From: Candidatus Nealsonbacteria bacterium
GTDB lineage: Bacteria; Patescibacteriota; Minisyncoccia; Minisyncoccales; PWPS01
NCBI GenBank assembly: GCA_003560665.1
Contig: PWKK01000023.1
Location: 11,698-75,697, forward strand
Length of the DNA: 64,000 nt
Direction: 5' to 3'
Shown here: piece after piece, positions 1 to 64,000 of the stretch
How the letters are laid out: every line of letters starts with the position of its first letter
Numbering within the stretch: position 1 is the first letter of the stretch
The notes under the pieces: generated by a model
Databases searched by the model: none
What the model was told of the DNA's origin: nothing
Seen by the model: only the letters and a program-made list of their open reading frames with translations
Position numbers and translations under genes: made by a program

Positions 1-1281
1 CTCTTTTTCTCGATAGATTCTTTCTTTTTCTTCAATTTTCTTTATTTTTTCATTTAATTCATTTAGTTCTTTTTCAAGAGGCCACCTTTCTTTTTCGACA
101 GCTCTTCGCTCTTCTTCAATCTGCCACGCCTTTTCGGACAGTTCCTTTTCTTTTTCCGTGTCTCTTGCCACCTCCCTTTCTCTTTCTATTTGCAGAATTC
201 TTTCTTCAATCTCTTCTTCTTTTTTAAGGATGATATCTATTTTATCCGACAGCTGGGATTTTTTAGCTCTCAATTCTTCTTTTTCTGCTACAAGTGACTC
301 TTTCTGTGCGGTTGTAATCTCTTCCAGGTCTCCTTTTGGGGCAACAGCTTCATCTTCGCCATCTTCTTTGGCGTCTTCTTTGGCAACGACATCTTCTTGG
401 ATTTCTTTTTGGAGGGGCTCCTTCTTTGCCAATGAATCTTCGCCGCTTCCTTCTTTGAAATCGCTAATTTCTGCTTTTAGCCTTTTTAATTTTCTTCGCT
501 CTTCTTCAATTTTTTTGTTTATCTGTGCTATCTTTTCTTCCGTTTCCCATCGCTTTTCTTCTATTTCTTTTCTCTTATCTCCAGCCTTCCACCTTCTTCT
601 CTTAAGCTCTCTTCGTTCTGAGATACTTCCTTCTTTGGTATTCTCTTCTTCCTCAATTGATCTTTCTTCTTCCTCTGCAACCTCTTCTTCAGAATTGATT
701 TTTTTCAAGTTGATTTCTTCTTTCTCTCTCTCTTTTTCCAGCAACTCTTTGTTTTTCAAAATGGCAGAAAGCTCTTCTTTTCTTTTTTGAAGCCCTTTTT
801 TATGGGCCTCTTCTTCAGGCTTACTTTTTTGTTTTTCCAGCGTTTTAATTTTTTCTTCCAGAGCCTCTTTTTTTCTCAAAAGCGCTTCTTTTTCTTTTCT
901 TTTTTCGGGAAGGTTTGCCTGCTCTTCCTTTGCTTTCAGACTCGTTTCCCACTTCCAGATATCTTTTTCTGCTTTCTTTCTTTTGTCTTCGATAGCCCAT
1001 CTCCTTTTGCCAAGCTCCCTCTCTTTTTCTACATCTCCTTCCTTTAAATTTAATCTTTCTTCTTCGAGTTTTTTCTCTTCCTTATCCAGTTCCATCATTT
1101 TTTCTTGGAGCTGTTTGATACTTTCTTTTATCTGCGCTCCTCCCTCGGTGATTTTTGCAATACGAACATCGACTTCGTTAAGCCTTTTTTCCGTATCACT
1201 TTTTTCTTTAGCAAGCCCTTCCAGTTCTTTATTTATTTTTTCGACAGAGAGGTTAGAGTCAGAAACAATCATATCTCTCAT
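1..1281 (-). CDS. E/K/R-rich coiled-coil repeat protein, N-terminal part only (runs off the left edge). It resembles the 1412-aa neighbour.
   Basis: Absent from the ORF track because it has no stop inside the window. My reverse-complement read from the ATG at 1281-1279 gives MRDMIVSDSNLSVEKINKELEGLAKEKSD... and stays open to position 1. It has three W-x13-W motif copies, with W codons at 997-999/955-957, 589-591/547-549 and 124-126/82-84. The + strand S/F/L-rich ORFs 158..790, 787..1047 and 983..1303 are its antisense shadows. Confidence 0.7.
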   Translation of the reverse strand, partial: MRDMIVSDSNLSVEKINKELEGLAKEKSDTEKRLNEVDVRIAKITEGGAQIKESIKQLQEKMMELDKEEKKLEEERLNLKEGDVEKERELGKRRWAIEDKRKKAEKDIWKWETSLKAKEEQANLPEKRKEKEALLRKKEALEEKIKTLEKQKSKPEEEAHKKGLQKRKEELSAILKNKELLEKEREKEEINLKKINSEEEVAEEEERSIEEEENTKEGSISERRELKRRRWKAGDKRKEIEEKRWETEEKIAQINKKIEEERRKLKRLKAEISDFKEGSGEDSLAKKEPLQKEIQEDVVAKEDAKEDGEDEAVAPKGDLEEITTAQKESLVAEKEELRAKKSQLSDKIDIILKKEEEIEERILQIEREREVARDTEKEKELSEKAWQIEEERRAVEKERWPLEKELNELNEKIKKIEEKERIYREKE

Positions 1282-1365
1282 TGTATTTTTATTTGCCAAA
1301 TAATGCAACCTTTTATGGGATTTCTACAACTCTTTTTTGTAGTGGCAAAGAAGAAAAACAACAGG

Positions 1366-4300
1366 TTAGACATTTTTTTTCAGCCTTTCCTTCCACTTTT
1401 TCTCTTTGTTTTTTATAGCAACTATCTTCTTTTTTATCACTTTTATTTCTAAATCAAGGTCCTTGATTATTTCTTGAACGTTCCATTTTTTCTCTTCTAC
1501 TTTCCTTCTTTTTTCTTCTAACCCCCACCTTTTCCTCTCAATTCTTTTTTCGCTTCCGTCAATGCCTGCTTTTTGGTTTTTGAAATGACTTATTTTTGCG
1601 ACAATCTCTTTTTCAATGCTTGCGATGCGATCCAGTTCTCTTAGGGCTTTTTTCTGTTTTTTTTCGATTCGCTCTAGTGAAGCCCACATTCTTTTTTTGT
1701 AGGGGCCAATGCCTTTGAGGTGGTAGCTAGCGAGCATTTTTTCTTTTTTATCTTCCAGCCTTTTTCTTCGACTCTTTTCCACAAAACCTTCTTTTTTTAA
1801 TTGTTCGGCTGTTTTTTCTGCAGTCCACTTTTTGTTTTCCAACAACCTTCTCTTTTCCTCTGCGGCCCACCTTTTCTTCTTTATCTCCATCCTCTCTTTA
1901 AAGTTTTTTTCTTCTTCCGCCTCTTTTTCCAGTTTTTCTTTTTCTTTTTCTATCTCTTTTTCTTTTGTCCCCAACATTCTCTTTTTCTCTTCTAAAAGAG
2001 TTATTTTTTTGTGAATATCCTTTTCTTTCTTGTGACTTAACCTGATAGCGTTTCTCACTTCTACTATTTTTTTTCGTAGTTTTAGCTTTTCTTTTTTAAT
2101 GAGGTGGATAGTTTTTTCCTCAAGCAGCTTTGCCTTTCTGTTTTCCAGGTCTTCTTTTTTTCTTAAAAGTTCTTCTTTGCGTAAATTGAATTTTTCTATT
2201 TTATCTAAAAGAGGGAAAAGTTCTTTTTTTATAGAAAGGATGCTTTTTTCTTTTTCTCTTCTTTCTTCCTCTGCTCGCCATCTCCTTTTTTCCGCAGAAA
2301 CTCTTCTTCCGGCAGTTTCAGCAGATAAGGACTCTTCTTCCGCACTTTTTTCTTTTCTTCTTAAATTTTTTTCTTCTTTCCTTGCCTTCTGGAGGCTCTT
2401 TTCAAGATGTTTTTTTTTCTTGTGAAGACTATTTTTTTTTACTTGAAGGCTCTTGATACCCCTTCTTAATTCTCTAAACTCCTTTCGGAGGGGAGGTGTT
2501 TTCCTTTTCAAGAGAAGTTCCTCTTTCTGCCTTTTTCTTCTTAATTGTTCAAGCTTTTCTTCTTCTTCCTTTGTGCGGATGTTATCCAAACCAAAAAGCA
2601 CTCCTTTTATTTCTTTCCTTATATCAATAATCGCTCTTTCCACCTTCCACCTCTCCTCTTCAGTTTTTCTCCTCTCTTCCTTTGTTTGCCAGTAAAGAGA
2701 AAGAAGATTTTCCTTTTCATCGGGTTCTGCCTTCGCAATTTTTTCTTCTATTTCTTTTTCCCTTTTTTCGACAGTCTGTTCGTTTTTTGAGATAACGATC
2801 AATTTTTCTTGCAGTGTTTTGTTTTTTTCTTGCAGAGAAAGCTTTTTTTCAATTAAAGCTTCTTTTTCCTTTTTTATCTTTGTGGAGCCAATAAGATGCT
2901 CTTTTTGAAGAGAGGAGTTTTCGGGTTTTTTTTTGGGCAGTTCTTCCAGTCTTTCAATAGTCTCTTTTAATTTTCTTTCTTTTTCTAAAAGAGAATCAAT
3001 CAGTTCTTTTTTTTGAGTGACTTCTTTTATCTTTTCTTCTGCTTTCCAACGGTGCTTTTCGTAAACTCTTCGCTTGTCTTCAAGTAACCACCTTTCTCTT
3101 TTTATTTTTTCTTCTTTTTCAGGGAGAACTTCCTCTTTCTCTTTATCAAGAATATTCTCTATCTTTTTTTTAATTTTATTCTCTTTTTGAGAGACGATGT
3201 TTATCTTTTCTTGTAAAACATTTTCTTTTTCTTCCAAGGTTTCTTTCTGTGAAAGGAGAACGGGTTTTTCGTTGTAGAGGAAGGATTGGAGATTTTTTTC
3301 TTCCTCTTTTTTCTTCTCCTCTGCTTCTTTTTTTTTCTTCTCCTCTGCTTCTTTTTTTTCTTGTTCTCTTTCTTCCTCTCTTTTTTTTTCCTCCTCCTCT
3401 TTCTTTCTCTTCTCTTCTTTTTCTCTTTTTTCTTCGCGGTCTTTTTGTCTTTTTTCTTCTTCCTTTCTCTTTTCTTCTTCAAGCTCTCTTTTTCTCTTCT
3501 TCTCTCGTTCTCTTTTTCTCTCAAGGTCTTTGCGCTGACGATTGATCTCTTTCTCTTTTTTGGTTATTTCCTCCTCGGTTTTTTGCAGGCTCTCCTCGAG
3601 CGAAGAAATTTGTAATGCCAGAGAGGAGATGTTTCTTTTTGCTTCTTCAATTCTTTTTTCTCCTTCACTGAGGTATTTTGACCATTCTCTGATTTCTTCT
3701 TCAATGCATTTTCTTCTTTCTTCTACTTCCTGTCTCTCTTTTTCCAAATTTTTTCTTTCAAGAGAATCGTTAACGATTTCTTTTCTTTCTTCGATATCCC
3801 TTTCTCTTTCTTCAACTATCTTTTTTGCACTGGAGAGAGAATCAATCTTTTTCGCTGTTCTTTTTACTTGACCGGAAAGCTGATTTTGTATTTTTTCTGC
3901 AAACCTTCTTTCCTCTTTGAGAATGTTGATCTCGGAATAGGTATTAGCAACAGAAAGACGGAGAGAAGAAACATCTTCTTCTTTTTCTATTATCTCGAGC
4001 CTCTCTTTTTTCATTTTTTCTTCTTCTTGACTGGCGAAAAGTTCATTTGCCAGATCTCGGGCTTCTTTCCTGGCTTCTTCTATTTTTTCTTCCCAACGCC
4101 ACCTCTCCTTCTCTGCCTTTCTCCTCTCTTCTTCAATCGCCCATCTTTTTTCTTCAAGTTCTTTTTTTCTCTCCGGGTTTTGTGTTTCTCTTTGAACCTG
4201 CCGAACCCTTATTTCTTTTTTCTCAACTTCTTCTTCCCTCTTTACGGTATCTTCGCGGCTTTCTTCCAATTGTGCAACTCTTTTTTTAGACTGATTTCTT

Positions 4301-5604
4301 TTTATTTCAACTTTTTCTCTGTGGTCTTTCGCGCTTTCCAAGTCTTCCTTAAGTTTTTCTTTATGAGTTCTTTTTTCTTCAATGTTTTTATTTTTTTCTT
4401 CTTGTTTTTGTTGCAAATGTGCCAGAATTTCTTCTTTTCTGTTTTTCAGTTCCTCTTCCCATTTTTCATGCAAAAAAGATTCTTCCCTTTTAATCTCCTC
4501 TTCATCTTTTTTTCTTTGTTTTCTTTTTTCCTCTTCTTCTCTTCTTTCGTTTTCTGCGATGAATCCTTCTTTTTCTTTTTGAAACGCAGAGCTTCTTGCT
4601 CTTTTAATCTTTTCAATTTTTTCTTGTACTCTTTCTTTAAGATCCTTTAATTCTTTTTCCCTTTTTTCTCGTTCTTCTTTTTTCTTCTCTCGATATTCCT
4701 CTAATTCCTTTTTAAAAGAAGTGGCATGTCCTTTCTTTTTTTTCAGCACAGCCCTCTTTTCTTGAATTTCTTTCTGCAAGGATGAGAGTTCTGACAAAAG
4801 CCTTTCTTCCTCTTCCCGGTTTCCTTTTTCTTTTGAAAGTTCAAGGTCTTTTTTCAGGAGCTTAAATCTTTCAATAAGGCCTAAAAGAGAAACGGTCGAA
4901 GAAAGCTTACTGAGTTTTCTCTTGATAAGATCAAGCTCTTTTTTGAGGGTATTCTCTTTTGTTTCCGCACAAAAAGAATTAAACAGTGAACGCTGAAGTT
5001 CTTCTTCGAGTTGAACAGCCTCTTCTTCTTTTTTCCAAATGCTTTTTCTTTCTTGAAGAGTGATGTTTTCTGTTTTCTCTTGAGAGGATTGTCTGCTTTT
5101 AGTGGAATTAACCTTCTTTTTTATTTCCTCTTCCTGTTCTTTCTTGTTTTTTTTCTCTTCAATTGCCTCGATTAATTCTTTTTCAATCTTTCTTTTTTCA
5201 TTTTCTGCTTCCTCTATCTCTTTCTCTTTCTTTGACTTTTTTCCTCCATATTCTTCGATGAGAAACTCTTTCTTCTTCCTTATTCTTTCTGTTTCTCCCC
5301 CTCTCCTCCTCTCCTCCTCTTCCTCTTTCTTTCTCCTTTCCTCTTCTTCATTTGCCACTAAGTCTCTTGCTTTTTTTCTAATTTCCTCTATTAGCAGTTT
5401 TTCTTCTCTCTCTTCCTTCTCTTTTTGGTGGGCAGGAGAAAAAACACCCGATCTTGAAACAGAGTTTTGTTGATGTTTTTCTTTTGCTTTTTTGAGTAGG
5501 AGATCTATCGGGGGTCTGCTTTTTTTCCTTGTCTCTCCTTTTTGAATTCGGGCGATATCCCCCTTCATTGTCCGGATCCCTCCTTGTTGGCCTTTATCGG
5601 ACAT
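1366..5604 (-). CDS. Giant (1412 aa) E/K/R-rich coiled-coil repeat protein with a recurring W-x13-W motif; function unknown
   Basis: A 4.2-kb open frame with ATG at 5604-5602. Composition is dominated by Glu/Lys/Arg with heptad-like L/I spacing. Motif copies such as EKRWAIEEERRKAEKERWRWEE, RERWLLEDKRRVYEKHRWKAEE and RKRWGLEEKRRKVEEKKWNVQE occur, with first-W codons at 4141-4143, 3088-3090, 2689-2691, 2278-2280, 1867-1869 and 1525-1527. No signal peptide or TM-like hydrophobic stretch is visible. A TATAAT-like -10 lies at 5651-5656 on the minus strand. Confidence 0.8.
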   Translation of the reverse strand: MSDKGQQGGIRTMKGDIARIQKGETRKKSRPPIDLLLKKAKEKHQQNSVSRSGVFSPAHQKEKEEREEKLLIEEIRKKARDLVANEEEERRKKEEEEERRRGGETERIRKKKEFLIEEYGGKKSKKEKEIEEAENEKRKIEKELIEAIEEKKNKKEQEEEIKKKVNSTKSRQSSQEKTENITLQERKSIWKKEEEAVQLEEELQRSLFNSFCAETKENTLKKELDLIKRKLSKLSSTVSLLGLIERFKLLKKDLELSKEKGNREEEERLLSELSSLQKEIQEKRAVLKKKKGHATSFKKELEEYREKKKEEREKREKELKDLKERVQEKIEKIKRARSSAFQKEKEGFIAENERREEEEKRKQRKKDEEEIKREESFLHEKWEEELKNRKEEILAHLQQKQEEKNKNIEEKRTHKEKLKEDLESAKDHREKVEIKRNQSKKRVAQLEESREDTVKREEEVEKKEIRVRQVQRETQNPERKKELEEKRWAIEEERRKAEKERWRWEEKIEEARKEARDLANELFASQEEEKMKKERLEIIEKEEDVSSLRLSVANTYSEINILKEERRFAEKIQNQLSGQVKRTAKKIDSLSSAKKIVEERERDIEERKEIVNDSLERKNLEKERQEVEERRKCIEEEIREWSKYLSEGEKRIEEAKRNISSLALQISSLEESLQKTEEEITKKEKEINRQRKDLERKREREKKRKRELEEEKRKEEEKRQKDREEKREKEEKRKKEEEEKKREEEREQEKKEAEEKKKKEAEEKKKEEEKNLQSFLYNEKPVLLSQKETLEEKENVLQEKINIVSQKENKIKKKIENILDKEKEEVLPEKEEKIKRERWLLEDKRRVYEKHRWKAEEKIKEVTQKKELIDSLLEKERKLKETIERLEELPKKKPENSSLQKEHLIGSTKIKKEKEALIEKKLSLQEKNKTLQEKLIVISKNEQTVEKREKEIEEKIAKAEPDEKENLLSLYWQTKEERRKTEEERWKVERAIIDIRKEIKGVLFGLDNIRTKEEEEKLEQLRRKRQKEELLLKRKTPPLRKEFRELRRGIKSLQVKKNSLHKKKKHLEKSLQKARKEEKNLRRKEKSAEEESLSAETAGRRVSAEKRRWRAEEERREKEKSILSIKKELFPLLDKIEKFNLRKEELLRKKEDLENRKAKLLEEKTIHLIKKEKLKLRKKIVEVRNAIRLSHKKEKDIHKKITLLEEKKRMLGTKEKEIEKEKEKLEKEAEEEKNFKERMEIKKKRWAAEEKRRLLENKKWTAEKTAEQLKKEGFVEKSRRKRLEDKKEKMLASYHLKGIGPYKKRMWASLERIEKKQKKALRELDRIASIEKEIVAKISHFKNQKAGIDGSEKRIERKRWGLEEKRRKVEEKKWNVQEIIKDLDLEIKVIKKKIVAIKNKEKKWKERLKKNV
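3311..3358 (-). repeat. Perfect 24-nt tandem duplication inside the giant gene, encoding KKKEAEEK twice
   Basis: On the + strand, ttcttctcctctgcttcttttttt at 3311-3334 is repeated exactly at 3335-3358. The protein reads EKKEAEEKKKKEAEEKKKEE here. Confidence 0.85.
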
Positions 5605-5701
5605 ATAAGGATTGTTTTCAATTACCGATGATAATATATGTGCTCACTCTATTATAGAGCATAATCTTATAAAAACCAAAGACCTTGGTTAGAAAAGATA
5701 A

Positions 5702-7789
5702 CTATTTTTTCGCCTCTTTTATTGAAAGGCTCATCTTACCGCCGTTCTCAATTTTAATTACTTTCACCGGAACGGTTTGGCCTACTTCAATTTCGTCTTC
5801 TACTTTCTCTATTCTCCTGTTTGCTATTTCAGAGATGTGCACCAACCCCTCCTTTCCCGGAAGAATTTCCACTACTGCACCGAAGCCGAAAATTTTAATA
5901 ACTTTTCCCTGAAAAATCTCTCCTGCCTTTACTTCTCGGGTAATGTTTTTAATCCATGTCACCGCTTTTTCAATTGATTCTTCGTTTTCTGAGGTAACAG
6001 AGACAACTCCCGAATCGTCAATATCAATCGCAACTCCCGTTGTTTCTATTATCTCGTTTATTATCTTTCCTTTTGGCCCGATAACATCTCCTATCTTTTC
6101 CGGATCGATTTTAAGGGTAACGATACGGGGAGCATAAGGAGAAAGGTTTTCCCGAGGTTCTTTGATGGTTTTCTTTATCTCTTCTAGGAGGTAGAGGCGG
6201 GTTTTTTTTGCATTTTCCAATGCCTTTTCGGCTATTTCCAGGGTGATGCCGTCAATTTTAATGTCCATCTGAATGACGGTGGCCCCTTTTTCTGTTCCAG
6301 CTACTTTAAAATCCATATCACCGTAATGGTCTTCAAGACCTTGGATATCGGTGAGAACTTTGTATTTTCCTTTTTTGTCGGTAACAAGTCCGACAGAGAT
6401 TCCGGCTACAGGCCTTTTAATCGGAACGCCAGCGTCCATAAGAGCAAGCGTGGTACCACAAACCGAAGCCATTGAAGTTGATCCGTTTGAAGAAACTATT
6501 TCTGACACGCTACGAATGGTATAAGGAAAGCTCTCAGCATCCGGAATTAAAGGAAGGATGCCGTTTTCTCCTATCATTCCGTGACCTATCTCTCTTCTTC
6601 CCGGACCCCTTATGGGTCTTGCTTCTCCGACCGAGTAAGGGGGAAAGTTGTAGTGGTGCATGAAACGTTTGTTTTCCGAAAGTTCCATGTCGTCCATTAG
6701 TTGTTTCTCGCTTGGTGCGCCCAAGGTAATGATAGAAAGAGCTCTTGTTTCTCCCCGGCGAAAGAGCCCTGAACCGTGCGTACGAGGGAGAAGACCGACA
6801 GAACACTCTATCTCTCTTACTTCGTCTATTTTCCTTCCGTCTAAACGGTCTCCTTTAGTTAAAATATTTTCTCTTACCTCTTTTTCAATTACTCCTTCCA
6901 AAACAGAAAGAGCATAATTTTTTTCTTGCTCTTCTTCATATTCTTCTTCAATAAAAAAGGCGATTTCTTTCTTTATCTCTTTTATTTTTTCTTCTCTCTT
7001 TTCTTTACTGTTAAATGCTTTTTTAACCTTATCGGTTGATTTTTCTTCAATCAATTTTTTTATCTTTTCATCTGTGAAAGGAGTGGCTATCTCTATTTTT
7101 TCTCGTCCCGCTTTTTGTCTTACTTCCTCTTGAAGAAGGCAAAGTTTTTTTATCGGATCTTCTGAGAAACGAAACATATTCATAATCGATTCCTCTTCCT
7201 CTTCATTGAAGATGCCCTCAATCATGTTTATAAGGAAATCCCCTTTCTTATCGGAAAAACCGCTTACAACAACATCTGCGCTTCCTTCTAGTCTTTCTTT
7301 GTAGTTCGGGGACAAAATACAATCAGAGTTCTTTCCGATGCGAGCTGCTCCGAGTGGACCGTTCCAGGGGATATCTGAAAGATGGAGAGCTAGTGAGGAA
7401 GCAATCATCCCGAGTACACCCGGGTCATTTTTTTCATCCCAAGAAAGGCAGGTTACAATAATCTGTATTTCTCTTTTTATCTCTTTGGGAAACAGCGGGC
7501 GTATTGCGCGGTCTATCATTCGAGAAATAATAGTAGCTCTGTCCGAAGGCCTTCCTTCTCTTCTTGTGTAACGTGAACCGCTTATCTTTCCTGCTGCATA
7601 AAACTTTTCTTCATAACTAACAGAAAGAGGAAAGAAGTCTTTGCTGGTTTCTTCTTCCGCCATGGTAGCGGTGGCGAAAACAACGGTTTCTCCACAACGC
7701 ACTATCGCTTCACCATTTGCCTTTTCCGCCCATCCGGGCAAAGAAAAGGACACTTCTTTTTCTCCGATATTTACGGTAAATTTATCCAT
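5702..7789 (-). CDS. pnp: Polynucleotide phosphorylase (PNPase)
   Basis: 695 aa with two RNase PH-like halves, then KH-like and S1-like C-terminal segments (GEIFQGKVIKIFGFGAVVEILPGKEGLVHISE). It sits downstream of rpsO, the classic position. Confidence 0.95.
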   Translation of the reverse strand: MDKFTVNIGEKEVSFSLPGWAEKANGEAIVRCGETVVFATATMAEEETSKDFFPLSVSYEEKFYAAGKISGSRYTRREGRPSDRATIISRMIDRAIRPLFPKEIKREIQIIVTCLSWDEKNDPGVLGMIASSLALHLSDIPWNGPLGAARIGKNSDCILSPNYKERLEGSADVVVSGFSDKKGDFLINMIEGIFNEEEEESIMNMFRFSEDPIKKLCLLQEEVRQKAGREKIEIATPFTDEKIKKLIEEKSTDKVKKAFNSKEKREEKIKEIKKEIAFFIEEEYEEEQEKNYALSVLEGVIEKEVRENILTKGDRLDGRKIDEVREIECSVGLLPRTHGSGLFRRGETRALSIITLGAPSEKQLMDDMELSENKRFMHHYNFPPYSVGEARPIRGPGRREIGHGMIGENGILPLIPDAESFPYTIRSVSEIVSSNGSTSMASVCGTTLALMDAGVPIKRPVAGISVGLVTDKKGKYKVLTDIQGLEDHYGDMDFKVAGTEKGATVIQMDIKIDGITLEIAEKALENAKKTRLYLLEEIKKTIKEPRENLSPYAPRIVTLKIDPEKIGDVIGPKGKIINEIIETTGVAIDIDDSGVVSVTSENEESIEKAVTWIKNITREVKAGEIFQGKVIKIFGFGAVVEILPGKEGLVHISEIANRRIEKVEDEIEVGQTVPVKVIKIENGGKMSLSIKEAKK

Positions 7790-8336
7790 TATGCTTTTTT
7801 TTATTTTTTGACAATTTTTTACTCCTCGTAGAACTTGCAGTCAGTAAAAACCTCCTGCTATTTTCTTCCAGATTGATAAACTCGTCTGCTGCTTCTTTTA
7901 GTTTTAGCGAAGCGGATCTCTCAAATCCGATCACCTCTACACGCTTGCCCCTGTTTTTTAAATAATCCACCAAAGGAACAAAGTCCCCGTCTCCGGTGAC
8001 AAGAACAATGGCGTCCAGTGTAGGAGACATTCTGATGGCATCTACGGCGATACCGACATCCCAATCACCCTTTTTTAATCCTCCGTGAAACTCTTGCAAG
8101 TCCTTGACTCTAATTTCTATTCCCAGATTGATAAGTGCCTCAAAAAAAGACTTTTCTTCGCCTGTTTTTGTTTTGATAACATAAGCAAAAGAACGGATAA
8201 GGTTTCTTTTGCTGACGGCTGTTTCCACTACTTTGCTGAAATCAACGCGCGCATTGTACAGATTTTTTGCAGAGTGGTAAAGGTTTTGGACATCAAGGAA
8301 AACAGCAATTCTCTGTCCCTTGTGTTTATTAATCAT
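7782..8336 (-). CDS. NYN/LabA-like (DUF88) predicted PIN-fold ribonuclease
   Basis: 184 aa. RIAVFLDVQNLYHSAKN ... IVLVTGDGDFVPLVDYLKNRGKRVEVIGF matches the NYN/LabA-like pattern. Its start forms an ATGA overlap with the rpsO stop (8333-8336), and its stop overlaps the pnp start by 8 nt (7782-7789). Confidence 0.75.
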   Translation of the reverse strand: MINKHKGQRIAVFLDVQNLYHSAKNLYNARVDFSKVVETAVSKRNLIRSFAYVIKTKTGEEKSFFEALINLGIEIRVKDLQEFHGGLKKGDWDVGIAVDAIRMSPTLDAIVLVTGDGDFVPLVDYLKNRGKRVEVIGFERSASLKLKEAADEFINLEENSRRFLLTASSTRSKKLSKNKKKHNG

Positions 8337-8620
8337 GCTTTTTTATTTTTTGTAGCGGTTTTCCCGCCCTTTTTTTTAAGACCTATTTTCGAAACGACTT
8401 CGGCATGCCTTTCTTCGTTTTCTTTTTTAATATAGGAGAGAAGCTTTTTTCTTTTGTTAACCATTCCGAGAAGGCCTTTTTTTGAATGCAAGTCTTTCGG
8501 ATTTTCTTTGAGATGAGCAAACAGCTTCTTAATCTGCTCGGAAAGCAAAAGAACCTGTGCCTCCGCACTCCCTGTGCTTTCTTCTTTTAATAATTTTTCT
8601 TTTTCCTGTTTTGTTAACAT
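8333..8620 (-). CDS. rpsO: 30S ribosomal protein S15, with a short Lys-rich C-terminal tail
   Basis: TGSAEAQVLLLSEQIKKLFAHLKENPKDLHSKKGLLGMVNKRKKLLSYI is the canonical S15 core. It lies upstream of pnp. Confidence 0.95.
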   Translation of the reverse strand: MLTKQEKEKLLKEESTGSAEAQVLLLSEQIKKLFAHLKENPKDLHSKKGLLGMVNKRKKLLSYIKKENEERHAEVVSKIGLKKKGGKTATKNKKA

Positions 8621-8662
8621 AATGTGTGAATTATAACTTATAACTTGCGATTGCCATCTAAG

Positions 8663-8735
8663 TGCCCCCGGTAGGACTTGAACCTACGACACTCGGCTTA
8701 AGAGGCCGCTGCTCTGCCAACTGAGCTACGGGGGC
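8663..8735 (-). tRNA. tRNA-Lys (anticodon CUU)
   Basis: Hand-folded reverse complement: GCCCCCG TA GCTC AGTTGGCA GAGC A GCGGC CTCTTAA GCCGA GTGTC GTAGG TTCAAGT CCTAC CGGGGGC A. 73 nt, CCA not encoded. Confidence 0.9.
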
Positions 8736-8750
8736 TTCTTGGAGCCTAAT

Positions 8751-9131
8751 TTAACAATTGAGATTTATATCAGGCCACTGGACGTCAACCACTCCGAGAG
8801 CGTTAAGTATCATGGATACAAAAAAGTGGGCGCCGTAGATGATTACGATTCCGATAATTACGCTTGTTATTACGTTTCTCGCTGCAGTGATCTTGCCACT
8901 ATCTCCGCCCGCGGTGTAAAAAAGAATTCCTGCCCAAACGAGAAAAAGGGTGGCAATTGGAGGAACGACGGTAACAAGCACAAAAGTGACGATGTTGGAA
9001 AAAAGTTCAAAAAGATGACAAAGAGTACACGGATTTCCTGCTGTCCCGCAGGGAACAAGACCATTTTGTGCACCTGCTCGTAAAGGAGAGAGCAACAAAA
9101 ACAAAACGATGGATGCTGATATTTTTCGCAT
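8751..9131 (-). CDS. Small secreted/membrane protein of the CPR-type T4SS pilin-like (TrbC/VirB2-like) family
   Basis: 126 aa. It has a signal peptide (MRKISASIVLFLLLSPLRAGA), a Cys motif (GLVPCGTAGNPCTLCHLF) and two hydrophobic helices flanking TAGGDSGKITAARN. This matches my recollection of the T4SS_pilin family that is common in Parcubacteria. A TATAAT box lies about 10 nt upstream of the ATG. Confidence 0.6.
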   Translation of the reverse strand: MRKISASIVLFLLLSPLRAGAQNGLVPCGTAGNPCTLCHLFELFSNIVTFVLVTVVPPIATLFLVWAGILFYTAGGDSGKITAARNVITSVIIGIVIIYGAHFFVSMILNALGVVDVQWPDINLNC

Positions 9132-9184
9132 GTTGTAGAATATTATACCCTTTTTTTAAAAAAATAAAAGATGGTTGGTTAATG

Positions 9185-9258
9185 TACCCCCGGCAGGATT
9201 CGAACCCGCAACCTTGTGGTCCGAAGCCACACGCTCTATCCAGTTGAGCTACGGAGGC
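9185..9258 (-). tRNA. tRNA-Arg (anticodon UCG)
   Basis: Hand-folded reverse complement: GCCTCCG TA GCTC AACTGGATA GAGC G TGTGG CTTCGGA CCACA AGGTT GCGGG TTCGAAT CCTGC CGGGGGT A. 74 nt, CCA not encoded. Confidence 0.9.
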
Positions 9259-9363
9259 AAAAAGGGAAAAATGTGTTTTTAATATAACAGAGAACACCAT
9301 TTCGTCAATATAGGTTTTGGGATGTTTGAAAAAGGAAGGGAGATAAGATACAATTAAAGAGTT

Positions 9364-10878
9364 ATGAACAAAAAGAAAAACGACACTGAAAGGGAAAAAC
9401 CCTTAAAAGAAGGTGTAGGACTGAAAATCCCAAAAGAGGTGGAGATGGTAATAAGAAGCCTTCAAAGCCACGGATACGAAGGATATGTTGTCGGGGGGTG
9501 TGTAAGAGACATTCTAAGAGGAGAAAAACCTGAAGATTTTGATGTGGCGACGAATGCTGAGCCGGAAGAGGTGCAAAAAATATTTCAGAAAAGTTTTTCT
9601 GATAACAAGTTCGGGACAGTGACGGTTTTTACCGGTGCTAAAGAGAAAAGTATAAGAGAGGTCCAAATCACAACTTACCGCATAGAAGAAGGATACGAGG
9701 ACGGAAGGCACCCGGAGAGAGTAATCTTTGTGAAAAATATAAAAGAAGATTTAAAAAGAAGGGATTTTACTATCAATGCGATAGCTCTTAGTCGGAAAGA
9801 AGGAGAATTTGAAATTATCGATTTGTTCCAGGGACAAAAAGACTTAAAAGAAAAAATAATAAGAGCGGTGGGAGACCCCAAAGAAAGGTTTTCCGAAGAT
9901 GCCTTGCGAATGATGAGGGCGATCAGGTTTTCCGCTTCACTTGACTTTTCCATAGAAGAAAAAACGGAAAAGGCAATTCAAGAAAATGCTCATCTTTTAG
10001 AAAAAGTATCAGCCGAAAGAATCAGGGATGAGTTTGTAAAGATAATAATGACAAAAAAGGCATCCGCGGGAGTGGATTATTTGCGCAAAACGGGTCTCTT
10101 AGAAAAGTTTCTTCCGGAGATTGTAGAAGGATACAAGGTTTTGCAAAACAAGCATCACATCTATGACTGCTACGAGCACGCACTTTTTTCACTGGAATAC
10201 GCAGCAAAAAAAAAGTTTGGGATGCATGTAAGAATGGCAGCTCTTTTGCATGATATCGGAAAACCAAGGGTGAAGCACGGAGAGGGGGAAGCGGCAACAT
10301 TTTACAACCACGAGGTTGTAGGGGCGAGGATGACAAGAAAAATTTTGAGGCGCCTTAAGTTTAAAAAAGAGGACAGAGAAAAAATAACCCTCTTGGTGCG
10401 TTACCACCTTTTCTACTATAACGTGGGTGAGGTTTCCGAGAGCTCTGTGAGAAGGCTTTTAAGAAAAGTGGGAAAAGAAAACATAGAAGAGCTCTTGGAG
10501 GTGAGAATGGCTGACAGAATAGGCTCGGGGGTGCCGAAAGCAGAGCCATACAGGTTACGGCATATGCGTTATTTAATAGAAAAGGTTTCCCAAGACGCCA
10601 TCAGTGCGAACATGTTGAAAATCAGCGGAAACGATGTGATGGAAGTAATGGAGATACCTCCCGGGCCGGTTATCGGAGATGTTCTAGACATCCTCCTTTT
10701 AAAAGTAATCAATAACCCGGAACTAAATGACAAAGAGAAGTTGAGAGAGGAGGTAGAAAAAATGAAGGGGAAAAAAGAAGAAGAGGTAAGAGGGGAAGCA
10801 AAAAAGGCGAAAAAAGAAATAGAAAAAGTGGAAATGAAGCGCGATGAAATGACAAAAAAGAGATACTGGGTAAGCTAG
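9364..10878 (+). CDS. cca: CCA-adding tRNA nucleotidyltransferase with an HD domain and a K/E-rich C-terminal tail
   Basis: GGCVRDILRGEKPEDFDVAT and RRDFTINA are the class II nucleotidyltransferase head. LLHDIGKP marks the HD domain. 504 aa. Confidence 0.85.
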   Translation: MNKKKNDTEREKPLKEGVGLKIPKEVEMVIRSLQSHGYEGYVVGGCVRDILRGEKPEDFDVATNAEPEEVQKIFQKSFSDNKFGTVTVFTGAKEKSIREVQITTYRIEEGYEDGRHPERVIFVKNIKEDLKRRDFTINAIALSRKEGEFEIIDLFQGQKDLKEKIIRAVGDPKERFSEDALRMMRAIRFSASLDFSIEEKTEKAIQENAHLLEKVSAERIRDEFVKIIMTKKASAGVDYLRKTGLLEKFLPEIVEGYKVLQNKHHIYDCYEHALFSLEYAAKKKFGMHVRMAALLHDIGKPRVKHGEGEAATFYNHEVVGARMTRKILRRLKFKKEDREKITLLVRYHLFYYNVGEVSESSVRRLLRKVGKENIEELLEVRMADRIGSGVPKAEPYRLRHMRYLIEKVSQDAISANMLKISGNDVMEVMEIPPGPVIGDVLDILLLKVINNPELNDKEKLREEVEKMKGKKEEEVRGEAKKAKKEIEKVEMKRDEMTKKRYWVS

Positions 10879-10881
10879 ATC

Positions 10882-10952
10882 CGGGCCGTGGTGTAACGGC
10901 AGCACGCATCCTTCGGGTGGATGTAGCTCGAGTTCAAATCTCGGCGGCCCGA
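10882..10952 (+). tRNA. tRNA-Pro (anticodon CGG)
   Basis: Hand fold: CGGGCCG TG GTGT AACGGCA GCAC G CATCC TTCGGGT GGATG TAGC TCGAG TTCAAAT CTCGG CGGCCCG A. It has a short 4-nt variable loop and no encoded CCA, and it starts 4 nt after the cca stop. Confidence 0.8.
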
Positions 10953-11115
10953 CATTATGTTATTTTGACTTTGATTTCCTTGAAGTTCAGCAAACAAGCT
11001 CTTTTGCAGTTCTGAAGGTTACAATTCTCTCTAAGAGGGAATTCCCGCGAGATCTTCATTGAAAGGAGAAAGAAATAGTGTTAATATCAGCCTATTGAGA
11101 AAACCATTATAAGGG

Positions 11116-12321
11116 ATGGACTTAGTTTATTTGCTTATGGAAGATAAAAAAGACGAAGAGAGAAAAATAAAAGAGGTTTTGGTAAGGGGTGTGGAGGAGA
11201 AAATTGACGAAAAGAATCTCGAAAAAAAGTTAAGAAGTGGAAAAAAGTTGCGCGTCAAGCTTGGGATTGATCCAACAAGTCCCAACTTACACCTCGGAAG
11301 ATCAATTCCCCTCTTAAAATTAAGAGATTTTCAGGAGCTGGGACACCAAATAGTATTTATTATCGGTGATTTTACCGGAATAATCGGTGATACTTCCGAC
11401 AAAGAAAGTGAGAGACCGATGCTTACGGAGGAAGTGGTAAAAGAAAATCTGGAAACATACAAAGAGCAGGCGGGAAAAATTATTGATCTTGCAAAAGCTG
11501 AAGTTAAGCATAACAGTGAGTGGCTTGGAAAATTAAATTACATGGAGATAGGAAAACAGGCAAACATTTTTTCTCTCAACGAATTTATCTCGCGTGAAAA
11601 CATCAGCAAAAGATTAGAGAAGGGAAAGAGAATTTCTCTTCGGGAGCTTCTTTATCCCCTGATGCAAGGGTATGACTCGGTGATGATAAAGGCTGATGTT
11701 GAGATTGGAGGAACAGACCAAAAGTTTAATCTTTTGACGGGAAGAACAATCCAAAAAGAGTACGGCCAAGAATCTCAAGACATTATCACCAATCCCCTTA
11801 TTGAAGGATTGGACGGGGAGAAGATGAGTTCAAGCAAAGGAAACACAATTAACCTTACCGACAAACCGAACGACATGTTTGGAAAAGTGATGTCTCTCCA
11901 GGACGACTTGATTATCCGGTACTTTACTCTTTTAACGAGAGTTGAGATGGAAAAAATAAAAGATTATCAGGAAGAGATGGAAAAAGGAACTAACCCCAGA
12001 GACATTAAAATAAAGTTGGCCCATGAAATTGTTAGAATGTATCACTCTCGAGAGAAAGCGGATGATGCACAGAATTATTTTGTAAAAACATTTTCAAAAA
12101 AAGAAACTCCTTCGGAGATGCCGGAGTTTAAGCCGAAAGATTATAATATTGTTTCCGTGCTCAGTGAAGCGGGACTTACCTCTTCGCGGGGAGAGGCAAG
12201 AAGGGTACTAGATCAAGGGGGGGTTCGGGTAAACGGCGAAACGGTTAGAGATGCTAGCTACATCGTAGAAAAGAACTCTGTCCTTCAAAAAGGAAAAATC
12301 AAATTCCTGAAAATACTGTAA
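11116..12321 (+). CDS. tyrS: Tyrosyl-tRNA synthetase
   Basis: GIDPTSPNLHLGRSIP is the HIGH region and KMSSSKGN the KMSKS region. The C-terminal S4-like segment reads GEARRVLDQGGVRVNGE. An alternative ATG lies at 11137. Confidence 0.9.
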   Translation: MDLVYLLMEDKKDEERKIKEVLVRGVEEKIDEKNLEKKLRSGKKLRVKLGIDPTSPNLHLGRSIPLLKLRDFQELGHQIVFIIGDFTGIIGDTSDKESERPMLTEEVVKENLETYKEQAGKIIDLAKAEVKHNSEWLGKLNYMEIGKQANIFSLNEFISRENISKRLEKGKRISLRELLYPLMQGYDSVMIKADVEIGGTDQKFNLLTGRTIQKEYGQESQDIITNPLIEGLDGEKMSSSKGNTINLTDKPNDMFGKVMSLQDDLIIRYFTLLTRVEMEKIKDYQEEMEKGTNPRDIKIKLAHEIVRMYHSREKADDAQNYFVKTFSKKETPSEMPEFKPKDYNIVSVLSEAGLTSSRGEARRVLDQGGVRVNGETVRDASYIVEKNSVLQKGKIKFLKIL

Positions 12322-12344
12322 AAAAGAGCAATTTGTGAATCGAT

Positions 12345-12372
12345 TTGACAAAAAATTTTTTGTAAGTACAAT
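12345..12372 (+). promoter_or_regulatory. Sigma70-like promoter upstream of rpoB
   Basis: TTGACA at 12345-12350, a 16-nt spacer, then TACAAT at 12367-12372. Confidence 0.45.
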
Positions 12373-12516
12373 TAAGGCTACTTTATAACATGGGTCCAGA
12401 ATACGACCTATCTTTTGTTTTCATTTATAAAATTTTGTTTGAACTCGTTTTTCTATAACCTATAAAGACAAAAATCCTTGATTTTTAAAGTCGGGGCGTT
12501 TTTGTTTTGTTTTTTT

Positions 12517-15500
12517 ATGCAAAAAGTAAAATACTTCGGAAAAAAGAAAATCTCTCTTCCACCACCTTACCTTTTAAATATCCAGAAAGAAGCATGGGAA
12601 GATTTTTGGAACAAAAAAATTAAAGCTCTCTTTCGGGAGATATCTCCCATTCGCGACTATACGGGAAAGGAGTGGGAACTTTACTTTCTTGAATACAAGC
12701 TTGGAAAGCCGAAATACAAGAGTGGGAAAGAGGCGAAAGAAAACAACGACTCTTACGAAGCTCCTCTTAAAATAGAGGTAGAGCTCCGTGATTTGAAGAC
12801 AAAAAAATCAAAAAAACAAGAGATTTTTCTGTGTGATTTCCCCCTAATGACTACGCGGGGAACTTTTATTATCAACGGAGTGGAAAGAGTTGCTGTTTCT
12901 CAGCTGATCCGTTCTCCGGGAGCTTTTTTTACTTCACAGATAATTCACGGAGAAAGATGTTTTGGGGCAAAAGTCATTCCCAACAGGGGCACTTGGCTTG
13001 AATTCCAGACAGAACAGTCCGGATTTATTGGTGTAAAAATAGACCGAAGAAGAAAGGTGCCTGCAACAACCCTCCTTCGTGCTATCGGTTTGCCCGAAAT
13101 GGAGTATCCCGATTGGAAAGGCGCGACAGATGAGGAGATTTTGAGGCTTTTTAAAGATGTAGACAAAGGAGAAAGGAAGTTGATAGAAAAAACACTAGAG
13201 AAGGATTTATCTAAAAACAGAGAAACGGCACTTGTTGAAATATATAAACGTATTCGTCCGGGAGACATCGTAACTCCGGAAACGGCTCGCGAACTTGTAG
13301 AAAACACATTTTTTAATTTTGAAAGATATGATCTTTCCGAAGTGGGCCGATTTAGAATGTGGCAAAGACTACCTGAAATAAAGGAAAAAGAAGAAATAAA
13401 AATAGATGATCGTCTCCTTTATCCGGAAGATGTAGTCGCCGTATTACGAGAGATTGTTCGTCTCAACAATGATCCTTCTGCTCGTGAAGACGAGATAGAC
13501 CACCTTGGCAATCGTCGAATGAGACCGTTTACAGAGCTTTTGGAGAACACGCTGCGTCTCGGACTGACAAGAATAGAAAGAAACATTAAAGACAAAATAT
13601 CAACAGCCGATCTTTCCGGAATTAACCCCGGAAAACTTGTCAACTCGCGTCCTTTTGTTGCGGCAGTGCAGAGGTTTTTCTCTTCTTCGCAGATATCACA
13701 GTTTATGGACTGCGCCAACCCCCTTGCAGAGATGGAGCACAAGAGGCGTCTTACCGCTACCGGTCCGGGGGGACTTAAAAGAGAAAGAGCGGGATTTGAA
13801 GCGAGAGATGTGCAGGCGTCACACTACGGAAGAATTTGCCCGATCCAAACACCGGAAGGACAAAACGTGGGTCTTGTAAGTCACCTATCTCTTTACGCAA
13901 GAGTGAATCGTTATGGATTTTTGGAAACTCCCTATTTTAAGGTTAGCAAAGGAAAAGTTAGTAAAGAGATTGTTTATTTCAATGCTCACGAAGAAGAAAG
14001 ATACATTATCGCTCACGGAGGTATCAGGACCGATGAGAGTGGAAAAATTATTTCCGAAAAGGTGGAGGCGAGAACTGGAGGGAAGCCGGGAATTTTTAAT
14101 AGAAACGAGATAGAGTATATCGATGTTGCCGCAGAGCAGCTTGTTTCCGTTGCTGCCTCAATGATTCCTTTCTTGCAGAACGACGATGCAAACAGAGCTC
14201 TTATGGGATCAAACATGCAACGGCAGTCAGTCCCTCTTTTAAACCCAAAAGCTCCTCTTGTTTCAACCGGAACCGAGGAAAGGGTTGCACGTGATTCGGG
14301 ACATGCGGTTATCGCTGAGGAGGGAGGTAAGGTTACAGAAGTAGATGGTAGCCATGTAGTGGTAAAAGGAAACAAGCGAGAAAAGAGGTATGATTTAGAG
14401 ATATTTTCGGAAACCAACCAGTATACCTGTTTTCACCAGAAGCCGATTGTGAAAAAAGGAGAAACGGTAAAGAAAGGACAGTTTTTAAGCGACGGAGGGT
14501 CGGTGCAAAACGGAAGAGTCGCTCTCGGGCAAAACGTTCTTGTTGGTTTTATGTCATGGAGAGGAAGAAACTTTGAGGACGCAGTTATTATCTCTGAACG
14601 GCTGGTAAAGAAGGATATCTACACATCGATTCACATTGAGAACTTTGTCTGTGATGTAAGAGAGACAAAGCTTGGTCCGGAAGTTACAACTTCCGACATT
14701 CCCAATGTTTCTGAAAAAAAACTAAAAGATTTGGATGAAGAAGGGGTTGTCAGAATCGGCGCAGAAGTCGGCCCTAACGACATTCTGGTGGGAAAGATAT
14801 CTCCCAAAGGAAAAACAGACCTTACCGCTGAAGAAAGACTTTTAAAAGCAATCTTCGGAGAAAAGGCGAAGGACGTGAAAGATACTTCTCTTGTAATGGA
14901 GCACGGAAAAAGAGGAAGGGTTGTCGCGGTAAAAGTTTTTTCTCGAGAAGAAGGTCACAAGCTGGATACGGGAGTTATAAAAAGGGTTGAGGTGAAAGTA
15001 GCACAAATAAGAAAAATTAGATCAGGAGATAAGCTTGCCGGAAGACACGGAAACAAGGGCATTATTTCCCAAGTTTTGCCTGAAGAAGAGATGCCTTTCT
15101 TAGACGACGGCAGTCCTGTTGATATCATTCTCAATCCGTTGTCGGTTGTTTCCAGGATGAATCTAGGACAGATACTGGAAACCCATCTCGGATTGGCAGC
15201 ACATGAAGGAGGATATATCGCTGTTACTCCGTCGCTTTCGGGAGCCAATGTTGAAGACATCAGAAAGGAACTCGAAAAAGAAGGATTACCCAAAGACGGA
15301 AAAATGGATGTTTTTGACGGAAGAACAGGAGAAAAATTTCCGCAAAAAGTTACCGTCGGACATATCTATATGATGAAACTGGAGCACATGGTGGAAGATA
15401 AAATCCACATGCGTTCTATCGGACCTTACTCTTTGATTACGCAACAGCCTTTGGGAGGAAGAGCACAGTTTGGAGGGCAAAGGTTTGGAGAAATGGAAGT

Positions 15501-15714
15501 TTGGGCATTGGAGGGATACGGTGCGGCCTATATTTTGCAAGAAATGCTTACAATCAAGTCGGATGATGTTTCCGGAAGAGCTGCCGCTTACGAGGCTATT
15601 CTTAAAAACGAAACAATTCAAACGCCGAACGTTCCTGCTTCTTTTGAGCTTTTAATTGCTGAAATGAAATCGATGGGAATTAACGTGGAAGTAAAAAGGA
15701 AAGGCAAAGATTAG
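12517..15714 (+). CDS. rpoB: DNA-directed RNA polymerase beta subunit
   Basis: Conserved blocks include GTFIINGVERVAVSQLIRSPG, SQFMDCANPLAEMEHKRRL and GRHGNKGIIS. I placed the start at ATG 12517 (MQKVKYFG), not at the track's upstream TTG at 12478. Confidence 0.97.
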   Translation: MQKVKYFGKKKISLPPPYLLNIQKEAWEDFWNKKIKALFREISPIRDYTGKEWELYFLEYKLGKPKYKSGKEAKENNDSYEAPLKIEVELRDLKTKKSKKQEIFLCDFPLMTTRGTFIINGVERVAVSQLIRSPGAFFTSQIIHGERCFGAKVIPNRGTWLEFQTEQSGFIGVKIDRRRKVPATTLLRAIGLPEMEYPDWKGATDEEILRLFKDVDKGERKLIEKTLEKDLSKNRETALVEIYKRIRPGDIVTPETARELVENTFFNFERYDLSEVGRFRMWQRLPEIKEKEEIKIDDRLLYPEDVVAVLREIVRLNNDPSAREDEIDHLGNRRMRPFTELLENTLRLGLTRIERNIKDKISTADLSGINPGKLVNSRPFVAAVQRFFSSSQISQFMDCANPLAEMEHKRRLTATGPGGLKRERAGFEARDVQASHYGRICPIQTPEGQNVGLVSHLSLYARVNRYGFLETPYFKVSKGKVSKEIVYFNAHEEERYIIAHGGIRTDESGKIISEKVEARTGGKPGIFNRNEIEYIDVAAEQLVSVAASMIPFLQNDDANRALMGSNMQRQSVPLLNPKAPLVSTGTEERVARDSGHAVIAEEGGKVTEVDGSHVVVKGNKREKRYDLEIFSETNQYTCFHQKPIVKKGETVKKGQFLSDGGSVQNGRVALGQNVLVGFMSWRGRNFEDAVIISERLVKKDIYTSIHIENFVCDVRETKLGPEVTTSDIPNVSEKKLKDLDEEGVVRIGAEVGPNDILVGKISPKGKTDLTAEERLLKAIFGEKAKDVKDTSLVMEHGKRGRVVAVKVFSREEGHKLDTGVIKRVEVKVAQIRKIRSGDKLAGRHGNKGIISQVLPEEEMPFLDDGSPVDIILNPLSVVSRMNLGQILETHLGLAAHEGGYIAVTPSLSGANVEDIRKELEKEGLPKDGKMDVFDGRTGEKFPQKVTVGHIYMMKLEHMVEDKIHMRSIGPYSLITQQPLGGRAQFGGQRFGEMEVWALEGYGAAYILQEMLTIKSDDVSGRAAAYEAILKNETIQTPNVPASFELLIAEMKSMGINVEVKRKGKD

Positions 15715-15816
15715 TTTTTAATTACAAAAAAAATTATAAAAAGTATAAAAAATTTGAAACGCGGAAAAAACCACTATTTGTCTTTCTAAATTTCGCACTT
15801 CGAATTTTAAATAATT

Positions 15817-18800
15817 ATGCGTGTAGAAGATCTTGTCGCCATCAGAATAAAACTTGCCTCTCCGGACGATATTTTAAGTTGGTCCTTTGGAGAGGTGGTG
15901 GAAGCGGAAACGATCAATTACCGAAATCAAAAACCCGAAAAGGAAGGTTTGTTTTGTGAAAAAATATTCGTTCCGGAGAAGGATTACAAGTGTTACTGTG
16001 GAAAGTATCGCAAAGTACGTTTCAAGGGTGTTGTTTGTGATCGTTGCGGGGTTGAAGTTACCAAGGCTTCCGTTAGACGAGAAAGAATGGGACACATTAA
16101 ACTTGCCTGTCCCGTCTCTCATATTTGGTTTTTAAGAGGAATTCCATCAAGAATGGGTCTTATCTTAGACATTCCGATGAAAAAAATGGAAAGAGTTGTT
16201 TACTTCACTTCCTATATAATTACCAAGGTTGATGAAGAAAAAAAGAAAGCGATTCTTAAAGAAGTTGACAAAGAGTACAAGAAAAAAGTAAAGCAAAAAA
16301 GAGAAGAGCTTAAGGGAGAAGCGAGAGAAGAAGAGATTGCGAAGCTAACCGTGCAACGTGATAATGTTCGTGAGGAACTAAAGCTGATAAAGCCGATGGA
16401 AGTACATCCGGAAATCGAATACCATCGCTTGTCTGTAAAGTACGGGGAGATTTTTGAAGGCGGAACGGGGGCAGAAGCGTTAAGAGAGGTTTTTGAGCAG
16501 ATAGATATCGGTAAAGAGACGGAAAAGCTAACGGCGGAAAAGGTAAAGACCACATCCACGGCAAAAAGAAAGAAAATACTTCAAAGACTGAGAGTTTTTC
16601 GAAGAATGAAGAGTGCGGGAATAAGGCCCGAGTGGATGTTTACTACCGTTCTCCCGGTTCTTCCTCCAGACTTAAGGCCGATTATTCAGCTTGATGGAGG
16701 AAGGTATGCTTCTTCCGATCTAAATGATCTTTACAGAAGAGTGATAAATCGTAACAACCGCTTGAAGTACCTACTGGAAATAAGTGCTCCTGAAGTTATT
16801 GTCAGAAATGAAAAAAGAATGCTTCAAGAAGCGGTGGATGCCCTACTGGACAATCAGATGAGAAAAGGAGTTGTTACGCAGGCTTCCACCGGAGGAAAAA
16901 GGCTTCTCAAGTCCCTTGCCGATATGCTTAAGGGAAAACAGGGAAGGTTTCGCCAAAACCTGCTCGGAAAAAGGGTTGATTACTCCGGACGTTCGGTTAT
17001 TGTAATCGGACCGGATCTTAACCTCGATCAGTGTGGAATACCGAAACAGATGGCCCTAGAGATATTTAAGCCTTTCGTTATATCTCGTATTTTGGATCAA
17101 AGGCTCGCGTACAATGTTCGCGGTGCTTCGCGACTTATTGAAGACGAAGCAGATGATGTTTGGGCAATTTTAGAAGAGGTTGTTAAAGACAGAAAAGTTC
17201 TTTTGAATCGTGCCCCAACACTACACCGATTGGGAATTCAAGCGTTTCAGCCGATTTTGATTGAGGGTCTCGCTATCCGCCTTCACCCCTTTGTTTGTGA
17301 GGCGTTTAATGCCGATTTTGATGGTGACCAGATGGCGGTTCACTTACCCCTTTCAGAGAAGGCACAAGAAGAGGCAAGCAACAAGATGATATCTTCTAAA
17401 AATTTGTTGAAACCGGCAACAGGGCTTCCAATTGTTTCTCCCTCGCAAGATATAGTGCTGGGTTGTTACTGGCTAACAATGATGAGAAAGGGAGCAAAAG
17501 GAGAAGGAAAGTACTTTTCCGGATACTCTGAGGTGGAACATGCTCTTGAAAAAGGGACAGTTGATCTTCACGCGAAAATAAATGTCCGTATCGTAGGAGA
17601 GATGAAGGAAACAACACCAGGAAGAGTTGTTTTTAGCAGAGCTTTACCGAGAAAAATTCCTTTCCAAAACAAGACGATGAAGTCTCGTGAACTGAAAAAG
17701 CTTGTTGCGGAAATTATTCAAGAGCACAAAGATGACGAGACGCATCTTCTTTTAGACAAGATAAAAGAGCTTGGTTTTGAGTATGCCACAAAATCGGGAG
17801 TTTCCTGGGGAATGGATGACCTTGTGACACCAAAAGAGAAAGAAAAAATTATGAAGGAGGCAGAAAAGGAAAGAGAAGAGGTTGAAAACTATTTTGAACA
17901 GGGATTTTTCTCTGAAGAAGAGAAAAAGGAAAAAGTAATAGAGGTTTGGGCAAAGGCAAAAGCGGAGATTGAAAGTAAGGTTCCTGAAGCTCTTCCTGAA
18001 GGAGGATCCGCTTTTATAATAACCGACTCCGGGTCTCGTGGTTCTTGGTCTCAGCCAATACAGATGGCGGGAATGAAAGGAATGGTAGTAAACCCTTCAG
18101 GAGAAATTATAGAACTACCCATTAAGAGCTCCTACAAAGAGGGCTTTGACGTATTAGAGTATTTCATCTCTACTCACGGAGCGAGGAAAGGTACTGTTGA
18201 TACGGCACTACGTACCGCACAGGCGGGTTATCTCACAAGAAGACTGATTGATGTTGCTCACGAGGTAATTGTTACCTCTGATGACTGCAAGGACACTGAG
18301 GGGATACAGATTTTGAGATCGGACGCGGACGAGATAGATCAGGACTTTCTCTTTAAAATTAACGGAAGAGTTGTTCTGGAGGATGTATTGATTGAGGGAA
18401 AGAAGGTGGTGAAAAAGGGAGAGGTCATTACCATGAAAAAGGCAAGAGAGATAGAAGAGTCGGACGTTTCTTCAGTGCGAGTGAGATCGGTTTTGGGCTG
18501 TAAAAAAATAGAAGGAGTTTGTGCCAAGTGTTACGGATGGGACCTGGGATTAAACGAAATGGTTGGGAAAGGTGATGCGGTGGGAATTGTTGCCGCACAG
18601 GCGATTGGAGAGCCAGGAACACAACTTACAATGAGGACATTCCACACCGGAGGAGTTGCGGGAGGAGTTGATATCACACTTGGTCTTCCTCGTGTGCAAG
18701 AAATTTTTGAACGAAGGGTTCCGAAGGGAAAAGCAGATGTGTCGGATGTAGACGGGAAGGTGATGGAGATTACTAAAGAAAGAGTAGTAAAGATAAGGGC

Positions 18801-19374
18801 GAAAAACGAGAAGAAGAAAACAGTAAACTATCGAATAGAACCGAAAAAAGCCCTTTATGTAAAAGAGGGAGACGAGGTGGAAAAAGGAGATCAGCTTTGC
18901 GAAGGTAATCTTGATATCAATAAGTTGTTTAAATTAAGAGGAACAAAGAAGACCCAAAAATATATTTTAAAAGAACTGCAAAAAGTTTATGTTTCTCAGG
19001 GTGTTGATATTCACGACAAACATCTAGAGGTTGTTACGAGACAAATGTTTTCTCGTGTAAGTATTGTCGAGCCCGGAGATAGTTCGTTTATTCCCAAAGA
19101 GATGGTGGAAAGAGAAAGGTATCTTACAACTCGAGAAGAGATCGAGAAAAAGAAAGGAAACCCTCCGAAGGCGGAAGATATTCTTTTGGGAATTTCCAAG
19201 GTTGCTCTTACGACCGATTCTTTCCTTTCTGCCGCTTCGTTCCAACAAACTTCAAAAGTGCTCATTGACGCCTGCATGGAAGGAAAGGTGGATAATCTCA
19301 GAGGTCTGAAAGAAAATGTGATTATGGGAAAACTTATTCCATCGGGAACGGGGTTCAAAGAAAAAAACAAGTAA
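15817..19374 (+). CDS. rpoC: DNA-directed RNA polymerase beta-prime subunit
   Basis: The zinc motif is [23 protein letters not shown]. The catalytic site is [14 protein letters not shown], and [15 protein letters not shown] is also present. Confidence 0.97.
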   Translation: [1185 protein letters not shown]

Positions 19375-19436
19375 CCAAAGAACTCTTGATAACCGTTCTA
19401 TTATCGATTCTTTTTTTGTGCTAGAATGGATGAGAC

Positions 19437-21584
19437 ATGGGCAATAAAAAGAAAAAACAAAACAACAAAAAAGAAGGAACGGAAGAAAGAAAGGTTTTTA
19501 TTCCGGAGAACATCAAGCGAATTATAGTGGGGATGCTCCTTCTTCTTCTTTGTTTTGTTACAGTTCTTGGATTTTGGAGTGTTGCGGGAAGGGGTGGAGA
19601 GTGGACGAACACAGCTTTTGAGTTTCTCTTTGGGAGGATGAAAGTATTGATTCCTCTCTTCTTTTTTCTTTCTGCTTTGGTCTATTTTCGTACCGTCTAC
19701 GAAAATTTTCTCTTTCCTCTTCTAATTGCACTTTTTGCCATCATCAGCGGCTTTTCGGGGATTATTGCCAGTGTTGGAACTTTTGGAGAGGTGTTAAACG
19801 AAAACCCCGGAGGGTGGTGGGGAGCAGTAATAAGCTCACCAATGGTGGAGTTTCTTGGATTTTATGCAACGCAGGTAATTTTTTTAGTTGCTATTTTTAC
19901 CGGAGCTATTATTATTGCTAATCTTATCAGCAAGGATTTTTCAATAGGAGGGTTTTTCCGAGATCTCTTATCAAGGGATTACGAGATAGAGCCGTCTACA
20001 GTAAAGAAAATTTTTATCTCTCCTGAAAAAGAAGAAAAGAGAGAAGAGAAAAAAGAAGAAAAGAGAGAAGAGAAACAAGAAGAAAACATCGAAGTGAAAA
20101 GAAAAGGAGAGAGAACAAAACTTGTTCCTCCGCTTAACCTCTTGCACAACGGAGAAGAAGAGCCGGACCCGGGAGATATCAGAAGAAACAGCTCTATCAT
20201 TAAGAAAACGTTTAATGATTTTGATATATCCGTCTCTATGGGCGAGGTAAACATCGGACCGGCGGTTACTCAGTACACCTTTAAGCCGGCCGAGGGGGTG
20301 AAGCTTTCCAGAATTACTTCGCTTTCCGATGATCTTGCTCTTTCTTTGGCAATGCATCCGGTGAGGACAGAAGCCCCGATTCCAGGAAAATCTTTGGTCG
20401 GTATTGAGGTTCCTAATCGAAAAAGAGCCCAGATTACAATAGGAACACTTATCAAAAGAAAAGAATATTTTGAAACCAATGCGCTTAACTTTGTCGTCGG
20501 GAAAGATGTTTCCGGAAAACCTGTTTATGCCGATCTTGCAAAAATGCCTAATATGCTTGTTGCTGGATCCACCGGGAGCGGTAAAACAATATTTTTAAAC
20601 ACTCTTATTATCAGTCTTCTTTATAAGAACTCTCCGAAAGATTTGCGCATTATTATGGTTGACCCGAAAAGGGTGGAGTTCTCTTTGTACGCAAATCTTC
20701 CGCATCTTCTCACACCGATAATTTATGATGCTGAAAAAACATCAAATGCTTTAGCTTGGCTTATAGCGGAGATGGAAAGAAGGTTTAAGGTTCTCGCAGG
20801 TGCAGGATCAAGGAATATATCCAGCTATCAAAGTTTGGCGAAGAAAAACAGCAAGCTGGAAGAGATGCCCTATATCGCACTTATTGTAGATGAACTTGCA
20901 GACTTGATGGCAGCAAAGAGCAACGAAATGGAAGCCGGAATTGTTCGTATTGCACAAATGGCGAGAGCTGTTGGAATTCATCTCGTTTTGGCAACTCAAA
21001 GGCCATCGGTAGAAGTTATCACCGGACTCATTAAAGCGAACATTACCGCCAGAGCAAGCTTCAAAGTTGCTTCTCAAGTTGACTCTCGGACGATACTCGA
21101 TACCGCGGGAGCAGAAAAACTATTGGGTTCGGGAGATATGCTTTTTCTTTCTACGGAAAATTCTAAACCGAGGCGTGTTCAGGCGCCCTACATAGAAGAA
21201 GATGAGACAAAAGAGATTGTCGGATGGCTCAAGGAAAACTCAAAAGAAGAAGAAGATGACGCACTAGCGGATAATCTGGAAGAGTCGCTTGAAAAAAGCG
21301 AGCACAAAGGAGACGGGTTTGAGTCCGAAGAGGACGATGATGCTCTCTATGAGGATGCGAAACAAGTTGTAATAGCATCCGGAAAAGCGTCCGCATCCCT
21401 TTTACAAAGAAGGCTTCGTGTCGGATATGCTCGAGCCGCTCGTCTTCTCGATATTTTAGAGTACAGAGGAATTGTTGGACCAGCAGAAGGTGCTAAACCG
21501 AGAGAAGTCTACGGGAGAGAGGAAGACCAGACTGATATCGAGAAACCGGAAGAAGAAAGTCCCGATTCTTGGAACAAGGTTTAA
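19437..21584 (+). CDS. ftsK: FtsK/SpoIIIE DNA translocase
   Basis: N-terminal TM helices, a K/E linker, the Walker A motif [11 protein letters not shown], the block VDELADLM ... LATQRPSV, and a C-terminal gamma-like winged helix ([25 protein letters not shown]). Confidence 0.9.
20031..20078 (+). repeat. 24-nt-period tandem duplication in the ftsK linker (EEKREEK twice)
   Basis: gaagaaaagagagaagagaaa at 20031-20051 recurs at 20055-20075, giving a 24-nt period. The two units differ only in the trailing triplet (aaa versus caa). Confidence 0.75.
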
Positions 21585-21601
21585 AAATAATAAAACATAT
21601 T

Positions 21602-22627
21602 ATGAAAAAGAAAAAAGAGGTTTCCAAAAAAGAAAAAGCGCAAAAAGAAGGAAACAAAAAACTCCAAGAAACAATTGAAGAGATAAAACAACAGTTCGGA
21701 GAAGGATCTCTCATGAAGCTTGATCAGATAAAAAATGTTGAAGTGGACAGCATCTCCACCGGATCTTTGTCGTTGGATGATGCACTTGGAATAGGAGGTG
21801 TTCCGAGAGGAAGGGTGGTGGAGATTTTCGGAAGTGCTTCTACGGGGAAAACCACGCTTTCCTTGCATATTCTTGCAAACGCACAGAAAGGGGGTGGTGT
21901 GGGAGCATTTATTGATGTAGAAAATGCCCTTGATCCTCAGTATGCGAAAAGATTGGGAGTTAATGTTGAGGAACTGCTTATTTCACAACCCGATTCAGGA
22001 GAGCAGGCGTTACAGATTGTTGAAACGCTTGTTCGCTCGGGGGAAGTGGATGTAGTTGTTGTCGATTCGGTCGCTGCTCTTGCACCGAAAGCGGAGATTG
22101 CCGGAGAAATCGGGGACCCGCACATCGGACTGCAAGCAAGACTAATGTCTTCTGCTCTAAGGAAGTTGTCAAAGGTTGTTTCCGAAACAGGAACGATTGT
22201 TGTTTTTCTCAACCAAACTCGGGTAAACATCGGGCAAAGGTTTGGCAATCCGCAGACAACATCCGGGGGATTGGCATTGAAATTTTATTCCTCGGTAAGA
22301 ATAAGTTTGACACAGATAGCGCAAATTAAAAGTAAAGAAGAAATTATCGGAAGCAGAATCAGGCCAAAGGTGGTAAAAAACAAAGTAGGTGCTCCTTTTC
22401 GCAACGGAGAGTTTGATCTTTATTACAACGAGGGAATATCTCGTGAAGGAGAACTAATTAATTTAGGATTAAGAGAAAAAATAGTATCACGGACCGGAGC
22501 TTGGTATAATTACGGAGACAAAAAACTCGGGCAGGGAATGGAGCAGTCTAAAAAGTTCCTAAAAGAAAATCCCGATCTTGCCGAAAAGATTGAGAGTGAG
22601 ATTAAAGAAAAAATGAAAGAAAATTAA
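21602..22627 (+). CDS. recA: Recombinase RecA with a Lys-rich N-terminal extension
   Basis: [16 protein letters not shown], the Walker A motif [13 protein letters not shown], and [13 protein letters not shown]. Starting at ATG 21602 avoids overlap with ftsK. Confidence 0.97.
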
Positions 22628-22821
22628 GTCTTCGTGTAGGGGACAAGAGCCATGTAGCGCGCTCTCTTTATTGCCAGAGAAAGTTTTCTTTGATGGGAGG
22701 AACAAACTCCAGTCTTTCTTTTTGGCTTTATCTTATGCATCTCTGACATAAAACGCACGAGTAGTTCTGTGTTTTTGAAATCAATTTTCTTTATATTGTT
22801 TTGGCAAAAATAACACTGCAT
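22624..22821 (-). CDS. rpsR: 30S ribosomal protein S18
   Basis: 65 aa. [49 protein letters not shown] is the canonical S18 core. Confidence 0.9.
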
Positions 22822-22841
22822 ATCTTTTTATAACTTAACCT

Positions 22842-23309
22842 TTAAAAGGGGATGTCTTCTACGTTAATTTCATCATCCTCGTCTATTACGGGAATTTCTT
22901 TGTCGGAGGATTGATTTTCTTTTGTGGATTTTGAATTTCCCGAATTTTCGTTTTTTCTCTGTGCTCCGCCTCCTTCTCCAGAGCGGGGACCGAGTTGTAA
23001 TTTTTCACCAACAATCTCTGTTCTGTAGCGTCTGTTCCCCTCTTTGTCTTCCCAATTACGTGTTTGTAATCTTCCCTCAAAAAGCGCAAGAGACCCTTTT
23101 TTCAAGTACTGGGAGGCGATATCAGCCAGATTACCGAAAAGGACTATGTCATGAAACTCTGTTCTTTCTTGGTTTTCTCCAGACTTGTCTTTAAAGTAGC
23201 TGTTTGTTGCAACGGAAAAGCTGGTAACGCTTAATCCACTTTCGGGAATCGTTCTTTTTTCCGGATCTTGAGTGAGACGTCCCACAACGATTACTTTATT
23301 GAGATTCAT
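22842..23309 (-). CDS. ssb: Single-stranded DNA-binding protein
   Basis: OB-fold N-terminus (MNLNKVIVVGRLTQDPEKR), a Gly-rich linker and an acidic tail ending DEDDEINVEDIPF. It lies between rpsF and rpsR. Confidence 0.9.
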   Translation of the reverse strand: MNLNKVIVVGRLTQDPEKRTIPESGLSVTSFSVATNSYFKDKSGENQERTEFHDIVLFGNLADIASQYLKKGSLALFEGRLQTRNWEDKEGNRRYRTEIVGEKLQLGPRSGEGGGAQRKNENSGNSKSTKENQSSDKEIPVIDEDDEINVEDIPF

Positions 23310-23347
23310 GGTAAATTAAAACTTATATTTTTACTCTTGATTTAAGA

Positions 23348-23734
23348 TTACAATATCTCGTCTATTTTGTCATCAATCTCTTTGAGTTTTGCTTTTTCCG
23401 GCTTTAAGGTTTTTCTTCTTTTTGGCCTTTCTTCTTCTGATTTCTTACTTAATCTTTTTCCGACAACAATGTAACGAAGAAAGTTTTTTTCTTTTCTCGC
23501 CTTTTCTTCTATTTTTTTAATACTTTCTTCATCTGTGACAAAATCAACAGAAGCAAGGTAGCCCTCATTGTTTTTGTTTATCGGATAGGCAAGAGTTTTT
23601 CTAATTGGGTTTTGTTCGCTTCCCAAAGTTCCCTTATTTTCCTGAATCTCTTTCTTTATGCCTTCATGGACGTCGATAGCCTCTTCTAAAGTTAGAGAAG
23701 GAGTGATGATGTAAGTTATTTCGTATGGTTTCAT
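23348..23734 (-). CDS. rpsF: 30S ribosomal protein S6 with a K/E-rich C-terminal extension
   Basis: MKPYEITYIITPSLTLEEA... is the S6 N-terminus. I placed the start at ATG 23734, not at the track's 23800. It belongs to the rpsF-ssb-rpsR operon. Confidence 0.85.
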   Translation of the reverse strand: MKPYEITYIITPSLTLEEAIDVHEGIKKEIQENKGTLGSEQNPIRKTLAYPINKNNEGYLASVDFVTDEESIKKIEEKARKEKNFLRYIVVGKRLSKKSEEERPKRRKTLKPEKAKLKEIDDKIDEIL

Positions 23735-23861
23735 TTTTTTCTGTTTTATTCTTACAAGCTGTGGGATTATAGCACTATTTAAAGGAAGATTCAAGGACAT
23801 GTCTCTTCACTTATTATTAAAATCAGGTTGAAGATTTCTTTTCTTCCATTATAATAGAAAC

Positions 23862-25202
23862 ATGTCCGAAATAAATGAAAAGATATTTAAAGCGTATGAT
23901 GTGAGAGGGGTTTACCCAGATGAGATAGATGAAGACGTTGCTTATAAAACGGGGAGGGCGTTTGTTGCTTTTCTGGGAAAGAAAAACCCGTCACTGGTTA
24001 TAGGAAGAGACGGGAGAAACTCTTCTCCAGTATTGTTTGAATCTCTTAAAAGAGGAGTTCTTGATTCGGGAGGAACAGTGGTTGATACGGGATTGTCTAG
24101 CACTCCTCTTTTAAATTTTTCTGTAGCAAAACTTGGATATGACGGAGGAGTGATGGTTACCGCTTCGCACAATCCACCAAAGTTTAATGGATTGAAACTT
24201 ATCAGAGAAAAAGCACTACAGGTTTACGGAAAAGATATTCAAAAAATTAAAGAAATAGTCATTAAAGAAGATTTTCGGAAAGGGAGAGGAAGGGAAATAA
24301 AGAAGGATTTTCTGTCTAAATATGTAGACCACACTCTTTCTTTTGTGAATGACTTTAAGGGAATAAGGGTTGTTGTCGATTGTGGAAACGGTATGGGCGG
24401 AGTTACCGCAGTGCCAGTTCTTTCTAGGACGAAAGCGGAGCCTTTTTTTCTCTATGAGGACATAGACGGCTCTTTTCCAAACCACCTACCCGACCCTCAC
24501 AACCCTAAATCAATCAGTGCTGTTTATAAGAAATTAATGGAAAAGGGGGCGGATATCGGAGTGTTGTTTGATGGAGATGCGGACAGATGTATTTTGATAG
24601 ATGAAAAGGGAGATGTTGTTTTCATCGACCATCTTCTATCTCTTCTTGCATCAGAAGAGCTCAAAATGCACCCCGGAGAAGACATCTATTATGATTTGCG
24701 GTTTAGCATGGCGACAAGTAAAGCGATAAAAAAAGCCGGTGGAAACCCTGTCATGATGCGAGTCGGCAACCCCTACTACAAGGAAAAAATTATTAAAGAA
24801 GGTGGGCTTTTGGGAGCGGAGCTTACGGGGCACGTTATGTTTCGAGAAAACTTTGGAATAGATGATGGGCTCTTTGCTCTGCTAAAAACTTTGAATATCA
24901 TGGAAGAGAGAGAAGAAAAATTATCCGATCTTCTTAATCCGTTTAAAAAATACTTTCAAACAGAAGAAATTAATTTAAGAGTAGAAGATAAGAAAAAAAC
25001 ACTGGAAAAGGCGAGAGAGTTGTTCGGGGGCGGAGAAGAGCTTTTTATTGATGGAGTTTATATTAAATATAACGACTGGTGGTTTAGTCTTCGCGAATCC
25101 AACACGGAAGACTTGGTGCGCCTAAGAATAGAGGCGAAAACAAAAAATCTTCTCGAAGAGAAGAGAAAAGAGTTAATCGACGTCATAAAAAAGCCGTTTT
25201 AG
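23862..25202 (+). CDS. Phosphoglucomutase/phosphomannomutase family protein
   Basis: Active-site loop TASHNPPKFNGLK, metal loop FDGDADRC, 446 aa. Confidence 0.85.
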   Translation: MSEINEKIFKAYDVRGVYPDEIDEDVAYKTGRAFVAFLGKKNPSLVIGRDGRNSSPVLFESLKRGVLDSGGTVVDTGLSSTPLLNFSVAKLGYDGGVMVTASHNPPKFNGLKLIREKALQVYGKDIQKIKEIVIKEDFRKGRGREIKKDFLSKYVDHTLSFVNDFKGIRVVVDCGNGMGGVTAVPVLSRTKAEPFFLYEDIDGSFPNHLPDPHNPKSISAVYKKLMEKGADIGVLFDGDADRCILIDEKGDVVFIDHLLSLLASEELKMHPGEDIYYDLRFSMATSKAIKKAGGNPVMMRVGNPYYKEKIIKEGGLLGAELTGHVMFRENFGIDDGLFALLKTLNIMEEREEKLSDLLNPFKKYFQTEEINLRVEDKKKTLEKARELFGGGEELFIDGVYIKYNDWWFSLRESNTEDLVRLRIEAKTKNLLEEKRKELIDVIKKPF

Positions 25203-25207
25203 ATCTC

Positions 25208-26179
25208 TCACCGTAAACCCATTTTTTTTCGCACATCGTCCATTTTTGATTCGGCAAGGACGCGTGCTTTTTCTTCTCCACGTCTTAGTATTTCTCTTAC
25301 ATAAACCTCTCTTCCTGAGAGTTCGTCTCTTTTTTTTCGGAACGGTTCAAGCTTTAAAACTGTAAGTTCGGCAACTTCTTCTTTAAACGCTTTGTAACTT
25401 TTTCCCTTCATTTCTTTTTCAACATCTTTAATCTCTTTTTCTGCAAGAAGAGAGTAGATTGTTAAGAGATTGGAGATGCCCGGTTTTTTTAATTCGTCAT
25501 ACTTGATTGTTTTTCCCGTATCGGTTATCGCCGATTTTAACTTTTTTCTTATTTCTTCCGGAGAGTCAAACAGGGAAATGCGGCTTTTTTCATCAGGGTC
25601 GGATTTAGACATCTTTTTTTTCGGATCGGCAATACTCATTACGCGTGCGCCGTATTTAGGCAATTTTACTTTTGGCAAAACAAAAGTTTCTCCGAATGAA
25701 CGGTTAAATTTACGAGCGATATCCCTTGCAATTTCTACGTGTTGTTTCTGATCTTCGCCGACGGGGACGGTTTCTGTATCGTAAAGAAGAATATCGGCAG
25801 CCATCAAGACAGGATAGTTTAAAAGACCGGCTTTTTCATTTTTTTTCGCTTTATCTTTAAATTGTGTCATTCGGTAAAGTTCTCCGAGGGGAGTGACGGT
25901 GTTTAGAAGCCAACAGAGCTCGCTATGCTCCTTTACTTTTGATTGAGCAAAAATAATCACTTTTTCCGGATCTAACCCGGCGGCGAGGTAAACAATTGCT
26001 TTTTCTAAAATTAGTTTCTGTAATTTTTCCGGGTCGTAGGGAACCGTTATTGCGTGGAGATCTACAATACAAAAAACACAATCGTTTTCATCTTGGAGAT
26101 CAAGCCACTGCTTTATTGCTCCGAAGTAGTTTCCGATATGAAGACTTCCCGTTGGTTGTATGCCACTAAAGATTCTCAT
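25208..26179 (-). CDS. trpS: Tryptophanyl-tRNA synthetase
   Basis: FSGIQPTGSLHIGNYFG is the HIGH region and KMSKSDP the KMSKS region. 323 aa. Confidence 0.95.
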   Translation of the reverse strand: MRIFSGIQPTGSLHIGNYFGAIKQWLDLQDENDCVFCIVDLHAITVPYDPEKLQKLILEKAIVYLAAGLDPEKVIIFAQSKVKEHSELCWLLNTVTPLGELYRMTQFKDKAKKNEKAGLLNYPVLMAADILLYDTETVPVGEDQKQHVEIARDIARKFNRSFGETFVLPKVKLPKYGARVMSIADPKKKMSKSDPDEKSRISLFDSPEEIRKKLKSAITDTGKTIKYDELKKPGISNLLTIYSLLAEKEIKDVEKEMKGKSYKAFKEEVAELTVLKLEPFRKKRDELSGREVYVREILRRGEEKARVLAESKMDDVRKKMGLR

Positions 26180-26197
26180 AAGCTGTCATTCATCCTA

Positions 26198-27949
26198 TCA
26201 TATTTCAATAACGACAGGAAGGACCATTGGTCTTCTTCCCGTTTTGCTGTAAAGAAATCCTTCAATCTTTGTCTTTATTTCCGGCTTGATATCTTTGACA
26301 GCCTTTTTCTGTTTTCCTCCCTTAGAAATAATCTCCATCACTTTTTTTCTAACCTCTGTGAGTAGGACTTGCGACTCTCTCAGATAAACAAAGCCTCTTG
26401 AAATAATATCGGGAGAATTTTTGATTTTTCTTGTTTTTTTGTCGATGACGGCAATAACGACAAAAATTCCACTCTCCGCAAGATCCATTCTGTCGTGGAG
26501 AACGACTCCTCCGACATCTCCTATTCCCGATCCGTCCACCATAACCGGGGCTACCGGCACGGGCTTTTTGCTGATATTGATTTTATCAGGATTAAGAGTA
26601 ACGATAAAGCCGTTATCGATAAGGGCGATGTTTTTTTTCGGTATACCTTCTCTTTCTGCTAAGGCTGCGTGGCTGGCCATCATTGAGTACTGCCCGTGAA
26701 TCGGCATAAAAAACCTCGGCTTCATAATCTGTATCATCTCGCGAAGCTCTTCTTGCTGAGCGTGCCCTTTTGCATGAATGTCCATCATCTGAGAGTGAAA
26801 TATTTCTGCTCCTTGTCTCATAATATCGTCTTTAAGGTTTTGGACTGCACGTTCGTTCCCCGGAATTACCGAAGAAGAGAGAACTACCGAATCCCCTTTT
26901 TTCAACTGAAAGAAACGGTGTTGCTTGCTTAAAATACGCATCAAGGCAGCATTTCCTTCTCCCTGTGCTCCGGTAGAGAGGATGGTCAGTTTGTTGTCTG
27001 GGTAGTCGGAAGCTTTTTCGGCGGGAATGAGCGTACCCTTCTTTGTTTTGATAAGATTGAGATTACTTGCGATCTCCAAATTTGTTTTCATTCCGTATCC
27101 CTCAACAACCACTTTTCTTCCGTACTTCTCGGAAATAGTGATAATGTCCTGAACACGGTTTATAAGAGAGGCGAAAGTAGCGGCAATGATACGGCCCTCC
27201 GCTTTTGCAAAGATTTTTTCTAAATTTTCGGCGATAAGTTTTTCTGACAGAGACCTTCCTTCCGCCTCTGCTCCGGTAGAGTCAGACATCAAAAAAAGAA
27301 CTCCCTTTTTGGCAATTTCTTGTAAACGTTCAAAGTTTGTTGGAGGAGCGTTAGTGGGGGTGGAATCAAACTTAAAATCAGAAGTGTGAACGACGTTGCC
27401 CACCGGAGTTTCAACCACAATGCCGTGTCCATCGGGAACATTGTGATTTTGATGAAAGAACTCTACTGAAAAAGGACCGAGTTCGATTTTGTCTCCTTCC
27501 TTTATTTCGTTTAGTTTTAACTTTGGTTGAAGGGGAAACTCTTCCTGTCTTTTTTGCGTGATTCCCAGGGTAAGAGCAGAACCGAAAAGGGGAGGATTGC
27601 CTATTTTATCTAGGATGTAAGGAAGGGCTCCGATGTGGTCGTAGTGCCCGTGGGTTAAGACAACTCCCATTATCTTTTTCTTGCTTTTTTCTAGATAGGA
27701 AATGTTAGGAATGATGTAGTCTACTCCCGGAGTTTTTTCCATCGGAAAGTTTAATCCTACATCAATAATCAGAGCGCTTTCTTCCCACTCTAAAACCATC
27801 ATGTTTCTTCCCACCTCTCCTAATCCCCCGAGAGGAATTACTCTTAACCCATCGAGCTCTCTTTCTATTGTTTCGTGGGGAGATTTTTTGTCGTGAAAAT
27901 TTGTTCCAGATCTGTTGTTTCTGCTGTGTAAATTCTCTTTTTTATACAT
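26198..27949 (-). CDS. rnj: Ribonuclease J (metallo-beta-lactamase/beta-CASP RNase)
   Basis: LRVIPLGGLGEVGRNMMV and THGHYDHIGALPYI, with beta-CASP and C-terminal domains. I moved the start to ATG 27949 (MYKKEN...) because the track's upstream 34 codons read through tRNA-Leu. Confidence 0.9.
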   Translation of the reverse strand: MYKKENLHSRNNRSGTNFHDKKSPHETIERELDGLRVIPLGGLGEVGRNMMVLEWEESALIIDVGLNFPMEKTPGVDYIIPNISYLEKSKKKIMGVVLTHGHYDHIGALPYILDKIGNPPLFGSALTLGITQKRQEEFPLQPKLKLNEIKEGDKIELGPFSVEFFHQNHNVPDGHGIVVETPVGNVVHTSDFKFDSTPTNAPPTNFERLQEIAKKGVLFLMSDSTGAEAEGRSLSEKLIAENLEKIFAKAEGRIIAATFASLINRVQDIITISEKYGRKVVVEGYGMKTNLEIASNLNLIKTKKGTLIPAEKASDYPDNKLTILSTGAQGEGNAALMRILSKQHRFFQLKKGDSVVLSSSVIPGNERAVQNLKDDIMRQGAEIFHSQMMDIHAKGHAQQEELREMIQIMKPRFFMPIHGQYSMMASHAALAEREGIPKKNIALIDNGFIVTLNPDKINISKKPVPVAPVMVDGSGIGDVGGVVLHDRMDLAESGIFVVIAVIDKKTRKIKNSPDIISRGFVYLRESQVLLTEVRKKVMEIISKGGKQKKAVKDIKPEIKTKIEGFLYSKTGRRPMVLPVVIEI

Positions 27950-27970
27950 GTTGTTTTTTATAATTTTTAT

Positions 27971-28057
27971 TGGTGCTGGAGGGGAGATTTGAACTCCCAA
28001 GGGATAACTCCCACATGGACCTGAACCATGCGCGTATTCCAGTTCCGCCACTCCAGC
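27971..28057 (-). tRNA. tRNA-Leu (anticodon CAG), long variable arm, CCA encoded
   Basis: Reverse complement: GCTGGAG TG GCGG..., anticodon arm CATGG TTCAGGT CCATG, long variable arm, T-arm GGGAG TTCAAAT CTCCC, then CTCCAGC A CCA. 87 nt. Confidence 0.9.
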
Positions 28058-30054
28058 TACTTTAAAACGCGCTTAGTGTTGATGTACCACTTATCTATAC
28101 CCTCAAACCTTTTAGAAGAGTTTACAAGAGCCCTCTCTTCAACTCCTTGTAATTTCTCCGAGATAGAATAAACAAAGTAGGGATTGTAGAGGAAAACCCC
28201 GGGGACTTCTTTCATTATCATTTCCTGGAGCTTTATGAGAGCTTCCTCTCCTTTTTCTTCATTTTCAGCGATCAGTGTTTCCATTAATTTGTCAGCCTCT
28301 TCGTTTTCGTATCCGGAAAGATTGAGTCCGGGATCGTCAATTTTTGTAGAGTGCCACAAGGGTAGGGGATTAACGGTTCCAGAAAGCATTGTTCCAAAAA
28401 GAAGTAACTGGAAATTGCGCGGACGGATTACTTCTTCTTTTAGTTCAAGAACGCTTTTTTCTTTTATTGTTGTTTTAACGCCGAGAGCTTTCCACTGTTC
28501 TTTAAGGATGTTAGCGGTTTTAGTTAGCATCGGGTCATCTAATGTTGTGATTGTAACTTCAAGAAGAGTTGTTTCGTTGAAAAGATCCTCGCAAAGCTCG
28601 TTTAATTTTTTGCGTGTACTTTTTGCCACCATTCCTGTCCCGCTCTTGAAATTGTGTGGATCGAGAATTTCTTCACGGTACTTTTCTTGAAAGTAACTTA
28701 CTGCCTTTTTCTCTCTTTCATCAAAAAAACCGGTTATCTCTCCACCAGGATAGAGGTCCTTATCACTTTCTCCAAGGTAGATGAAACATCTTTGGAGATT
28801 TCTAACTTCTTCTCCCTGAGAACCTTCTTTTAAATCTTCCGTAAAGGAAAAAGGGCTTTCTGCCTCTTTTTTTCCGTTTTCAAAACCGGCTTCTTCTAAA
28901 AGGTCTTTTGCTTTTTGCAAGTCGTAGGAGTATTTTTTGTCGGGAGAATCAAATCCGTAAAAATCTAGAAGAAGGGGCCCGTCAATCTCAAGCCCCCTCC
29001 CTCCCAAAACTCTTTCAATCAAATCTTCTTTATCGGTAGCGTAATTGAGAGCTCTCCTTACTTCAGTTTTTTTTGTTACTCCTTCGCTTTGAAGATTAAA
29101 GAAAACGGAAAAATAGCGAGGAAGGGAAAGTTCGCGATGGATAAATCCATTTACCTCTTCAAAAGGAAATTCTCTTCTCACGCTGTCAGGGATTGTGAAA
29201 CCGTCAATCTCCCCTCTTCTTTGTGCTCGGAGAAGATCGTTTGTATTCCTGAAAAAGTGAAAAGAGACTTCGGTTAACAGGGGCTCTCCTCTAAAATAGT
29301 AAGGGTTTCTTTCAAGCATTAAGCACTCTATGTTTCCATCAACACTTTCTCTCATGTCTCTAAAGCGGTACGGCCCCGAACCGACGGGTTTCATATTATA
29401 GATCGAGTAACGGAAGTCTCTCGGGGAGTAGTCTTCAAAAATGTGCATCGGGATAATTTTTAAGGTAAGATTTTCCGGAAAGATGGAAGAAGGAGCGTCC
29501 AAAATGAAACGGATTTTTCTATCAGATATTTTTTTTACTTCTACCCCTGTCCACTGTTGCCTTAACGTGCTCTGAAAGTCGGGACTTTGGACTGTTTTCA
29601 CGGTGAAAAGAACATCTTCCGCTCTTATCTTTTCTCCATCAGACCAGTAAATGTCTTCTCTCAGGGTAATATCAAAAACAACGTTGTCTTCTGTGGTGTA
29701 TTCTTTTGCCAAATTAGGAACGAGAGTGCCGTTTTCGCCACGTCGCATCAAACCTTCAAAAAGAACCTCGATAATATCTCGCTCCGTCTCGCTTTGTGAA
29801 GCGTAAAGAGGATTTAGAGTAAGAAATCTTGTGGACTCGATGATACCTTCACGATAAACCCCCCCTCTGGCGGGAACAATCTCTGTTTTCGAGTAATAAA
29901 AAGCGATTGATGTGTAGAAAAAAGAAAAGAAAGCGATGAAAATCAAAGAAGAAAGAAGAATTTTTTCTTTTTTATTCAACACTCTGGGAAGCTTTTTCCA
30001 CTGTTTTTTAGAAGGCCATTTTTTGGGCCAAAAATCTGTCAAAGAATTAGACAT
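28057..30054 (-). CDS. Membrane-anchored family-5 (OppA/DppA-like) solute-binding protein with an inserted peptidoglycan-binding-like segment
   Basis: 665 aa with an N-terminal TM helix (ILLSSLIFIAFFSFFYTSIAFYY). SBP_bac_5-like blocks include LVPNLAKEYT, MKPVGSGPYRF and LERNPYYF. The PG_binding_1-like insertion (GEEVRNLQRCFIYLG...GEITGFFDEREKKAVSYFQEKY...GMVAKSTRKKLNEL) spans about nt 28585-28842. Confidence 0.7.
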   Translation of the reverse strand: MSNSLTDFWPKKWPSKKQWKKLPRVLNKKEKILLSSLIFIAFFSFFYTSIAFYYSKTEIVPARGGVYREGIIESTRFLTLNPLYASQSETERDIIEVLFEGLMRRGENGTLVPNLAKEYTTEDNVVFDITLREDIYWSDGEKIRAEDVLFTVKTVQSPDFQSTLRQQWTGVEVKKISDRKIRFILDAPSSIFPENLTLKIIPMHIFEDYSPRDFRYSIYNMKPVGSGPYRFRDMRESVDGNIECLMLERNPYYFRGEPLLTEVSFHFFRNTNDLLRAQRRGEIDGFTIPDSVRREFPFEEVNGFIHRELSLPRYFSVFFNLQSEGVTKKTEVRRALNYATDKEDLIERVLGGRGLEIDGPLLLDFYGFDSPDKKYSYDLQKAKDLLEEAGFENGKKEAESPFSFTEDLKEGSQGEEVRNLQRCFIYLGESDKDLYPGGEITGFFDEREKKAVSYFQEKYREEILDPHNFKSGTGMVAKSTRKKLNELCEDLFNETTLLEVTITTLDDPMLTKTANILKEQWKALGVKTTIKEKSVLELKEEVIRPRNFQLLLFGTMLSGTVNPLPLWHSTKIDDPGLNLSGYENEEADKLMETLIAENEEKGEEALIKLQEMIMKEVPGVFLYNPYFVYSISEKLQGVEERALVNSSKRFEGIDKWYINTKRVLK

Positions 30055-30084
30055 AACAAGTACAATGTGTGTCTTGAGAAGATG

Positions 30085-30300
30085 TTAGAGAAAAAGATTG
30101 AGAAGAGCGAGCCCGACAAAGGCGACGGCGAGTCCGATAGTTGAGATAAAAAGAGTTTTTTCTGCACCTCTTTTTTCGGTGTGAAACCCCTCTCCTTGTC
30201 CAAAGGCTGATCCCATTGCCGCTCCTCCCTGCTGCATCAGAATAACCGCAACGAGCAGTGCGGAAACAACAATTTGTAAAAAAGGTAATATTTCACTCAT
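30085..30300 (-). CDS. secG: Preprotein translocase subunit SecG
   Basis: MSEILPFLQIVVSALLVAVILMQQGGAAMGSAFGQGEG..., 71 aa with two TM helices. I placed the start at ATG 30300, not at the track's 30414. Confidence 0.8.
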   Translation of the reverse strand: MSEILPFLQIVVSALLVAVILMQQGGAAMGSAFGQGEGFHTEKRGAEKTLFISTIGLAVAFVGLALLNLFL

Positions 30301-30668
30301 TATTTTGTAAAACTGTGAAGAATAAATTCCAACACCCAGATAATTAGGGTGGCGTAAAGTAGTGCAGTCAAGCTTCCGATAGCCACTTCTGGAAACATCG
30401 CCTGCACTACCCAAACAATAGCAATATTGATTATAAAAGTAAAAAGTCCCAGCGTGAGGAGTCGAAGAGGGAAGGTAATTAGGCGCAAAAGAGGCCTTAT
30501 AAAAAAGTTAATGCTTCCCAGTGTCACTCCGGCGTAAAAAAGAAACGCGGTGTCCTTTACAACTACCTGCTCCAGAAAATAGTCGGCCAGATAGAAACCT
30601 AGCACACCTACGGCAATCTGTAAAAGAAAACCTTTAAAGAGGGACATAACAGTGGAAATATACCACAA
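30300..30668 (-). CDS. Phage-holin-family-4 / YvlD-like four-TM membrane protein
   Basis: INFFIRPLLRLITFPLRLLTLGLFTFIINIAIVW matches the Phage_holin_4_2 core. The likely start is MSLFKG at 30647. Its stop overlaps the secG ATG by 1 nt (TAATG). Confidence 0.7.
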   Translation of the reverse strand: MWYISTVMSLFKGFLLQIAVGVLGFYLADYFLEQVVVKDTAFLFYAGVTLGSINFFIRPLLRLITFPLRLLTLGLFTFIINIAIVWVVQAMFPEVAIGSLTALLYATLIIWVLEFILHSFTK

Positions 30669-30731
30669 TCACCGATTTTTGCAACCCCAACACACCCTTG
30701 CTCTCTTTTTTGCAAAAAACGGGTAGGGGTC

Positions 30732-30759
30732 TTGACACAAGTTTTCTGATAGATACAAT
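30732..30759 (+). promoter_or_regulatory. Sigma70-like promoter of groES-groEL
   Basis: TTGACA at 30732-30737, a 16-nt spacer, then TACAAT at 30754-30759. Confidence 0.55.
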
Positions 30760-30763
30760 GTTA

Positions 30764-30790
30764 TTAGCACTCTCATTGCTTAATTGCCAA
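30764..30790 (+). promoter_or_regulatory. Degenerate CIRCE-like element (possible HrcA operator)
   Basis: TTAGCACTC at 30764-30772 is a perfect CIRCE left arm. After a 9-nt spacer comes AATTGCCAA, which matches the GAGTGCTAA right arm at 6 of 9 positions. Confidence 0.4.
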
Positions 30791-30877
30791 AGGTCGTAAT
30801 TTAATAAATTAGAAAAAATAAAAAAGTAAGAGAAAATGTCCGAAATTGATTTTCATATAAGGACAGAAATTAAAAAG

Positions 30878-31174
30878 ATGAAAATAAAACCACTTGCCGA
30901 TAATATTTTAATTGAACCCGAAAAAGAAAAAGAAAAAACAGAGGGAGGAATTCTTCTCCCTGATTCAGCGGAGAAAGGAAGACCGGAAAAAGGGAAAGTA
31001 GTTGCTGTCGGTCCCGGAAAAAAGAACTCTTCGGGAAAATTAATTCCTTTGGAAGTAAAAAAAGGAGACAAGGTGCTTTTCACAAAGTACGGCCCTACTG
31101 AGATTAAAACGGTCGACGATAAAAAAGAGTACTTAATTGCCAAGCAGGATGATATTTTGGCAGTTATTGAATAA
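30878..31174 (+). CDS. groES: Co-chaperonin GroES
   Basis: MKIKPLADNILIEPEKEKEKTEGGILLPDSA... An alternative upstream ATG at 30836 would add 14 aa. Confidence 0.93.
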   Translation: MKIKPLADNILIEPEKEKEKTEGGILLPDSAEKGRPEKGKVVAVGPGKKNSSGKLIPLEVKKGDKVLFTKYGPTEIKTVDDKKEYLIAKQDDILAVIE

Positions 31175-31184
31175 TAGTTCTTAA

Positions 31185-32834
<1,650 letters not shown>

Positions 32835-32860
32835 AGAAGAAGCATTTGTTTATTACAAGA

Positions 32861-32893
32861 AAAGCACTGCGAACTGTTTTCGCGGTGCTTTTC
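32861..32893 (+). terminator. Rho-independent terminator after groEL
   Basis: A 10-bp stem pairs GCACTGCGAA (32864-32873) with TTCGCGGTGC (32879-32888). The loop is 5 nt and the stem is followed by TTTT. Confidence 0.7.
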
Positions 32894-32949
32894 AAAAAGA
32901 GCTTAGTGTAGTAAAATATAGGAGCAGTATAAATAAAAAAAGAAAAAAT

Positions 32950-33513
32950 ATGGAAACAACAACAATTATTCTTATCGTTGCCGGTGTCCTCGTTCTTTGG
33001 ACAGTTTTCGCCTTTAATGCTTTGGTGAAACTAAGAAACAGAACAAAAGAAGCATGGGCGGATATTGATGTCCAGCTGAAAAGAAGATACGACCTTATCC
33101 CCAATTTGGTGGAGACAGTTAAAGGCTACGCCGCTCATGAAAAAGGAGTTTTGGAGAATGTTACCAAAGCTCGTGCCAATGCAGTAAGTGCTGAGCAGAC
33201 AGGAGATCCGAAAAAGGTTGCTCAGGCCGAAAATCAACTGGCGGGCACACTGAAGACTCTTTTTGCTGTTTCTGAGAACTATCCCGATCTTAAAGCTTCT
33301 GATAATTTTGTAGAGCTGCAACGTGAACTAAGAGACACTGAGGATAAGATTCAAGCCTCAAGAAGGTTTTACAATCGTAATGTTCGCGACTTAAACACCA
33401 AAGTTGAAATGTTCCCGATGAGTGTTATCGCCGGAGTTTTCAAGTTTGAGAAAAGAGATTTTTTTGAAACAGACGATCCGAAAGAAAGAGAAAATGTAAA
33501 AGTGGAGTTTTAA
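32950..33513 (+). CDS. lemA: LemA family membrane protein
   Basis: METTTIILIVAGVLVLWTVFAFNALVKLRNRTKEAWADIDVQLKRRYDLIPNLVETVKGYA... I placed the start at ATG 32950. The track ORF's upstream 111 codons overlap the groEL 3' end and the terminator. Confidence 0.9.
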   Translation: METTTIILIVAGVLVLWTVFAFNALVKLRNRTKEAWADIDVQLKRRYDLIPNLVETVKGYAAHEKGVLENVTKARANAVSAEQTGDPKKVAQAENQLAGTLKTLFAVSENYPDLKASDNFVELQRELRDTEDKIQASRRFYNRNVRDLNTKVEMFPMSVIAGVFKFEKRDFFETDDPKERENVKVEF

Positions 33514-33516
33514 GTC

Positions 33517-34419
33517 ATGGCCACTCTCTATACACAATCAGAAAACAACACTTACAAAACGTACGCCTATTTGCTCGGCTTTATTCTTCTTATCGTCGCT
33601 GTCGGGTGGACGTTGAGTTATATTTACGAGAACGCATTCATTCTTTATTTTGCGCTTGGATTTTCCGTTGTCACAAGCTTTTATTCTTACTGGAACTCAG
33701 ACAAGATTGTTCTTGCTCTCACTAAAGCAAAGCCGGCGAAAAAAGAGGATTACTCTGAGCTTCACCGTATCGCTGAAAACTTGGCCATCTCTAACGGACT
33801 GCCCAAACCTCGTCTCTATATTCTAGATGATCCTCAGCCGAACGCTTTTGCCACCGGACGCAACCCGAAGCACGGCGTCATAGCGGTAACTACCGGACTC
33901 TTAGAGCGGTTAGAAAGAGCGGAATTGGAAGCGGTTGTCGCTCATGAGCTGGGACACATCGGCAATAACGATATTCTTATTTCTTCGATTGTTGTCGTTC
34001 TTGTCGGAACGGTTGTCCTTGTTGCCGACTTCTTCTTTCGGATGGCCTTTTTTGGAGGAATGAGGGGAAGTAGAGATAAAGGAGGAGCGTTAATAATGGT
34101 TGGTGCTTTGGCTTTCATTATTCTTGCACCTGTTCTTGCACAGTTAATGAAGCTTGCCATCTCTCGGAAAAGAGAGTATCTAGCGGACTCCACCGCCGCG
34201 CTTACCACCAGATATCCGGAAGGACTTGCCAGCGCACTAGAGAAGATTAGTGGCGACCCGCATCAGTTGAGAAAAGCAAACGATGCTACGGCCCATCTTT
34301 TTCTTGTTAGTCCCTTCAGGGGAAAAGAACAAAAGTCATGGTTTCGTAAGCTTTTTATGACTCATCCCCCAATAGAGGAGAGAATTAAAAGGCTAAGAGA
34401 AACGGATACTAGCGTATAA
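33517..34419 (+). CDS. htpX: M48-family zinc protease HtpX
   Basis: HELGHIGNND is the HExxH motif. There are four TM segments and a C-terminal THPPIEERIKRL. It is adjacent to lemA, a common pairing. Confidence 0.9.
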   Translation: MATLYTQSENNTYKTYAYLLGFILLIVAVGWTLSYIYENAFILYFALGFSVVTSFYSYWNSDKIVLALTKAKPAKKEDYSELHRIAENLAISNGLPKPRLYILDDPQPNAFATGRNPKHGVIAVTTGLLERLERAELEAVVAHELGHIGNNDILISSIVVVLVGTVVLVADFFFRMAFFGGMRGSRDKGGALIMVGALAFIILAPVLAQLMKLAISRKREYLADSTAALTTRYPEGLASALEKISGDPHQLRKANDATAHLFLVSPFRGKEQKSWFRKLFMTHPPIEERIKRLRETDTSV

Positions 34420-34437
34420 ACAAATAAAAATAATAAT

Positions 34438-34992
34438 ATGAGCAAAGAAACATCTAAAATAAATTGTCCGAAGTGTGAAGAGGATTTAAAAGAAGTCCCT
34501 TTTGAGGGAGTGAGTGTTGATACCTGCCCTTCTTGTAAGGGTTACTGGTTTGAGAAAGGTGAACTTCGCAAGGCAAAAGATGAGAAAGAAAAAACATTGA
34601 ATTGGATGGATGTTGATCTTTGGGACAGTGAAGAGGAGTTCCGCATTTCAGAAGAAAGCTCTCTTTGCCCTGATTGTGGTTTACCGCTTTATGAGGTAAA
34701 TTACGGAGACTCGAACATCAAAGTGGATGTTTGTAACATGTGTAGAGGGATTTGGCTTGATAAAGGAGAATTTAAAAAAGCAGTAGAGTATCTTCAAGAT
34801 AAAGCGGGAGACAAGATAATGAGTGAGTATGCAAAAACCATCCTAGAGGAGATGGGGGAAATAATTACCGGCCCTGAGCCGTTGGATAAAGAGATAGAGG
34901 ACCTTCTTACCGTACTTGGTTTACTTAAATATCGTTTTGCGGGAAAACACCCCTTCCTCTCTCGTATAATCAACAACCTCCCAAAGTCGTAA
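34438..34992 (+). CDS. Double zinc-ribbon (zf-TFIIB-like) protein
   Basis: Two copies of the pattern CPxC...x-CPxCxGxWxxxGE: CPKCEEDLKEVPFEGVSVDTCPSCKGYWFEKGEL and CPDCGLPLYEVNYGDSNIKVDVCNMCRGIWLDKGEF. Confidence 0.6.
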   Translation: MSKETSKINCPKCEEDLKEVPFEGVSVDTCPSCKGYWFEKGELRKAKDEKEKTLNWMDVDLWDSEEEFRISEESSLCPDCGLPLYEVNYGDSNIKVDVCNMCRGIWLDKGEFKKAVEYLQDKAGDKIMSEYAKTILEEMGEIITGPEPLDKEIEDLLTVLGLLKYRFAGKHPFLSRIINNLPKS

Positions 34993-35004
34993 AATTAATT
35001 ATAA

Positions 35005-35091
35005 GGAGGGGTCGGATAGCGGCCTATTCCACGTGCTTGGAAAGCACGCGAGCGCAAGCTCACGAGGGTTCGAATCCCTCCCCCTCCGCCA
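35005..35091 (+). tRNA. tRNA-Ser (anticodon GGA), long variable arm, CCA encoded
   Basis: GGAGGGG TC GGAT..., anticodon arm CGTGC TTGGAAA GCACG, variable arm CGAGCGCAAGCTCAC, T-arm GAGGG TTCGAAT CCCTC, then CCCCTCC G CCA. 87 nt. Confidence 0.9.
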
Positions 35092-35188
35092 TTTTAAATA
35101 ATAAAACTTGTTCTTGATAGGCAAAATTGTTGCAAAATGTAGCAATTAAATTAAAGGATTTGGAACCATTAATACCGAAGATCAATAA

Positions 35189-35314
35189 TCATGGTAGATT
35201 TCCGTGATTAAATAAAACAATGAGGAGAACATTTTCCTCTCTTGCTACTCCAATAATTCCGGGAAAAGAAAAAAAGATCATCAATACGAGCACTGTCCAA
35301 AGAAACTTTTTCAT
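35189..35314 (-). CDS. 41-aa hydrophobic ORF, possibly a truncated remnant of a SPOR-type gene
   Basis: MKKFLWTVLVLMIFFSFPGIIGVAREENVLLIVLFNHGNLP. It is preceded by a leader about 80% identical (by eye) to the one upstream of the SPOR gene at 38290. Coding status is uncertain. Confidence 0.25.
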   Translation of the reverse strand: MKKFLWTVLVLMIFFSFPGIIGVAREENVLLIVLFNHGNLP

Positions 35315-35336
35315 TACTTCTTTCTCCCTGTAGGCA

Positions 35337-35410
35337 TTATTTAAAGATCTGTCTGTGCCACACAATAAAACCAAAAAAAGCAAGATTTTGTTCTATTTTC
35401 CCGTGGCCTT
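35337..35410 (-). promoter_or_regulatory. Copy A of a repeated leader/promoter sequence
   Basis: On the + strand, ttatttaaagatct...acaataaaa...gttctatttyc.cgtgg is shared with 38311-38385. About four-fifths of positions match by eye. Confidence 0.5.
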
Positions 35411-35561
35411 CTTGATGCACAACTTGAAGAACTCTAAGTTTTCGTTGTGCTTTTTTCAGATCTCTTTGTGTTTTTAGATAAGCCAAGAGCTTGATTTTTT
35501 CTACCCTCAATTACATTATTTTCTTGAGCTCTTTGTGCTATTTTTAGGCTACTCACAATAT

Positions 35562-36245
35562 TTATGTTTTTTTAATTATACCGTCGCTTATTTCAATAAC
35601 TCTATCTGTTTTTTGCAGATACTTTTTTTCGTGTGTGACAAGCACAATAGTTAGTCCTTTTTTACGAAGGCCGGCGATAAGACCGATAATCTCATCGGAT
35701 CTTTTTGAATCTAAGTTGGCAGTTGGTTCATCAGCGAAAAGAACCTTGGGGTTGTTAACAACCGCTCTTGCAACAGCAACTCTTTGCTTTTCACCGCCAG
35801 AAAGCTGGGAAGGGTAGTTTTTTAACTTTTCCTTAAGACCAACTTGCTCTAATACTTTTTCACCCATATCATTAATATCATCCCAGTTATCTTTTTGAAC
35901 CATCATGGGGATAGTGACATTTTCTAGTGCAGTTAACTCTGGGAGAAGTGCATAGTCTTGAAAAACAAAACCGAAGTGGTGGAGTCTGCAGTAAGAATCC
36001 ATTTTTTCGGAAAATGTTTTTGTATCACAGCTCTCAAAAAGAATTTCTCCAGAGGTGGGTCTATCTAAAAGACTTAGAACGTAAAGAAGAGTGCTTTTTC
36101 CTGAGCCCGACCTTCCGGTGATGGCAACAAACTCTCCTTCGTTTATCTCTAAATCAATACCACGAAGAACCTTGGTTTCTACAGAACCGGTAATGTAGGT
36201 TTTTGTAATATTTTTTGCAATAAGAATTGTTTTTTTGTTTTTCAT
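35562..36245 (-). CDS. ABC transporter ATP-binding protein (MacB/LolD/FtsE-like)
   Basis: Walker A GRSGSGKST, signature LSGGEKQRVAVARA, Walker B VLFADEPT. 227 aa. Confidence 0.9.
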   Translation of the reverse strand: MKNKKTILIAKNITKTYITGSVETKVLRGIDLEINEGEFVAITGRSGSGKSTLLYVLSLLDRPTSGEILFESCDTKTFSEKMDSYCRLHHFGFVFQDYALLPELTALENVTIPMMVQKDNWDDINDMGEKVLEQVGLKEKLKNYPSQLSGGEKQRVAVARAVVNNPKVLFADEPTANLDSKRSDEIIGLIAGLRKKGLTIVLVTHEKKYLQKTDRVIEISDGIIKKT

Positions 36246-37489
36246 CTTCCCAGTATTGAATCAATAGTATTCTTTTTAACGATTAAGTGCGATGGTATAA
36301 AGCCGGCGGCAACGCTGGAAACAAAAAGAATGAGCACTCTTAATATTACTCCCGTTACAGTAACATCCAGTATTCCGTCACTGAAAGGAAAGTCTATCGG
36401 ATTTTCATCAAAGTAGGGGACAAGAAAGATATAAAGAAGAAAAAGACCGATAGCGGAGCCGATGAGAGCATAAAATATAGACTGGAAAACATAAGAGTAT
36501 TTAATAATAGAGGAGTCAACACCTATTCCCTTGAGAATGCCGATATATCTTTCTCTGGATATAGCGTTAATAAAGATAACGATAAAAAGGGTTACCGAAG
36601 CAACGGCAAGACCGATTGCTCCGATTACTGCACCCAGTATTGTGAATGTTGTCGATAAATCTTCAAAAAACTGGCCCTGACTTTCTCGCCATGTTTCTAT
36701 TTTTGCCTCGGAACTCTTTACGCTGGAAGAGAGTATATTTCTTGTTTCTTCCAATTCTTGAGGGTTTAAAAGAGTGATGGCGATTTCGTCTGACAATTGA
36801 GGCGCTCTTCCGGTAAGCGATATAAACTGTTGCTTGTCGATAAAGACACGGTTGTTTATTTGATTTAGCTTTGCCTTCAAAATTCCGCTAACAGTGTATT
36901 CTTGGGGGGTTCCCGATGCCGTTATTTTAACTTTATCTCCGACAACAACTCCCTCCAAAGAGCCTCCCTCTATAGCGGAGTCATATTCTGCTAACAGTCC
37001 GCTACCGATAAGTATTTTGTTTTGAGGATTTTCGTGAACATATTCTCCTTCTACAATAAAATCTTCCAGTGTAGTTACTTGGTTTTCTTTTTCAAAGTCT
37101 ACTCCCGTAAGTATTCCACTGGTATTGTTCCCCTCTATATTTGGCCTAGAGAAGAGAGAGTAGTCCGCTTCAATTTGTGAAGCTTGAAGATAACGGATAC
37201 TGTAATTCTTTATTTGTGGAATACTCTCTATCTCTTTTTCAAGCCTGGTAGTATTTTTAATATTTATTTTATTTTCATCGGGAGTGATAATAAGATCTCT
37301 CGAGTAGTGTTCTCGAGAGTCATTGCTTGCTCCGGTGACAAGACCCTCTAAAAGACCACTTATAAAAACGAGGTTCAAGAAGGTAACCGTCATGATAAAA
37401 ACGATGAGGATGTTTACCCAGAGATTCGCATTCTTTATTTGCCGAGAAGCAAGAAAAAATCCTATTTTAAAATGCTTGAAAGATTTCAT
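36242..37489 (-). CDS. ABC transporter permease, FtsX/MacB-type with a large periplasmic domain
   Basis: 415 aa. One N-terminal TM helix, an extracytoplasmic domain of about 230 aa, then three C-terminal TM helices (FtsX-like: RERYIGILKGIGV). It overlaps the ATPase gene by 4 nt. Confidence 0.85.
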   Translation of the reverse strand: MKSFKHFKIGFFLASRQIKNANLWVNILIVFIMTVTFLNLVFISGLLEGLVTGASNDSREHYSRDLIITPDENKINIKNTTRLEKEIESIPQIKNYSIRYLQASQIEADYSLFSRPNIEGNNTSGILTGVDFEKENQVTTLEDFIVEGEYVHENPQNKILIGSGLLAEYDSAIEGGSLEGVVVGDKVKITASGTPQEYTVSGILKAKLNQINNRVFIDKQQFISLTGRAPQLSDEIAITLLNPQELEETRNILSSSVKSSEAKIETWRESQGQFFEDLSTTFTILGAVIGAIGLAVASVTLFIVIFINAISRERYIGILKGIGVDSSIIKYSYVFQSIFYALIGSAIGLFLLYIFLVPYFDENPIDFPFSDGILDVTVTGVILRVLILFVSSVAAGFIPSHLIVKKNTIDSILGR

Positions 37490-37746
37490 TGATTGATTCT
37501 TTACTTATTTCCTGAAAGCCCGTACTTTTTAAAAAAGAAGTTTTTTATAATTTCTTTGAGCTGTGGGCGATAATAATACAAAATGGGCCCATTAAACCAG
37601 TTTATTATAGTATAGAAGAAGGAATTAATAAACCTCTACTATAAGAGCAAGAAAAGCAAAAATAATACTTTTTAAATAACGGTCCCATGTCTGTGGGTTT
37701 TCGAAGTTTACAATTATAAAAAATTATAAGAGACTGGATCCTGATG

Positions 37747-37779
37747 AAAGAAAAAAAGAAGAGGTGGAAACTCTTCTTT
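37747..37779 (-). terminator. Rho-independent terminator downstream of the SPOR gene
   Basis: On the minus strand, AAAGAAGAG tttccac CTCTTCTTT forms a 9-bp stem (plus-strand coordinates 37755-37779) and is followed by TTTT. Confidence 0.5.
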
Positions 37780-37846
37780 GAAGTGGTTTACTCCTGACCC
37801 ATAAAAGGCCAGTGGTAATGAGCATGGGGGTACAACGAAACTCTTT

Positions 37847-38290
37847 TTATCTGTCAAGTATTTGCCGATGAAGCCAGAAGATAAGATCTAATATGAATTG
37901 CCTTGTTTCTTCGCTTAACTCCGGCTCTAGCTTAGGGTCGGGGGTTGGAATAGGCTCAAAATCTTTTACTGGTCTTTCCGGACCCGGGGCGTCGTATGCA
38001 ATAAATGAATTAAATCCATCTTCGGCAAGGAGGGTTTGCATTCCCTCAAGACGTTCTCTTTCTTTGTCTTGGGAAACAACGACTCTCCAATAGAGTACCC
38101 CGTCTATGGGGTAGCCCATTAGCCGGGAGTAGTATCTGTGCTCGTAGAGCCTTTCCTGTTGCTCTAGAGCATTTTCTTGGTTTATGTAGCTACCAGCTAT
38201 CAGATACCACCTTCCCTCTTCTTTTTGTGCAAGTGTTACTGAGCTTGCCGCAAACAAAAAAACTAAAATCACTATTGCTGCTTTTTTCAT
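37847..38290 (-). CDS. Secreted SPOR-domain-like (peptidoglycan-binding) protein
   Basis: Signal peptide MKKAAIVILVFLFAASSVTLA. WYLIAGSYINQENALEQQERL...GVLYWRVVVSQDKERERLEGMQTLLAEDGF resembles a SPOR repeat. A GGAGG lies 9 nt upstream of ATG 38290. Confidence 0.6.
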   Translation of the reverse strand: MKKAAIVILVFLFAASSVTLAQKEEGRWYLIAGSYINQENALEQQERLYEHRYYSRLMGYPIDGVLYWRVVVSQDKERERLEGMQTLLAEDGFNSFIAYDAPGPERPVKDFEPIPTPDPKLEPELSEETRQFILDLIFWLHRQILDR

Positions 38291-38310
38291 TTTCTTTTTC
38301 CTCCCCAAAG

Positions 38311-38385
38311 TTATTTAAAGATCTTTCTATATTATACAATAAAAATAAAAAAAAGAAATAGTTTGTTCTATTTCCTCGTGGTCTC
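38311..38385 (-). promoter_or_regulatory. Copy B of the repeated leader/promoter sequence, with TTGTATAAT -10 and an AAAGATCTTT palindrome
   Basis: The minus strand reads ...ccacgaggaaatagaacaaac...ttattgtataatatagaaagatctttaaataac. Confidence 0.55.
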
Positions 38386-38427
38386 TTTAGGGCACAGCTC
38401 ACAGTATGTTGGGCTTTTTTGTGATCT

Positions 38428-39036
38428 TTATATTTTCTTATGCTCTGAATGTCCGATGTTTTTTTCACAATCGGAATCCAGTACCTTTTCTTTAACAGTT
38501 TCGTGATCACCATCATCTATTCCATCAAGCATTTCTTTCGCTTTTTCCGCAAGCATTCGTTGTTTTGCAAGAATCACTCCTTTTGACCCGCAGGAAAGCT
38601 TGGAAAGTGTTCCTACAATGTGGATTTGGTAATCTTCACCCAAAACTTTATAGAAAATATACTCTACTCTTTCCAAAGAAACATCGGAAGTTACGACAAC
38701 GACCTTCTTTTCTTTTTTAGGAATAAGAACTCTTGTTTTTGCAAAGTAAGCACTCGAAACAGTGTCTGTTGATTCTTTTTCGAGAAGGATGTGTTCGGGG
38801 TTAACTCCCAACGATACCAGGTAATCACGCATCGCTTCCGCCTCTGTAAATTCGGGAAGATTGTTTTTGGCAAGAGGGAAGTTATATTTTCCGCAAAGAA
38901 GCAGGGGAGCTTTATTTTCTTGGTAAATAGAAAACGCCTCTCGGAGACGCTTTACCGTTTCTTGCGAAATTCTTTTCTTTTTATCTATTCCTGTGCCGAG
39001 AACTATGATAAACATATAATTAATGTACTTTATCAT
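38428..39036 (-). CDS. DUF218 / YdcF-ElyC-SanA family protein
   Basis: IIVLGTGI...RLREAFSIYQENKAPLLLCGK...TEAEAMRDYLVSLGV...EKESTDT...VVVVTSDVSLERV matches the DUF218 pattern. Confidence 0.7.
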   Translation of the reverse strand: MIKYINYMFIIVLGTGIDKKKRISQETVKRLREAFSIYQENKAPLLLCGKYNFPLAKNNLPEFTEAEAMRDYLVSLGVNPEHILLEKESTDTVSSAYFAKTRVLIPKKEKKVVVVTSDVSLERVEYIFYKVLGEDYQIHIVGTLSKLSCGSKGVILAKQRMLAEKAKEMLDGIDDGDHETVKEKVLDSDCEKNIGHSEHKKI

Positions 39037-39073
39037 GAAAAGTAAAAAAAGAAAGGAGGAAGATTTATCTATC

Positions 39074-39694
39074 TCACCTCCTTTGGAAGTGCTTTTCTAA
39101 GTATTTTGGAAAGAAGAAAAGAGAGGAAAAACCGAAAGAAAAAAGAAAAAGAGATTTTCTTTCTATAGGCATGCAGTCCCAAAACCCCCTTCGAAAGCTC
39201 TTTAACGACGCTCTCCCTCTTATTTCTTGAGGAGTCTTTATCGATGGGGTTTCTCCTGGTCCAAAAGAGAACATTGCAAGCTCGGGCCCCTCATTTCCTC
39301 GAGGTTTTCTCTCTTCGTAATCAACCCAAATGTGAGTTAGAGAAGCGGAGATGCTGTACGGCAAACGGTGGTACTCGAGAACGGAAGAGAAAATAATCAT
39401 TTTTGTCTTGCAATCTCCTTTTCCCTTTGCAACGGCCTCTTCTACCGTGGGAAAGTACCACGGAAGATTATACGTCTCCCAGTCATAGTAGTAGGGAATC
39501 TCTATGTGTTCTTCTATTTCACCGGGAGTCATTCCGGTAAATTTTTCTGCAATGTGGCCGACAAAATACGAATCTACTGGCGGGCAGAAAACTCGGTGGA
39601 CACTTATGATGAGGGGTGCGGGATTAGGATACAAAGAAAAAAAAGGCAGTAAAAAGAACAAAAAAATTCCGAAGAGAACCAAATTTTTTCTCAC
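39074..39694 (-). CDS. Membrane-anchored transglutaminase-like (Cys-His) protein; GTG start
   Basis: N-terminal TM helix. GKGDCKTKMIIFSSVLEYHRLPYSISASLTHIWVDY has the G-x-C ... H-x-W arrangement of transglutaminase-like cores. An AAAGGAG ribosome-binding site precedes the GTG. Confidence 0.45.
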   Translation of the reverse strand: MRKNLVLFGIFLFFLLPFFSLYPNPAPLIISVHRVFCPPVDSYFVGHIAEKFTGMTPGEIEEHIEIPYYYDWETYNLPWYFPTVEEAVAKGKGDCKTKMIIFSSVLEYHRLPYSISASLTHIWVDYEERKPRGNEGPELAMFSFGPGETPSIKTPQEIRGRASLKSFRRGFWDCMPIERKSLFLFSFGFSSLFFFPKYLEKHFQRR

Positions 39695-39711
39695 GGCATA
39701 TTCTCCTTTCG

Positions 39712-39750
39712 TGTTATATTAAAGAACGTTTCTCATATTATACAACAAAT
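39712..39750 (-). promoter_or_regulatory. Copy C (partial) of the repeated promoter/leader
   Basis: The minus strand reads ttgtataatatgagaaacgttctttaatataac, versus copy B ttgtataatatagaaagatctttaaataac. Confidence 0.45.
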
Positions 39751-39761
39751 ATTATTTTTTA

Positions 39762-39788
39762 AAAGAAAAAACCGCCTTAAAGCGGCGG
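39762..39788 (-). terminator. Rho-independent terminator overlapping the stop of the 39777 ORF
   Basis: On the minus strand, CCGCC gctttaa GGCGG is followed by TTTTTTCTTTT. Confidence 0.55.
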
Positions 39789-40151
39789 CTTGTCTTTTTT
39801 AACAAAAGAAGTGGTTTTTTTTCTGAGAAGGAACATCTTTCTTATTAAAGCATTAAGTGTATGCAATAGTTCTTTTTGTTCTTCTTGCGAAAGAGAGACC
39901 CAAGTACTTTCCAGTATTTCCGACCCGTGATCTCTCTCTATCTCCGACAAAAGCTCTTCTGTCTCTTCTACGGCAAAAAGAAAATCAACTAGCTCGCTCA
40001 TGCACAGTTCGTAAACAACTTCCTGAATATTTCTTGATCTTCTTTTGTTTCTTCCTTTCCTTTTCTTTCTGTAATCTTCCATAAAGTAAAGATTATTCAA
40101 AAGAAACACCTCTTTTCTTCTTGTTTGGTAAAGAACAGCTTTTATTCCCAA
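39777..40151 (-). CDS. Hypothetical protein with a basic N-terminus (KKRKGRNKRRSR); start uncertain
   Basis: It is the last gene of the 41355-to-39777 minus-strand operon and I recognise no family. An alternative start is MEDYRKK at about 40082. Confidence 0.4.
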   Translation of the reverse strand: MGIKAVLYQTRRKEVFLLNNLYFMEDYRKKRKGRNKRRSRNIQEVVYELCMSELVDFLFAVEETEELLSEIERDHGSEILESTWVSLSQEEQKELLHTLNALIRKMFLLRKKTTSFVKKDKPPL

Positions 40152-40747
40152 CTGATTCTATATTCGTCATAAGGGCTTTCTTTGTGAACGCATTTTATCT
40201 CTTCAACGGTAATTTTTTCCACTTTCAAGATAAATTCTGCCATGCCCTTGATATAGCCTGCGTGATAGATGCAGAGCAAAGGATGTGTTTTGTATTCGTG
40301 AATCCGTAAAACCGCTTGTTGCGATTCCGTGTTAAAATCCAGTGGTTCTATAAAACCAAAATCAAAAAGGTTTTTCCAGTAAAGCGGGGATTCTTCAAAT
40401 AGTCTTTTAGGAAGAACAACGTTTTGCACGAGCATTCTCAGTCCAAGAGAAAAGCGGGGCCCCGACTCTCCCATCTCAAAAACATCTTTTTCTTCCCAGA
40501 AAAAAATATCCTTGGCGGTGACAATTACCAAACAGCTCAACCCTTCACCGAGCCAGTCAAGGGGCTTTATCTTTTTGAAATTTACCGGGTGACCCAAATC
40601 GGAAAGCTTTTCTTCCAATTTTTTCAAACCACCTCTTCCTTCCTTTTCTTCGATGTATTTCGCGTGATTGAGAAAAATCTCTCCTCTCACTTTCCCGGGA
40701 ATTTTTATTAGTTTATCGGCTGTGTTTTTTAATGTTTCTTTTTCCAT
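40142..40747 (-). CDS. DUF2378/TIGR02265-like protein, paralog 2
   Basis: MEKETLKNTADKL...VRGEIFLNHAKYIEEKEG...CIYHAGYIKGMAEFIL...SPYDEYRISWE. Roughly 45% identical by eye to the upstream neighbour. I prefer ATG 40747 over the track's GTG at 40762. Confidence 0.5.
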   Translation of the reverse strand: MEKETLKNTADKLIKIPGKVRGEIFLNHAKYIEEKEGRGGLKKLEEKLSDLGHPVNFKKIKPLDWLGEGLSCLVIVTAKDIFFWEEKDVFEMGESGPRFSLGLRMLVQNVVLPKRLFEESPLYWKNLFDFGFIEPLDFNTESQQAVLRIHEYKTHPLLCIYHAGYIKGMAEFILKVEKITVEEIKCVHKESPYDEYRISWE

Positions 40748-40752
40748 TTTTA

Positions 40753-41355
40753 TCAATTCCACTGTATAACAAATTCATTGTAAGGCGAGCCTTCGTGGGC
40801 CGATGCTGTCTGCTCAACACTTATTTCTTGGCTTTTTACAACAAATTCCGCTAAACCCCTAAAGTATCCTGCATGGTAAAAGCAAACGGTGGGATGGGTC
40901 TTGAAATCTTTCTCTCTTAAAATAATTTTGTTTTCTTCTCGGTGAAAATCTATTTCTACTTCGCCAAAATCATAGTGTTTATCCCAGTACTTGGTAGCGT
41001 TTTTAAAAAGAGACTCGACAGAAACAAGATATTGAATCATCAATTTAATAATAAAAGAGGCTCGCGGAGCAAATCTTCCCATTTCAAAAACATCTTTATC
41101 CGTCCAGTTAAATAATTCTTTGGCAACAACTATTGTCAGAGAACTCATTCCCTCGCTTATCCACTCAAAAGACTTTATTTCGTTGAGTTTTATTGGAGCA
41201 CCCAACTCTTCCATTTTTTCTTCCAATCTTTTTACCCCCTCTTCTCCCTCTTTGTGTCTGATATAGTCTGCGTGCGTTCGGAAAACTTCCCCTTTTACAT
41301 TTCCGGAAAAGTTTTTCAATCTATTGGCGGTTTGTTGAAGTGTTTCTTTTTCCAT
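40753..41355 (-). CDS. DUF2378/TIGR02265-like protein, paralog 1
   Basis: MEKETLQQTANRL...VKGEVFRTHADYIRHKEG...CFYHAGYFRGLAEFVV...SPYNEFVIQWN. The family assignment comes from my memory of the pattern, not from a search. Confidence 0.5.
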   Translation of the reverse strand: MEKETLQQTANRLKNFSGNVKGEVFRTHADYIRHKEGEEGVKRLEEKMEELGAPIKLNEIKSFEWISEGMSSLTIVVAKELFNWTDKDVFEMGRFAPRASFIIKLMIQYLVSVESLFKNATKYWDKHYDFGEVEIDFHREENKIILREKDFKTHPTVCFYHAGYFRGLAEFVVKSQEISVEQTASAHEGSPYNEFVIQWN

Positions 41356-41484
41356 AATTTCATTTTACACTTTTAAAAAAACGTGTCCAGAGAGATTTTT
41401 GCGAACGATTTTTCCCTTTTTCGGTGAGTTTTGGTATAATAAATCAGAATTACATTTGGAAAATAAAAATTATTTGGCAGTTAC

Positions 41485-42021
41485 ATGATTTATTATCTTA
41501 AAGGCAGTGTCGTTATAAAAGAGAAAGACTTTATTGTTATTGATGTTGGTGGGGTCGGATACAAGGTTTTTGTTGATCGAGAAGAAGAAGATTTCGAAAA
41601 GAAATCCACCGTCTACTGCTTTATGCAAAAAACAGAAAAAGATATCCGTCTTTACGGTTTTAAAAGAAAAGAAAATCTGGAGCTTTTCGAGAAATTGACC
41701 AAGATTTCCGGTATCGGTCCGAAAACTGCTCTCCGTATTGCATCTATCGCTTCGGTAGAAGAACTTAAAAGGGGAATAGAAAAGGAAGATAAAAGAGTAA
41801 TGAAAAAGATATTTAGTATCGGTAAAAAGAAAGGGCAACAGGTTGTTTTTGAGTTATCACAAAAGTTCGTCAAAGAAAAGGAAGAAGAGGATGCATTTAA
41901 AACGCTGAAAACACTCGGATTTTGCGACACAGAGATAAACGAAGCTCTTGGGAAGGTTTCCGGAGAAAAAAGTGAGGAAGAAAGGGTTTCCGAGGCGTTA
42001 AAAATACTAGGAAATGATTAA
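41485..42021 (+). CDS. ruvA: Holliday junction DNA helicase subunit RuvA
   Basis: MIYYLKGSVV...IDVGGVGYKVFV...LYGF...LFEKLTKISGIGPKTALRI contains the HhH motifs. A TGGTATAAT promoter lies at about 41432-41440. Confidence 0.9.
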   Translation: MIYYLKGSVVIKEKDFIVIDVGGVGYKVFVDREEEDFEKKSTVYCFMQKTEKDIRLYGFKRKENLELFEKLTKISGIGPKTALRIASIASVEELKRGIEKEDKRVMKKIFSIGKKKGQQVVFELSQKFVKEKEEEDAFKTLKTLGFCDTEINEALGKVSGEKSEEERVSEALKILGND

Positions 42022-43255
42022 AAAAATATTGCGGAAAATAAAGCCGCTAATAAGCTTTTATCATTTTTTTTACGCTTTTTTTGGAGCAGTTCTCTATCTT
42101 TTTCCTTCAAGAAAAATAAAAGTATTTGCGGTAACGGGAACGAACGGGAAAACAACCACTGTTGATCTGACGGCAAGAGTTTTCAGAGAAGCGGGTTTTA
42201 GGGTGGCTGCTTTTTCCTCGGTAAAGTTTGAAATAGCAGGAGAAGAGGAGCCCAATCTTTTTAAAATGACGATGCCCGGAAGAACCGTGATTCAAGGGTT
42301 GCTCAGAAAGGCGGTTAAAAAAGGGTGTCAGATAGCGATTTTAGAAGTTACGTCGGAAGGGATAAAACAACACCGCCATCGGTTTATAAGATTCGATGCC
42401 GCTTGTTTTACCAATCTTTCTCCCGAGCATATCGAATCCCATGGTGGATTTGAGAACTATAAAAAGGAAAAAGGAAAGCTTTTCCTGGCAACAAAAGACA
42501 CACACATCATCAACATAGACGACGAAAACGCCGATTACTTTTTAGGGATTCCCAGCAGAGAAAAGATTACTTACGGAATAGAAAACAAAAAAGCCTTGCT
42601 TAGAGCAGAAAAGGTAAAGGGCTCCGCACAAGAAATTAGTTTTATTGTCAAAGAGGACGCTTTTCGCTTGGGATTGACGGGAAAATTTAACATTTATAAC
42701 GCGCTTGCTGCAATCGCTTTTGCAAAAAAAGAAGCGGTGGATATGGAAGCCGTGAAGAGAGCCTTTCAAAAAACAAAAATTATACCCGGGAGAATGGAAG
42801 AGGTTGTTTCTTCTCCTTTCCGTGTTATTGTTGATTACGCTGTTACTCCGGTAACACTTGAAGGGGTGTATCGAGAAGTAAAGGAAAGCTTTTCTCCTTC
42901 AAGGATAATTGCCGTGCTTGGGTCTTGCGGGGGAGGGAGAGACAGGTGGAAGAGGCCGGTTTTAGGAGAGATAGCAGCAAAGCATGGCGATGTGGTTGTT
43001 GTTACAAATGAAGATCCTTACGACGAAGATCCCGAAGAGATCATTGACGAAATAATCGCTGGAACGAGTGGGAAGGGAGAAAAAGTGATCGACAGAAGAG
43101 AGGCAATAAGAAAGGCGGTGCAGATAGCAAAACCCGGTGATGTGGTGGTAATTACCGGCAAAGGGAGCGAGCCGTTGATGTGTCTTGCCGGAGGAAAGAA
43201 GATTTCTTGGGACGATCGTCAAATAGTCAGAGAAGAACATTCAAAGGTTAATTGA
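42014..43255 (+). CDS. murE: Mur ligase family protein, MurE-like (short N-terminus)
   Basis: VTGTNGKTTT is the P-loop. TMPGRTVIQGLLRKAV...ILEVTSEGIKQHR...FTNLSPEHIESHGGFENYKKEKGKLF matches MurE blocks. 413 aa. Confidence 0.75.
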   Translation: MIKKILRKIKPLISFYHFFYAFFGAVLYLFPSRKIKVFAVTGTNGKTTTVDLTARVFREAGFRVAAFSSVKFEIAGEEEPNLFKMTMPGRTVIQGLLRKAVKKGCQIAILEVTSEGIKQHRHRFIRFDAACFTNLSPEHIESHGGFENYKKEKGKLFLATKDTHIINIDDENADYFLGIPSREKITYGIENKKALLRAEKVKGSAQEISFIVKEDAFRLGLTGKFNIYNALAAIAFAKKEAVDMEAVKRAFQKTKIIPGRMEEVVSSPFRVIVDYAVTPVTLEGVYREVKESFSPSRIIAVLGSCGGGRDRWKRPVLGEIAAKHGDVVVVTNEDPYDEDPEEIIDEIIAGTSGKGEKVIDRREAIRKAVQIAKPGDVVVITGKGSEPLMCLAGGKKISWDDRQIVREEHSKVN

Positions 43256-43286
43256 TTTTCCGGCAAAAAAGTGATATTTTGGTCAT

Positions 43287-43436
43287 ATGAAAAAGAAACT
43301 CCCAAAAGGTATCAGGAAACATATCAGGAAAGAAAAGGCTCGTATTAGGAGGGATTTTAGTGACAAAAAAGAACAGCGAGAGTTAATCGAAAAATTAAAA
43401 GAAAATATTATAAAAAAACAAAGGCATGACCATTGA
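43287..43436 (+). CDS. 49-aa strongly basic small ORF (below the track's size cutoff)
   Basis: MKKKLPKGIRKHIRKEKARIRRDFSDKKEQRELIEKLKENIIKKQRHDH. It fills the murE-NIF3 gap and overlaps the next ATG by 11 nt. No ribosomal-protein family recognised. Confidence 0.3.
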   Translation: MKKKLPKGIRKHIRKEKARIRRDFSDKKEQRELIEKLKENIIKKQRHDH

Positions 43437-44376
43437 AGAAATATATAATCTGGCAATAAAAGAAGGCATTAAAGCGGATTTTCGGGGAGAGGAAGAGATT
43501 CGGAATAACCAGAAACGATTGAAGGAGAAGTTCGATAAAATGAAAGAAGGAGAAAAAGAAGAGTATGACGAGGAAAGGCTAACCAATCCTTATTCGGATA
43601 CGAGAATTCTTTTCGGAGATCCCAAAAAAAAGATAAAAAATGTTCTTGTCGGAATAGATATTGATGGTGAGGAAATGCTCCTTGCAAAAGAGATGAAGAA
43701 TATTGACCTTGTTGTTTCTCATCATCCGCGAGGGAGAGGACTTGCTGGACTGGACGATGTAATGCAACTGCAGGTTGATGTAATGCACATGTACGGAGTA
43801 CCGGTGAACATTGCAGAGAAGATGATTAGGAAAAGAATAGAAGAGGTTGCTCGCGGACTGTCACCGGCTAACCACAACAGAGTTGTTGATACGGCAAGAC
43901 ACCTCGATATCCCACTGATGTGTATTCATACGCCATGTGATAATTTAGCTGCTCGATTTGTTGACGATAAGTTGAAAGAGGATAAACCGAAGTTTGTCGG
44001 TGATGTTATCGATTCTCTAAAAAAAGTTCCCGAGTACAAAGAGGCTGTTAAAACAGGAGTAGGGCCGAAGATTTTTGTGGGAGGGCGAGAAAATAGAGCG
44101 GGAAAAATAGTTATCAGCGAGATGACGGGAGGAACGGAAGGAGCACCCGAGATTTATGAAAAGTTGGCACAAGCCGGAGCAGGAACGGTTATCGGAATGC
44201 ACATTTCCGAAAAACACCGTGAAGAAGCGGAAAAAGCACATATTAATGTTGTCATCGCGGGACACATCTCTTCAGATTCGATAGGAGTTAATCTTTTCCT
44301 AGACTATTTAGAAAAAAAAGGAATTAACATTTATTCTTGTTCGGGCCTAACAAGGGTTTCGAGGAATAAAAAATAA
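43426..44376 (+). CDS. NIF3 (DUF34) family dinuclear-metal-centre protein
   Basis: The motifs VVSHHPRG, CIHTPCDN and VIAGHISSDSIG follow the HHP / HT.D / GH..SE pattern of NIF3. Confidence 0.6.
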   Translation: MTIEEIYNLAIKEGIKADFRGEEEIRNNQKRLKEKFDKMKEGEKEEYDEERLTNPYSDTRILFGDPKKKIKNVLVGIDIDGEEMLLAKEMKNIDLVVSHHPRGRGLAGLDDVMQLQVDVMHMYGVPVNIAEKMIRKRIEEVARGLSPANHNRVVDTARHLDIPLMCIHTPCDNLAARFVDDKLKEDKPKFVGDVIDSLKKVPEYKEAVKTGVGPKIFVGGRENRAGKIVISEMTGGTEGAPEIYEKLAQAGAGTVIGMHISEKHREEAEKAHINVVIAGHISSDSIGVNLFLDYLEKKGINIYSCSGLTRVSRNKK

Positions 44377-44597
44377 CTGAAGGAAGTTTGACAAAATACG
44401 GGAAAAGTGTAAGATTTAGTATTCTCATGAAGAAAGAAGATTACAAAAAAACAACTACAGTCAACCCTTTGGATGGGAATGTTTTTTGTTTTTTATCAAT
44501 CGACACCATTAAAGAAGTAGAGATTTAGGGGAGTTCTGAGTAAAGAAAAAAAGAAACGAACCCCCTCCAGACAAGGGGATTAATTTTTATAAAAACC

Positions 44598-45068
44598 ATG
44601 AGCGACAAAAAATATTACCTAACTAAAGGCGGATTGGAGAGAGTGAAAAAAGAACACGAAGAGCTGAAAAAAAAGCGAAAAGAAAAGTTGAAAGTGGAAG
44701 CCCCCGAAGCATCTCACTCTGAAGATGTTGACCCTGAGTATCTGGCCTTTCGAAAGGATCTTGGTATTTTGGAGGGGAAAATAATGAAGATGGAAGAGAT
44801 TGTAAGAAATGCAGAGATAATAAAGCTTCCTCCGAAGGGGTGCAAAGAGGTTCGTCTGGGTGCAGAGGTGGTTCTCGATGACCAAGGGAAAGAAAGCAAA
44901 GTTATTCTAGTAGGAACAGTGGAGGCCGACCCCATCTTAGGTAAAATTTCCGACGAGTCTCCTCTCGGAAAAGCATTTTTAGGAAAAAGGGAAGGGGAAG
45001 AAGTTGCAGTATGCTCTACCGTTCAGAGGATTTATAAAATAAAGAAGGTTAGTTATCCGTCATTGTAA
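44598..45068 (+). CDS. greA: Transcription elongation factor GreA
   Basis: YYLTKGGLERVKKEHEEL starts the N-terminal coiled coil. The C-terminal domain reads VRLGAEVVL...ISDESPLGKAFLGKREGEEV. Confidence 0.9.
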   Translation: MSDKKYYLTKGGLERVKKEHEELKKKRKEKLKVEAPEASHSEDVDPEYLAFRKDLGILEGKIMKMEEIVRNAEIIKLPPKGCKEVRLGAEVVLDDQGKESKVILVGTVEADPILGKISDESPLGKAFLGKREGEEVAVCSTVQRIYKIKKVSYPSL

Positions 45069-45139
45069 TTGTTTCTTTTTTATAGTATTTTAAAAAGCAG
45101 AATATTTATTCTGTTTTTTATTTTACCTTTTTCAAGGTT

Positions 45140-45754
45140 ATGCTTAAGCCCAACCGTCTTATCGTTAAAATAATCGCGGCTTACTTCTTTATCACCGCGG
45201 GGTGGGGATTGATTGCTCCTATTTTTGCTCTCTTTATTACCGGTCAGATAAGAGGTGGGTCCTTGGAAATTGTGGGAATCGCTGTAGGTATTCACTGGAT
45301 AGTTTAATCTACCATTCAACCTTTTCTGGCCTACAGAATGGATGTGGTCAAAGGAGAGCATGATGATATGATTTTTCTTCTCAACGGAACAATTGTTGCC
45401 ACGGTAGTTCCTCTTGTTTATATTTTTGCTTGGGATGCGTGGCACATTATTTTTTTAGAAGCGGTAAGAGGAGTGGGCTTAGCAATGGTTATTCCGACAT
45501 TAAGCGGGATGTTCACAAGACATGTTGATAAAGATTGGGAAAGCTATGCATGGAGTCTTCAGAGCACGGGAATGGGTTTTGCCGCCGGATTTTCCGCTAT
45601 TTTTGGGGGAGTAATCGCGGCTGTCCTAGGCTTTAATACAGTGTTTGTTTTGGTTTCTTTGATTAGCGCTGTTTCAATGGCAATAATATATTTTGCAATT
45701 AAAACCGACCCTTGGCTTCGAGATGGAAGTGAGGATTTGAATAATACGGACTAG
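45140..45754 (+). pseudogene. Truncated MFS-type transporter interrupted by an in-frame TAA
   Basis: ATG 45140 opens MLKPNRLIVKIIAAYFFITAGWGLIAPIFALFITGQIRGGSLEIVGIAVGIHWIV. A TAA follows at 45305-45307, and the same frame continues STIQPFLAYRMDVVKGEHDD...MVIPTLSGMFTRHV.... The total is only about 205 codons, half the usual MFS length. Confidence 0.5.
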
Positions 45755-45771
45755 AAACTATTTTTACAATT

Positions 45772-45803
45772 AAAAAGCCCCGCTTTTAGCGGAGGTTTTT
45801 ATT
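45772..45803. terminator. Bidirectional rho-independent terminator between convergent genes
   Basis: The CCCCGCT ttt AGCGGAGG hairpin (45778-45795) is flanked by an A-run upstream and a T-run downstream, so it can serve both the + strand MFS remnant and the - strand rplT. Confidence 0.6.
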
Positions 45804-45826
45804 TAGAATTAAAAGAAGAGTTGTAT

Positions 45827-46174
45827 TTATTCTTTTACCATCTCAACTATCTTTTTAAAAGTTTCCGGTCGTTCTTTTGCGAGAGTACTGAGCACTTTTC
45901 GGTCAAGTTCAACATTCTTTCTTTTTAAGTTGTAGATAAACTCTCTATAGTTTGTTCCGTTTTTTCTACAAGCAGTGTTGATTGCAATATTCCACAACTT
46001 TCTCATCTCTCTCTTTTTTGCTTTTCGATCACGGTAGGTGTAGCTCCAAGCTTTCATCAATGCTTCCTTTGCTGCCTTGAACTTGTTTTTTCTCCCCCAG
46101 CGAAAACCCTTCGCGTCTCTTAAAACGTTTTTTCTTTTTTTATGCAGAGTTGTTCCTTTTTTAATTCGCGTCAT
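45827..46174 (-). CDS. rplT: 50S ribosomal protein L20
   Basis: MTRIKKGTTLHKKRKNVLRDAKGFRWGRKNKFKAAKEALMKAWSYTYRDRKAKKR is the canonical L20 sequence. Confidence 0.95.
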   Translation of the reverse strand: MTRIKKGTTLHKKRKNVLRDAKGFRWGRKNKFKAAKEALMKAWSYTYRDRKAKKREMRKLWNIAINTACRKNGTNYREFIYNLKRKNVELDRKVLSTLAKERPETFKKIVEMVKE

Positions 46175-46177
46175 AGG

Positions 46178-46375
46178 TTAGTAGGTTAAGGATTTTTTTA
46201 TCTTTTTTGCTTCCTCGGGACTCATCTCTCTTAAACGGCGAAGGTTTCTACGGTTTTTTCCCGTATTTTTGGCACGATAGTGCATCTGCCCCGCAAGACG
46301 GCGCAGTACTTTTCCGGTTTTGGTAATCTTAAATCTCTTTAAGACGGATTTTCTTGTTTTTGGTTTTGTTTTCAT
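46178..46375 (-). CDS. rpmI: 50S ribosomal protein L35
   Basis: MKTKPKTRKSVLKRFKITKTGKVLRRLAGQMHY.... It lies between infC and rplT. Confidence 0.9.
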   Translation of the reverse strand: MKTKPKTRKSVLKRFKITKTGKVLRRLAGQMHYRAKNTGKNRRNLRRLREMSPEEAKKIKKSLTY

Positions 46376-46884
46376 TTTTTTATAACAGTAACCGTTAATC
46401 CGCGTGGTTCTCTGCTTACTTCTTTTTCGATTTTTAATTCCACTTTTTCGCTGAGCATTTCCAAAAAACGTTCTATTTTTTCTTTACCTACTTCTTGTAG
46501 TGCCTTCTGTCTTCCCTTTAGGGGCAGTACAATGCGGACCGAGTCGCCTTCTTCGAGAAACTTCACGGCAGATTTTGCCCTTGTTTCCATGTCGTGCTCG
46601 GAGATGGAAAAACCGAGACGGATTGATTTTAGCTGGACTTTGCTTGCTTTTTCCTGTTTCTTTTTCTTTTTGTTTTCTTCGTAAACGTGTTTTCCGTAGT
46701 CGGTTATCTTACAAACGGGAGGGACAACGTTGTCGGTAATCTGCACCAAGTCAAGCCCTTTTTCTTTTGCCTTTTCTAATGCCTCTGATACGGGAACTAC
46801 TCCGAAGTGTCCCTCGTCATCGGAAACCAGCCGGACTTCTTTGGCTCTTATTTGCTCGTTAAGTGGTGTTCTTTTTTTCTTCAA
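46372..46884 (-). CDS. infC: Translation initiation factor IF-3 (non-AUG start)
   Basis: INEQIRAKEVRLVSDDEGHFGVV...LDLVQI...PPVCKITDYGK. The first in-frame start codon is TTG (plus-strand caa at 46882-46884), consistent with the known use of unusual infC start codons. Confidence 0.93.
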   Translation of the reverse strand: MKKKRTPLNEQIRAKEVRLVSDDEGHFGVVPVSEALEKAKEKGLDLVQITDNVVPPVCKITDYGKHVYEENKKKKKQEKASKVQLKSIRLGFSISEHDMETRAKSAVKFLEEGDSVRIVLPLKGRQKALQEVGKEKIERFLEMLSEKVELKIEKEVSREPRGLTVTVIKK

Positions 46885-46927
46885 GATTTTTTATACTTTA
46901 ATTAATGTGGTGGAGATGGGGGGATTG

Positions 46928-47255
46928 AACCCCCGTCCGGAAAAAAGAAAAAACCAGTTCTACAAGCTTAGTCCGATTGAAATAAGATAGGAGATTAAAT
47001 CGGACGAAAAAGCCCTATCTCGAGCTTCTTTTGTTTCGGGTGTTAAAAAGGAAGCTCATCTTTTTATCATCCTATCCTTATGTATAACACCTCGGATCGC
47101 CTATAAGGAGTCGGCGGCGAGATGCCTGCGTTAAGCTAATGCTAATGCAGGTTCTTCTTCAAATAAGTTGACACTTATTTTAAGGTATAGGTTTTACGAG
47201 GCTATGCTCGGCTTGCACTAATTTTTTCAGGAATTCCGTCGAAACGGTCATCCCC
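46928..47255 (-). ncRNA. ssrA: tmRNA (SsrA)
   Basis: The 5' end GGGGATGACCGTTTCGACGG pairs with the 3' end ...GGACGGGGGTTCAATCCCCCCATCTCCACCA, giving an acceptor stem with G3:U and a T-arm. The internal frame ...GTC AAC TTA TTT GAA GAA GAA CCT GCA TTA GCA TTA GCT TAA ends in a CCTGC...GCAGG helix. It is adjacent to smpB. Confidence 0.9.
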
Positions 47256-47291
47256 GTAGCCCTAGCAATATACACGAAAAAAGCGTTTTAG

Positions 47292-47738
47292 TCAAGAACT
47301 TTTGGTTATCCTCCTTAAATCTCTGTCAATTTCTCTCCTTTTGATTGCCTCTCGCTTGTCGTGTTTCTTTTTTCCTCTTGCAACGCCAACTTCTATTTTC
47401 AATAAGTTTTTTTTGGTATATATTCTCAGCGGAATTAAAGTAGTTCCCTTTTCTTTTGTTTTTCCGAAAAGATAATCTATTTCTCTCTTTTTCAACAAGA
47501 GTTTGCGGTCTCTTTGCGGATTGTAACTAAGGGGAGTGTTTTTCGGTTGGTAGGGTGATATATTGCAGTTTACCAGATAACACTCTCCCTTTTTGATTGT
47601 TACATAAGCACCAAAAAGAGACGCTTTTCCTTCTCTTACCGCCTTTACTTCTTGTCCGGACAAAGCCAAGCCCGCCTCCATCTTGTCTAAGATGTGGTAG
47701 TTGAAACCGGCCTTTTTGTTTTTTACTAAATCAGGCAT
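47292..47738 (-). CDS. smpB: SsrA-binding protein SmpB
   Basis: NKKAGFNYHILDKMEAGLALSGQEVKAVREGKASL...RDRKLLLKKREI...EVGVARGKKKHDKRE. I placed the start at ATG 47738, which has a GAGGA 4 nt upstream. Confidence 0.9.
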   Translation of the reverse strand: MPDLVKNKKAGFNYHILDKMEAGLALSGQEVKAVREGKASLFGAYVTIKKGECYLVNCNISPYQPKNTPLSYNPQRDRKLLLKKREIDYLFGKTKEKGTTLIPLRIYTKKNLLKIEVGVARGKKKHDKREAIKRREIDRDLRRITKSS

Positions 47739-47836
47739 TATCCTCATTTTAACACAAAAGTACTTTCTTTCCCACACAAGCTGACCGTGACATAGGAATA
47801 GACAAACAAAGCGAAATAAGATAAAATGAGCTCCAT

Positions 47837-49498
47837 ATGAAGAAGAAAATAGAAAGAATTTTAAGGGAAGCGACAGAAGAGATTTGCCCCACCATCGACG
47901 ATTGGGGTGAGGTTAAGGTAGAGCGGAGTGGTAAAAACCACGGAGATTACGCGTCTAATATCGCCTTTCTTTTGGCAAAAAAAGAAGGAAAAAATCCGGA
48001 AAACATAGCCAAGGAAATAAAAAAGAAAATTAAATCAGAGCTTGTCTCAAAAGTAGAAGTTAAAAACGGATTCTTGAACGTTTTTCTTTCCGAAAATGCT
48101 CTCAAGGAAGAGCTTTCTGAAGTTTTAAGAGAAAAAGATGATTACGGAAAAGATATTTGCGGAAAGACGCTGGTTGTGGACTACTCTTCTCCGAATATCG
48201 CCAAATCTTTCGGGGTAGGCCACCTCCGCTCAACCATTATCGGACAATCTCTTTACAATATCTATGAACACTTAGGGTGGAAAGGAGTCGGGATAAACCA
48301 TCTGGGAGACTGGGGAACGCAATACGGAAAACTTCTTTATCAAATTAAAAAAGAAGGAAAAAATCCGGAAGATCTTTCGATAGGAGAGTTGGAAGAACTT
48401 TACGTTCGTTTCCACAGAGAAGCGGAGGATAGTCCAGAGATGGAAGAAGAGGGGCGAAAGTGGTTTGCCAAGCTGGAGAGAGGGGACAAAGAAGCAAGAA
48501 AGATGTGGGAGGTTTGTCGAAAAAAGAGCCTGGAAGAGTTTCAAAAGATATACGATGATTTAGAAATAGAGATAGATTATGTTTTAGGAGAGAGTTTTTA
48601 CGAAGATAAACTTTCTGCGGTTATCAGGGAGGCAAAAGAAAAAAGGGTGGCAAAGAAAAGCAAAGGCGCACTGGTTATTGATTTTGATGATATGCCGTCG
48701 GCGATGATTTTAAAGTCTGACGGGAGCACAACTTACTTTACTCGCGACCTTGCCGCCGCAAAGTACCGCCTGGAAGAGTTTTCTCCCGATAAGTTGATCT
48801 ATGAGATAGGAGCAGACCAAACGCTACACATGAAACAACTTTTTGCAACGGTTGAGAAGATGGGTTGGGCGAAAAAAGCGAAGTTTGTTCACGTCCCTCA
48901 CGGAATGTTTCGTCTTAAAGAAGGAAAGTTTTCTACGAGAAGAGGAAGAACGGTTTACCTAGAAGAAGTTCTCGCTTTGGCAAAGAAGAAGGCGGAAGAA
49001 ATAATTAAGAACTCTGCGACCGCGAAAAATATCTCCCCAAAAGAAAGAAGAGAGATTGCTCGGATTGTCGGAATCGGAGCGGTAAAGTACAATGATCTTA
49101 AGCGTTACCACAAAAGAGATGTTCTTTTCGATTGGGACAGGATAGTTACACTTAAAGGAGACTCGGGGCCCTATCTGCAGTATACTTGTGTTCGTTGTAA
49201 AAGTATTTTAGAGAAGACAAAGAGGCATGATGTAACGGCGGAAAAACTGGATGAGGAGGAAAGAAAGATAGTAAAAAGAATTATTCAGTTCAATGAAACA
49301 GTGGATGCCGCGGCGAGCAGTTATTCGCCAAATCTTATTGCTGAATATGCATTCAGGCTTGCCAAAGAGTTCAATTACTTTTATGACAGTTGTCCTATTT
49401 TAGGAAACAAACAGAGAGTGGCGATTACGGAAGCGACACTGATTATACTTACACGCTGTCTTCATCTCCTAACGATATCGGTGCCCACTAAAATGTAA
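47837..49498 (+). CDS. argS: Arginyl-tRNA synthetase
   Basis: SSPNIAKSFGVGHLRSTIIG is the HIGH-type region, with TRDLAAAKY and a C-terminal DALR-type anticodon-binding domain. 553 aa. Confidence 0.93.
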   Translation: MKKKIERILREATEEICPTIDDWGEVKVERSGKNHGDYASNIAFLLAKKEGKNPENIAKEIKKKIKSELVSKVEVKNGFLNVFLSENALKEELSEVLREKDDYGKDICGKTLVVDYSSPNIAKSFGVGHLRSTIIGQSLYNIYEHLGWKGVGINHLGDWGTQYGKLLYQIKKEGKNPEDLSIGELEELYVRFHREAEDSPEMEEEGRKWFAKLERGDKEARKMWEVCRKKSLEEFQKIYDDLEIEIDYVLGESFYEDKLSAVIREAKEKRVAKKSKGALVIDFDDMPSAMILKSDGSTTYFTRDLAAAKYRLEEFSPDKLIYEIGADQTLHMKQLFATVEKMGWAKKAKFVHVPHGMFRLKEGKFSTRRGRTVYLEEVLALAKKKAEEIIKNSATAKNISPKERREIARIVGIGAVKYNDLKRYHKRDVLFDWDRIVTLKGDSGPYLQYTCVRCKSILEKTKRHDVTAEKLDEEERKIVKRIIQFNETVDAAASSYSPNLIAEYAFRLAKEFNYFYDSCPILGNKQRVAITEATLIILTRCLHLLTISVPTKM

Positions 49499-49509
49499 AA
49501 AATATAATT

Positions 49510-52377
49510 ATGAGCAAGGAAAAACAAAACGAAAAGAGCAGGTTTTCCCAAATGGAAGAAGAAGTTTTAAACTTTTGGAGAAAAGGGAAGATATTTGAAA
49601 AATCGGTAGAAAAAGAAGCTCCAAAAGGAAACTATGTTTTCTATGACGGCCCTCCTTTTATTACCGGCCTTCCCCATTATGCAACTCTTCTGCCGAGTAT
49701 CGCAAAAGACGTGATACCGCGATATTTCACGATGCAAGGATACCGTGTCGATAGGATTTGGGGATGGGATTGCCACGGATTGCCGGCGGAAAACAGAGTG
49801 GAAAAAAATTTGGGACTCAGAAACAAAAAAGACATTGAGAATTTAGGCATTAAAGAGTTTGTTGGCTCTTGTCGAGAATATGTTAGTAGTAGTTCAGAGC
49901 AGTGGGAGTGGTATGTAGAGAGAATTGGGCGTTGGGTAGATATGGAAAACGCCTACAAGACCATGGACTTGAAGTTTATGGAAAGCGTTATATGGGCCTT
50001 TAAACAACTTTATGACAAGAACTTAATTTACGAAGGTTACAGGACATCTTTACACTGTCCGCGTTGTGCTACTCCTCTTTCTAAGTTTGAAATAACGATG
50101 GATGCCGGGTCTTACAGGGAAGTGGAAGACGACTCTCTTTATGTTGAGTTTCAAGCAGAAGGAGGATTTTCTCTTCTTGTTTGGACAACGACTCCCTGGA
50201 CACTTCCCGGAAATCTAGCCTTGGCGGTTAAAGAGAATACAGACTATGTTTTTGTTTCAAGTTCCAATAAAGATTATGTGTTGGCAAAAGATAGATTAGA
50301 AGATGTTTTTAAAGAAAGGAACTACAAGATAGTTAAAGAGGTTAGGGGAAAAGATTTGGTTGGTCTTTGCTACAAACCTCTATTTGACTTAGAAAACAAT
50401 GAAATAAAGGAAAATAAAAATATTTATAAGGTTTACTCTGCTGATTTTGTAAGCACGGAAGATGGTACCGGCATTGTACATATTGCTCCAAACTTTGGAG
50501 AAGAAGACTTTGAATTAGGCAAAAGAGAGGGTCTTCCGGTAGTTGAGCTTATGGATGAAAGCGGAGTTTACACTGCAAGTGCAGGAGAGTGGAAGGGTTT
50601 TTATTTCAAAAAAGCGAGTGAGAAAACAAAACAAAAATTAAAAGACAAAATATTTTTACAAGAGAAAAGTGTCCACTCTTATCCCTTCTGTTATCGTTGT
50701 GATACAAGCTTGATTCACAAAGCCCAGAAAGCGTGGTACTTAAAGATAAGCGAAATTAGGGAAAAGATGATAGAGAGCAACGAAACCATTAACTGGGTTC
50801 CGGAGCATTTTAAAGAAGGAAGGTTCAAATACAATCTAGAGAATGCTCCTGACTGGTGTCTTTCTCGTTCACGATACTGGGGATCACCGGTTCCGGTTTG
50901 GAAGTGTAGTTGTGGGGAGATAAAAGTAGTGGGATCTTTAAAAGAAATAGAGAGGCTAGGAAAAGCAAAAGTAGATGATCTTCACCGCCCAGAGATAGAT
51001 GAAGTTTTTTTCGAGTGCCCCGAGTGTAGAGGTAAGATGAAAAGAGTTTTAGAAGTTCTTGATTGTTGGTTTGAATCGGGATCAATGCCTTTTGCTCAAT
51101 TTCACTATCCTTTTGAAAAAGAAGATGAGTGGGAAAAGTTGTTTCCCGCAGACTTCATTATCGAGTATACAGGACAACTCCGTGGATGGTTTTACTATCT
51201 ACACGTTTTGTCAAACGCTCTTTTTGACTCAAAGGCTTTTAAAAATGTTGTTGTCACCGGAGTTTTGGCGGGAGATGATGGAAGAAAGATGAGTAAATCA
51301 TTAGGCAACTATCCGGATCCAAAGATTGTCTTGGACAAGTATGGCAGTGACGCACTTAGAATCTACTTTATGTCAAATCCGATTATGGTAGGAGGAGATA
51401 CTAATCTTTCAGAGATAGACATTCAGGACGCACTTCGTAAAAACGTCATTCTTTTTTCAAACGTGGTAAGTTTTTACGAAACCTTTGCCAAAGAAAAATA
51501 CTTTGTGTTAGAGGATGAAGTAAAAGAACCATCTTCCGATAATGTTTTAGATAGGTGGATTCTGACAAGATTAAGCGAGACGATTAAAATGATAAAAGAA
51601 AGTCTTGAGAGTTATAATCTTCCTCCGGCGTGTATGGCGGTGACAAAATTCATTGATGACCTTTCAACTTGGTACTTGCGCAGATCAAGAGGGAGGTTCA
51701 AAGGAGAAGACGAGAAAGACGCAAACGCTGCACTTAAAACAACAGGATTTGTTTTGCATCAGTTCTCCAAAGCTGTTGCCCCGATAACACCTTTTGTGGC
51801 TGAAAGTGTTTGGCAGAAAACGACAGGAAGAAATTTTAAGAAAAAAGAAGAGTCTGTTCATCTCACAGGATACCCAAGTTTTTCTGACAAATTTGACAAA
51901 GAACTTTTAAAAGAAATGGAAAAAACAAGAGAAGTTGTTTCTTTGGCTCTCAAGAAAAGAACAGATGCAGGAATTAAAGTAAGACAACCGCTTCCGTCAT
52001 TAACGATAAATGAAAACCTCAAAGAAGAGTTTCTTTTTCTTATAAAAGAAGAGGTTAATGTAAAAAAAGTTGTTTTCGGGAAAAAAACTGATCTCGATAC
52101 AAAGATAACCCCGAAACTCAAGGAAGAGGGAGATGTAAGAGAGATTATAAGGAGTATTCAAAGTTTAAGAAAAGAAGCCAAACTGGTGCCGAGCGATAAA
52201 GTTAAACTCTCCTACTCAGGAGAAGATCTTACGAACATTTTTTCTAAATGGGAATCTACCTTCAAAAAAGAAGCAGGGATTTTTGAGATAACCAGTGAAA
52301 TTCCGAGAAAAACTCTTGCCAAAAAGACAATTAAAATAGATGGGAAGGAGATCGCTTTTTCCATCTCTTCTTCGTAA
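49510..52377 (+). CDS. ileS: Isoleucyl-tRNA synthetase (type 2, eukaryote-like)
   Basis: FYDGPPFITGLPHYATLL is the HIGH-equivalent region. The editing-domain blocks WTTTPWTLPGN and GTGIVHIAP are present, and KMSKSLGN is the KMSKS motif. 955 aa. Confidence 0.93.
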   Translation: MSKEKQNEKSRFSQMEEEVLNFWRKGKIFEKSVEKEAPKGNYVFYDGPPFITGLPHYATLLPSIAKDVIPRYFTMQGYRVDRIWGWDCHGLPAENRVEKNLGLRNKKDIENLGIKEFVGSCREYVSSSSEQWEWYVERIGRWVDMENAYKTMDLKFMESVIWAFKQLYDKNLIYEGYRTSLHCPRCATPLSKFEITMDAGSYREVEDDSLYVEFQAEGGFSLLVWTTTPWTLPGNLALAVKENTDYVFVSSSNKDYVLAKDRLEDVFKERNYKIVKEVRGKDLVGLCYKPLFDLENNEIKENKNIYKVYSADFVSTEDGTGIVHIAPNFGEEDFELGKREGLPVVELMDESGVYTASAGEWKGFYFKKASEKTKQKLKDKIFLQEKSVHSYPFCYRCDTSLIHKAQKAWYLKISEIREKMIESNETINWVPEHFKEGRFKYNLENAPDWCLSRSRYWGSPVPVWKCSCGEIKVVGSLKEIERLGKAKVDDLHRPEIDEVFFECPECRGKMKRVLEVLDCWFESGSMPFAQFHYPFEKEDEWEKLFPADFIIEYTGQLRGWFYYLHVLSNALFDSKAFKNVVVTGVLAGDDGRKMSKSLGNYPDPKIVLDKYGSDALRIYFMSNPIMVGGDTNLSEIDIQDALRKNVILFSNVVSFYETFAKEKYFVLEDEVKEPSSDNVLDRWILTRLSETIKMIKESLESYNLPPACMAVTKFIDDLSTWYLRRSRGRFKGEDEKDANAALKTTGFVLHQFSKAVAPITPFVAESVWQKTTGRNFKKKEESVHLTGYPSFSDKFDKELLKEMEKTREVVSLALKKRTDAGIKVRQPLPSLTINENLKEEFLFLIKEEVNVKKVVFGKKTDLDTKITPKLKEEGDVREIIRSIQSLRKEAKLVPSDKVKLSYSGEDLTNIFSKWESTFKKEAGIFEITSEIPRKTLAKKTIKIDGKEIAFSISSS

Positions 52378-52460
52378 ACGATACTATTTTTATGAAAAGC
52401 TTTTAACAACAGAATTACTGTTAAAAAATTATATTTTAGACAATCAAAACGAGTAAATTT

Positions 52461-53165
52461 ATGTTTACCCACCATCGCACGGAAGGGATAATTCTTCGCA
52501 TACGGCAAACAAGAGAAGCGGACGAGATTTTCACCCTTTATACAAAAGAATTTGGAAGATTGGATGTTATCGGAAGATCAATCCGTAAGAGTAGATCGAA
52601 GTTGCGCATGAATATGTCTCTTTTTTCTTATGTAGAGATTGGCTTTATTCAAGGGAAAAGCTATAATACCCTAACAGATGCATTTCTTATCTCTGACTTT
52701 AAAAGGGCAAAGAGAGTGTTGGGAAAGCTGTCGCTTTTTTACCGTATTTCGGAAGTGTTACTATCTCTTGTCTACGGACAAGAGAGGGATGAAGGGGTTT
52801 TTTTATTTCTTCTTAGAAGTTTTCAAAAGATTGAAGAGACAAATCTTTCTAAGGGAAAGATAGAGCTTTTCTTCTGCTTTTTCTCTTTCCGCCTCCTTTA
52901 TTTTTTAGGATATAAGGTGTATATTGAAAAGTGTGTTTTCTGTAAAGAGGAGATTAAGGGAGAGGGGTATTTTAATTCGAAAGAAGGAGGTGTCGTTTGT
53001 GGAAGTTGCTTTAGGAGAGACCCTGCAGGAATCCATCTTAAAGATGTTAAATCGTTACAGTGTTTTTTTGGAAACGATTTAGAACAAATATTTAATCAAA
53101 ATCCAAAAACTTTTTTAAATATTCTAGAAAACTATCTGGCGTTTGTTCCGGAAGTAAAAAAATAA
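52461..53165 (+). CDS. recO: DNA repair protein RecO
   Basis: The OB-fold N-terminus reads TEGIILRIRQTREADEIFTLYTKEFGRLDVIGRSIRKS. The zinc motif is CVFCKEE...CGSC. Confidence 0.8.
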   Translation: MFTHHRTEGIILRIRQTREADEIFTLYTKEFGRLDVIGRSIRKSRSKLRMNMSLFSYVEIGFIQGKSYNTLTDAFLISDFKRAKRVLGKLSLFYRISEVLLSLVYGQERDEGVFLFLLRSFQKIEETNLSKGKIELFFCFFSFRLLYFLGYKVYIEKCVFCKEEIKGEGYFNSKEGGVVCGSCFRRDPAGIHLKDVKSLQCFFGNDLEQIFNQNPKTFLNILENYLAFVPEVKK

Positions 53166-53195
53166 CCAAAGTTTTAATTTTAATCATTTTGCAAT

Positions 53196-54845
53196 ATGTT
53201 TAATCCTAAAAATCTAAAGAAAGTAATCGTTGTTCTTGTTGGTCTCCTCGTTGTTACCGGCTCCTTGGGATACTTCTATTATCAGAGAAATATTTTCGGG
53301 GAGGATAGGTTACGTTTTGAAATTTCCGCTCCGGAAGCCATAGAGGCGGGAGAAGAGGTAGAGTACATTGTTCGTTACAGAAATAACAGCGATGTCCGCC
53401 TAGAAGAGATGGTTCTTGTTTTTGAATATCCAGAGAATGTCATTATTATTGAATCGGAAGAAGATGAAGATATCAGGAGAAGAAGTGGAGTTCGACGTGA
53501 GGTTGATGTAGGAGAGCTGAATCCGGGTCAGGAAAAGACGGTAAGTTTCAAGGCTCGTCCTTTAGGGGAAAAAGGGAGCTCTTTTAAAGCATCCGCTTGG
53601 ATTAGGTATGTTCCCAGAAACTTGGCGGCACGTTATGAAGCAAAGAGAGAGCATATTGCGGTAATAGAAAATGTTCCGATTAGTTTTGATTTTCAAATTC
53701 CGGCAAATGTAGATCCCGACAGAGAGACAAGTTTCCGTTTGCGCTTTTCTTCTGGAATTGACTATCCTCTTACCGACATGGAGGTGCGTTTTAGATATCC
53801 TCCCGGATTTCGCTTTATAAGAAGTGCTCCACAAACCGACACAGAGGAGAGGGATGTGTGGTCCTGGTCGGTATTAAACAAAGGAGATGACGGAACAATC
53901 GATATTGACGGAGTCCTTAGGGGAGACCCGGGAGATGCAAAGATATTTAATGCCGTTCTTGGTATATGGCTCAATGATAGCTTTGTTCCCCTCAAAGAGG
54001 CATCAAGAGGAACAGCCATTTCTCGCAGCAACTTGTTACTTGATATGCAGGTAAACGGAAAAGAAGAGTATATTGCAAACCCCGGAGAGCTTTTGCATTA
54101 CGAGATATTTTTTAGGAATATCGGGAGCGAAACACTGGAAGATTTATTTTTGCTTGTTGATCTTGACGAGAACACGCTTAACCTTGATCAAGTAGAGCCG
54201 GTAGAGGGAAGATTTCAAAAAGAAAGAGGGGTTATTATTTGGAGTTACACCTTTGATTACGTGCTTCTCTCGCTAAAAGAAAATGAAGAAGGAAGAGTAG
54301 AATTTTGGGCAAGAGCAAAAGAAGATCTTCCTCAAAATCCGGAAATCAAAGTGAAAGCGTCAATGGAGAGAGCGGAGAAAACATTGGCCACTAGGATAAA
54401 TACTCGTCTTTCTCTTAGACAAAGTGTTATTCGGAAGGGAACGTTGTTTGAAGAAACTGGTCCTTTTCCATTCAAAGAGGGAGAGAAGTCCAATTACACC
54501 GTGAGATGGGTGGCGAAAACTTTTTTTAACGATGTTCGTGATGTGACAATCAAAACAGAACTTCCAGAAGGTGCGAGGATTACGGGAGAAAAAGATCCCG
54601 AAGATGTGTCTCTTTCGTTTAACTCTAGTACGAGAGAAGTGGTATTGGAGGTAGAAGAACTTTCGGCGGGAAGAGAAAAAGAAATATTTTTTGAAGTAGA
54701 AATAGACCCGCTAGAAGATTTTGACGAAGAAGATGTTGTTCTCGGTGAAGGCGAGATGACCGCCAAAGACAGAAGAACAGACGAAACGGTTGTCCAAAAA
54801 ACGGGGGCGGTTTTCTTGGATCAGGTTTTAGAAATTTCAAATTAG
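53196..54845 (+). CDS. Membrane-anchored protein with several DUF11/CARDB-like beta-sandwich repeats
   Basis: N-terminal TM helix (VIVVLVGLLVVTGSLGYFYY). Repeated segments follow the pattern G-E-x-V/L-x-Y-x-I-x-[FY]-x-N-x-[GS]...L, for example AGEEVEYIVRYRNNSDVRLEEMVL and PGELLHYEIFFRNIGSETLEDLFL. Confidence 0.5.
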   Translation: MFNPKNLKKVIVVLVGLLVVTGSLGYFYYQRNIFGEDRLRFEISAPEAIEAGEEVEYIVRYRNNSDVRLEEMVLVFEYPENVIIIESEEDEDIRRRSGVRREVDVGELNPGQEKTVSFKARPLGEKGSSFKASAWIRYVPRNLAARYEAKREHIAVIENVPISFDFQIPANVDPDRETSFRLRFSSGIDYPLTDMEVRFRYPPGFRFIRSAPQTDTEERDVWSWSVLNKGDDGTIDIDGVLRGDPGDAKIFNAVLGIWLNDSFVPLKEASRGTAISRSNLLLDMQVNGKEEYIANPGELLHYEIFFRNIGSETLEDLFLLVDLDENTLNLDQVEPVEGRFQKERGVIIWSYTFDYVLLSLKENEEGRVEFWARAKEDLPQNPEIKVKASMERAEKTLATRINTRLSLRQSVIRKGTLFEETGPFPFKEGEKSNYTVRWVAKTFFNDVRDVTIKTELPEGARITGEKDPEDVSLSFNSSTREVVLEVEELSAGREKEIFFEVEIDPLEDFDEEDVVLGEGEMTAKDRRTDETVVQKTGAVFLDQVLEISN

Positions 54846-54848
54846 TTT

Positions 54849-56108
54849 ATGGACAAAAAGACTCTCAGCAACGGTTTGCGACTAATTACCGTTCCACTTA
54901 AAAATACAAAAGTGGCGACAGTTTTGGTTTTGGTAAAAACGGGATCAAAGTATGAGGAAAAAAGTGTTTCCGGAATATCTCATTTTCTAGAACACATGTT
55001 CTTTAAAGGAACTAAAAGAAGAAAGACACAAATAAAAGTTGCCGAGGATATGGACAAGCTCGGCGGGGTGTATAATGCGTTTACCGGAGAGGATTACACC
55101 GGATATTATGCAAAGGTAAACTCCTCTCACCTTTCTGCCGCCGTGGACTGGGTTTCCGATATCTATCTTAACTCTCTTCTTCCCGAAAAAGAAATAGAAA
55201 AAGAAAGGGGCGTAATTAAAGAAGAGATTAACATGTATCGTGATAACCCGATGATGCACTGCCAAACAATCTTTCAAGAGCTTCTTTACGGAGATCAGCC
55301 TGCTGGGTGGGATATTGCCGGAACGAAAAAGTCGGTTTCTAGAATCACCAGAGAAAAACTTCTCTCTTATATGAAATCTCAGTACATTGCCGAGAACACG
55401 GTAGTGGTTGTTGCCGGAGATGTAAAGAAGAAAGATGTGGAAAAGGAAGTTGGCGATATTTTCTCTGGGATGAGAAGCGGTACCGTAAAAGAAAAAGAAG
55501 AGGTGAAAGAAGAGCAGTCTGAGCCAATGGTAAAAATTTATTACAAAGAAACCGATCAAACCCATCTTTGCCTGGGCGCAAGAGCGTTTAATATTTTTCA
55601 TCCTCACCGGTACACACAAGAAGTCGTTGCCGCACTTTTGGGAGGAATGATGAGCTCACGCTTGTTTGTGAAGATAAGAGATGAACTGGGGCTTGCCTAC
55701 TACATCAGAACGACCGCGGAAGATAATCCCGATACGGGAGTTCTTGTTACACAGGCAGGAGTGGACAACAAGAAGGCAAAAGATGCGGTAGGTGCTATTA
55801 TGAAGGAGTATAAAAAAGTTAAAAAAGAGAAAGTTTCTCTCAGAGAATTAAAAAAAGCAAAGGAAAACTTGAAAGGAAAGGCAGCTATTCTCTTAGAGTC
55901 ATCGGATTCACTGGCACGCTTTTACGGCATAAGCGAACTTTTAGAAAAAAAAACTTACAGGATAGAAGATATTTTTCGGCTTGTGGATAAAATAAAGAAA
56001 AAAGACGTTCAAAGCGCCACCGAGCAAATTCTTCGACCGGAAAATATTAATCTCGCTATAGTTGGTCCTCACAAAATGGAAAAACCATTTAAAAATCTTT
56101 TACAGTAA
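54849..56108 (+). CDS. M16 (pitrilysin/insulinase) family zinc peptidase
   Basis: GISHFLEHMFFKGT carries the inverted HxxEH motif. 419 aa. Confidence 0.85.
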   Translation: MDKKTLSNGLRLITVPLKNTKVATVLVLVKTGSKYEEKSVSGISHFLEHMFFKGTKRRKTQIKVAEDMDKLGGVYNAFTGEDYTGYYAKVNSSHLSAAVDWVSDIYLNSLLPEKEIEKERGVIKEEINMYRDNPMMHCQTIFQELLYGDQPAGWDIAGTKKSVSRITREKLLSYMKSQYIAENTVVVVAGDVKKKDVEKEVGDIFSGMRSGTVKEKEEVKEEQSEPMVKIYYKETDQTHLCLGARAFNIFHPHRYTQEVVAALLGGMMSSRLFVKIRDELGLAYYIRTTAEDNPDTGVLVTQAGVDNKKAKDAVGAIMKEYKKVKKEKVSLRELKKAKENLKGKAAILLESSDSLARFYGISELLEKKTYRIEDIFRLVDKIKKKDVQSATEQILRPENINLAIVGPHKMEKPFKNLLQ

Positions 56109-56146
56109 CCCTTTTTGTGATAAGATGAAGATGTAGTTTTCTCTCT

Positions 56147-57175
56147 ATGTCTGAAAACAAACAAACACTGGACATCTCCTGGGGGACGATAATGAGAGTT
56201 TTTTTTGCAATTATCGTCGTCTATCTCCTTTATCAAGTTGCCGAAGTTTTAATCTGGGCGGTTTTTGCCTTTGTCATCTCCATTCTTTTTAATCCCATTG
56301 TAGATTTTTTACGCAAACTTCACGTTCCGCGGCTTATCGGAGTTATTGCGGTTTACTTTGGTTTTTTTGGAGTAGTTTCTTTGCTTGCTTACGTCATCAC
56401 TCCCGGACTCTACGCGGAGGTAAGAAATTTTTCTCTTCTTCTTCCGGAGTATATTGAAAAAGTTTCCCCTTTTTTGAGACACATCGGAATAGAGGGTTTT
56501 GCCACATTAGACGAGATTGTGGAAAGTCTCCGAGCATCATCCGATGAAGTTACAAGAGGAGTTTTTAATGCACTGGTAATTATTTTTGGAGGAATCTCAT
56601 CAGCGTTTTTTATTACCACAATGGCTATTTTTCTTTCTTTGGAGGGTAACAGCGTCGAGAAAGCAATCGAGCTTTTAACCCCCGAAAAGCAAAAAAGTCA
56701 AGTGCTTTCCACTTGGAAAAAGTGCCGTATTCAGGTTGGAAGTTGGTTTTTAATTAGAATTATTGCTTGTATTTTTGTTGCCGTTACGTCGTTTGCTGTT
56801 TTTTATCTCTTCGGAGTAAAGTACGCATTGCTTTTTGCAGTCATCGGAGGTGTCTTTAATCTTGTCCCTTTTGCCGGCCCTGCAATCGCCGCTCTTCTCT
56901 TCTTTGTCATTACCTCTTTGGACAGCTTAACACAAGCCCTTTTTGTATTAGTAGCCTTTATGATAATTCAGGCAATAGAAGGAAGCGTTGTAACTCCGGC
57001 TCTTTCCAAAAGGATTATGGGAGTTTCTCCTGCCCTTGTCCTTATATCTATCGTTATCGGAGGGTCTCTTTGGGGGATACTGGGAGCCTTTTTAGCTATC
57101 CCTCTGATGGGCATCATCTTTGAGTTTACAAAAACATTTTTAGAGAAGAAGAAAGCTCAGGAAGGATCCTTGTAG
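56147..57175 (+). CDS. AI-2E (PerM/YhhT) family transporter
   Basis: About 8 TM helices. The motif ...FNLVPFAGPAIAALL... and the overall layout are typical of the family. Confidence 0.8.
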   Translation: MSENKQTLDISWGTIMRVFFAIIVVYLLYQVAEVLIWAVFAFVISILFNPIVDFLRKLHVPRLIGVIAVYFGFFGVVSLLAYVITPGLYAEVRNFSLLLPEYIEKVSPFLRHIGIEGFATLDEIVESLRASSDEVTRGVFNALVIIFGGISSAFFITTMAIFLSLEGNSVEKAIELLTPEKQKSQVLSTWKKCRIQVGSWFLIRIIACIFVAVTSFAVFYLFGVKYALLFAVIGGVFNLVPFAGPAIAALLFFVITSLDSLTQALFVLVAFMIIQAIEGSVVTPALSKRIMGVSPALVLISIVIGGSLWGILGAFLAIPLMGIIFEFTKTFLEKKKAQEGSL

Positions 57176-57193
57176 ACGGCTAACGACGAGAAA

Positions 57194-57976
57194 ATGTTTT
57201 TTGTGAAAAAAGAAATAAAAAAGAAAGCCGAAAGAGGGCTCCGATTTTTTTTGGAAGCTCTCTTTCCTGTTTTTTGCGTAAACTGCGGCAAAGAGGGACT
57301 CTATATTTGCGAAGACTGTTCTCTTTTTCTTTCGGAAAACAGTTTAATCTGTCCGGTCTGTCATGAGAGCAGTTATAACGGCAAAAGACACGGGTGTTGC
57401 AAAAAAAGATACAGCATGGATGGATTAGCTTCCGTTTGGGATCACGAAGGAGTTGTCAAAAAATCCATTCATCACCTAAAGCACTCCGATGTTTATCATA
57501 TGGCAGGGGAGCTGATAGAGAGATCTCTTAGGGTTATGATTAAGGACAAAGAAAGATTCTTTGACTTTTTGGAATTCGTCACAGAAGAAACAACAGTGAT
57601 TACTTTTGTGCCGGCTGAAAAAAAGGATGAGAAGATAAAATCTCTATCTGTAAGTCGATTGAGTTGTGTTCCTTCCGAAGGTTGTCATGCCGAGGTTTTG
57701 GCCAAAAAATTGGCTGAATTTTTAAAAAAAGAGGAAGGTGTGCAATCTTTACTTGAAAAGAAAAAAGAGATCAAGCGACAAGAGGGATTTACAGAAGAAG
57801 AGAAGACAAAAAACTTAAAAGATGCCTTTAAATCCAAAGCGAGAAAAATTCCCACAAATATTGTTTTAGTTGATGATTTTTTTGCAACTGGAACTACGAT
57901 GAAAGAGTGTACGAATGTTCTAAAAAGGGGAGGGGCAAAAAAAGTATGGGGTTTTTCTCTTACAAGGATAGTTTAG
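57194..57976 (+). CDS. comF: ComF family phosphoribosyltransferase-like protein (ComFC)
   Basis: N-terminal Cys clusters (CVNCGKEG..CEDC, CPVCH). The C-terminal PRTase loop is VLVDDFFATGTTMKE. Confidence 0.8.
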   Translation: MFFVKKEIKKKAERGLRFFLEALFPVFCVNCGKEGLYICEDCSLFLSENSLICPVCHESSYNGKRHGCCKKRYSMDGLASVWDHEGVVKKSIHHLKHSDVYHMAGELIERSLRVMIKDKERFFDFLEFVTEETTVITFVPAEKKDEKIKSLSVSRLSCVPSEGCHAEVLAKKLAEFLKKEEGVQSLLEKKKEIKRQEGFTEEEKTKNLKDAFKSKARKIPTNIVLVDDFFATGTTMKECTNVLKRGGAKKVWGFSLTRIV

Positions 57977-58490
57977 TTTGTAAGCTTCCGAAACTTACAG
58001 TAGGGAACAAAAAGCATCACACCAACAAACCTAAACAGGATTTTCGCGATAAATCCGGACCAGGATTGTTCTAGCTTACTTATCTTTCTTAGTACAACTG
58101 GTCTAATAAATAGTCTTATTTGAGAGAACGACTTCTTCGCTGTTATTCCGTGTCTTTTTTAAAACATTGCACGCTACTTTAAAATGTTCTATTATTGCCA
58201 CAACAATAAGAGGGTGTAGGGAGAAAACAATTATTTTTTTGGCGAAAGAATAGAATTTTTGTGAAGGTCTTTTGTTTTTCAGAGGAGGAAACGGATGTTG
58301 TCGCTTTAACTCTCGCTCCTTTTTTGGGGAAGACAGTTTTTTTCGCTTTATATCTTTGTTTTTGTTGTTAAGGATGGTTTTTAAATATGTTTAATTGTTT
58401 TCAATGCCCAATGGCGGGAAATGCTTGGGTTGATGCCTATTTTCGGGGATAGATGAAGAGCGCAAAGCATAAATTCTAGATAGCAAGGAA

Positions 58491-59933
58491 ATGGCTAAAA
58501 AGTTTTATATTACTACCAGCAGTGCAAGCGTAGACAAACTTCCTGATATTGATTTTTTATTAGAGCTTCTTCAAGCAGATGTTTTGGCACGCTATAACCG
58601 AAAAAAAGGAAAGGATGTTTTTTTTCTAACAAGCACAAGTGAGTACGGAATTAAAATTTTGAAAAAGGCAGAAGAAGGAAAGAAAGATCCCCAGGATTTT
58701 GTTAACGAAGTAACTCTTAAGTACAGAATATTTATTGAAAAACTAAATATTTCCAACAATTCTTTTATAAGAACCACCGATAAAGATTTGCACTTGAAAG
58801 GAACACAAAAGATTTGGAGAGAAATGAAAGAAAAAGGAGATGTTTATAAAAAAAAGCACAAAAGTTCATACTGTGCAGAATGTGATGCTTTTGTTGAAAA
58901 AAAGAAGCTCGTATCGGGGAAGTGTCCAAATCACGGAAAACATCCGGAAAATGTTGAAGAAGAGAGCTATTTTTTTAATCTTTCAAAGTACAAAGAAAAG
59001 ATAAAAGAGAAGATAGAGAAAGAAGGGCTACAAATTTTTCCGAGAGAAAGAAAAAACGAAATAATTTGTTTTTTAGAGGAAGTAGAAGATGTTATTATCT
59101 CTCGACCAAAGGAAAAGCTTTCCTGGGGAATCTCTGTTCCCGATGACGATAACCAGACTATCAGTAATTGGGTGGATGCTCTTTCTAGTTATCTAACGGC
59201 TTTGGGGTATCAAGACGAGAGAGATGATTTTTGGAGGTGGTGGCCGCCAGATGCGCACTGTATAGAAAGAAGTGTGTTAGTTTCTCACGGAGCGTTTTTG
59301 CCGGGAATTTTACTTTCTTTGGGCTTGGACCTTCCCAAGAATATTTATGTCCACGGACATATGGCGTGTGAGGGAAAGAAGAAGTCCAAAAAATTGGCGC
59401 GCTCGATTGATCTCTTTAATCTTCTAGAAGATTGGAGTAGTGATATTGTCAGGTATTATTTTTTAAGGGAGTCCCTTACATGCAAAGACGGACGTTTTTC
59501 CTATAAAAAGCTTAAAGAGGAATGTGATATTGATTTAATAGATGGGCTGAATAGCTTGGTTTATCGTGTGATTTCGTTTGCTCGAAAAATGGAAATAAAT
59601 TCTACAAACATTCCCAGGGTATGTGCCGGGGAGGTAGGAAAGGAGATTAAAAAAACAGAAAAACAAATTGAAGATTTCCTGGGAGAGTATATGCTCAAAG
59701 AAGCGCTAGAAAGTATTTGGGGATTGATTTGCTTTGCTAACAAATACACAAAAGAGAAAGAAATAATGGAGAAAAGAAAGAGCGGGCAAGAGGGGGCAAA
59801 AGAAATGCTTTGCCTTGTTCATTCTCTTTCAAAGATGCTCTCTCCCTTCCTCCCTTCGACAGCAAAAAAAATGGAAGCATCTCTTCGTGACCTTAAGGAA
59901 GAAAATATTTTCTCAAAAATTCCTAAAAAATAA
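58491..59933 (+). CDS. Methionyl-tRNA-synthetase-like protein with degenerate HIGH and KMSKS motifs
   Basis: It is colinear with MetRS: FYITT..., ADVLARYNRKKGKDVFFLT, FIRTTD, a CAEC...CPNHG knuckle, EESYFFNLSKY, ISRPKEKLSWGISVP, NWVDALSSYLTALGY and DIVRYYFLRE. Where PHIGH is expected it reads KLPDIDF. Where KMSKS is expected it reads KKKSKKLARS. Confidence 0.75.
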   Translation: MAKKFYITTSSASVDKLPDIDFLLELLQADVLARYNRKKGKDVFFLTSTSEYGIKILKKAEEGKKDPQDFVNEVTLKYRIFIEKLNISNNSFIRTTDKDLHLKGTQKIWREMKEKGDVYKKKHKSSYCAECDAFVEKKKLVSGKCPNHGKHPENVEEESYFFNLSKYKEKIKEKIEKEGLQIFPRERKNEIICFLEEVEDVIISRPKEKLSWGISVPDDDNQTISNWVDALSSYLTALGYQDERDDFWRWWPPDAHCIERSVLVSHGAFLPGILLSLGLDLPKNIYVHGHMACEGKKKSKKLARSIDLFNLLEDWSSDIVRYYFLRESLTCKDGRFSYKKLKEECDIDLIDGLNSLVYRVISFARKMEINSTNIPRVCAGEVGKEIKKTEKQIEDFLGEYMLKEALESIWGLICFANKYTKEKEIMEKRKSGQEGAKEMLCLVHSLSKMLSPFLPSTAKKMEASLRDLKEENIFSKIPKK

Positions 59934-60027
59934 TCTATTGCTCTTACAAAAAAAGCGTAATTAGCTTTTTAAAGAATATAAGATAATCGTGTGAAAAAGT
60001 ATTTTATGAATTTTTTAAAAATAAATT

Positions 60028-61593
60028 ATGAGAGATTTTGAAATATTTTATCAATTTTTACCATATTTCATGGTGGTTCTTTTTTCGGCACTTTTGTTTC
60101 TTGTTTTTTACAACAGAAAGGTTATAGCAGAAGTATTTCGGAGTGTTGAAAAGAAAACATGGATTAAGGTGCTTTTACTGATTACTTTCGGGGCCCTTTT
60201 AAGATTTTCTTTGATACCGCACGAGCAAATAGTTACCGCAGATGGAGAAAACGTGGTTGAGCTTGGGATGTCGGTAAATCAGTATGGGAAGTTAATACAG
60301 TGTAATTATACCTCCGATAAAAACTGCCTCAGTGCTGATTTTCCAACGTACCCTCCCGCATATCCGGTGGTACTAAGTGGCGTGTTTAATTTTTTTGAAA
60401 AATCTGAAAGAACAGCTTTTTCTTTGAGCTCAGTTATAGGTGCTTTGATGATTCTCCTTAGCTTTCTTCTGGCCTACTTATGGACAAAAAAAGAAAATGT
60501 TGCACTTCTCGGAGCTTTTGTTTTTGGATTGATTTCTCCAATTTTAAAGTTTTCGGGATCGGTTTCGCTAGAACTTTTTCTTGTTTTCTTTTTTCTCTTA
60601 ACTCTTATTTTCTTTGAAATTTTTATAGAGAAAAAAAATAAAGCAATGTTCTTGTTGTTTTTATTTGCCCTGCTTTGCACGACTTATATAAGACCAGAGG
60701 GTGTTTTTTTGATAGGGATCTTTTTTATTTCTGCTTTATTTCGTATAAGCATCAAAGAGCTTTTTAAAAAAATAGGGAAAAGATTTGTTATTACTTCTTT
60801 GGGGTTGTTCTTTTTTCTTCTTATACCATCAGTTATTTTCGCAAATATTGGCAGGGGGGTTTATCCTGACTGGAACCCCTCTTTGACTAAAACAGCCGGG
60901 CACTTTTTAGATCACTATCTATACAATTTACGATTTCTTTTTGATTACTCAATAAACCCGCTATTCTTTTCCATTTCTTCTTTTTTGGGAATATATTTGG
61001 TTTTTTTAAAAGAAAAAAAGAAATTCCTTTTCTTTTTTATTCCTCTTCTAGCTTACTTTACGTTTTACTCAAGCTACGAATCGGGAATTATTTCGGGGCC
61101 CTTTATAAGATACTTTTTAGTCTTATACGTTTTCTTCTTTTTCTTTTTTGTAAGAGCAATAGATTATTTTTTTGGAATTTTCAGAAAAAAGAAAGTAAGA
61201 ATGATTGGAGAAACTATGATTTTACTGCTTTTTTTGGGAAGTTTTGTGCTCACTAATAACTATATCCTAAAAGAAAACGATGGAGAAGTTGAACCGGTAA
61301 AAGAAATGCTTCTTCAGGCAAAAGAAAGAATTCCAAGTGACGCTTATGTTGTTTCGCTTGGAACCGAAGCAAGGGTTGTAATAAACAGAAATACCATTTC
61401 TGCAAATATTTTTATTTGTGATGGTATAAATAAAAACTTTGATGGCAAAAAAGCTTTCTTGTTTAAAACAGAATCTCTGGAGAGCTCTCCTTCTTTGGAA
61501 AAGATAAAAGAGAGGTATGAATTAAATCCCGTAGAAGTGATTACCTACAGGGGGAAAGAGCAAGGCGTTTATGAGCTTGTGAGAAAGATTTAA
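60028..61593 (+). CDS. Polytopic membrane protein, candidate GT-C (ArnT/PMT-like) glycosyltransferase
   Basis: 521 aa with about 11 or more hydrophobic helices followed by a soluble C-terminal domain of about 120 aa. The architecture resembles family-39/83 glycosyltransferases. No diagnostic motif confirmed. Confidence 0.4.
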   Translation: MRDFEIFYQFLPYFMVVLFSALLFLVFYNRKVIAEVFRSVEKKTWIKVLLLITFGALLRFSLIPHEQIVTADGENVVELGMSVNQYGKLIQCNYTSDKNCLSADFPTYPPAYPVVLSGVFNFFEKSERTAFSLSSVIGALMILLSFLLAYLWTKKENVALLGAFVFGLISPILKFSGSVSLELFLVFFFLLTLIFFEIFIEKKNKAMFLLFLFALLCTTYIRPEGVFLIGIFFISALFRISIKELFKKIGKRFVITSLGLFFFLLIPSVIFANIGRGVYPDWNPSLTKTAGHFLDHYLYNLRFLFDYSINPLFFSISSFLGIYLVFLKEKKKFLFFFIPLLAYFTFYSSYESGIISGPFIRYFLVLYVFFFFFFVRAIDYFFGIFRKKKVRMIGETMILLLFLGSFVLTNNYILKENDGEVEPVKEMLLQAKERIPSDAYVVSLGTEARVVINRNTISANIFICDGINKNFDGKKAFLFKTESLESSPSLEKIKERYELNPVEVITYRGKEQGVYELVRKI

Positions 61594-61614
61594 GGGACAA
61601 AGTTTTTAAGTTGT

Positions 61615-62472
61615 CTGGGTTCAGATACATGTGATATGCTTAGATTTGTAAAATTATTACTTTTTTAGTGAGTAAATTTTGTTTTTTAAATCCAACAAAT
61701 ATTCGTGACGAGTGGGACAATTGAGTGTTGCGTGATGACGAATGCTATTCCAAACATACTCTTTCTTCTAATCCCCTTCTCATACCTGAGAGAAAGGAGC
61801 TTGTTTTTCCTTGAAGGGAGAACTTTTTATCTGCTTGTTGAGATATCTCTATGTAAGTGTTTTACTTCTGATTTCTCGGATAGACGAAGTAATAAGAAGT
61901 GTCCAGTTCGTTGTATGTCTTTTCAAAGTACTTCAAAAAAGAAGATTCTTTGCCTGTCTGGATAGTACTAATTATAAAAGGAAAAGACTTGATGTATTAT
62001 TTTAAGAATATTGATTTATTCTTTAAAGACTCTAACACACAAACTCTTAATATTTTTGTATTAGAAATAACATCAATTGCAGTAAACTGGTAGAACTTTC
62101 CCTCCGACAAGCACGATGTATTTCACGTCTATCTAAATGAGATCTCTGGACTTAGAGATACGCATTCCCCTTGAAAGCCTTGCTTCCGGACTTAATGGAT
62201 CCCTTTTCCTTTTCTTAAATGTTTGTTTATTGATCAAGTTCTTTCTCTTTAAAAATCTTCCTACTGTACTTTTCGAGACAGTGATTCCTTCTCCCCCTTA
62301 AAAGAACTTTTAGTTTTTGCTTTGATCGAATAAATTATCTGCCACACACTTTCCTCGAGCAAGAGCAGACTCTTTCGGCAGCACTGTGCCGTATACTATC
62401 ATATGACGTCCAGAATACTTTTCTTTTATGGTTTTTAAAAGACCTGAGGCGTATTATATCATGTGAACCAGC
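61615..62472 (-). mobile_element. Decayed IS element remnant (IS481-like) with weak terminal inverted repeats
   Basis: A non-coding gap of about 0.9 kb. Possible imperfect inverted repeats are ctgggttcagatacatgtgatatg (61615-61638) and the reverse complement of tattatatcatgtgaaccagc (62453-62472). It encloses the transposase pseudogene. Confidence 0.45.
61700..62445 (-). pseudogene. DDE (rve-type) transposase pseudogene with multiple frameshifts and stops
   Basis: Minus-strand fragments read in different frames: GITVSKSTVGRFLKRKNL (HTH), SRDLI*IDVKYI..GGK, KFYQFTAIDVISNTKILRV, and TIQTGKESSFLKYFEK (the IQTDNGxEF region with the Asp lost). Their order matches IS481/IS3-type integrase cores. 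Confidence 0.6.
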
Positions 62473-62538
62473 ACACAAGCTTGAAGAAATAATCAAAGTG
62501 GGATAGAATCAATAAGAGAAAATTTATTATAAATATTT

Positions 62539-63591
62539 ATGAATTACAAAAAAAACAAAATTTTAATAATTGGGGTTCTCTTAGTTATTCTTTTAGGAGG
62601 AGCTTTTCTTCTTTGGGGAGTTTTTCAAAAAGAAGAACTCCATGAAGAGGCTTTAGATTATAGATATATTCTGGATATTAGTCCCGGGTGCGAAAAAGGG
62701 AGAATTGTAAGCTGGACAAGTGACGAGCTTGTAATTGAAAATATTCCCGAGGAAGAGAATTGTTTTATAGAAAAAAATGAAAGAAAGTTTATAGAGCTGG
62801 AGGTTTTTGAGGAAGAAGTGGGAGGAATAGAGCTTTCAAAAGAAAGAGGTGTTGTTGCTTCTGGGGGGTTATTAAATTTTGGGAGGGTGGATTTTACGTT
62901 TCTCGGAGCTCCTTCTTATTATCCAACACCTTATATCACTGAAAACTCTAAAGCGCAATCGGTGACACATGATGAAGAAAATCTGTTGTTTGTTAGGGGA
63001 ATACCCGAAGAGGGTTTTTTTGGGACAGAGACAGACGAATTTATTTCTTTAAAGATAAGACCAATTGAAAATGAAACTGATATAAATTTTTCTTACCTCC
63101 AGTTTTCTGGAGCTGGGAATATAACTTATTGGGATACCAAAAACAATGGAGAGGTAGAATATATGATTGGAGTTCTTTATGAAAATGAAGAATTTTTCGT
63201 AAAGCTAGACGGAGAAGAAATTTCTCAAAGTCCGGTTTTGGCTCAAGGGAGCCCTCCCGTAATTAGTTTTAAAAATGCAGAGAGTGGCAGGTACTCCATC
63301 TTACATGAAGGCTTGATTGAGTTTGAGGACGATATGTTGATTTCTCTTGAAGGTTTAAAAAATGATGAAAATCTTTATATTGTCGGTGGCTGTAAAATGG
63401 AGATGTTTGACCTAGGGGAAGATGTTGTTATTTTTGATGGCATTCCAGAGAATGTTACTTGTTCTATAAAAATCGGAAAAGATATAGTTGTTTCAATAAC
63501 TCCCCATGAGAACGAAACAGGATATTTAGAGTTTTCAGGAAAAGAAGGAATAATTGATTCAAGGGGGGAATTAATGTTTGAGGAAAATTAA
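62539..63591 (+). CDS. Membrane-anchored acidic hypothetical protein with three internal IPE(E/N) repeats
   Basis: N-terminal TM helix (ILIIGVLLVILLGGAFLLWGVF). The repeats are LVIENIPEEENCFIEKNERKFIELEVFEEE, LLFVRGIPEEGFFGTETDEFISLKIRPIENE and VVIFDGIPENVTCSIKIGKDIVVSITPHENE. Confidence 0.5.
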   Translation: MNYKKNKILIIGVLLVILLGGAFLLWGVFQKEELHEEALDYRYILDISPGCEKGRIVSWTSDELVIENIPEEENCFIEKNERKFIELEVFEEEVGGIELSKERGVVASGGLLNFGRVDFTFLGAPSYYPTPYITENSKAQSVTHDEENLLFVRGIPEEGFFGTETDEFISLKIRPIENETDINFSYLQFSGAGNITYWDTKNNGEVEYMIGVLYENEEFFVKLDGEEISQSPVLAQGSPPVISFKNAESGRYSILHEGLIEFEDDMLISLEGLKNDENLYIVGGCKMEMFDLGEDVVIFDGIPENVTCSIKIGKDIVVSITPHENETGYLEFSGKEGIIDSRGELMFEEN

Positions 63592-63623
63592 CCTCTTAGT
63601 GCAAATCACCTCTCAAAATAGTA

Positions 63624-64000
63624 ATGTATAATTTAACGGTGGTAATTCCCGCCTATAATGAGGAGAAAAACATCTGTTCTACACTGAAAGATGTTCAAAA
63701 AACTCTAAGCGGTAGGGTTAGCTATGAAATAATAGTTGTTGATGATGGCTCTACCGACAAAACTTCTTATGTGCTCGAGCAGCTTGAGTGGGGAAATTTG
63801 AAAATAATAAGACTAGAAACAAACCAAGGGAAAGGAGCTGCCGTTAAGGAGGGGGCCCTCAATTCAAAAGGAGATCTAGTTCTTTATATGGATGCCGACA
63901 ACTCTACTCGTGTAAAGCATTTTTTTGATTTCCTGCCATATATTGAAAGCTGTGACATTGTAATTGGCTCACGCAGCCTATTGGAAAGCAAAATTACAAA
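63624..64000 (+). CDS. Family-2 glycosyltransferase (dolichyl/polyprenyl-phosphate sugar transferase-like), 5' part; runs off the right edge
   Basis: MYNLTVVIPAYNEEKNI...EIIVVDDGSTDKT...NQGKGAAVKEGA...LVLYMDADNS is the classic GT2 DxD pattern. Confidence 0.85.
   Translation, partial: MYNLTVVIPAYNEEKNICSTLKDVQKTLSGRVSYEIIVVDDGSTDKTSYVLEQLEWGNLKIIRLETNQGKGAAVKEGALNSKGDLVLYMDADNSTRVKHFFDFLPYIESCDIVIGSRSLLESKIT

Follow-up and report, generated by a model that had tools for sequence, protein, structure and literature searches.

A MetRS-derived protein at the metG locus of a soda-lake Patescibacteria lineage, probably a maintained pseudo-synthetase without catalytic function

Can a gene that occupies the chromosomal place of metG still encode a methionyl-tRNA synthetase (MetRS) when residues at its substrate sites have been replaced, and if not, why has its reading frame stayed intact? 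This question is raised by an open reading frame (ORF) in the window, as we call the whole stretch of 64,000 nucleotides that was analysed. The ORF is present exactly as a preliminary description had given it (Table 1). Its product is colinear with canonical MetRS over ~470 residues (E = 5e-84 to Aquifex 2CSX) and matches the Pfam model for the MetRS catalytic core, PF09334, with 242.9 bits (6.2e-72). It stays below two curated metG cut-offs, that of TIGR00398 (324.3 vs 336.35) and that of PRK12267/NF008900 (378.8 vs 598), whereas ArgRS and IleRS encoded in the same window clear their own NCBIfam cut-offs. In pairwise and profile alignments with Aquifex MetRS, VPHLGHAYT corresponds to LPDIDFLLE, TGTDEHG to TSTSEYG, GKDILRFH to ERSVLVSH and KKMSKT to KKKSKK. 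The colinearity and motif positions first reported were upheld by profile, pairwise and multiple alignments, and a register shift that hides intact HIGH or KMSKS motifs is ruled out, as no shift in any of these alignments restores them.

The preliminary description had named such a shift as one way in which its reading could fail, and sequencing or frameshift artefacts as another; both were checked and neither occurred. The gene is identical in separate Logan assemblies of the runs SRR490128 and SRR490129 save one nonsynonymous SNP (G63E), and it is also carried by one JGI contig and one 267-kb NCBI contig. The changes are scattered point substitutions within a continuous frame, with no frame shift. 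We therefore regard a sequencing, assembly or frameshift error, or a chimeric contig, as a negligible explanation.

Table 1. Coordinates of the MetRS-like gene, its motif segments and its upstream surroundings in the window
Feature	Position	Strand	Description
Synteny block ArgRS-IleRS-RecO-p549-peptidase M16-AI-2E transporter	47837..57175	+	Defines the ancestral metG locus
ComF-like phosphoribosyltransferase ORF	57194..57976	+	NCBIfam comF/GntX matches; inserted between the AI-2E transporter gene and the MetRS-like gene
ORF-free spacer, 514 nt	57977..58490	.	Upstream of the MetRS-like gene; missing in relatives
MetRS-derived ORF	58491..59933	+	ATG start, 480 aa; complete MetRS fold predicted, with erosion at catalytic and anticodon residues
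Beta-1 strand/Met-pocket wall and HIGH position	58518..58556	+	Residues 10-22: SSASVDKLPDIDF vs SIAYTNAPPHIGF in relatives; I11S, Y13S, N15D, H19D, G21D
TSTSEYG block	58629..58649	+	TGTDEHG in relatives; G48S, D50S, H52Y
CP-domain segment KKHKSSYCAECDAF...GKCPNH	58851..58934	+	Zinc-knuckle ligands C128, C131, C145 and H148 kept
SNWVDALSSY	59163..59192	+	YVW.DAL.NY in relatives; Y225S, V226N, N233S; W227 and Y234 kept
GKDI block ERSVLVSHGAFL	59265..59300	+	GKDILRFH...W in relatives; ribose contacts lost; G259E, K260R, D261S, I262V, F265S, W270L; H266 kept
KMSKS loop KKSKKLARSIDL	59379..59414	+	KMSKSLGNVIDP in relatives; M298K, S301K, G303A, N304R, P308L; K297, S299 and K300 kept
First anticodon-domain helix ECDIDLIDGLNSLVYR	59520..59567	+	RYN.DLA.GLGNLV.R in relatives; R344E, Y345C, N346D, A350I, G354N, N355S; R359 kept
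EKEIME	59754..59771	+	E.KPWE in relatives; W426M

The ORF deviates at 37 of the 126 alignment columns that are at least 95% conserved, whereas in a leave-one-out comparison the 119 relatives deviate on average at 1.6 such columns and never at more than 6. At about 19 of the 37 deviant positions all 119 relatives have the same residue; these include Y13, N15, H19 and G21 in the HIGH region. The HIGH signature of the MetRS clade itself reads H-[ILV]-G-[FY], and the ORF has D-I-D-F; the motif is thus degenerate, as first described, but measured against the norm of its clade the changes that matter are H19D and G21D. A non-canonical HIGH alone is no evidence of inactivity in Patescibacteria. The reported conversion of TGTDEHG to TSTSEYG was borne out; it removes the Asp by which the amino group of methionine is bound, and G48 and D50 do not vary in any of the 119 relatives. 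Alignment with the same relatives likewise confirmed degeneration of the GKDI block, at positions invariant in 118-119 of them. The KMSKS loop, which had also been listed as degenerate, is modified (K-K-S-K-K) rather than destroyed, and the losses fall on the following G303, N304 and P308, which are otherwise invariant. Two losses in the anticodon-binding domain had escaped the preliminary description, namely those of an Asn (GNL to NSL) and a Trp (KPW to EIM). In MetRS, recognition of the CAU anticodon is ascribed to the Asn and the Arg in the GNL..R helix and to the Trp of KPW, which stacks on it; Asn355, Arg359 and Trp426 are invariant in 119 of 119 relatives, and only R359 is kept in the ORF.

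The structure of Mycobacterium tuberculosis MetRS allows these replacements to be related to ligand contacts. In that enzyme Ile10, Tyr12, His18 and Gly20 contact Met-AMP, Asp49 contacts the methionine amino nitrogen, Trp228, Asn234 and Tyr235 line the methionine pocket, and Gly261, Asp263 and Ile264 bind the ribose hydroxyls. By motif equivalence, eight of these eleven contacts are non-conservatively replaced in the ORF (those of Ile10, Tyr12, His18, Gly20, Asp49, Asn234, Gly261 and Asp263), the replacement of Ile264 by Val is conservative, and only the equivalents of Trp228 and Tyr235 (W227 and Y234) are kept. Besides the methionine pocket, the replacements affect contacts to the adenosine, ribose and phosphate moieties of Met-AMP. 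The changes of the two backbone-contact glycines, G21D and G259E, together with H19D should block the nucleotide pocket and make it more acidic, and adenylate formation would then not be expected. With the Met-AMP contacts replaced and both NCBIfam metG cut-offs missed, the sequence gives good support to the earlier suggestion that the protein is catalytically dead. The other option offered at the time, a remarkably divergent yet functional MetRS, appears unlikely given that the Asp for the methionine amino group, the first His of HIGH and the two backbone-contact glycines are replaced.

The organism might nevertheless possess, as its only MetRS, a working enzyme with a radically rebuilt active site. 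Both KMSKS lysines, Trp227, Tyr234, His266, Glu25, Lys55 and the zinc knuckle are kept, and working class-I enzymes of this lineage tolerate HIGH variants, namely HIGF in the MetRS clade, HYAT in IleRS and GVGH in ArgRS. A functional IleRS2 with altered HIGH is documented, in which the variant is conserved and adaptive (Brkic et al., 2023, PMC10485003). No second metG is found in the 64-kb window or among the top matches to the canonical patescibacterial MetRS P0003. However, the tolerated HIGH variants are conserved among relatives, whereas that of the ORF is unique and coincides with a 2.8-fold rate burst (see below). Like IleRS2, the ORF product is a class-I synthetase with a non-consensus HIGH, but here the HIGH change is one of dozens over all substrate sites: the Asp for the methionine amino group, the HIGH His, the two glycines, the Asp for ribose binding, and both Asn and Trp of the anticodon domain have been lost together, and a single change, H21A, suffices to inactivate M. 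tuberculosis MetRS. Pocket residues, moreover, differ between the two degenerate lineages described below. We consider a working MetRS at this locus very improbable.

An AF2 model of the ORF product has a pLDDT of 90.1 and a pTM of 0.92, values for a model that leans on an alignment of canonical relatives. Foldseek relates the model to MetRS structures with TM scores of 0.82-0.90, and its only internal segment of low confidence comprises residues 297-303, the KMSKS loop. The MetRS architecture is thus predicted to be kept, with a Rossmann fold, a CP domain carrying a CxxC...CxxH zinc knuckle and a helical C-terminal domain.

By position, the ORF is the orthologue of metG. The same gene order is found in L004/L005 and L089-L092, where the AI-2E transporter gene and metG overlap by 8 nt, and the order M16-AI-2E-MetRS is kept in more than 14 more distant loci. 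A paralogue, as had initially been proposed, is not what the locus indicates, since the ORF lies within a conserved block of genes, at the place that metG held ancestrally; synteny with L004/L005 and L089-L092 rules out a recent one. The ComF-like ORF is not in this slot in L004, L005, L089 or L093 and hence marks a lineage-specific rearrangement. Its insertion is ruled out as the cause of inactivation, because a second MetRS-like protein, P0273, is eroded while its gene directly adjoins that of the AI-2E transporter. The spacer contains one weak promoter-like site at 58158-58185; it gave no credible Rfam match and no protein remnants by tblastx. Shine-Dalgarno sequences are absent from the genome. 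Other neighbours, the ComF-like and membrane glycosyltransferase-like genes, provide no hint of function, and ArgRS, IleRS, TyrRS, RpoB/C and GroEL encoded nearby look normal. Among the further loci, L088 and L086 represent the same strain, and L087 (78% nucleotide identity) stops at the AI-2E stop codon.

The MetRS-like gene stands out from this neighbourhood by its rate of change. Its identity to L004 is only 52%, compared with 67-74% for neighbouring genes; conservation of MetRS in other genomes equals or exceeds that of M16 and AI-2E. In the Tajima test it has 101 unique changes vs 36 (p = 3e-8, a 2.8-fold excess), whereas RecO, p549, M16 and AI-2E are balanced. More than 120 more distant MetRS are closer to P0003 than the MetRS-like gene is. 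The acceleration is gene-specific at the ancestral locus; fast evolution of the whole genome is ruled out by the neighbours, which pass the relative-rate test. A low IleRS identity was traced to the copy in L004 and not to that in the window.

In spite of these changes the ORF comprises 480 uninterrupted codons, is full-length compared with its orthologues and shows no frameshifts, premature stops or truncation. When substitutions only were simulated, the probability of encountering no stop was at most 0.005 at 15% amino acid change and ~0 at 20% and above. At the measured divergence of 25-28% it is ~0, with indels uncounted, and neutrality leads one to expect ~5.7 stops in the 299 scorable codons alone. 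On this sequence evidence, neutral decay does not fit the intact ORF, which appears to be maintained by selection as a protein.

The pattern of replacements has to be weighed against this conclusion. The substitution excess is nearly uniform over site classes (0.28 at invariant sites vs 0.12-0.25 elsewhere), as simple relaxation predicts and with no sign of new constraint, and the BLOSUM conservativeness of the changes, background changes being allowed for, is such as could arise from background substitutions mixed with neutral ones. Both results would suit a relic, that is, a decaying and functionless ORF whose function has moved elsewhere and which has stayed open by chance or because a premature stop would exert polarity on the gene downstream. 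That gene is close (95 nt past the ORF stop in the window, overlapping the stop by 11 nt in L093), and P0273, which is shorter and more eroded, resembles a stage of progressive decay. On the other hand, stop-free survival is at most 0.5% at the lowest plausible divergence and ~0 at 25-28%, and a second, more diverged lineage would need the same stop-free luck independently. Replacements are biased to Ser (18-30% vs 8% for random mutation), and retention is selective for the zinc ligands and the N-terminal half. Hence a mere relic appears unlikely to us.

The second lineage is represented by P0273, a protein of 439 aa encoded by an intact ORF on a contig of only 1.6 kb from another metagenome (SRR25242036). 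It deviates at 67 of the 126 near-invariant columns, has deletions in the KMSKS and C-terminal anticodon domains, and directly follows the C-terminus of AI-2E, i.e. it occupies the same slot as the ORF. The two have eight derived residues in common, six of them with identical codons; the common Ser225 is encoded by AGT, two steps off the ancestral TAT. Clade-specific derived residues in the CP segment (Y123H, G130E, E132D) and their codons are found in both. Quartet patterns favour grouping of the ORF with P0273, and a DNA pattern taken from the CP-segment signature matches only the window, L001, L002 and L093. The clade-signature pattern, validated on the window and L093, gave no match in JGI metagenomes. 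Erosion is probably ancestral to both lineages, and the loss would have taken place once, in their common ancestor, to judge from these residues and codons; long-branch attraction or relaxation in parallel could account for some of this sharing. In both degenerate lineages conservation is lowest in the anticodon domain and highest in the N-terminal Rossmann/CP half.

Retention of fold and frame in two lineages would also be compatible with a neofunctionalised enzyme, in which a former active site now rich in Ser, Asp and Glu serves a new ligand or chemistry. By analogy this could resemble the cyclodipeptide synthases, which descend from class-I synthetases, have lost HIGH and gained a catalytic Ser. 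Ser was gained non-randomly at 11 formerly invariant positions of the ORF, and three new acidic residues lie in the nucleotide pocket. However, the candidate pocket residues mostly differ between the ORF and P0273 (positions 11, 13, 19, 21, 259 and 261), biosynthetic neighbours are missing, and substitution is unfocused, being uniform over site classes. We assign this reading a low probability.

Taken together, the residue losses and the intact, foldable ORF in at least two lineages point to a protein that is probably a non-catalytic pseudo-synthetase, and we favour, with reasonable though far from full confidence, a MetRS derivative that is maintained without catalysis at the metG locus of a soda-lake Patescibacteria lineage. 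Selection would now keep a soluble full-length fold. Since the N-terminal Rossmann/CP half is the best conserved part, the remaining function may reside mainly there, and binding of an RNA or protein partner would be the most likely kind of role. Recruitment for tRNA or anticodon binding, as envisaged in the preliminary description, is weakened by the loss of the anticodon determinants and the low conservation of the anticodon domain.

If the pseudo-synthetase does not charge tRNA, the genome would encode a further MetRS at another locus to make Met-tRNA. The gene for it would most plausibly have been gained by horizontal transfer, which freed the copy in the metG slot from constraint; such transfer is documented to be where additional synthetase copies mainly come from. 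In the 64-kb window no second metG was found, the 267,099-bp contig carries no canonical vertical-type metG among the listed top matches to P0003, and no second metG for the genome of the ORF is recognizable among the database matches listed. Two candidates were rejected: P0002, located on L003, is not in AI-2E context and belongs to another assembly, and P0005 is an orthologue from another organism. Composition does not separate L003 from the window. There is a slim chance that the eroded gene is the sole metG homologue, in which case the organism would depend on a host or partner for MetRS or charged tRNA-Met, or would use an unprecedented class-I active site.

In predicted fold and zinc ligands the ORF product resembles canonical MetRS with one zinc knuckle (Aquifex 2CSX, Thermus 1A8H, Brucella 4DLP, Patescibacteria P0003), and its gene follows that of the AI-2E transporter just as metG does in sister genomes. 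It differs from canonical MetRS by the absence of the methionine-, adenylate- and CAU-anticodon-binding residues, and it evolves ~2.8 times faster than its orthologue. Non-catalytic relatives of synthetases are known; as a rule they are additional paralogues that have a defined task. HisZ, for instance, a documented synthetase paralogue, is a HisRS-like regulatory subunit of ATP phosphoribosyltransferase without catalytic function. The HisRS-like domain of GCN2 and the SerRS-like insect protein SLIMP have likewise kept the synthetase core fold and lost aminoacylation residues. The ORF product is like all three in this respect; however, each of these is a true paralogue with a defined partner or role, existing beside a working enzyme, whereas the ORF is a positional orthologue, derived from a class-I MetRS and very fast evolving. 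A MetRS paralogue predicted to be a peptide ligase is also proposed to act outside translation; its genes lie strictly in the neighbourhood of those for cupin and Lys-N6-monooxygenase, and it is inferred to be active (Aravind et al., 2010, PMC2922099), whereas the ORF has no such neighbours and its adenylation residues are gone.

In the case described here, the housekeeping metG locus itself appears to have been converted, in an episymbiont lineage with small genomes, with the fold kept and the chemistry not, and this state appears to have outlasted a lineage split. Extremely reduced insect endosymbionts have eroded synthetase genes in small, partner-dependent genomes. The likeness lies in the degeneration of a housekeeping translation gene, but at the locus studied here erosion is limited to one gene. 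Should a xenologous MetRS be encoded elsewhere in the genome, the locus would be a clean natural case of displacement of an essential gene with retention of the displaced copy, and an entry point to uses of a synthetase scaffold without catalysis. If there is no other MetRS, the finding bears on the translation autonomy of Candidate Phyla Radiation bacteria. Annotation based on homology would give genes of this kind the name 'methionine--tRNA ligase' and count MetRS as present in the genome.

With regard to composition, a shift in charge or pI that would hint at nucleic-acid binding was not seen in the ORF product, and the ORF is no outlier for a drop in GC as a sign of decay. Replacements to Ser account for 11 of the 37 deviant near-invariant columns (p ~ 1e-4), and the Ser and Cys content of the ORF product is the highest among 120 sequences.

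The MetRS-like open reading frame was found exactly as in the preliminary description (see the table of features), and its product matches the MetRS catalytic core, PF09334, at 6e-72 in the Pfam search. Solved MetRS structures align with it end to end, the best being Aquifex aeolicus 2CSX (5e-84, residues 2-475 on 4-473). Both this alignment and a MAFFT alignment with the 14 closest database relatives upheld the register assumed earlier and rescued no motif. In the HIGH region the relatives' SIAYTNAPPHIGF is replaced by SSASVDKLPDIDF, and TSTSEYG, ERSVLVSH and KKSKKLAR..DL stand at the positions of TGTDEHG, GKDILRFH and KMSKSLGN..DP, respectively. The erosion extends beyond what had been described: DGRF is found where DGDF is usual, the anticodon helix RYN.DLA.GLGNL..R reads ECDIDLIDGLNSL..R, and EIME stands at the KPWE loop. 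All four zinc-knuckle ligands are kept. The claim that both signature motifs are degenerate holds for HIGH, whereas the KMSKS pentapeptide retains both lysines and the serine. PHIGH had been expected at the changed HIGH motif, but the fourth histidine is absent in 119 of 119 relatives, where H-[ILV]-G-[FY] is the norm. An AlphaFold2 model from 65 sequences (pLDDT 90.1, pTM 0.92, weak at the KMSKS loop only) superposes on MetRS structures with TM 0.82-0.90; leaning on canonical relatives, the predicted structure shows fold compatibility and is no proof of stability.

Coordinates of the MetRS-like gene, its locus and other features
Feature	Location	Strand	Remarks
MetRS-like ORF	window 58491..59933	+	ATG start, 480 aa
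ComF-like ORF	window 57194..57976		inserted between AI-2E and MetRS-like gene
ORF-free spacer	window, between AI-2E and MetRS-like gene		514 nt, Rfam-negative
ComF-like ORF plus spacer	window 57194-58490		replaces relatives' 8-nt AI-2E/metG overlap
Window block	47837 to 59933		gene order as in L004/L005
L004/L005 block			ArgRS-IleRS-RecO-p567-peptidase M16-AI-2E transporter-MetRS; AI-2E stop overlaps MetRS start by 8 nt
TyrRS	window 11116-12321		NLHLGRSIP, HLGR instead of HLGH
ArgRS	window 47837-49498		SFGVGHLRST, GVGH instead of HVGH
IleRS	window 49510-52377		GLPHYATLL (H-Y-A-T) at HIGH, residues about 53-58
IleRS	L089 955-3852		HYAT also present
IleRS	L004 1937-4858		canonical PHYGH
ArgRS	L004 281-1903		split into two gene calls, 379 + 125 aa
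Class-II synthetase gene	L089 6197-7591		464 aa, tRNA-synt_2b + HGTP_anticodon; between p544 and M16
Pilin-like ORF	L093 1374-1643		type IV pilin-like N-terminus (MKNKGFTFLELMIVIALLAIF); overlaps P0273 stop by 11 nt
P0266	L094 (Logan SRR22387967) 34-2690		MetRS homologue of another lineage
ORF without Pfam match	window 1366..5604	-	1411 aa

The 120 best homologues were aligned, giving 126 near-invariant columns (conserved to at least 95% outside the window protein). The window protein departs from the conserved residue at 37 of these; for the remaining 119 sequences the mean is 1.6 and the maximum 6. At about 19 positions it is the sole exception among the 120 (Y13, N15, H19, G21, G48, D50, Y225, G259, K260, D261, I262, F265, G303, N304, P308, D335, G354, N355 and W426). 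Both NCBIfam metG cut-offs are missed (324 against 336; 379 against 598), and the ArgRS and IleRS of the window lie comfortably above their own. A sequencing or assembly artefact is ruled out: the gene recurs in the Logan assemblies of SRR490128 and SRR490129, identical bar one nonsynonymous SNP (G63E), as well as on a JGI contig and a 267,099-bp NCBI contig. The housekeeping genes of the window (PNPase, CCA-adding enzyme, TyrRS, RpoB, RpoC, FtsK, RNase J and GroEL) are ordinary.

For M. tuberculosis MetRS in complex with Met-AMP the contacting residues have been listed, and H21A, a lone exchange in the HIGH motif, abolishes activity (PMC6038951). Motif equivalence was used to map the window protein onto these contacts. 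It has replaced the residues matching Ile10 and Tyr12 in the upper Met-pocket wall, the adenine-contacting His18 and Gly20, Asp49 at the Met amino group, Asn234, and the ribose-hydroxyl contacts Gly261 and Asp263; the residue matching Ile264 is conservatively changed, and those matching Glu24, Lys54, Trp228, Ala231, Leu232, Tyr235, His290 and Gly291 are kept. Two glycines that make backbone contacts are now acidic residues (G21D, G259E) and the first histidine of HIGH is Asp; these side chains are expected to crowd the nucleotide pocket and make it more acidic. At the anticodon site Arg alone is left; the lost Asn and Trp are residues with which MetRS reads the CAU anticodon. Judged by these residues, the protein does not qualify as a functional MetRS.

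An odd HIGH motif alone is no evidence of inactivity here, because such variants, in the IleRS, ArgRS and MetRS cases compared, are conserved in relatives and functional enzymes with altered HIGH are documented (IleRS2, PMC10485003). Non-canonical forms occur in the IleRS (PHYAT), ArgRS (GVGH) and TyrRS (HLGR) of the window; L089 also has HYAT, the L004 ArgRS carries an identical GVGH, and HIGF occurs across the MetRS clade. The case against activity lies in the simultaneous, lineage-specific loss over all substrate sites together with a burst in rate. At the column of residue 22, the 119 Patescibacteria MetRS (P0002-P0120) carry F in 99 cases, Y in 13 and His in none, although the M. tuberculosis mutant lacking the equivalent histidine is inactive. 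The window IleRS, which resembles IleRS2 in its altered HIGH, has an intact KMSKS and passes the ileS cut-off (841 against 621); the pattern suggests that sister lineages carry IleRS of two types or have undergone a xenologous swap. A simple regex found no KFGKS-like motif in the window TyrRS.

The nearest canonical relative, P0003, shares 52% identity with the window protein and is encoded on a soda-lake MAG contig, in a gene order (loci L004 and L005) that the window reproduces. The block and its 8-nt overlap are both present in a third lineage (P0005, loci L089-L092), and M16-AI-2E-MetRS is kept at more than 14 more distant Patescibacteria loci. The window gene is the positional orthologue of metG, and this conserved order rules out the paralogue proposed earlier. 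Downstream of metG, L005 has a ComF-like fragment in the opposite orientation, hence a local rearrangement has occurred. The class-II synthetase gene of L089 is absent from the window and L004. By tblastn the window ArgRS aligns continuously with the split L004 ArgRS over 553 residues, and a frameshift or sequencing error in that record is likely.

Between the window and L004, neighbouring genes share 58-74% identity and the MetRS-like gene 52%. In every other genome with the block, conservation of MetRS equals or exceeds that of M16 and AI-2E (e.g. 59 against 58 and 48), so that about 67-75% would be expected. In Tajima relative-rate tests with L089 as outgroup, MetRS has 101 unique changes in the window and 36 in L004 (chi-square 30.8, p = 3e-8), whereas RecO, p549 (encoded between RecO and M16), M16 and AI-2E have balanced rates (p = 0.18-0.84). 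The low identity of IleRS is owed to the L004 copy (223 unique changes against 78) and not to that of the window. P0003 has a higher similarity to more than 120 MetRS of more distantly related organisms than to the window protein, its positional orthologue. The rate burst is specific to the MetRS-like gene.

Excess substitution relative to the nearest relatives is near-uniform (0.28 in near-invariant columns, 0.12-0.25 in other conservation classes), and hence MetRS-specific constraint has been lifted roughly everywhere. On this evenness alone the gene looks like a neutrally decaying pseudogene. However, its frame is open where about 5.7 stops are expected in 299 scorable codons alone, and neutral simulations, which ignore indels, stay stop-free in at most 0.5% of runs at 15% amino acid change and in essentially none at 20% or more. 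The replacements are also biased towards Ser (11 of the 37 replaced invariant residues, p about 1e-4), with AGY codons in 10 of the 11, and the frame of a second degenerate lineage is likewise open. Ser and Cys contents are the highest among the 120 sequences; charge, pI and GC content are unremarkable. The BLOSUM62 comparison gave an intermediate value of 0.01, against 0.37-0.64 for orthologues and -0.57 for random mutation, which a blend of neutral and normal background changes could also yield. From the open frames and the Ser bias we infer that evolution has been relaxed but not neutral.

That second lineage came to light when phmmer was run exhaustively against 1.84 billion cluster representatives, among which the window protein forms its own 50% cluster and the next representative has 41% identity. 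Among 149 other top representatives screened at 21 key positions, all but two exceptions and N-terminally truncated entries have lost at most 4. P0273 (439 aa, Logan SRR25242036, locus L093) has lost 17 of the 21, and 67 of the 126 near-invariant columns are deviant in it: PHIGF has become PELYS, TGTDEHG VGIDDYG and GKDI..FH KENLYLQS, and deletions have taken out the KPW loop, the HGF adenine turn and a portion of the GNL..R helix. The two proteins, now about 36% identical, share 29 deviant columns (19.7 expected, Fisher p = 2e-4), with an identical derived residue at eight positions and an identical codon at six; Ser225 is AGT in both, two steps from the ancestral TAT. Quartet site patterns favour their pairing (14:8:5, 18:6:7, 17:11:6), to which long-branch attraction could contribute. 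Of 94 loci, a DNA pattern for their shared signature KKHK..[YW]C.ECD.F matched the window with its Logan copies and L093 alone, and it had no match in the JGI metagenome collection. P0273 occupies the same ancestral slot, as the AI-2E C-terminus ('...GIVFEFFKAFLEKRNMEEG' and stop) is encoded in the 64 nt preceding it; the ComF insertion is missing there and is therefore ruled out as the inactivating event in the window. On the most economical reading, loss of MetRS residues would predate the split of P0273 and the window, both frames having been kept open since. Downstream of P0273 lies a pilin-like ORF, versus a glycosyltransferase-like gene at the matching place in the window.

Amino acid identity by domain
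Domain	Window vs P0003	P0003 vs P0005	P0273
N-terminal Rossmann half	62%	64%	53%
CP / zinc-knuckle domain	58%	73%	44%
C-terminal Rossmann half	54%	76%	37%
KMSKS domain	52%	60%	26%
Anticodon domain	38%	47%	29%

The domain gradient of P0273 is like that of the window protein, only steeper. Any residual function most likely resides in the N-terminal Rossmann/CP half rather than in anticodon binding.

No other MetRS of any type lies within the 64-kb window, nor is there a vertical-type canonical MetRS on the 267-kb contig among the database matches listed. The top canonical match, P0002, is not found in an AI-2E context, comes from another indexed assembly and has no special affinity to the window protein (39 against 37 site patterns). 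MetRS activity, being essential, would be supplied from elsewhere. Because extra synthetase copies in prokaryotes mostly stem from horizontal transfer and non-catalytic derivatives such as HisZ exist (PMC5388404), displacement by a xenologue seems the most plausible background. The window protein is best filed with such non-catalytic synthetase-derived proteins and would work like them. It is distinct from the MetRS paralogue in the cupin/Lys-N6-monooxygenase peptide system, a predicted active ligase with other gene neighbours (PMC2922099). Unlike known pseudo-synthetases, it is the converted housekeeping locus itself, a class-I MetRS derivative that evolves very fast and has no known partner.

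P0266 has an intact HIGH, a degenerate KMSKS (R-x-S-D) and neither Tyr13 nor Asn15; its gene and an archaeal-type S-adenosylmethionine synthetase gene (PF01941) overlap at the start of the latter, and P0266 may be another atypical MetRS derivative tied to methionine/ATP chemistry. In window 42000-64000, the 25 nt 5' of plus-strand starts are A/T-rich and most genes have no recognisable Shine-Dalgarno sequence. Window 1-6000 is strongly strand-skewed (GC skew about -0.3, AT skew about -0.5) and coincides with the 1411-aa minus-strand ORF.
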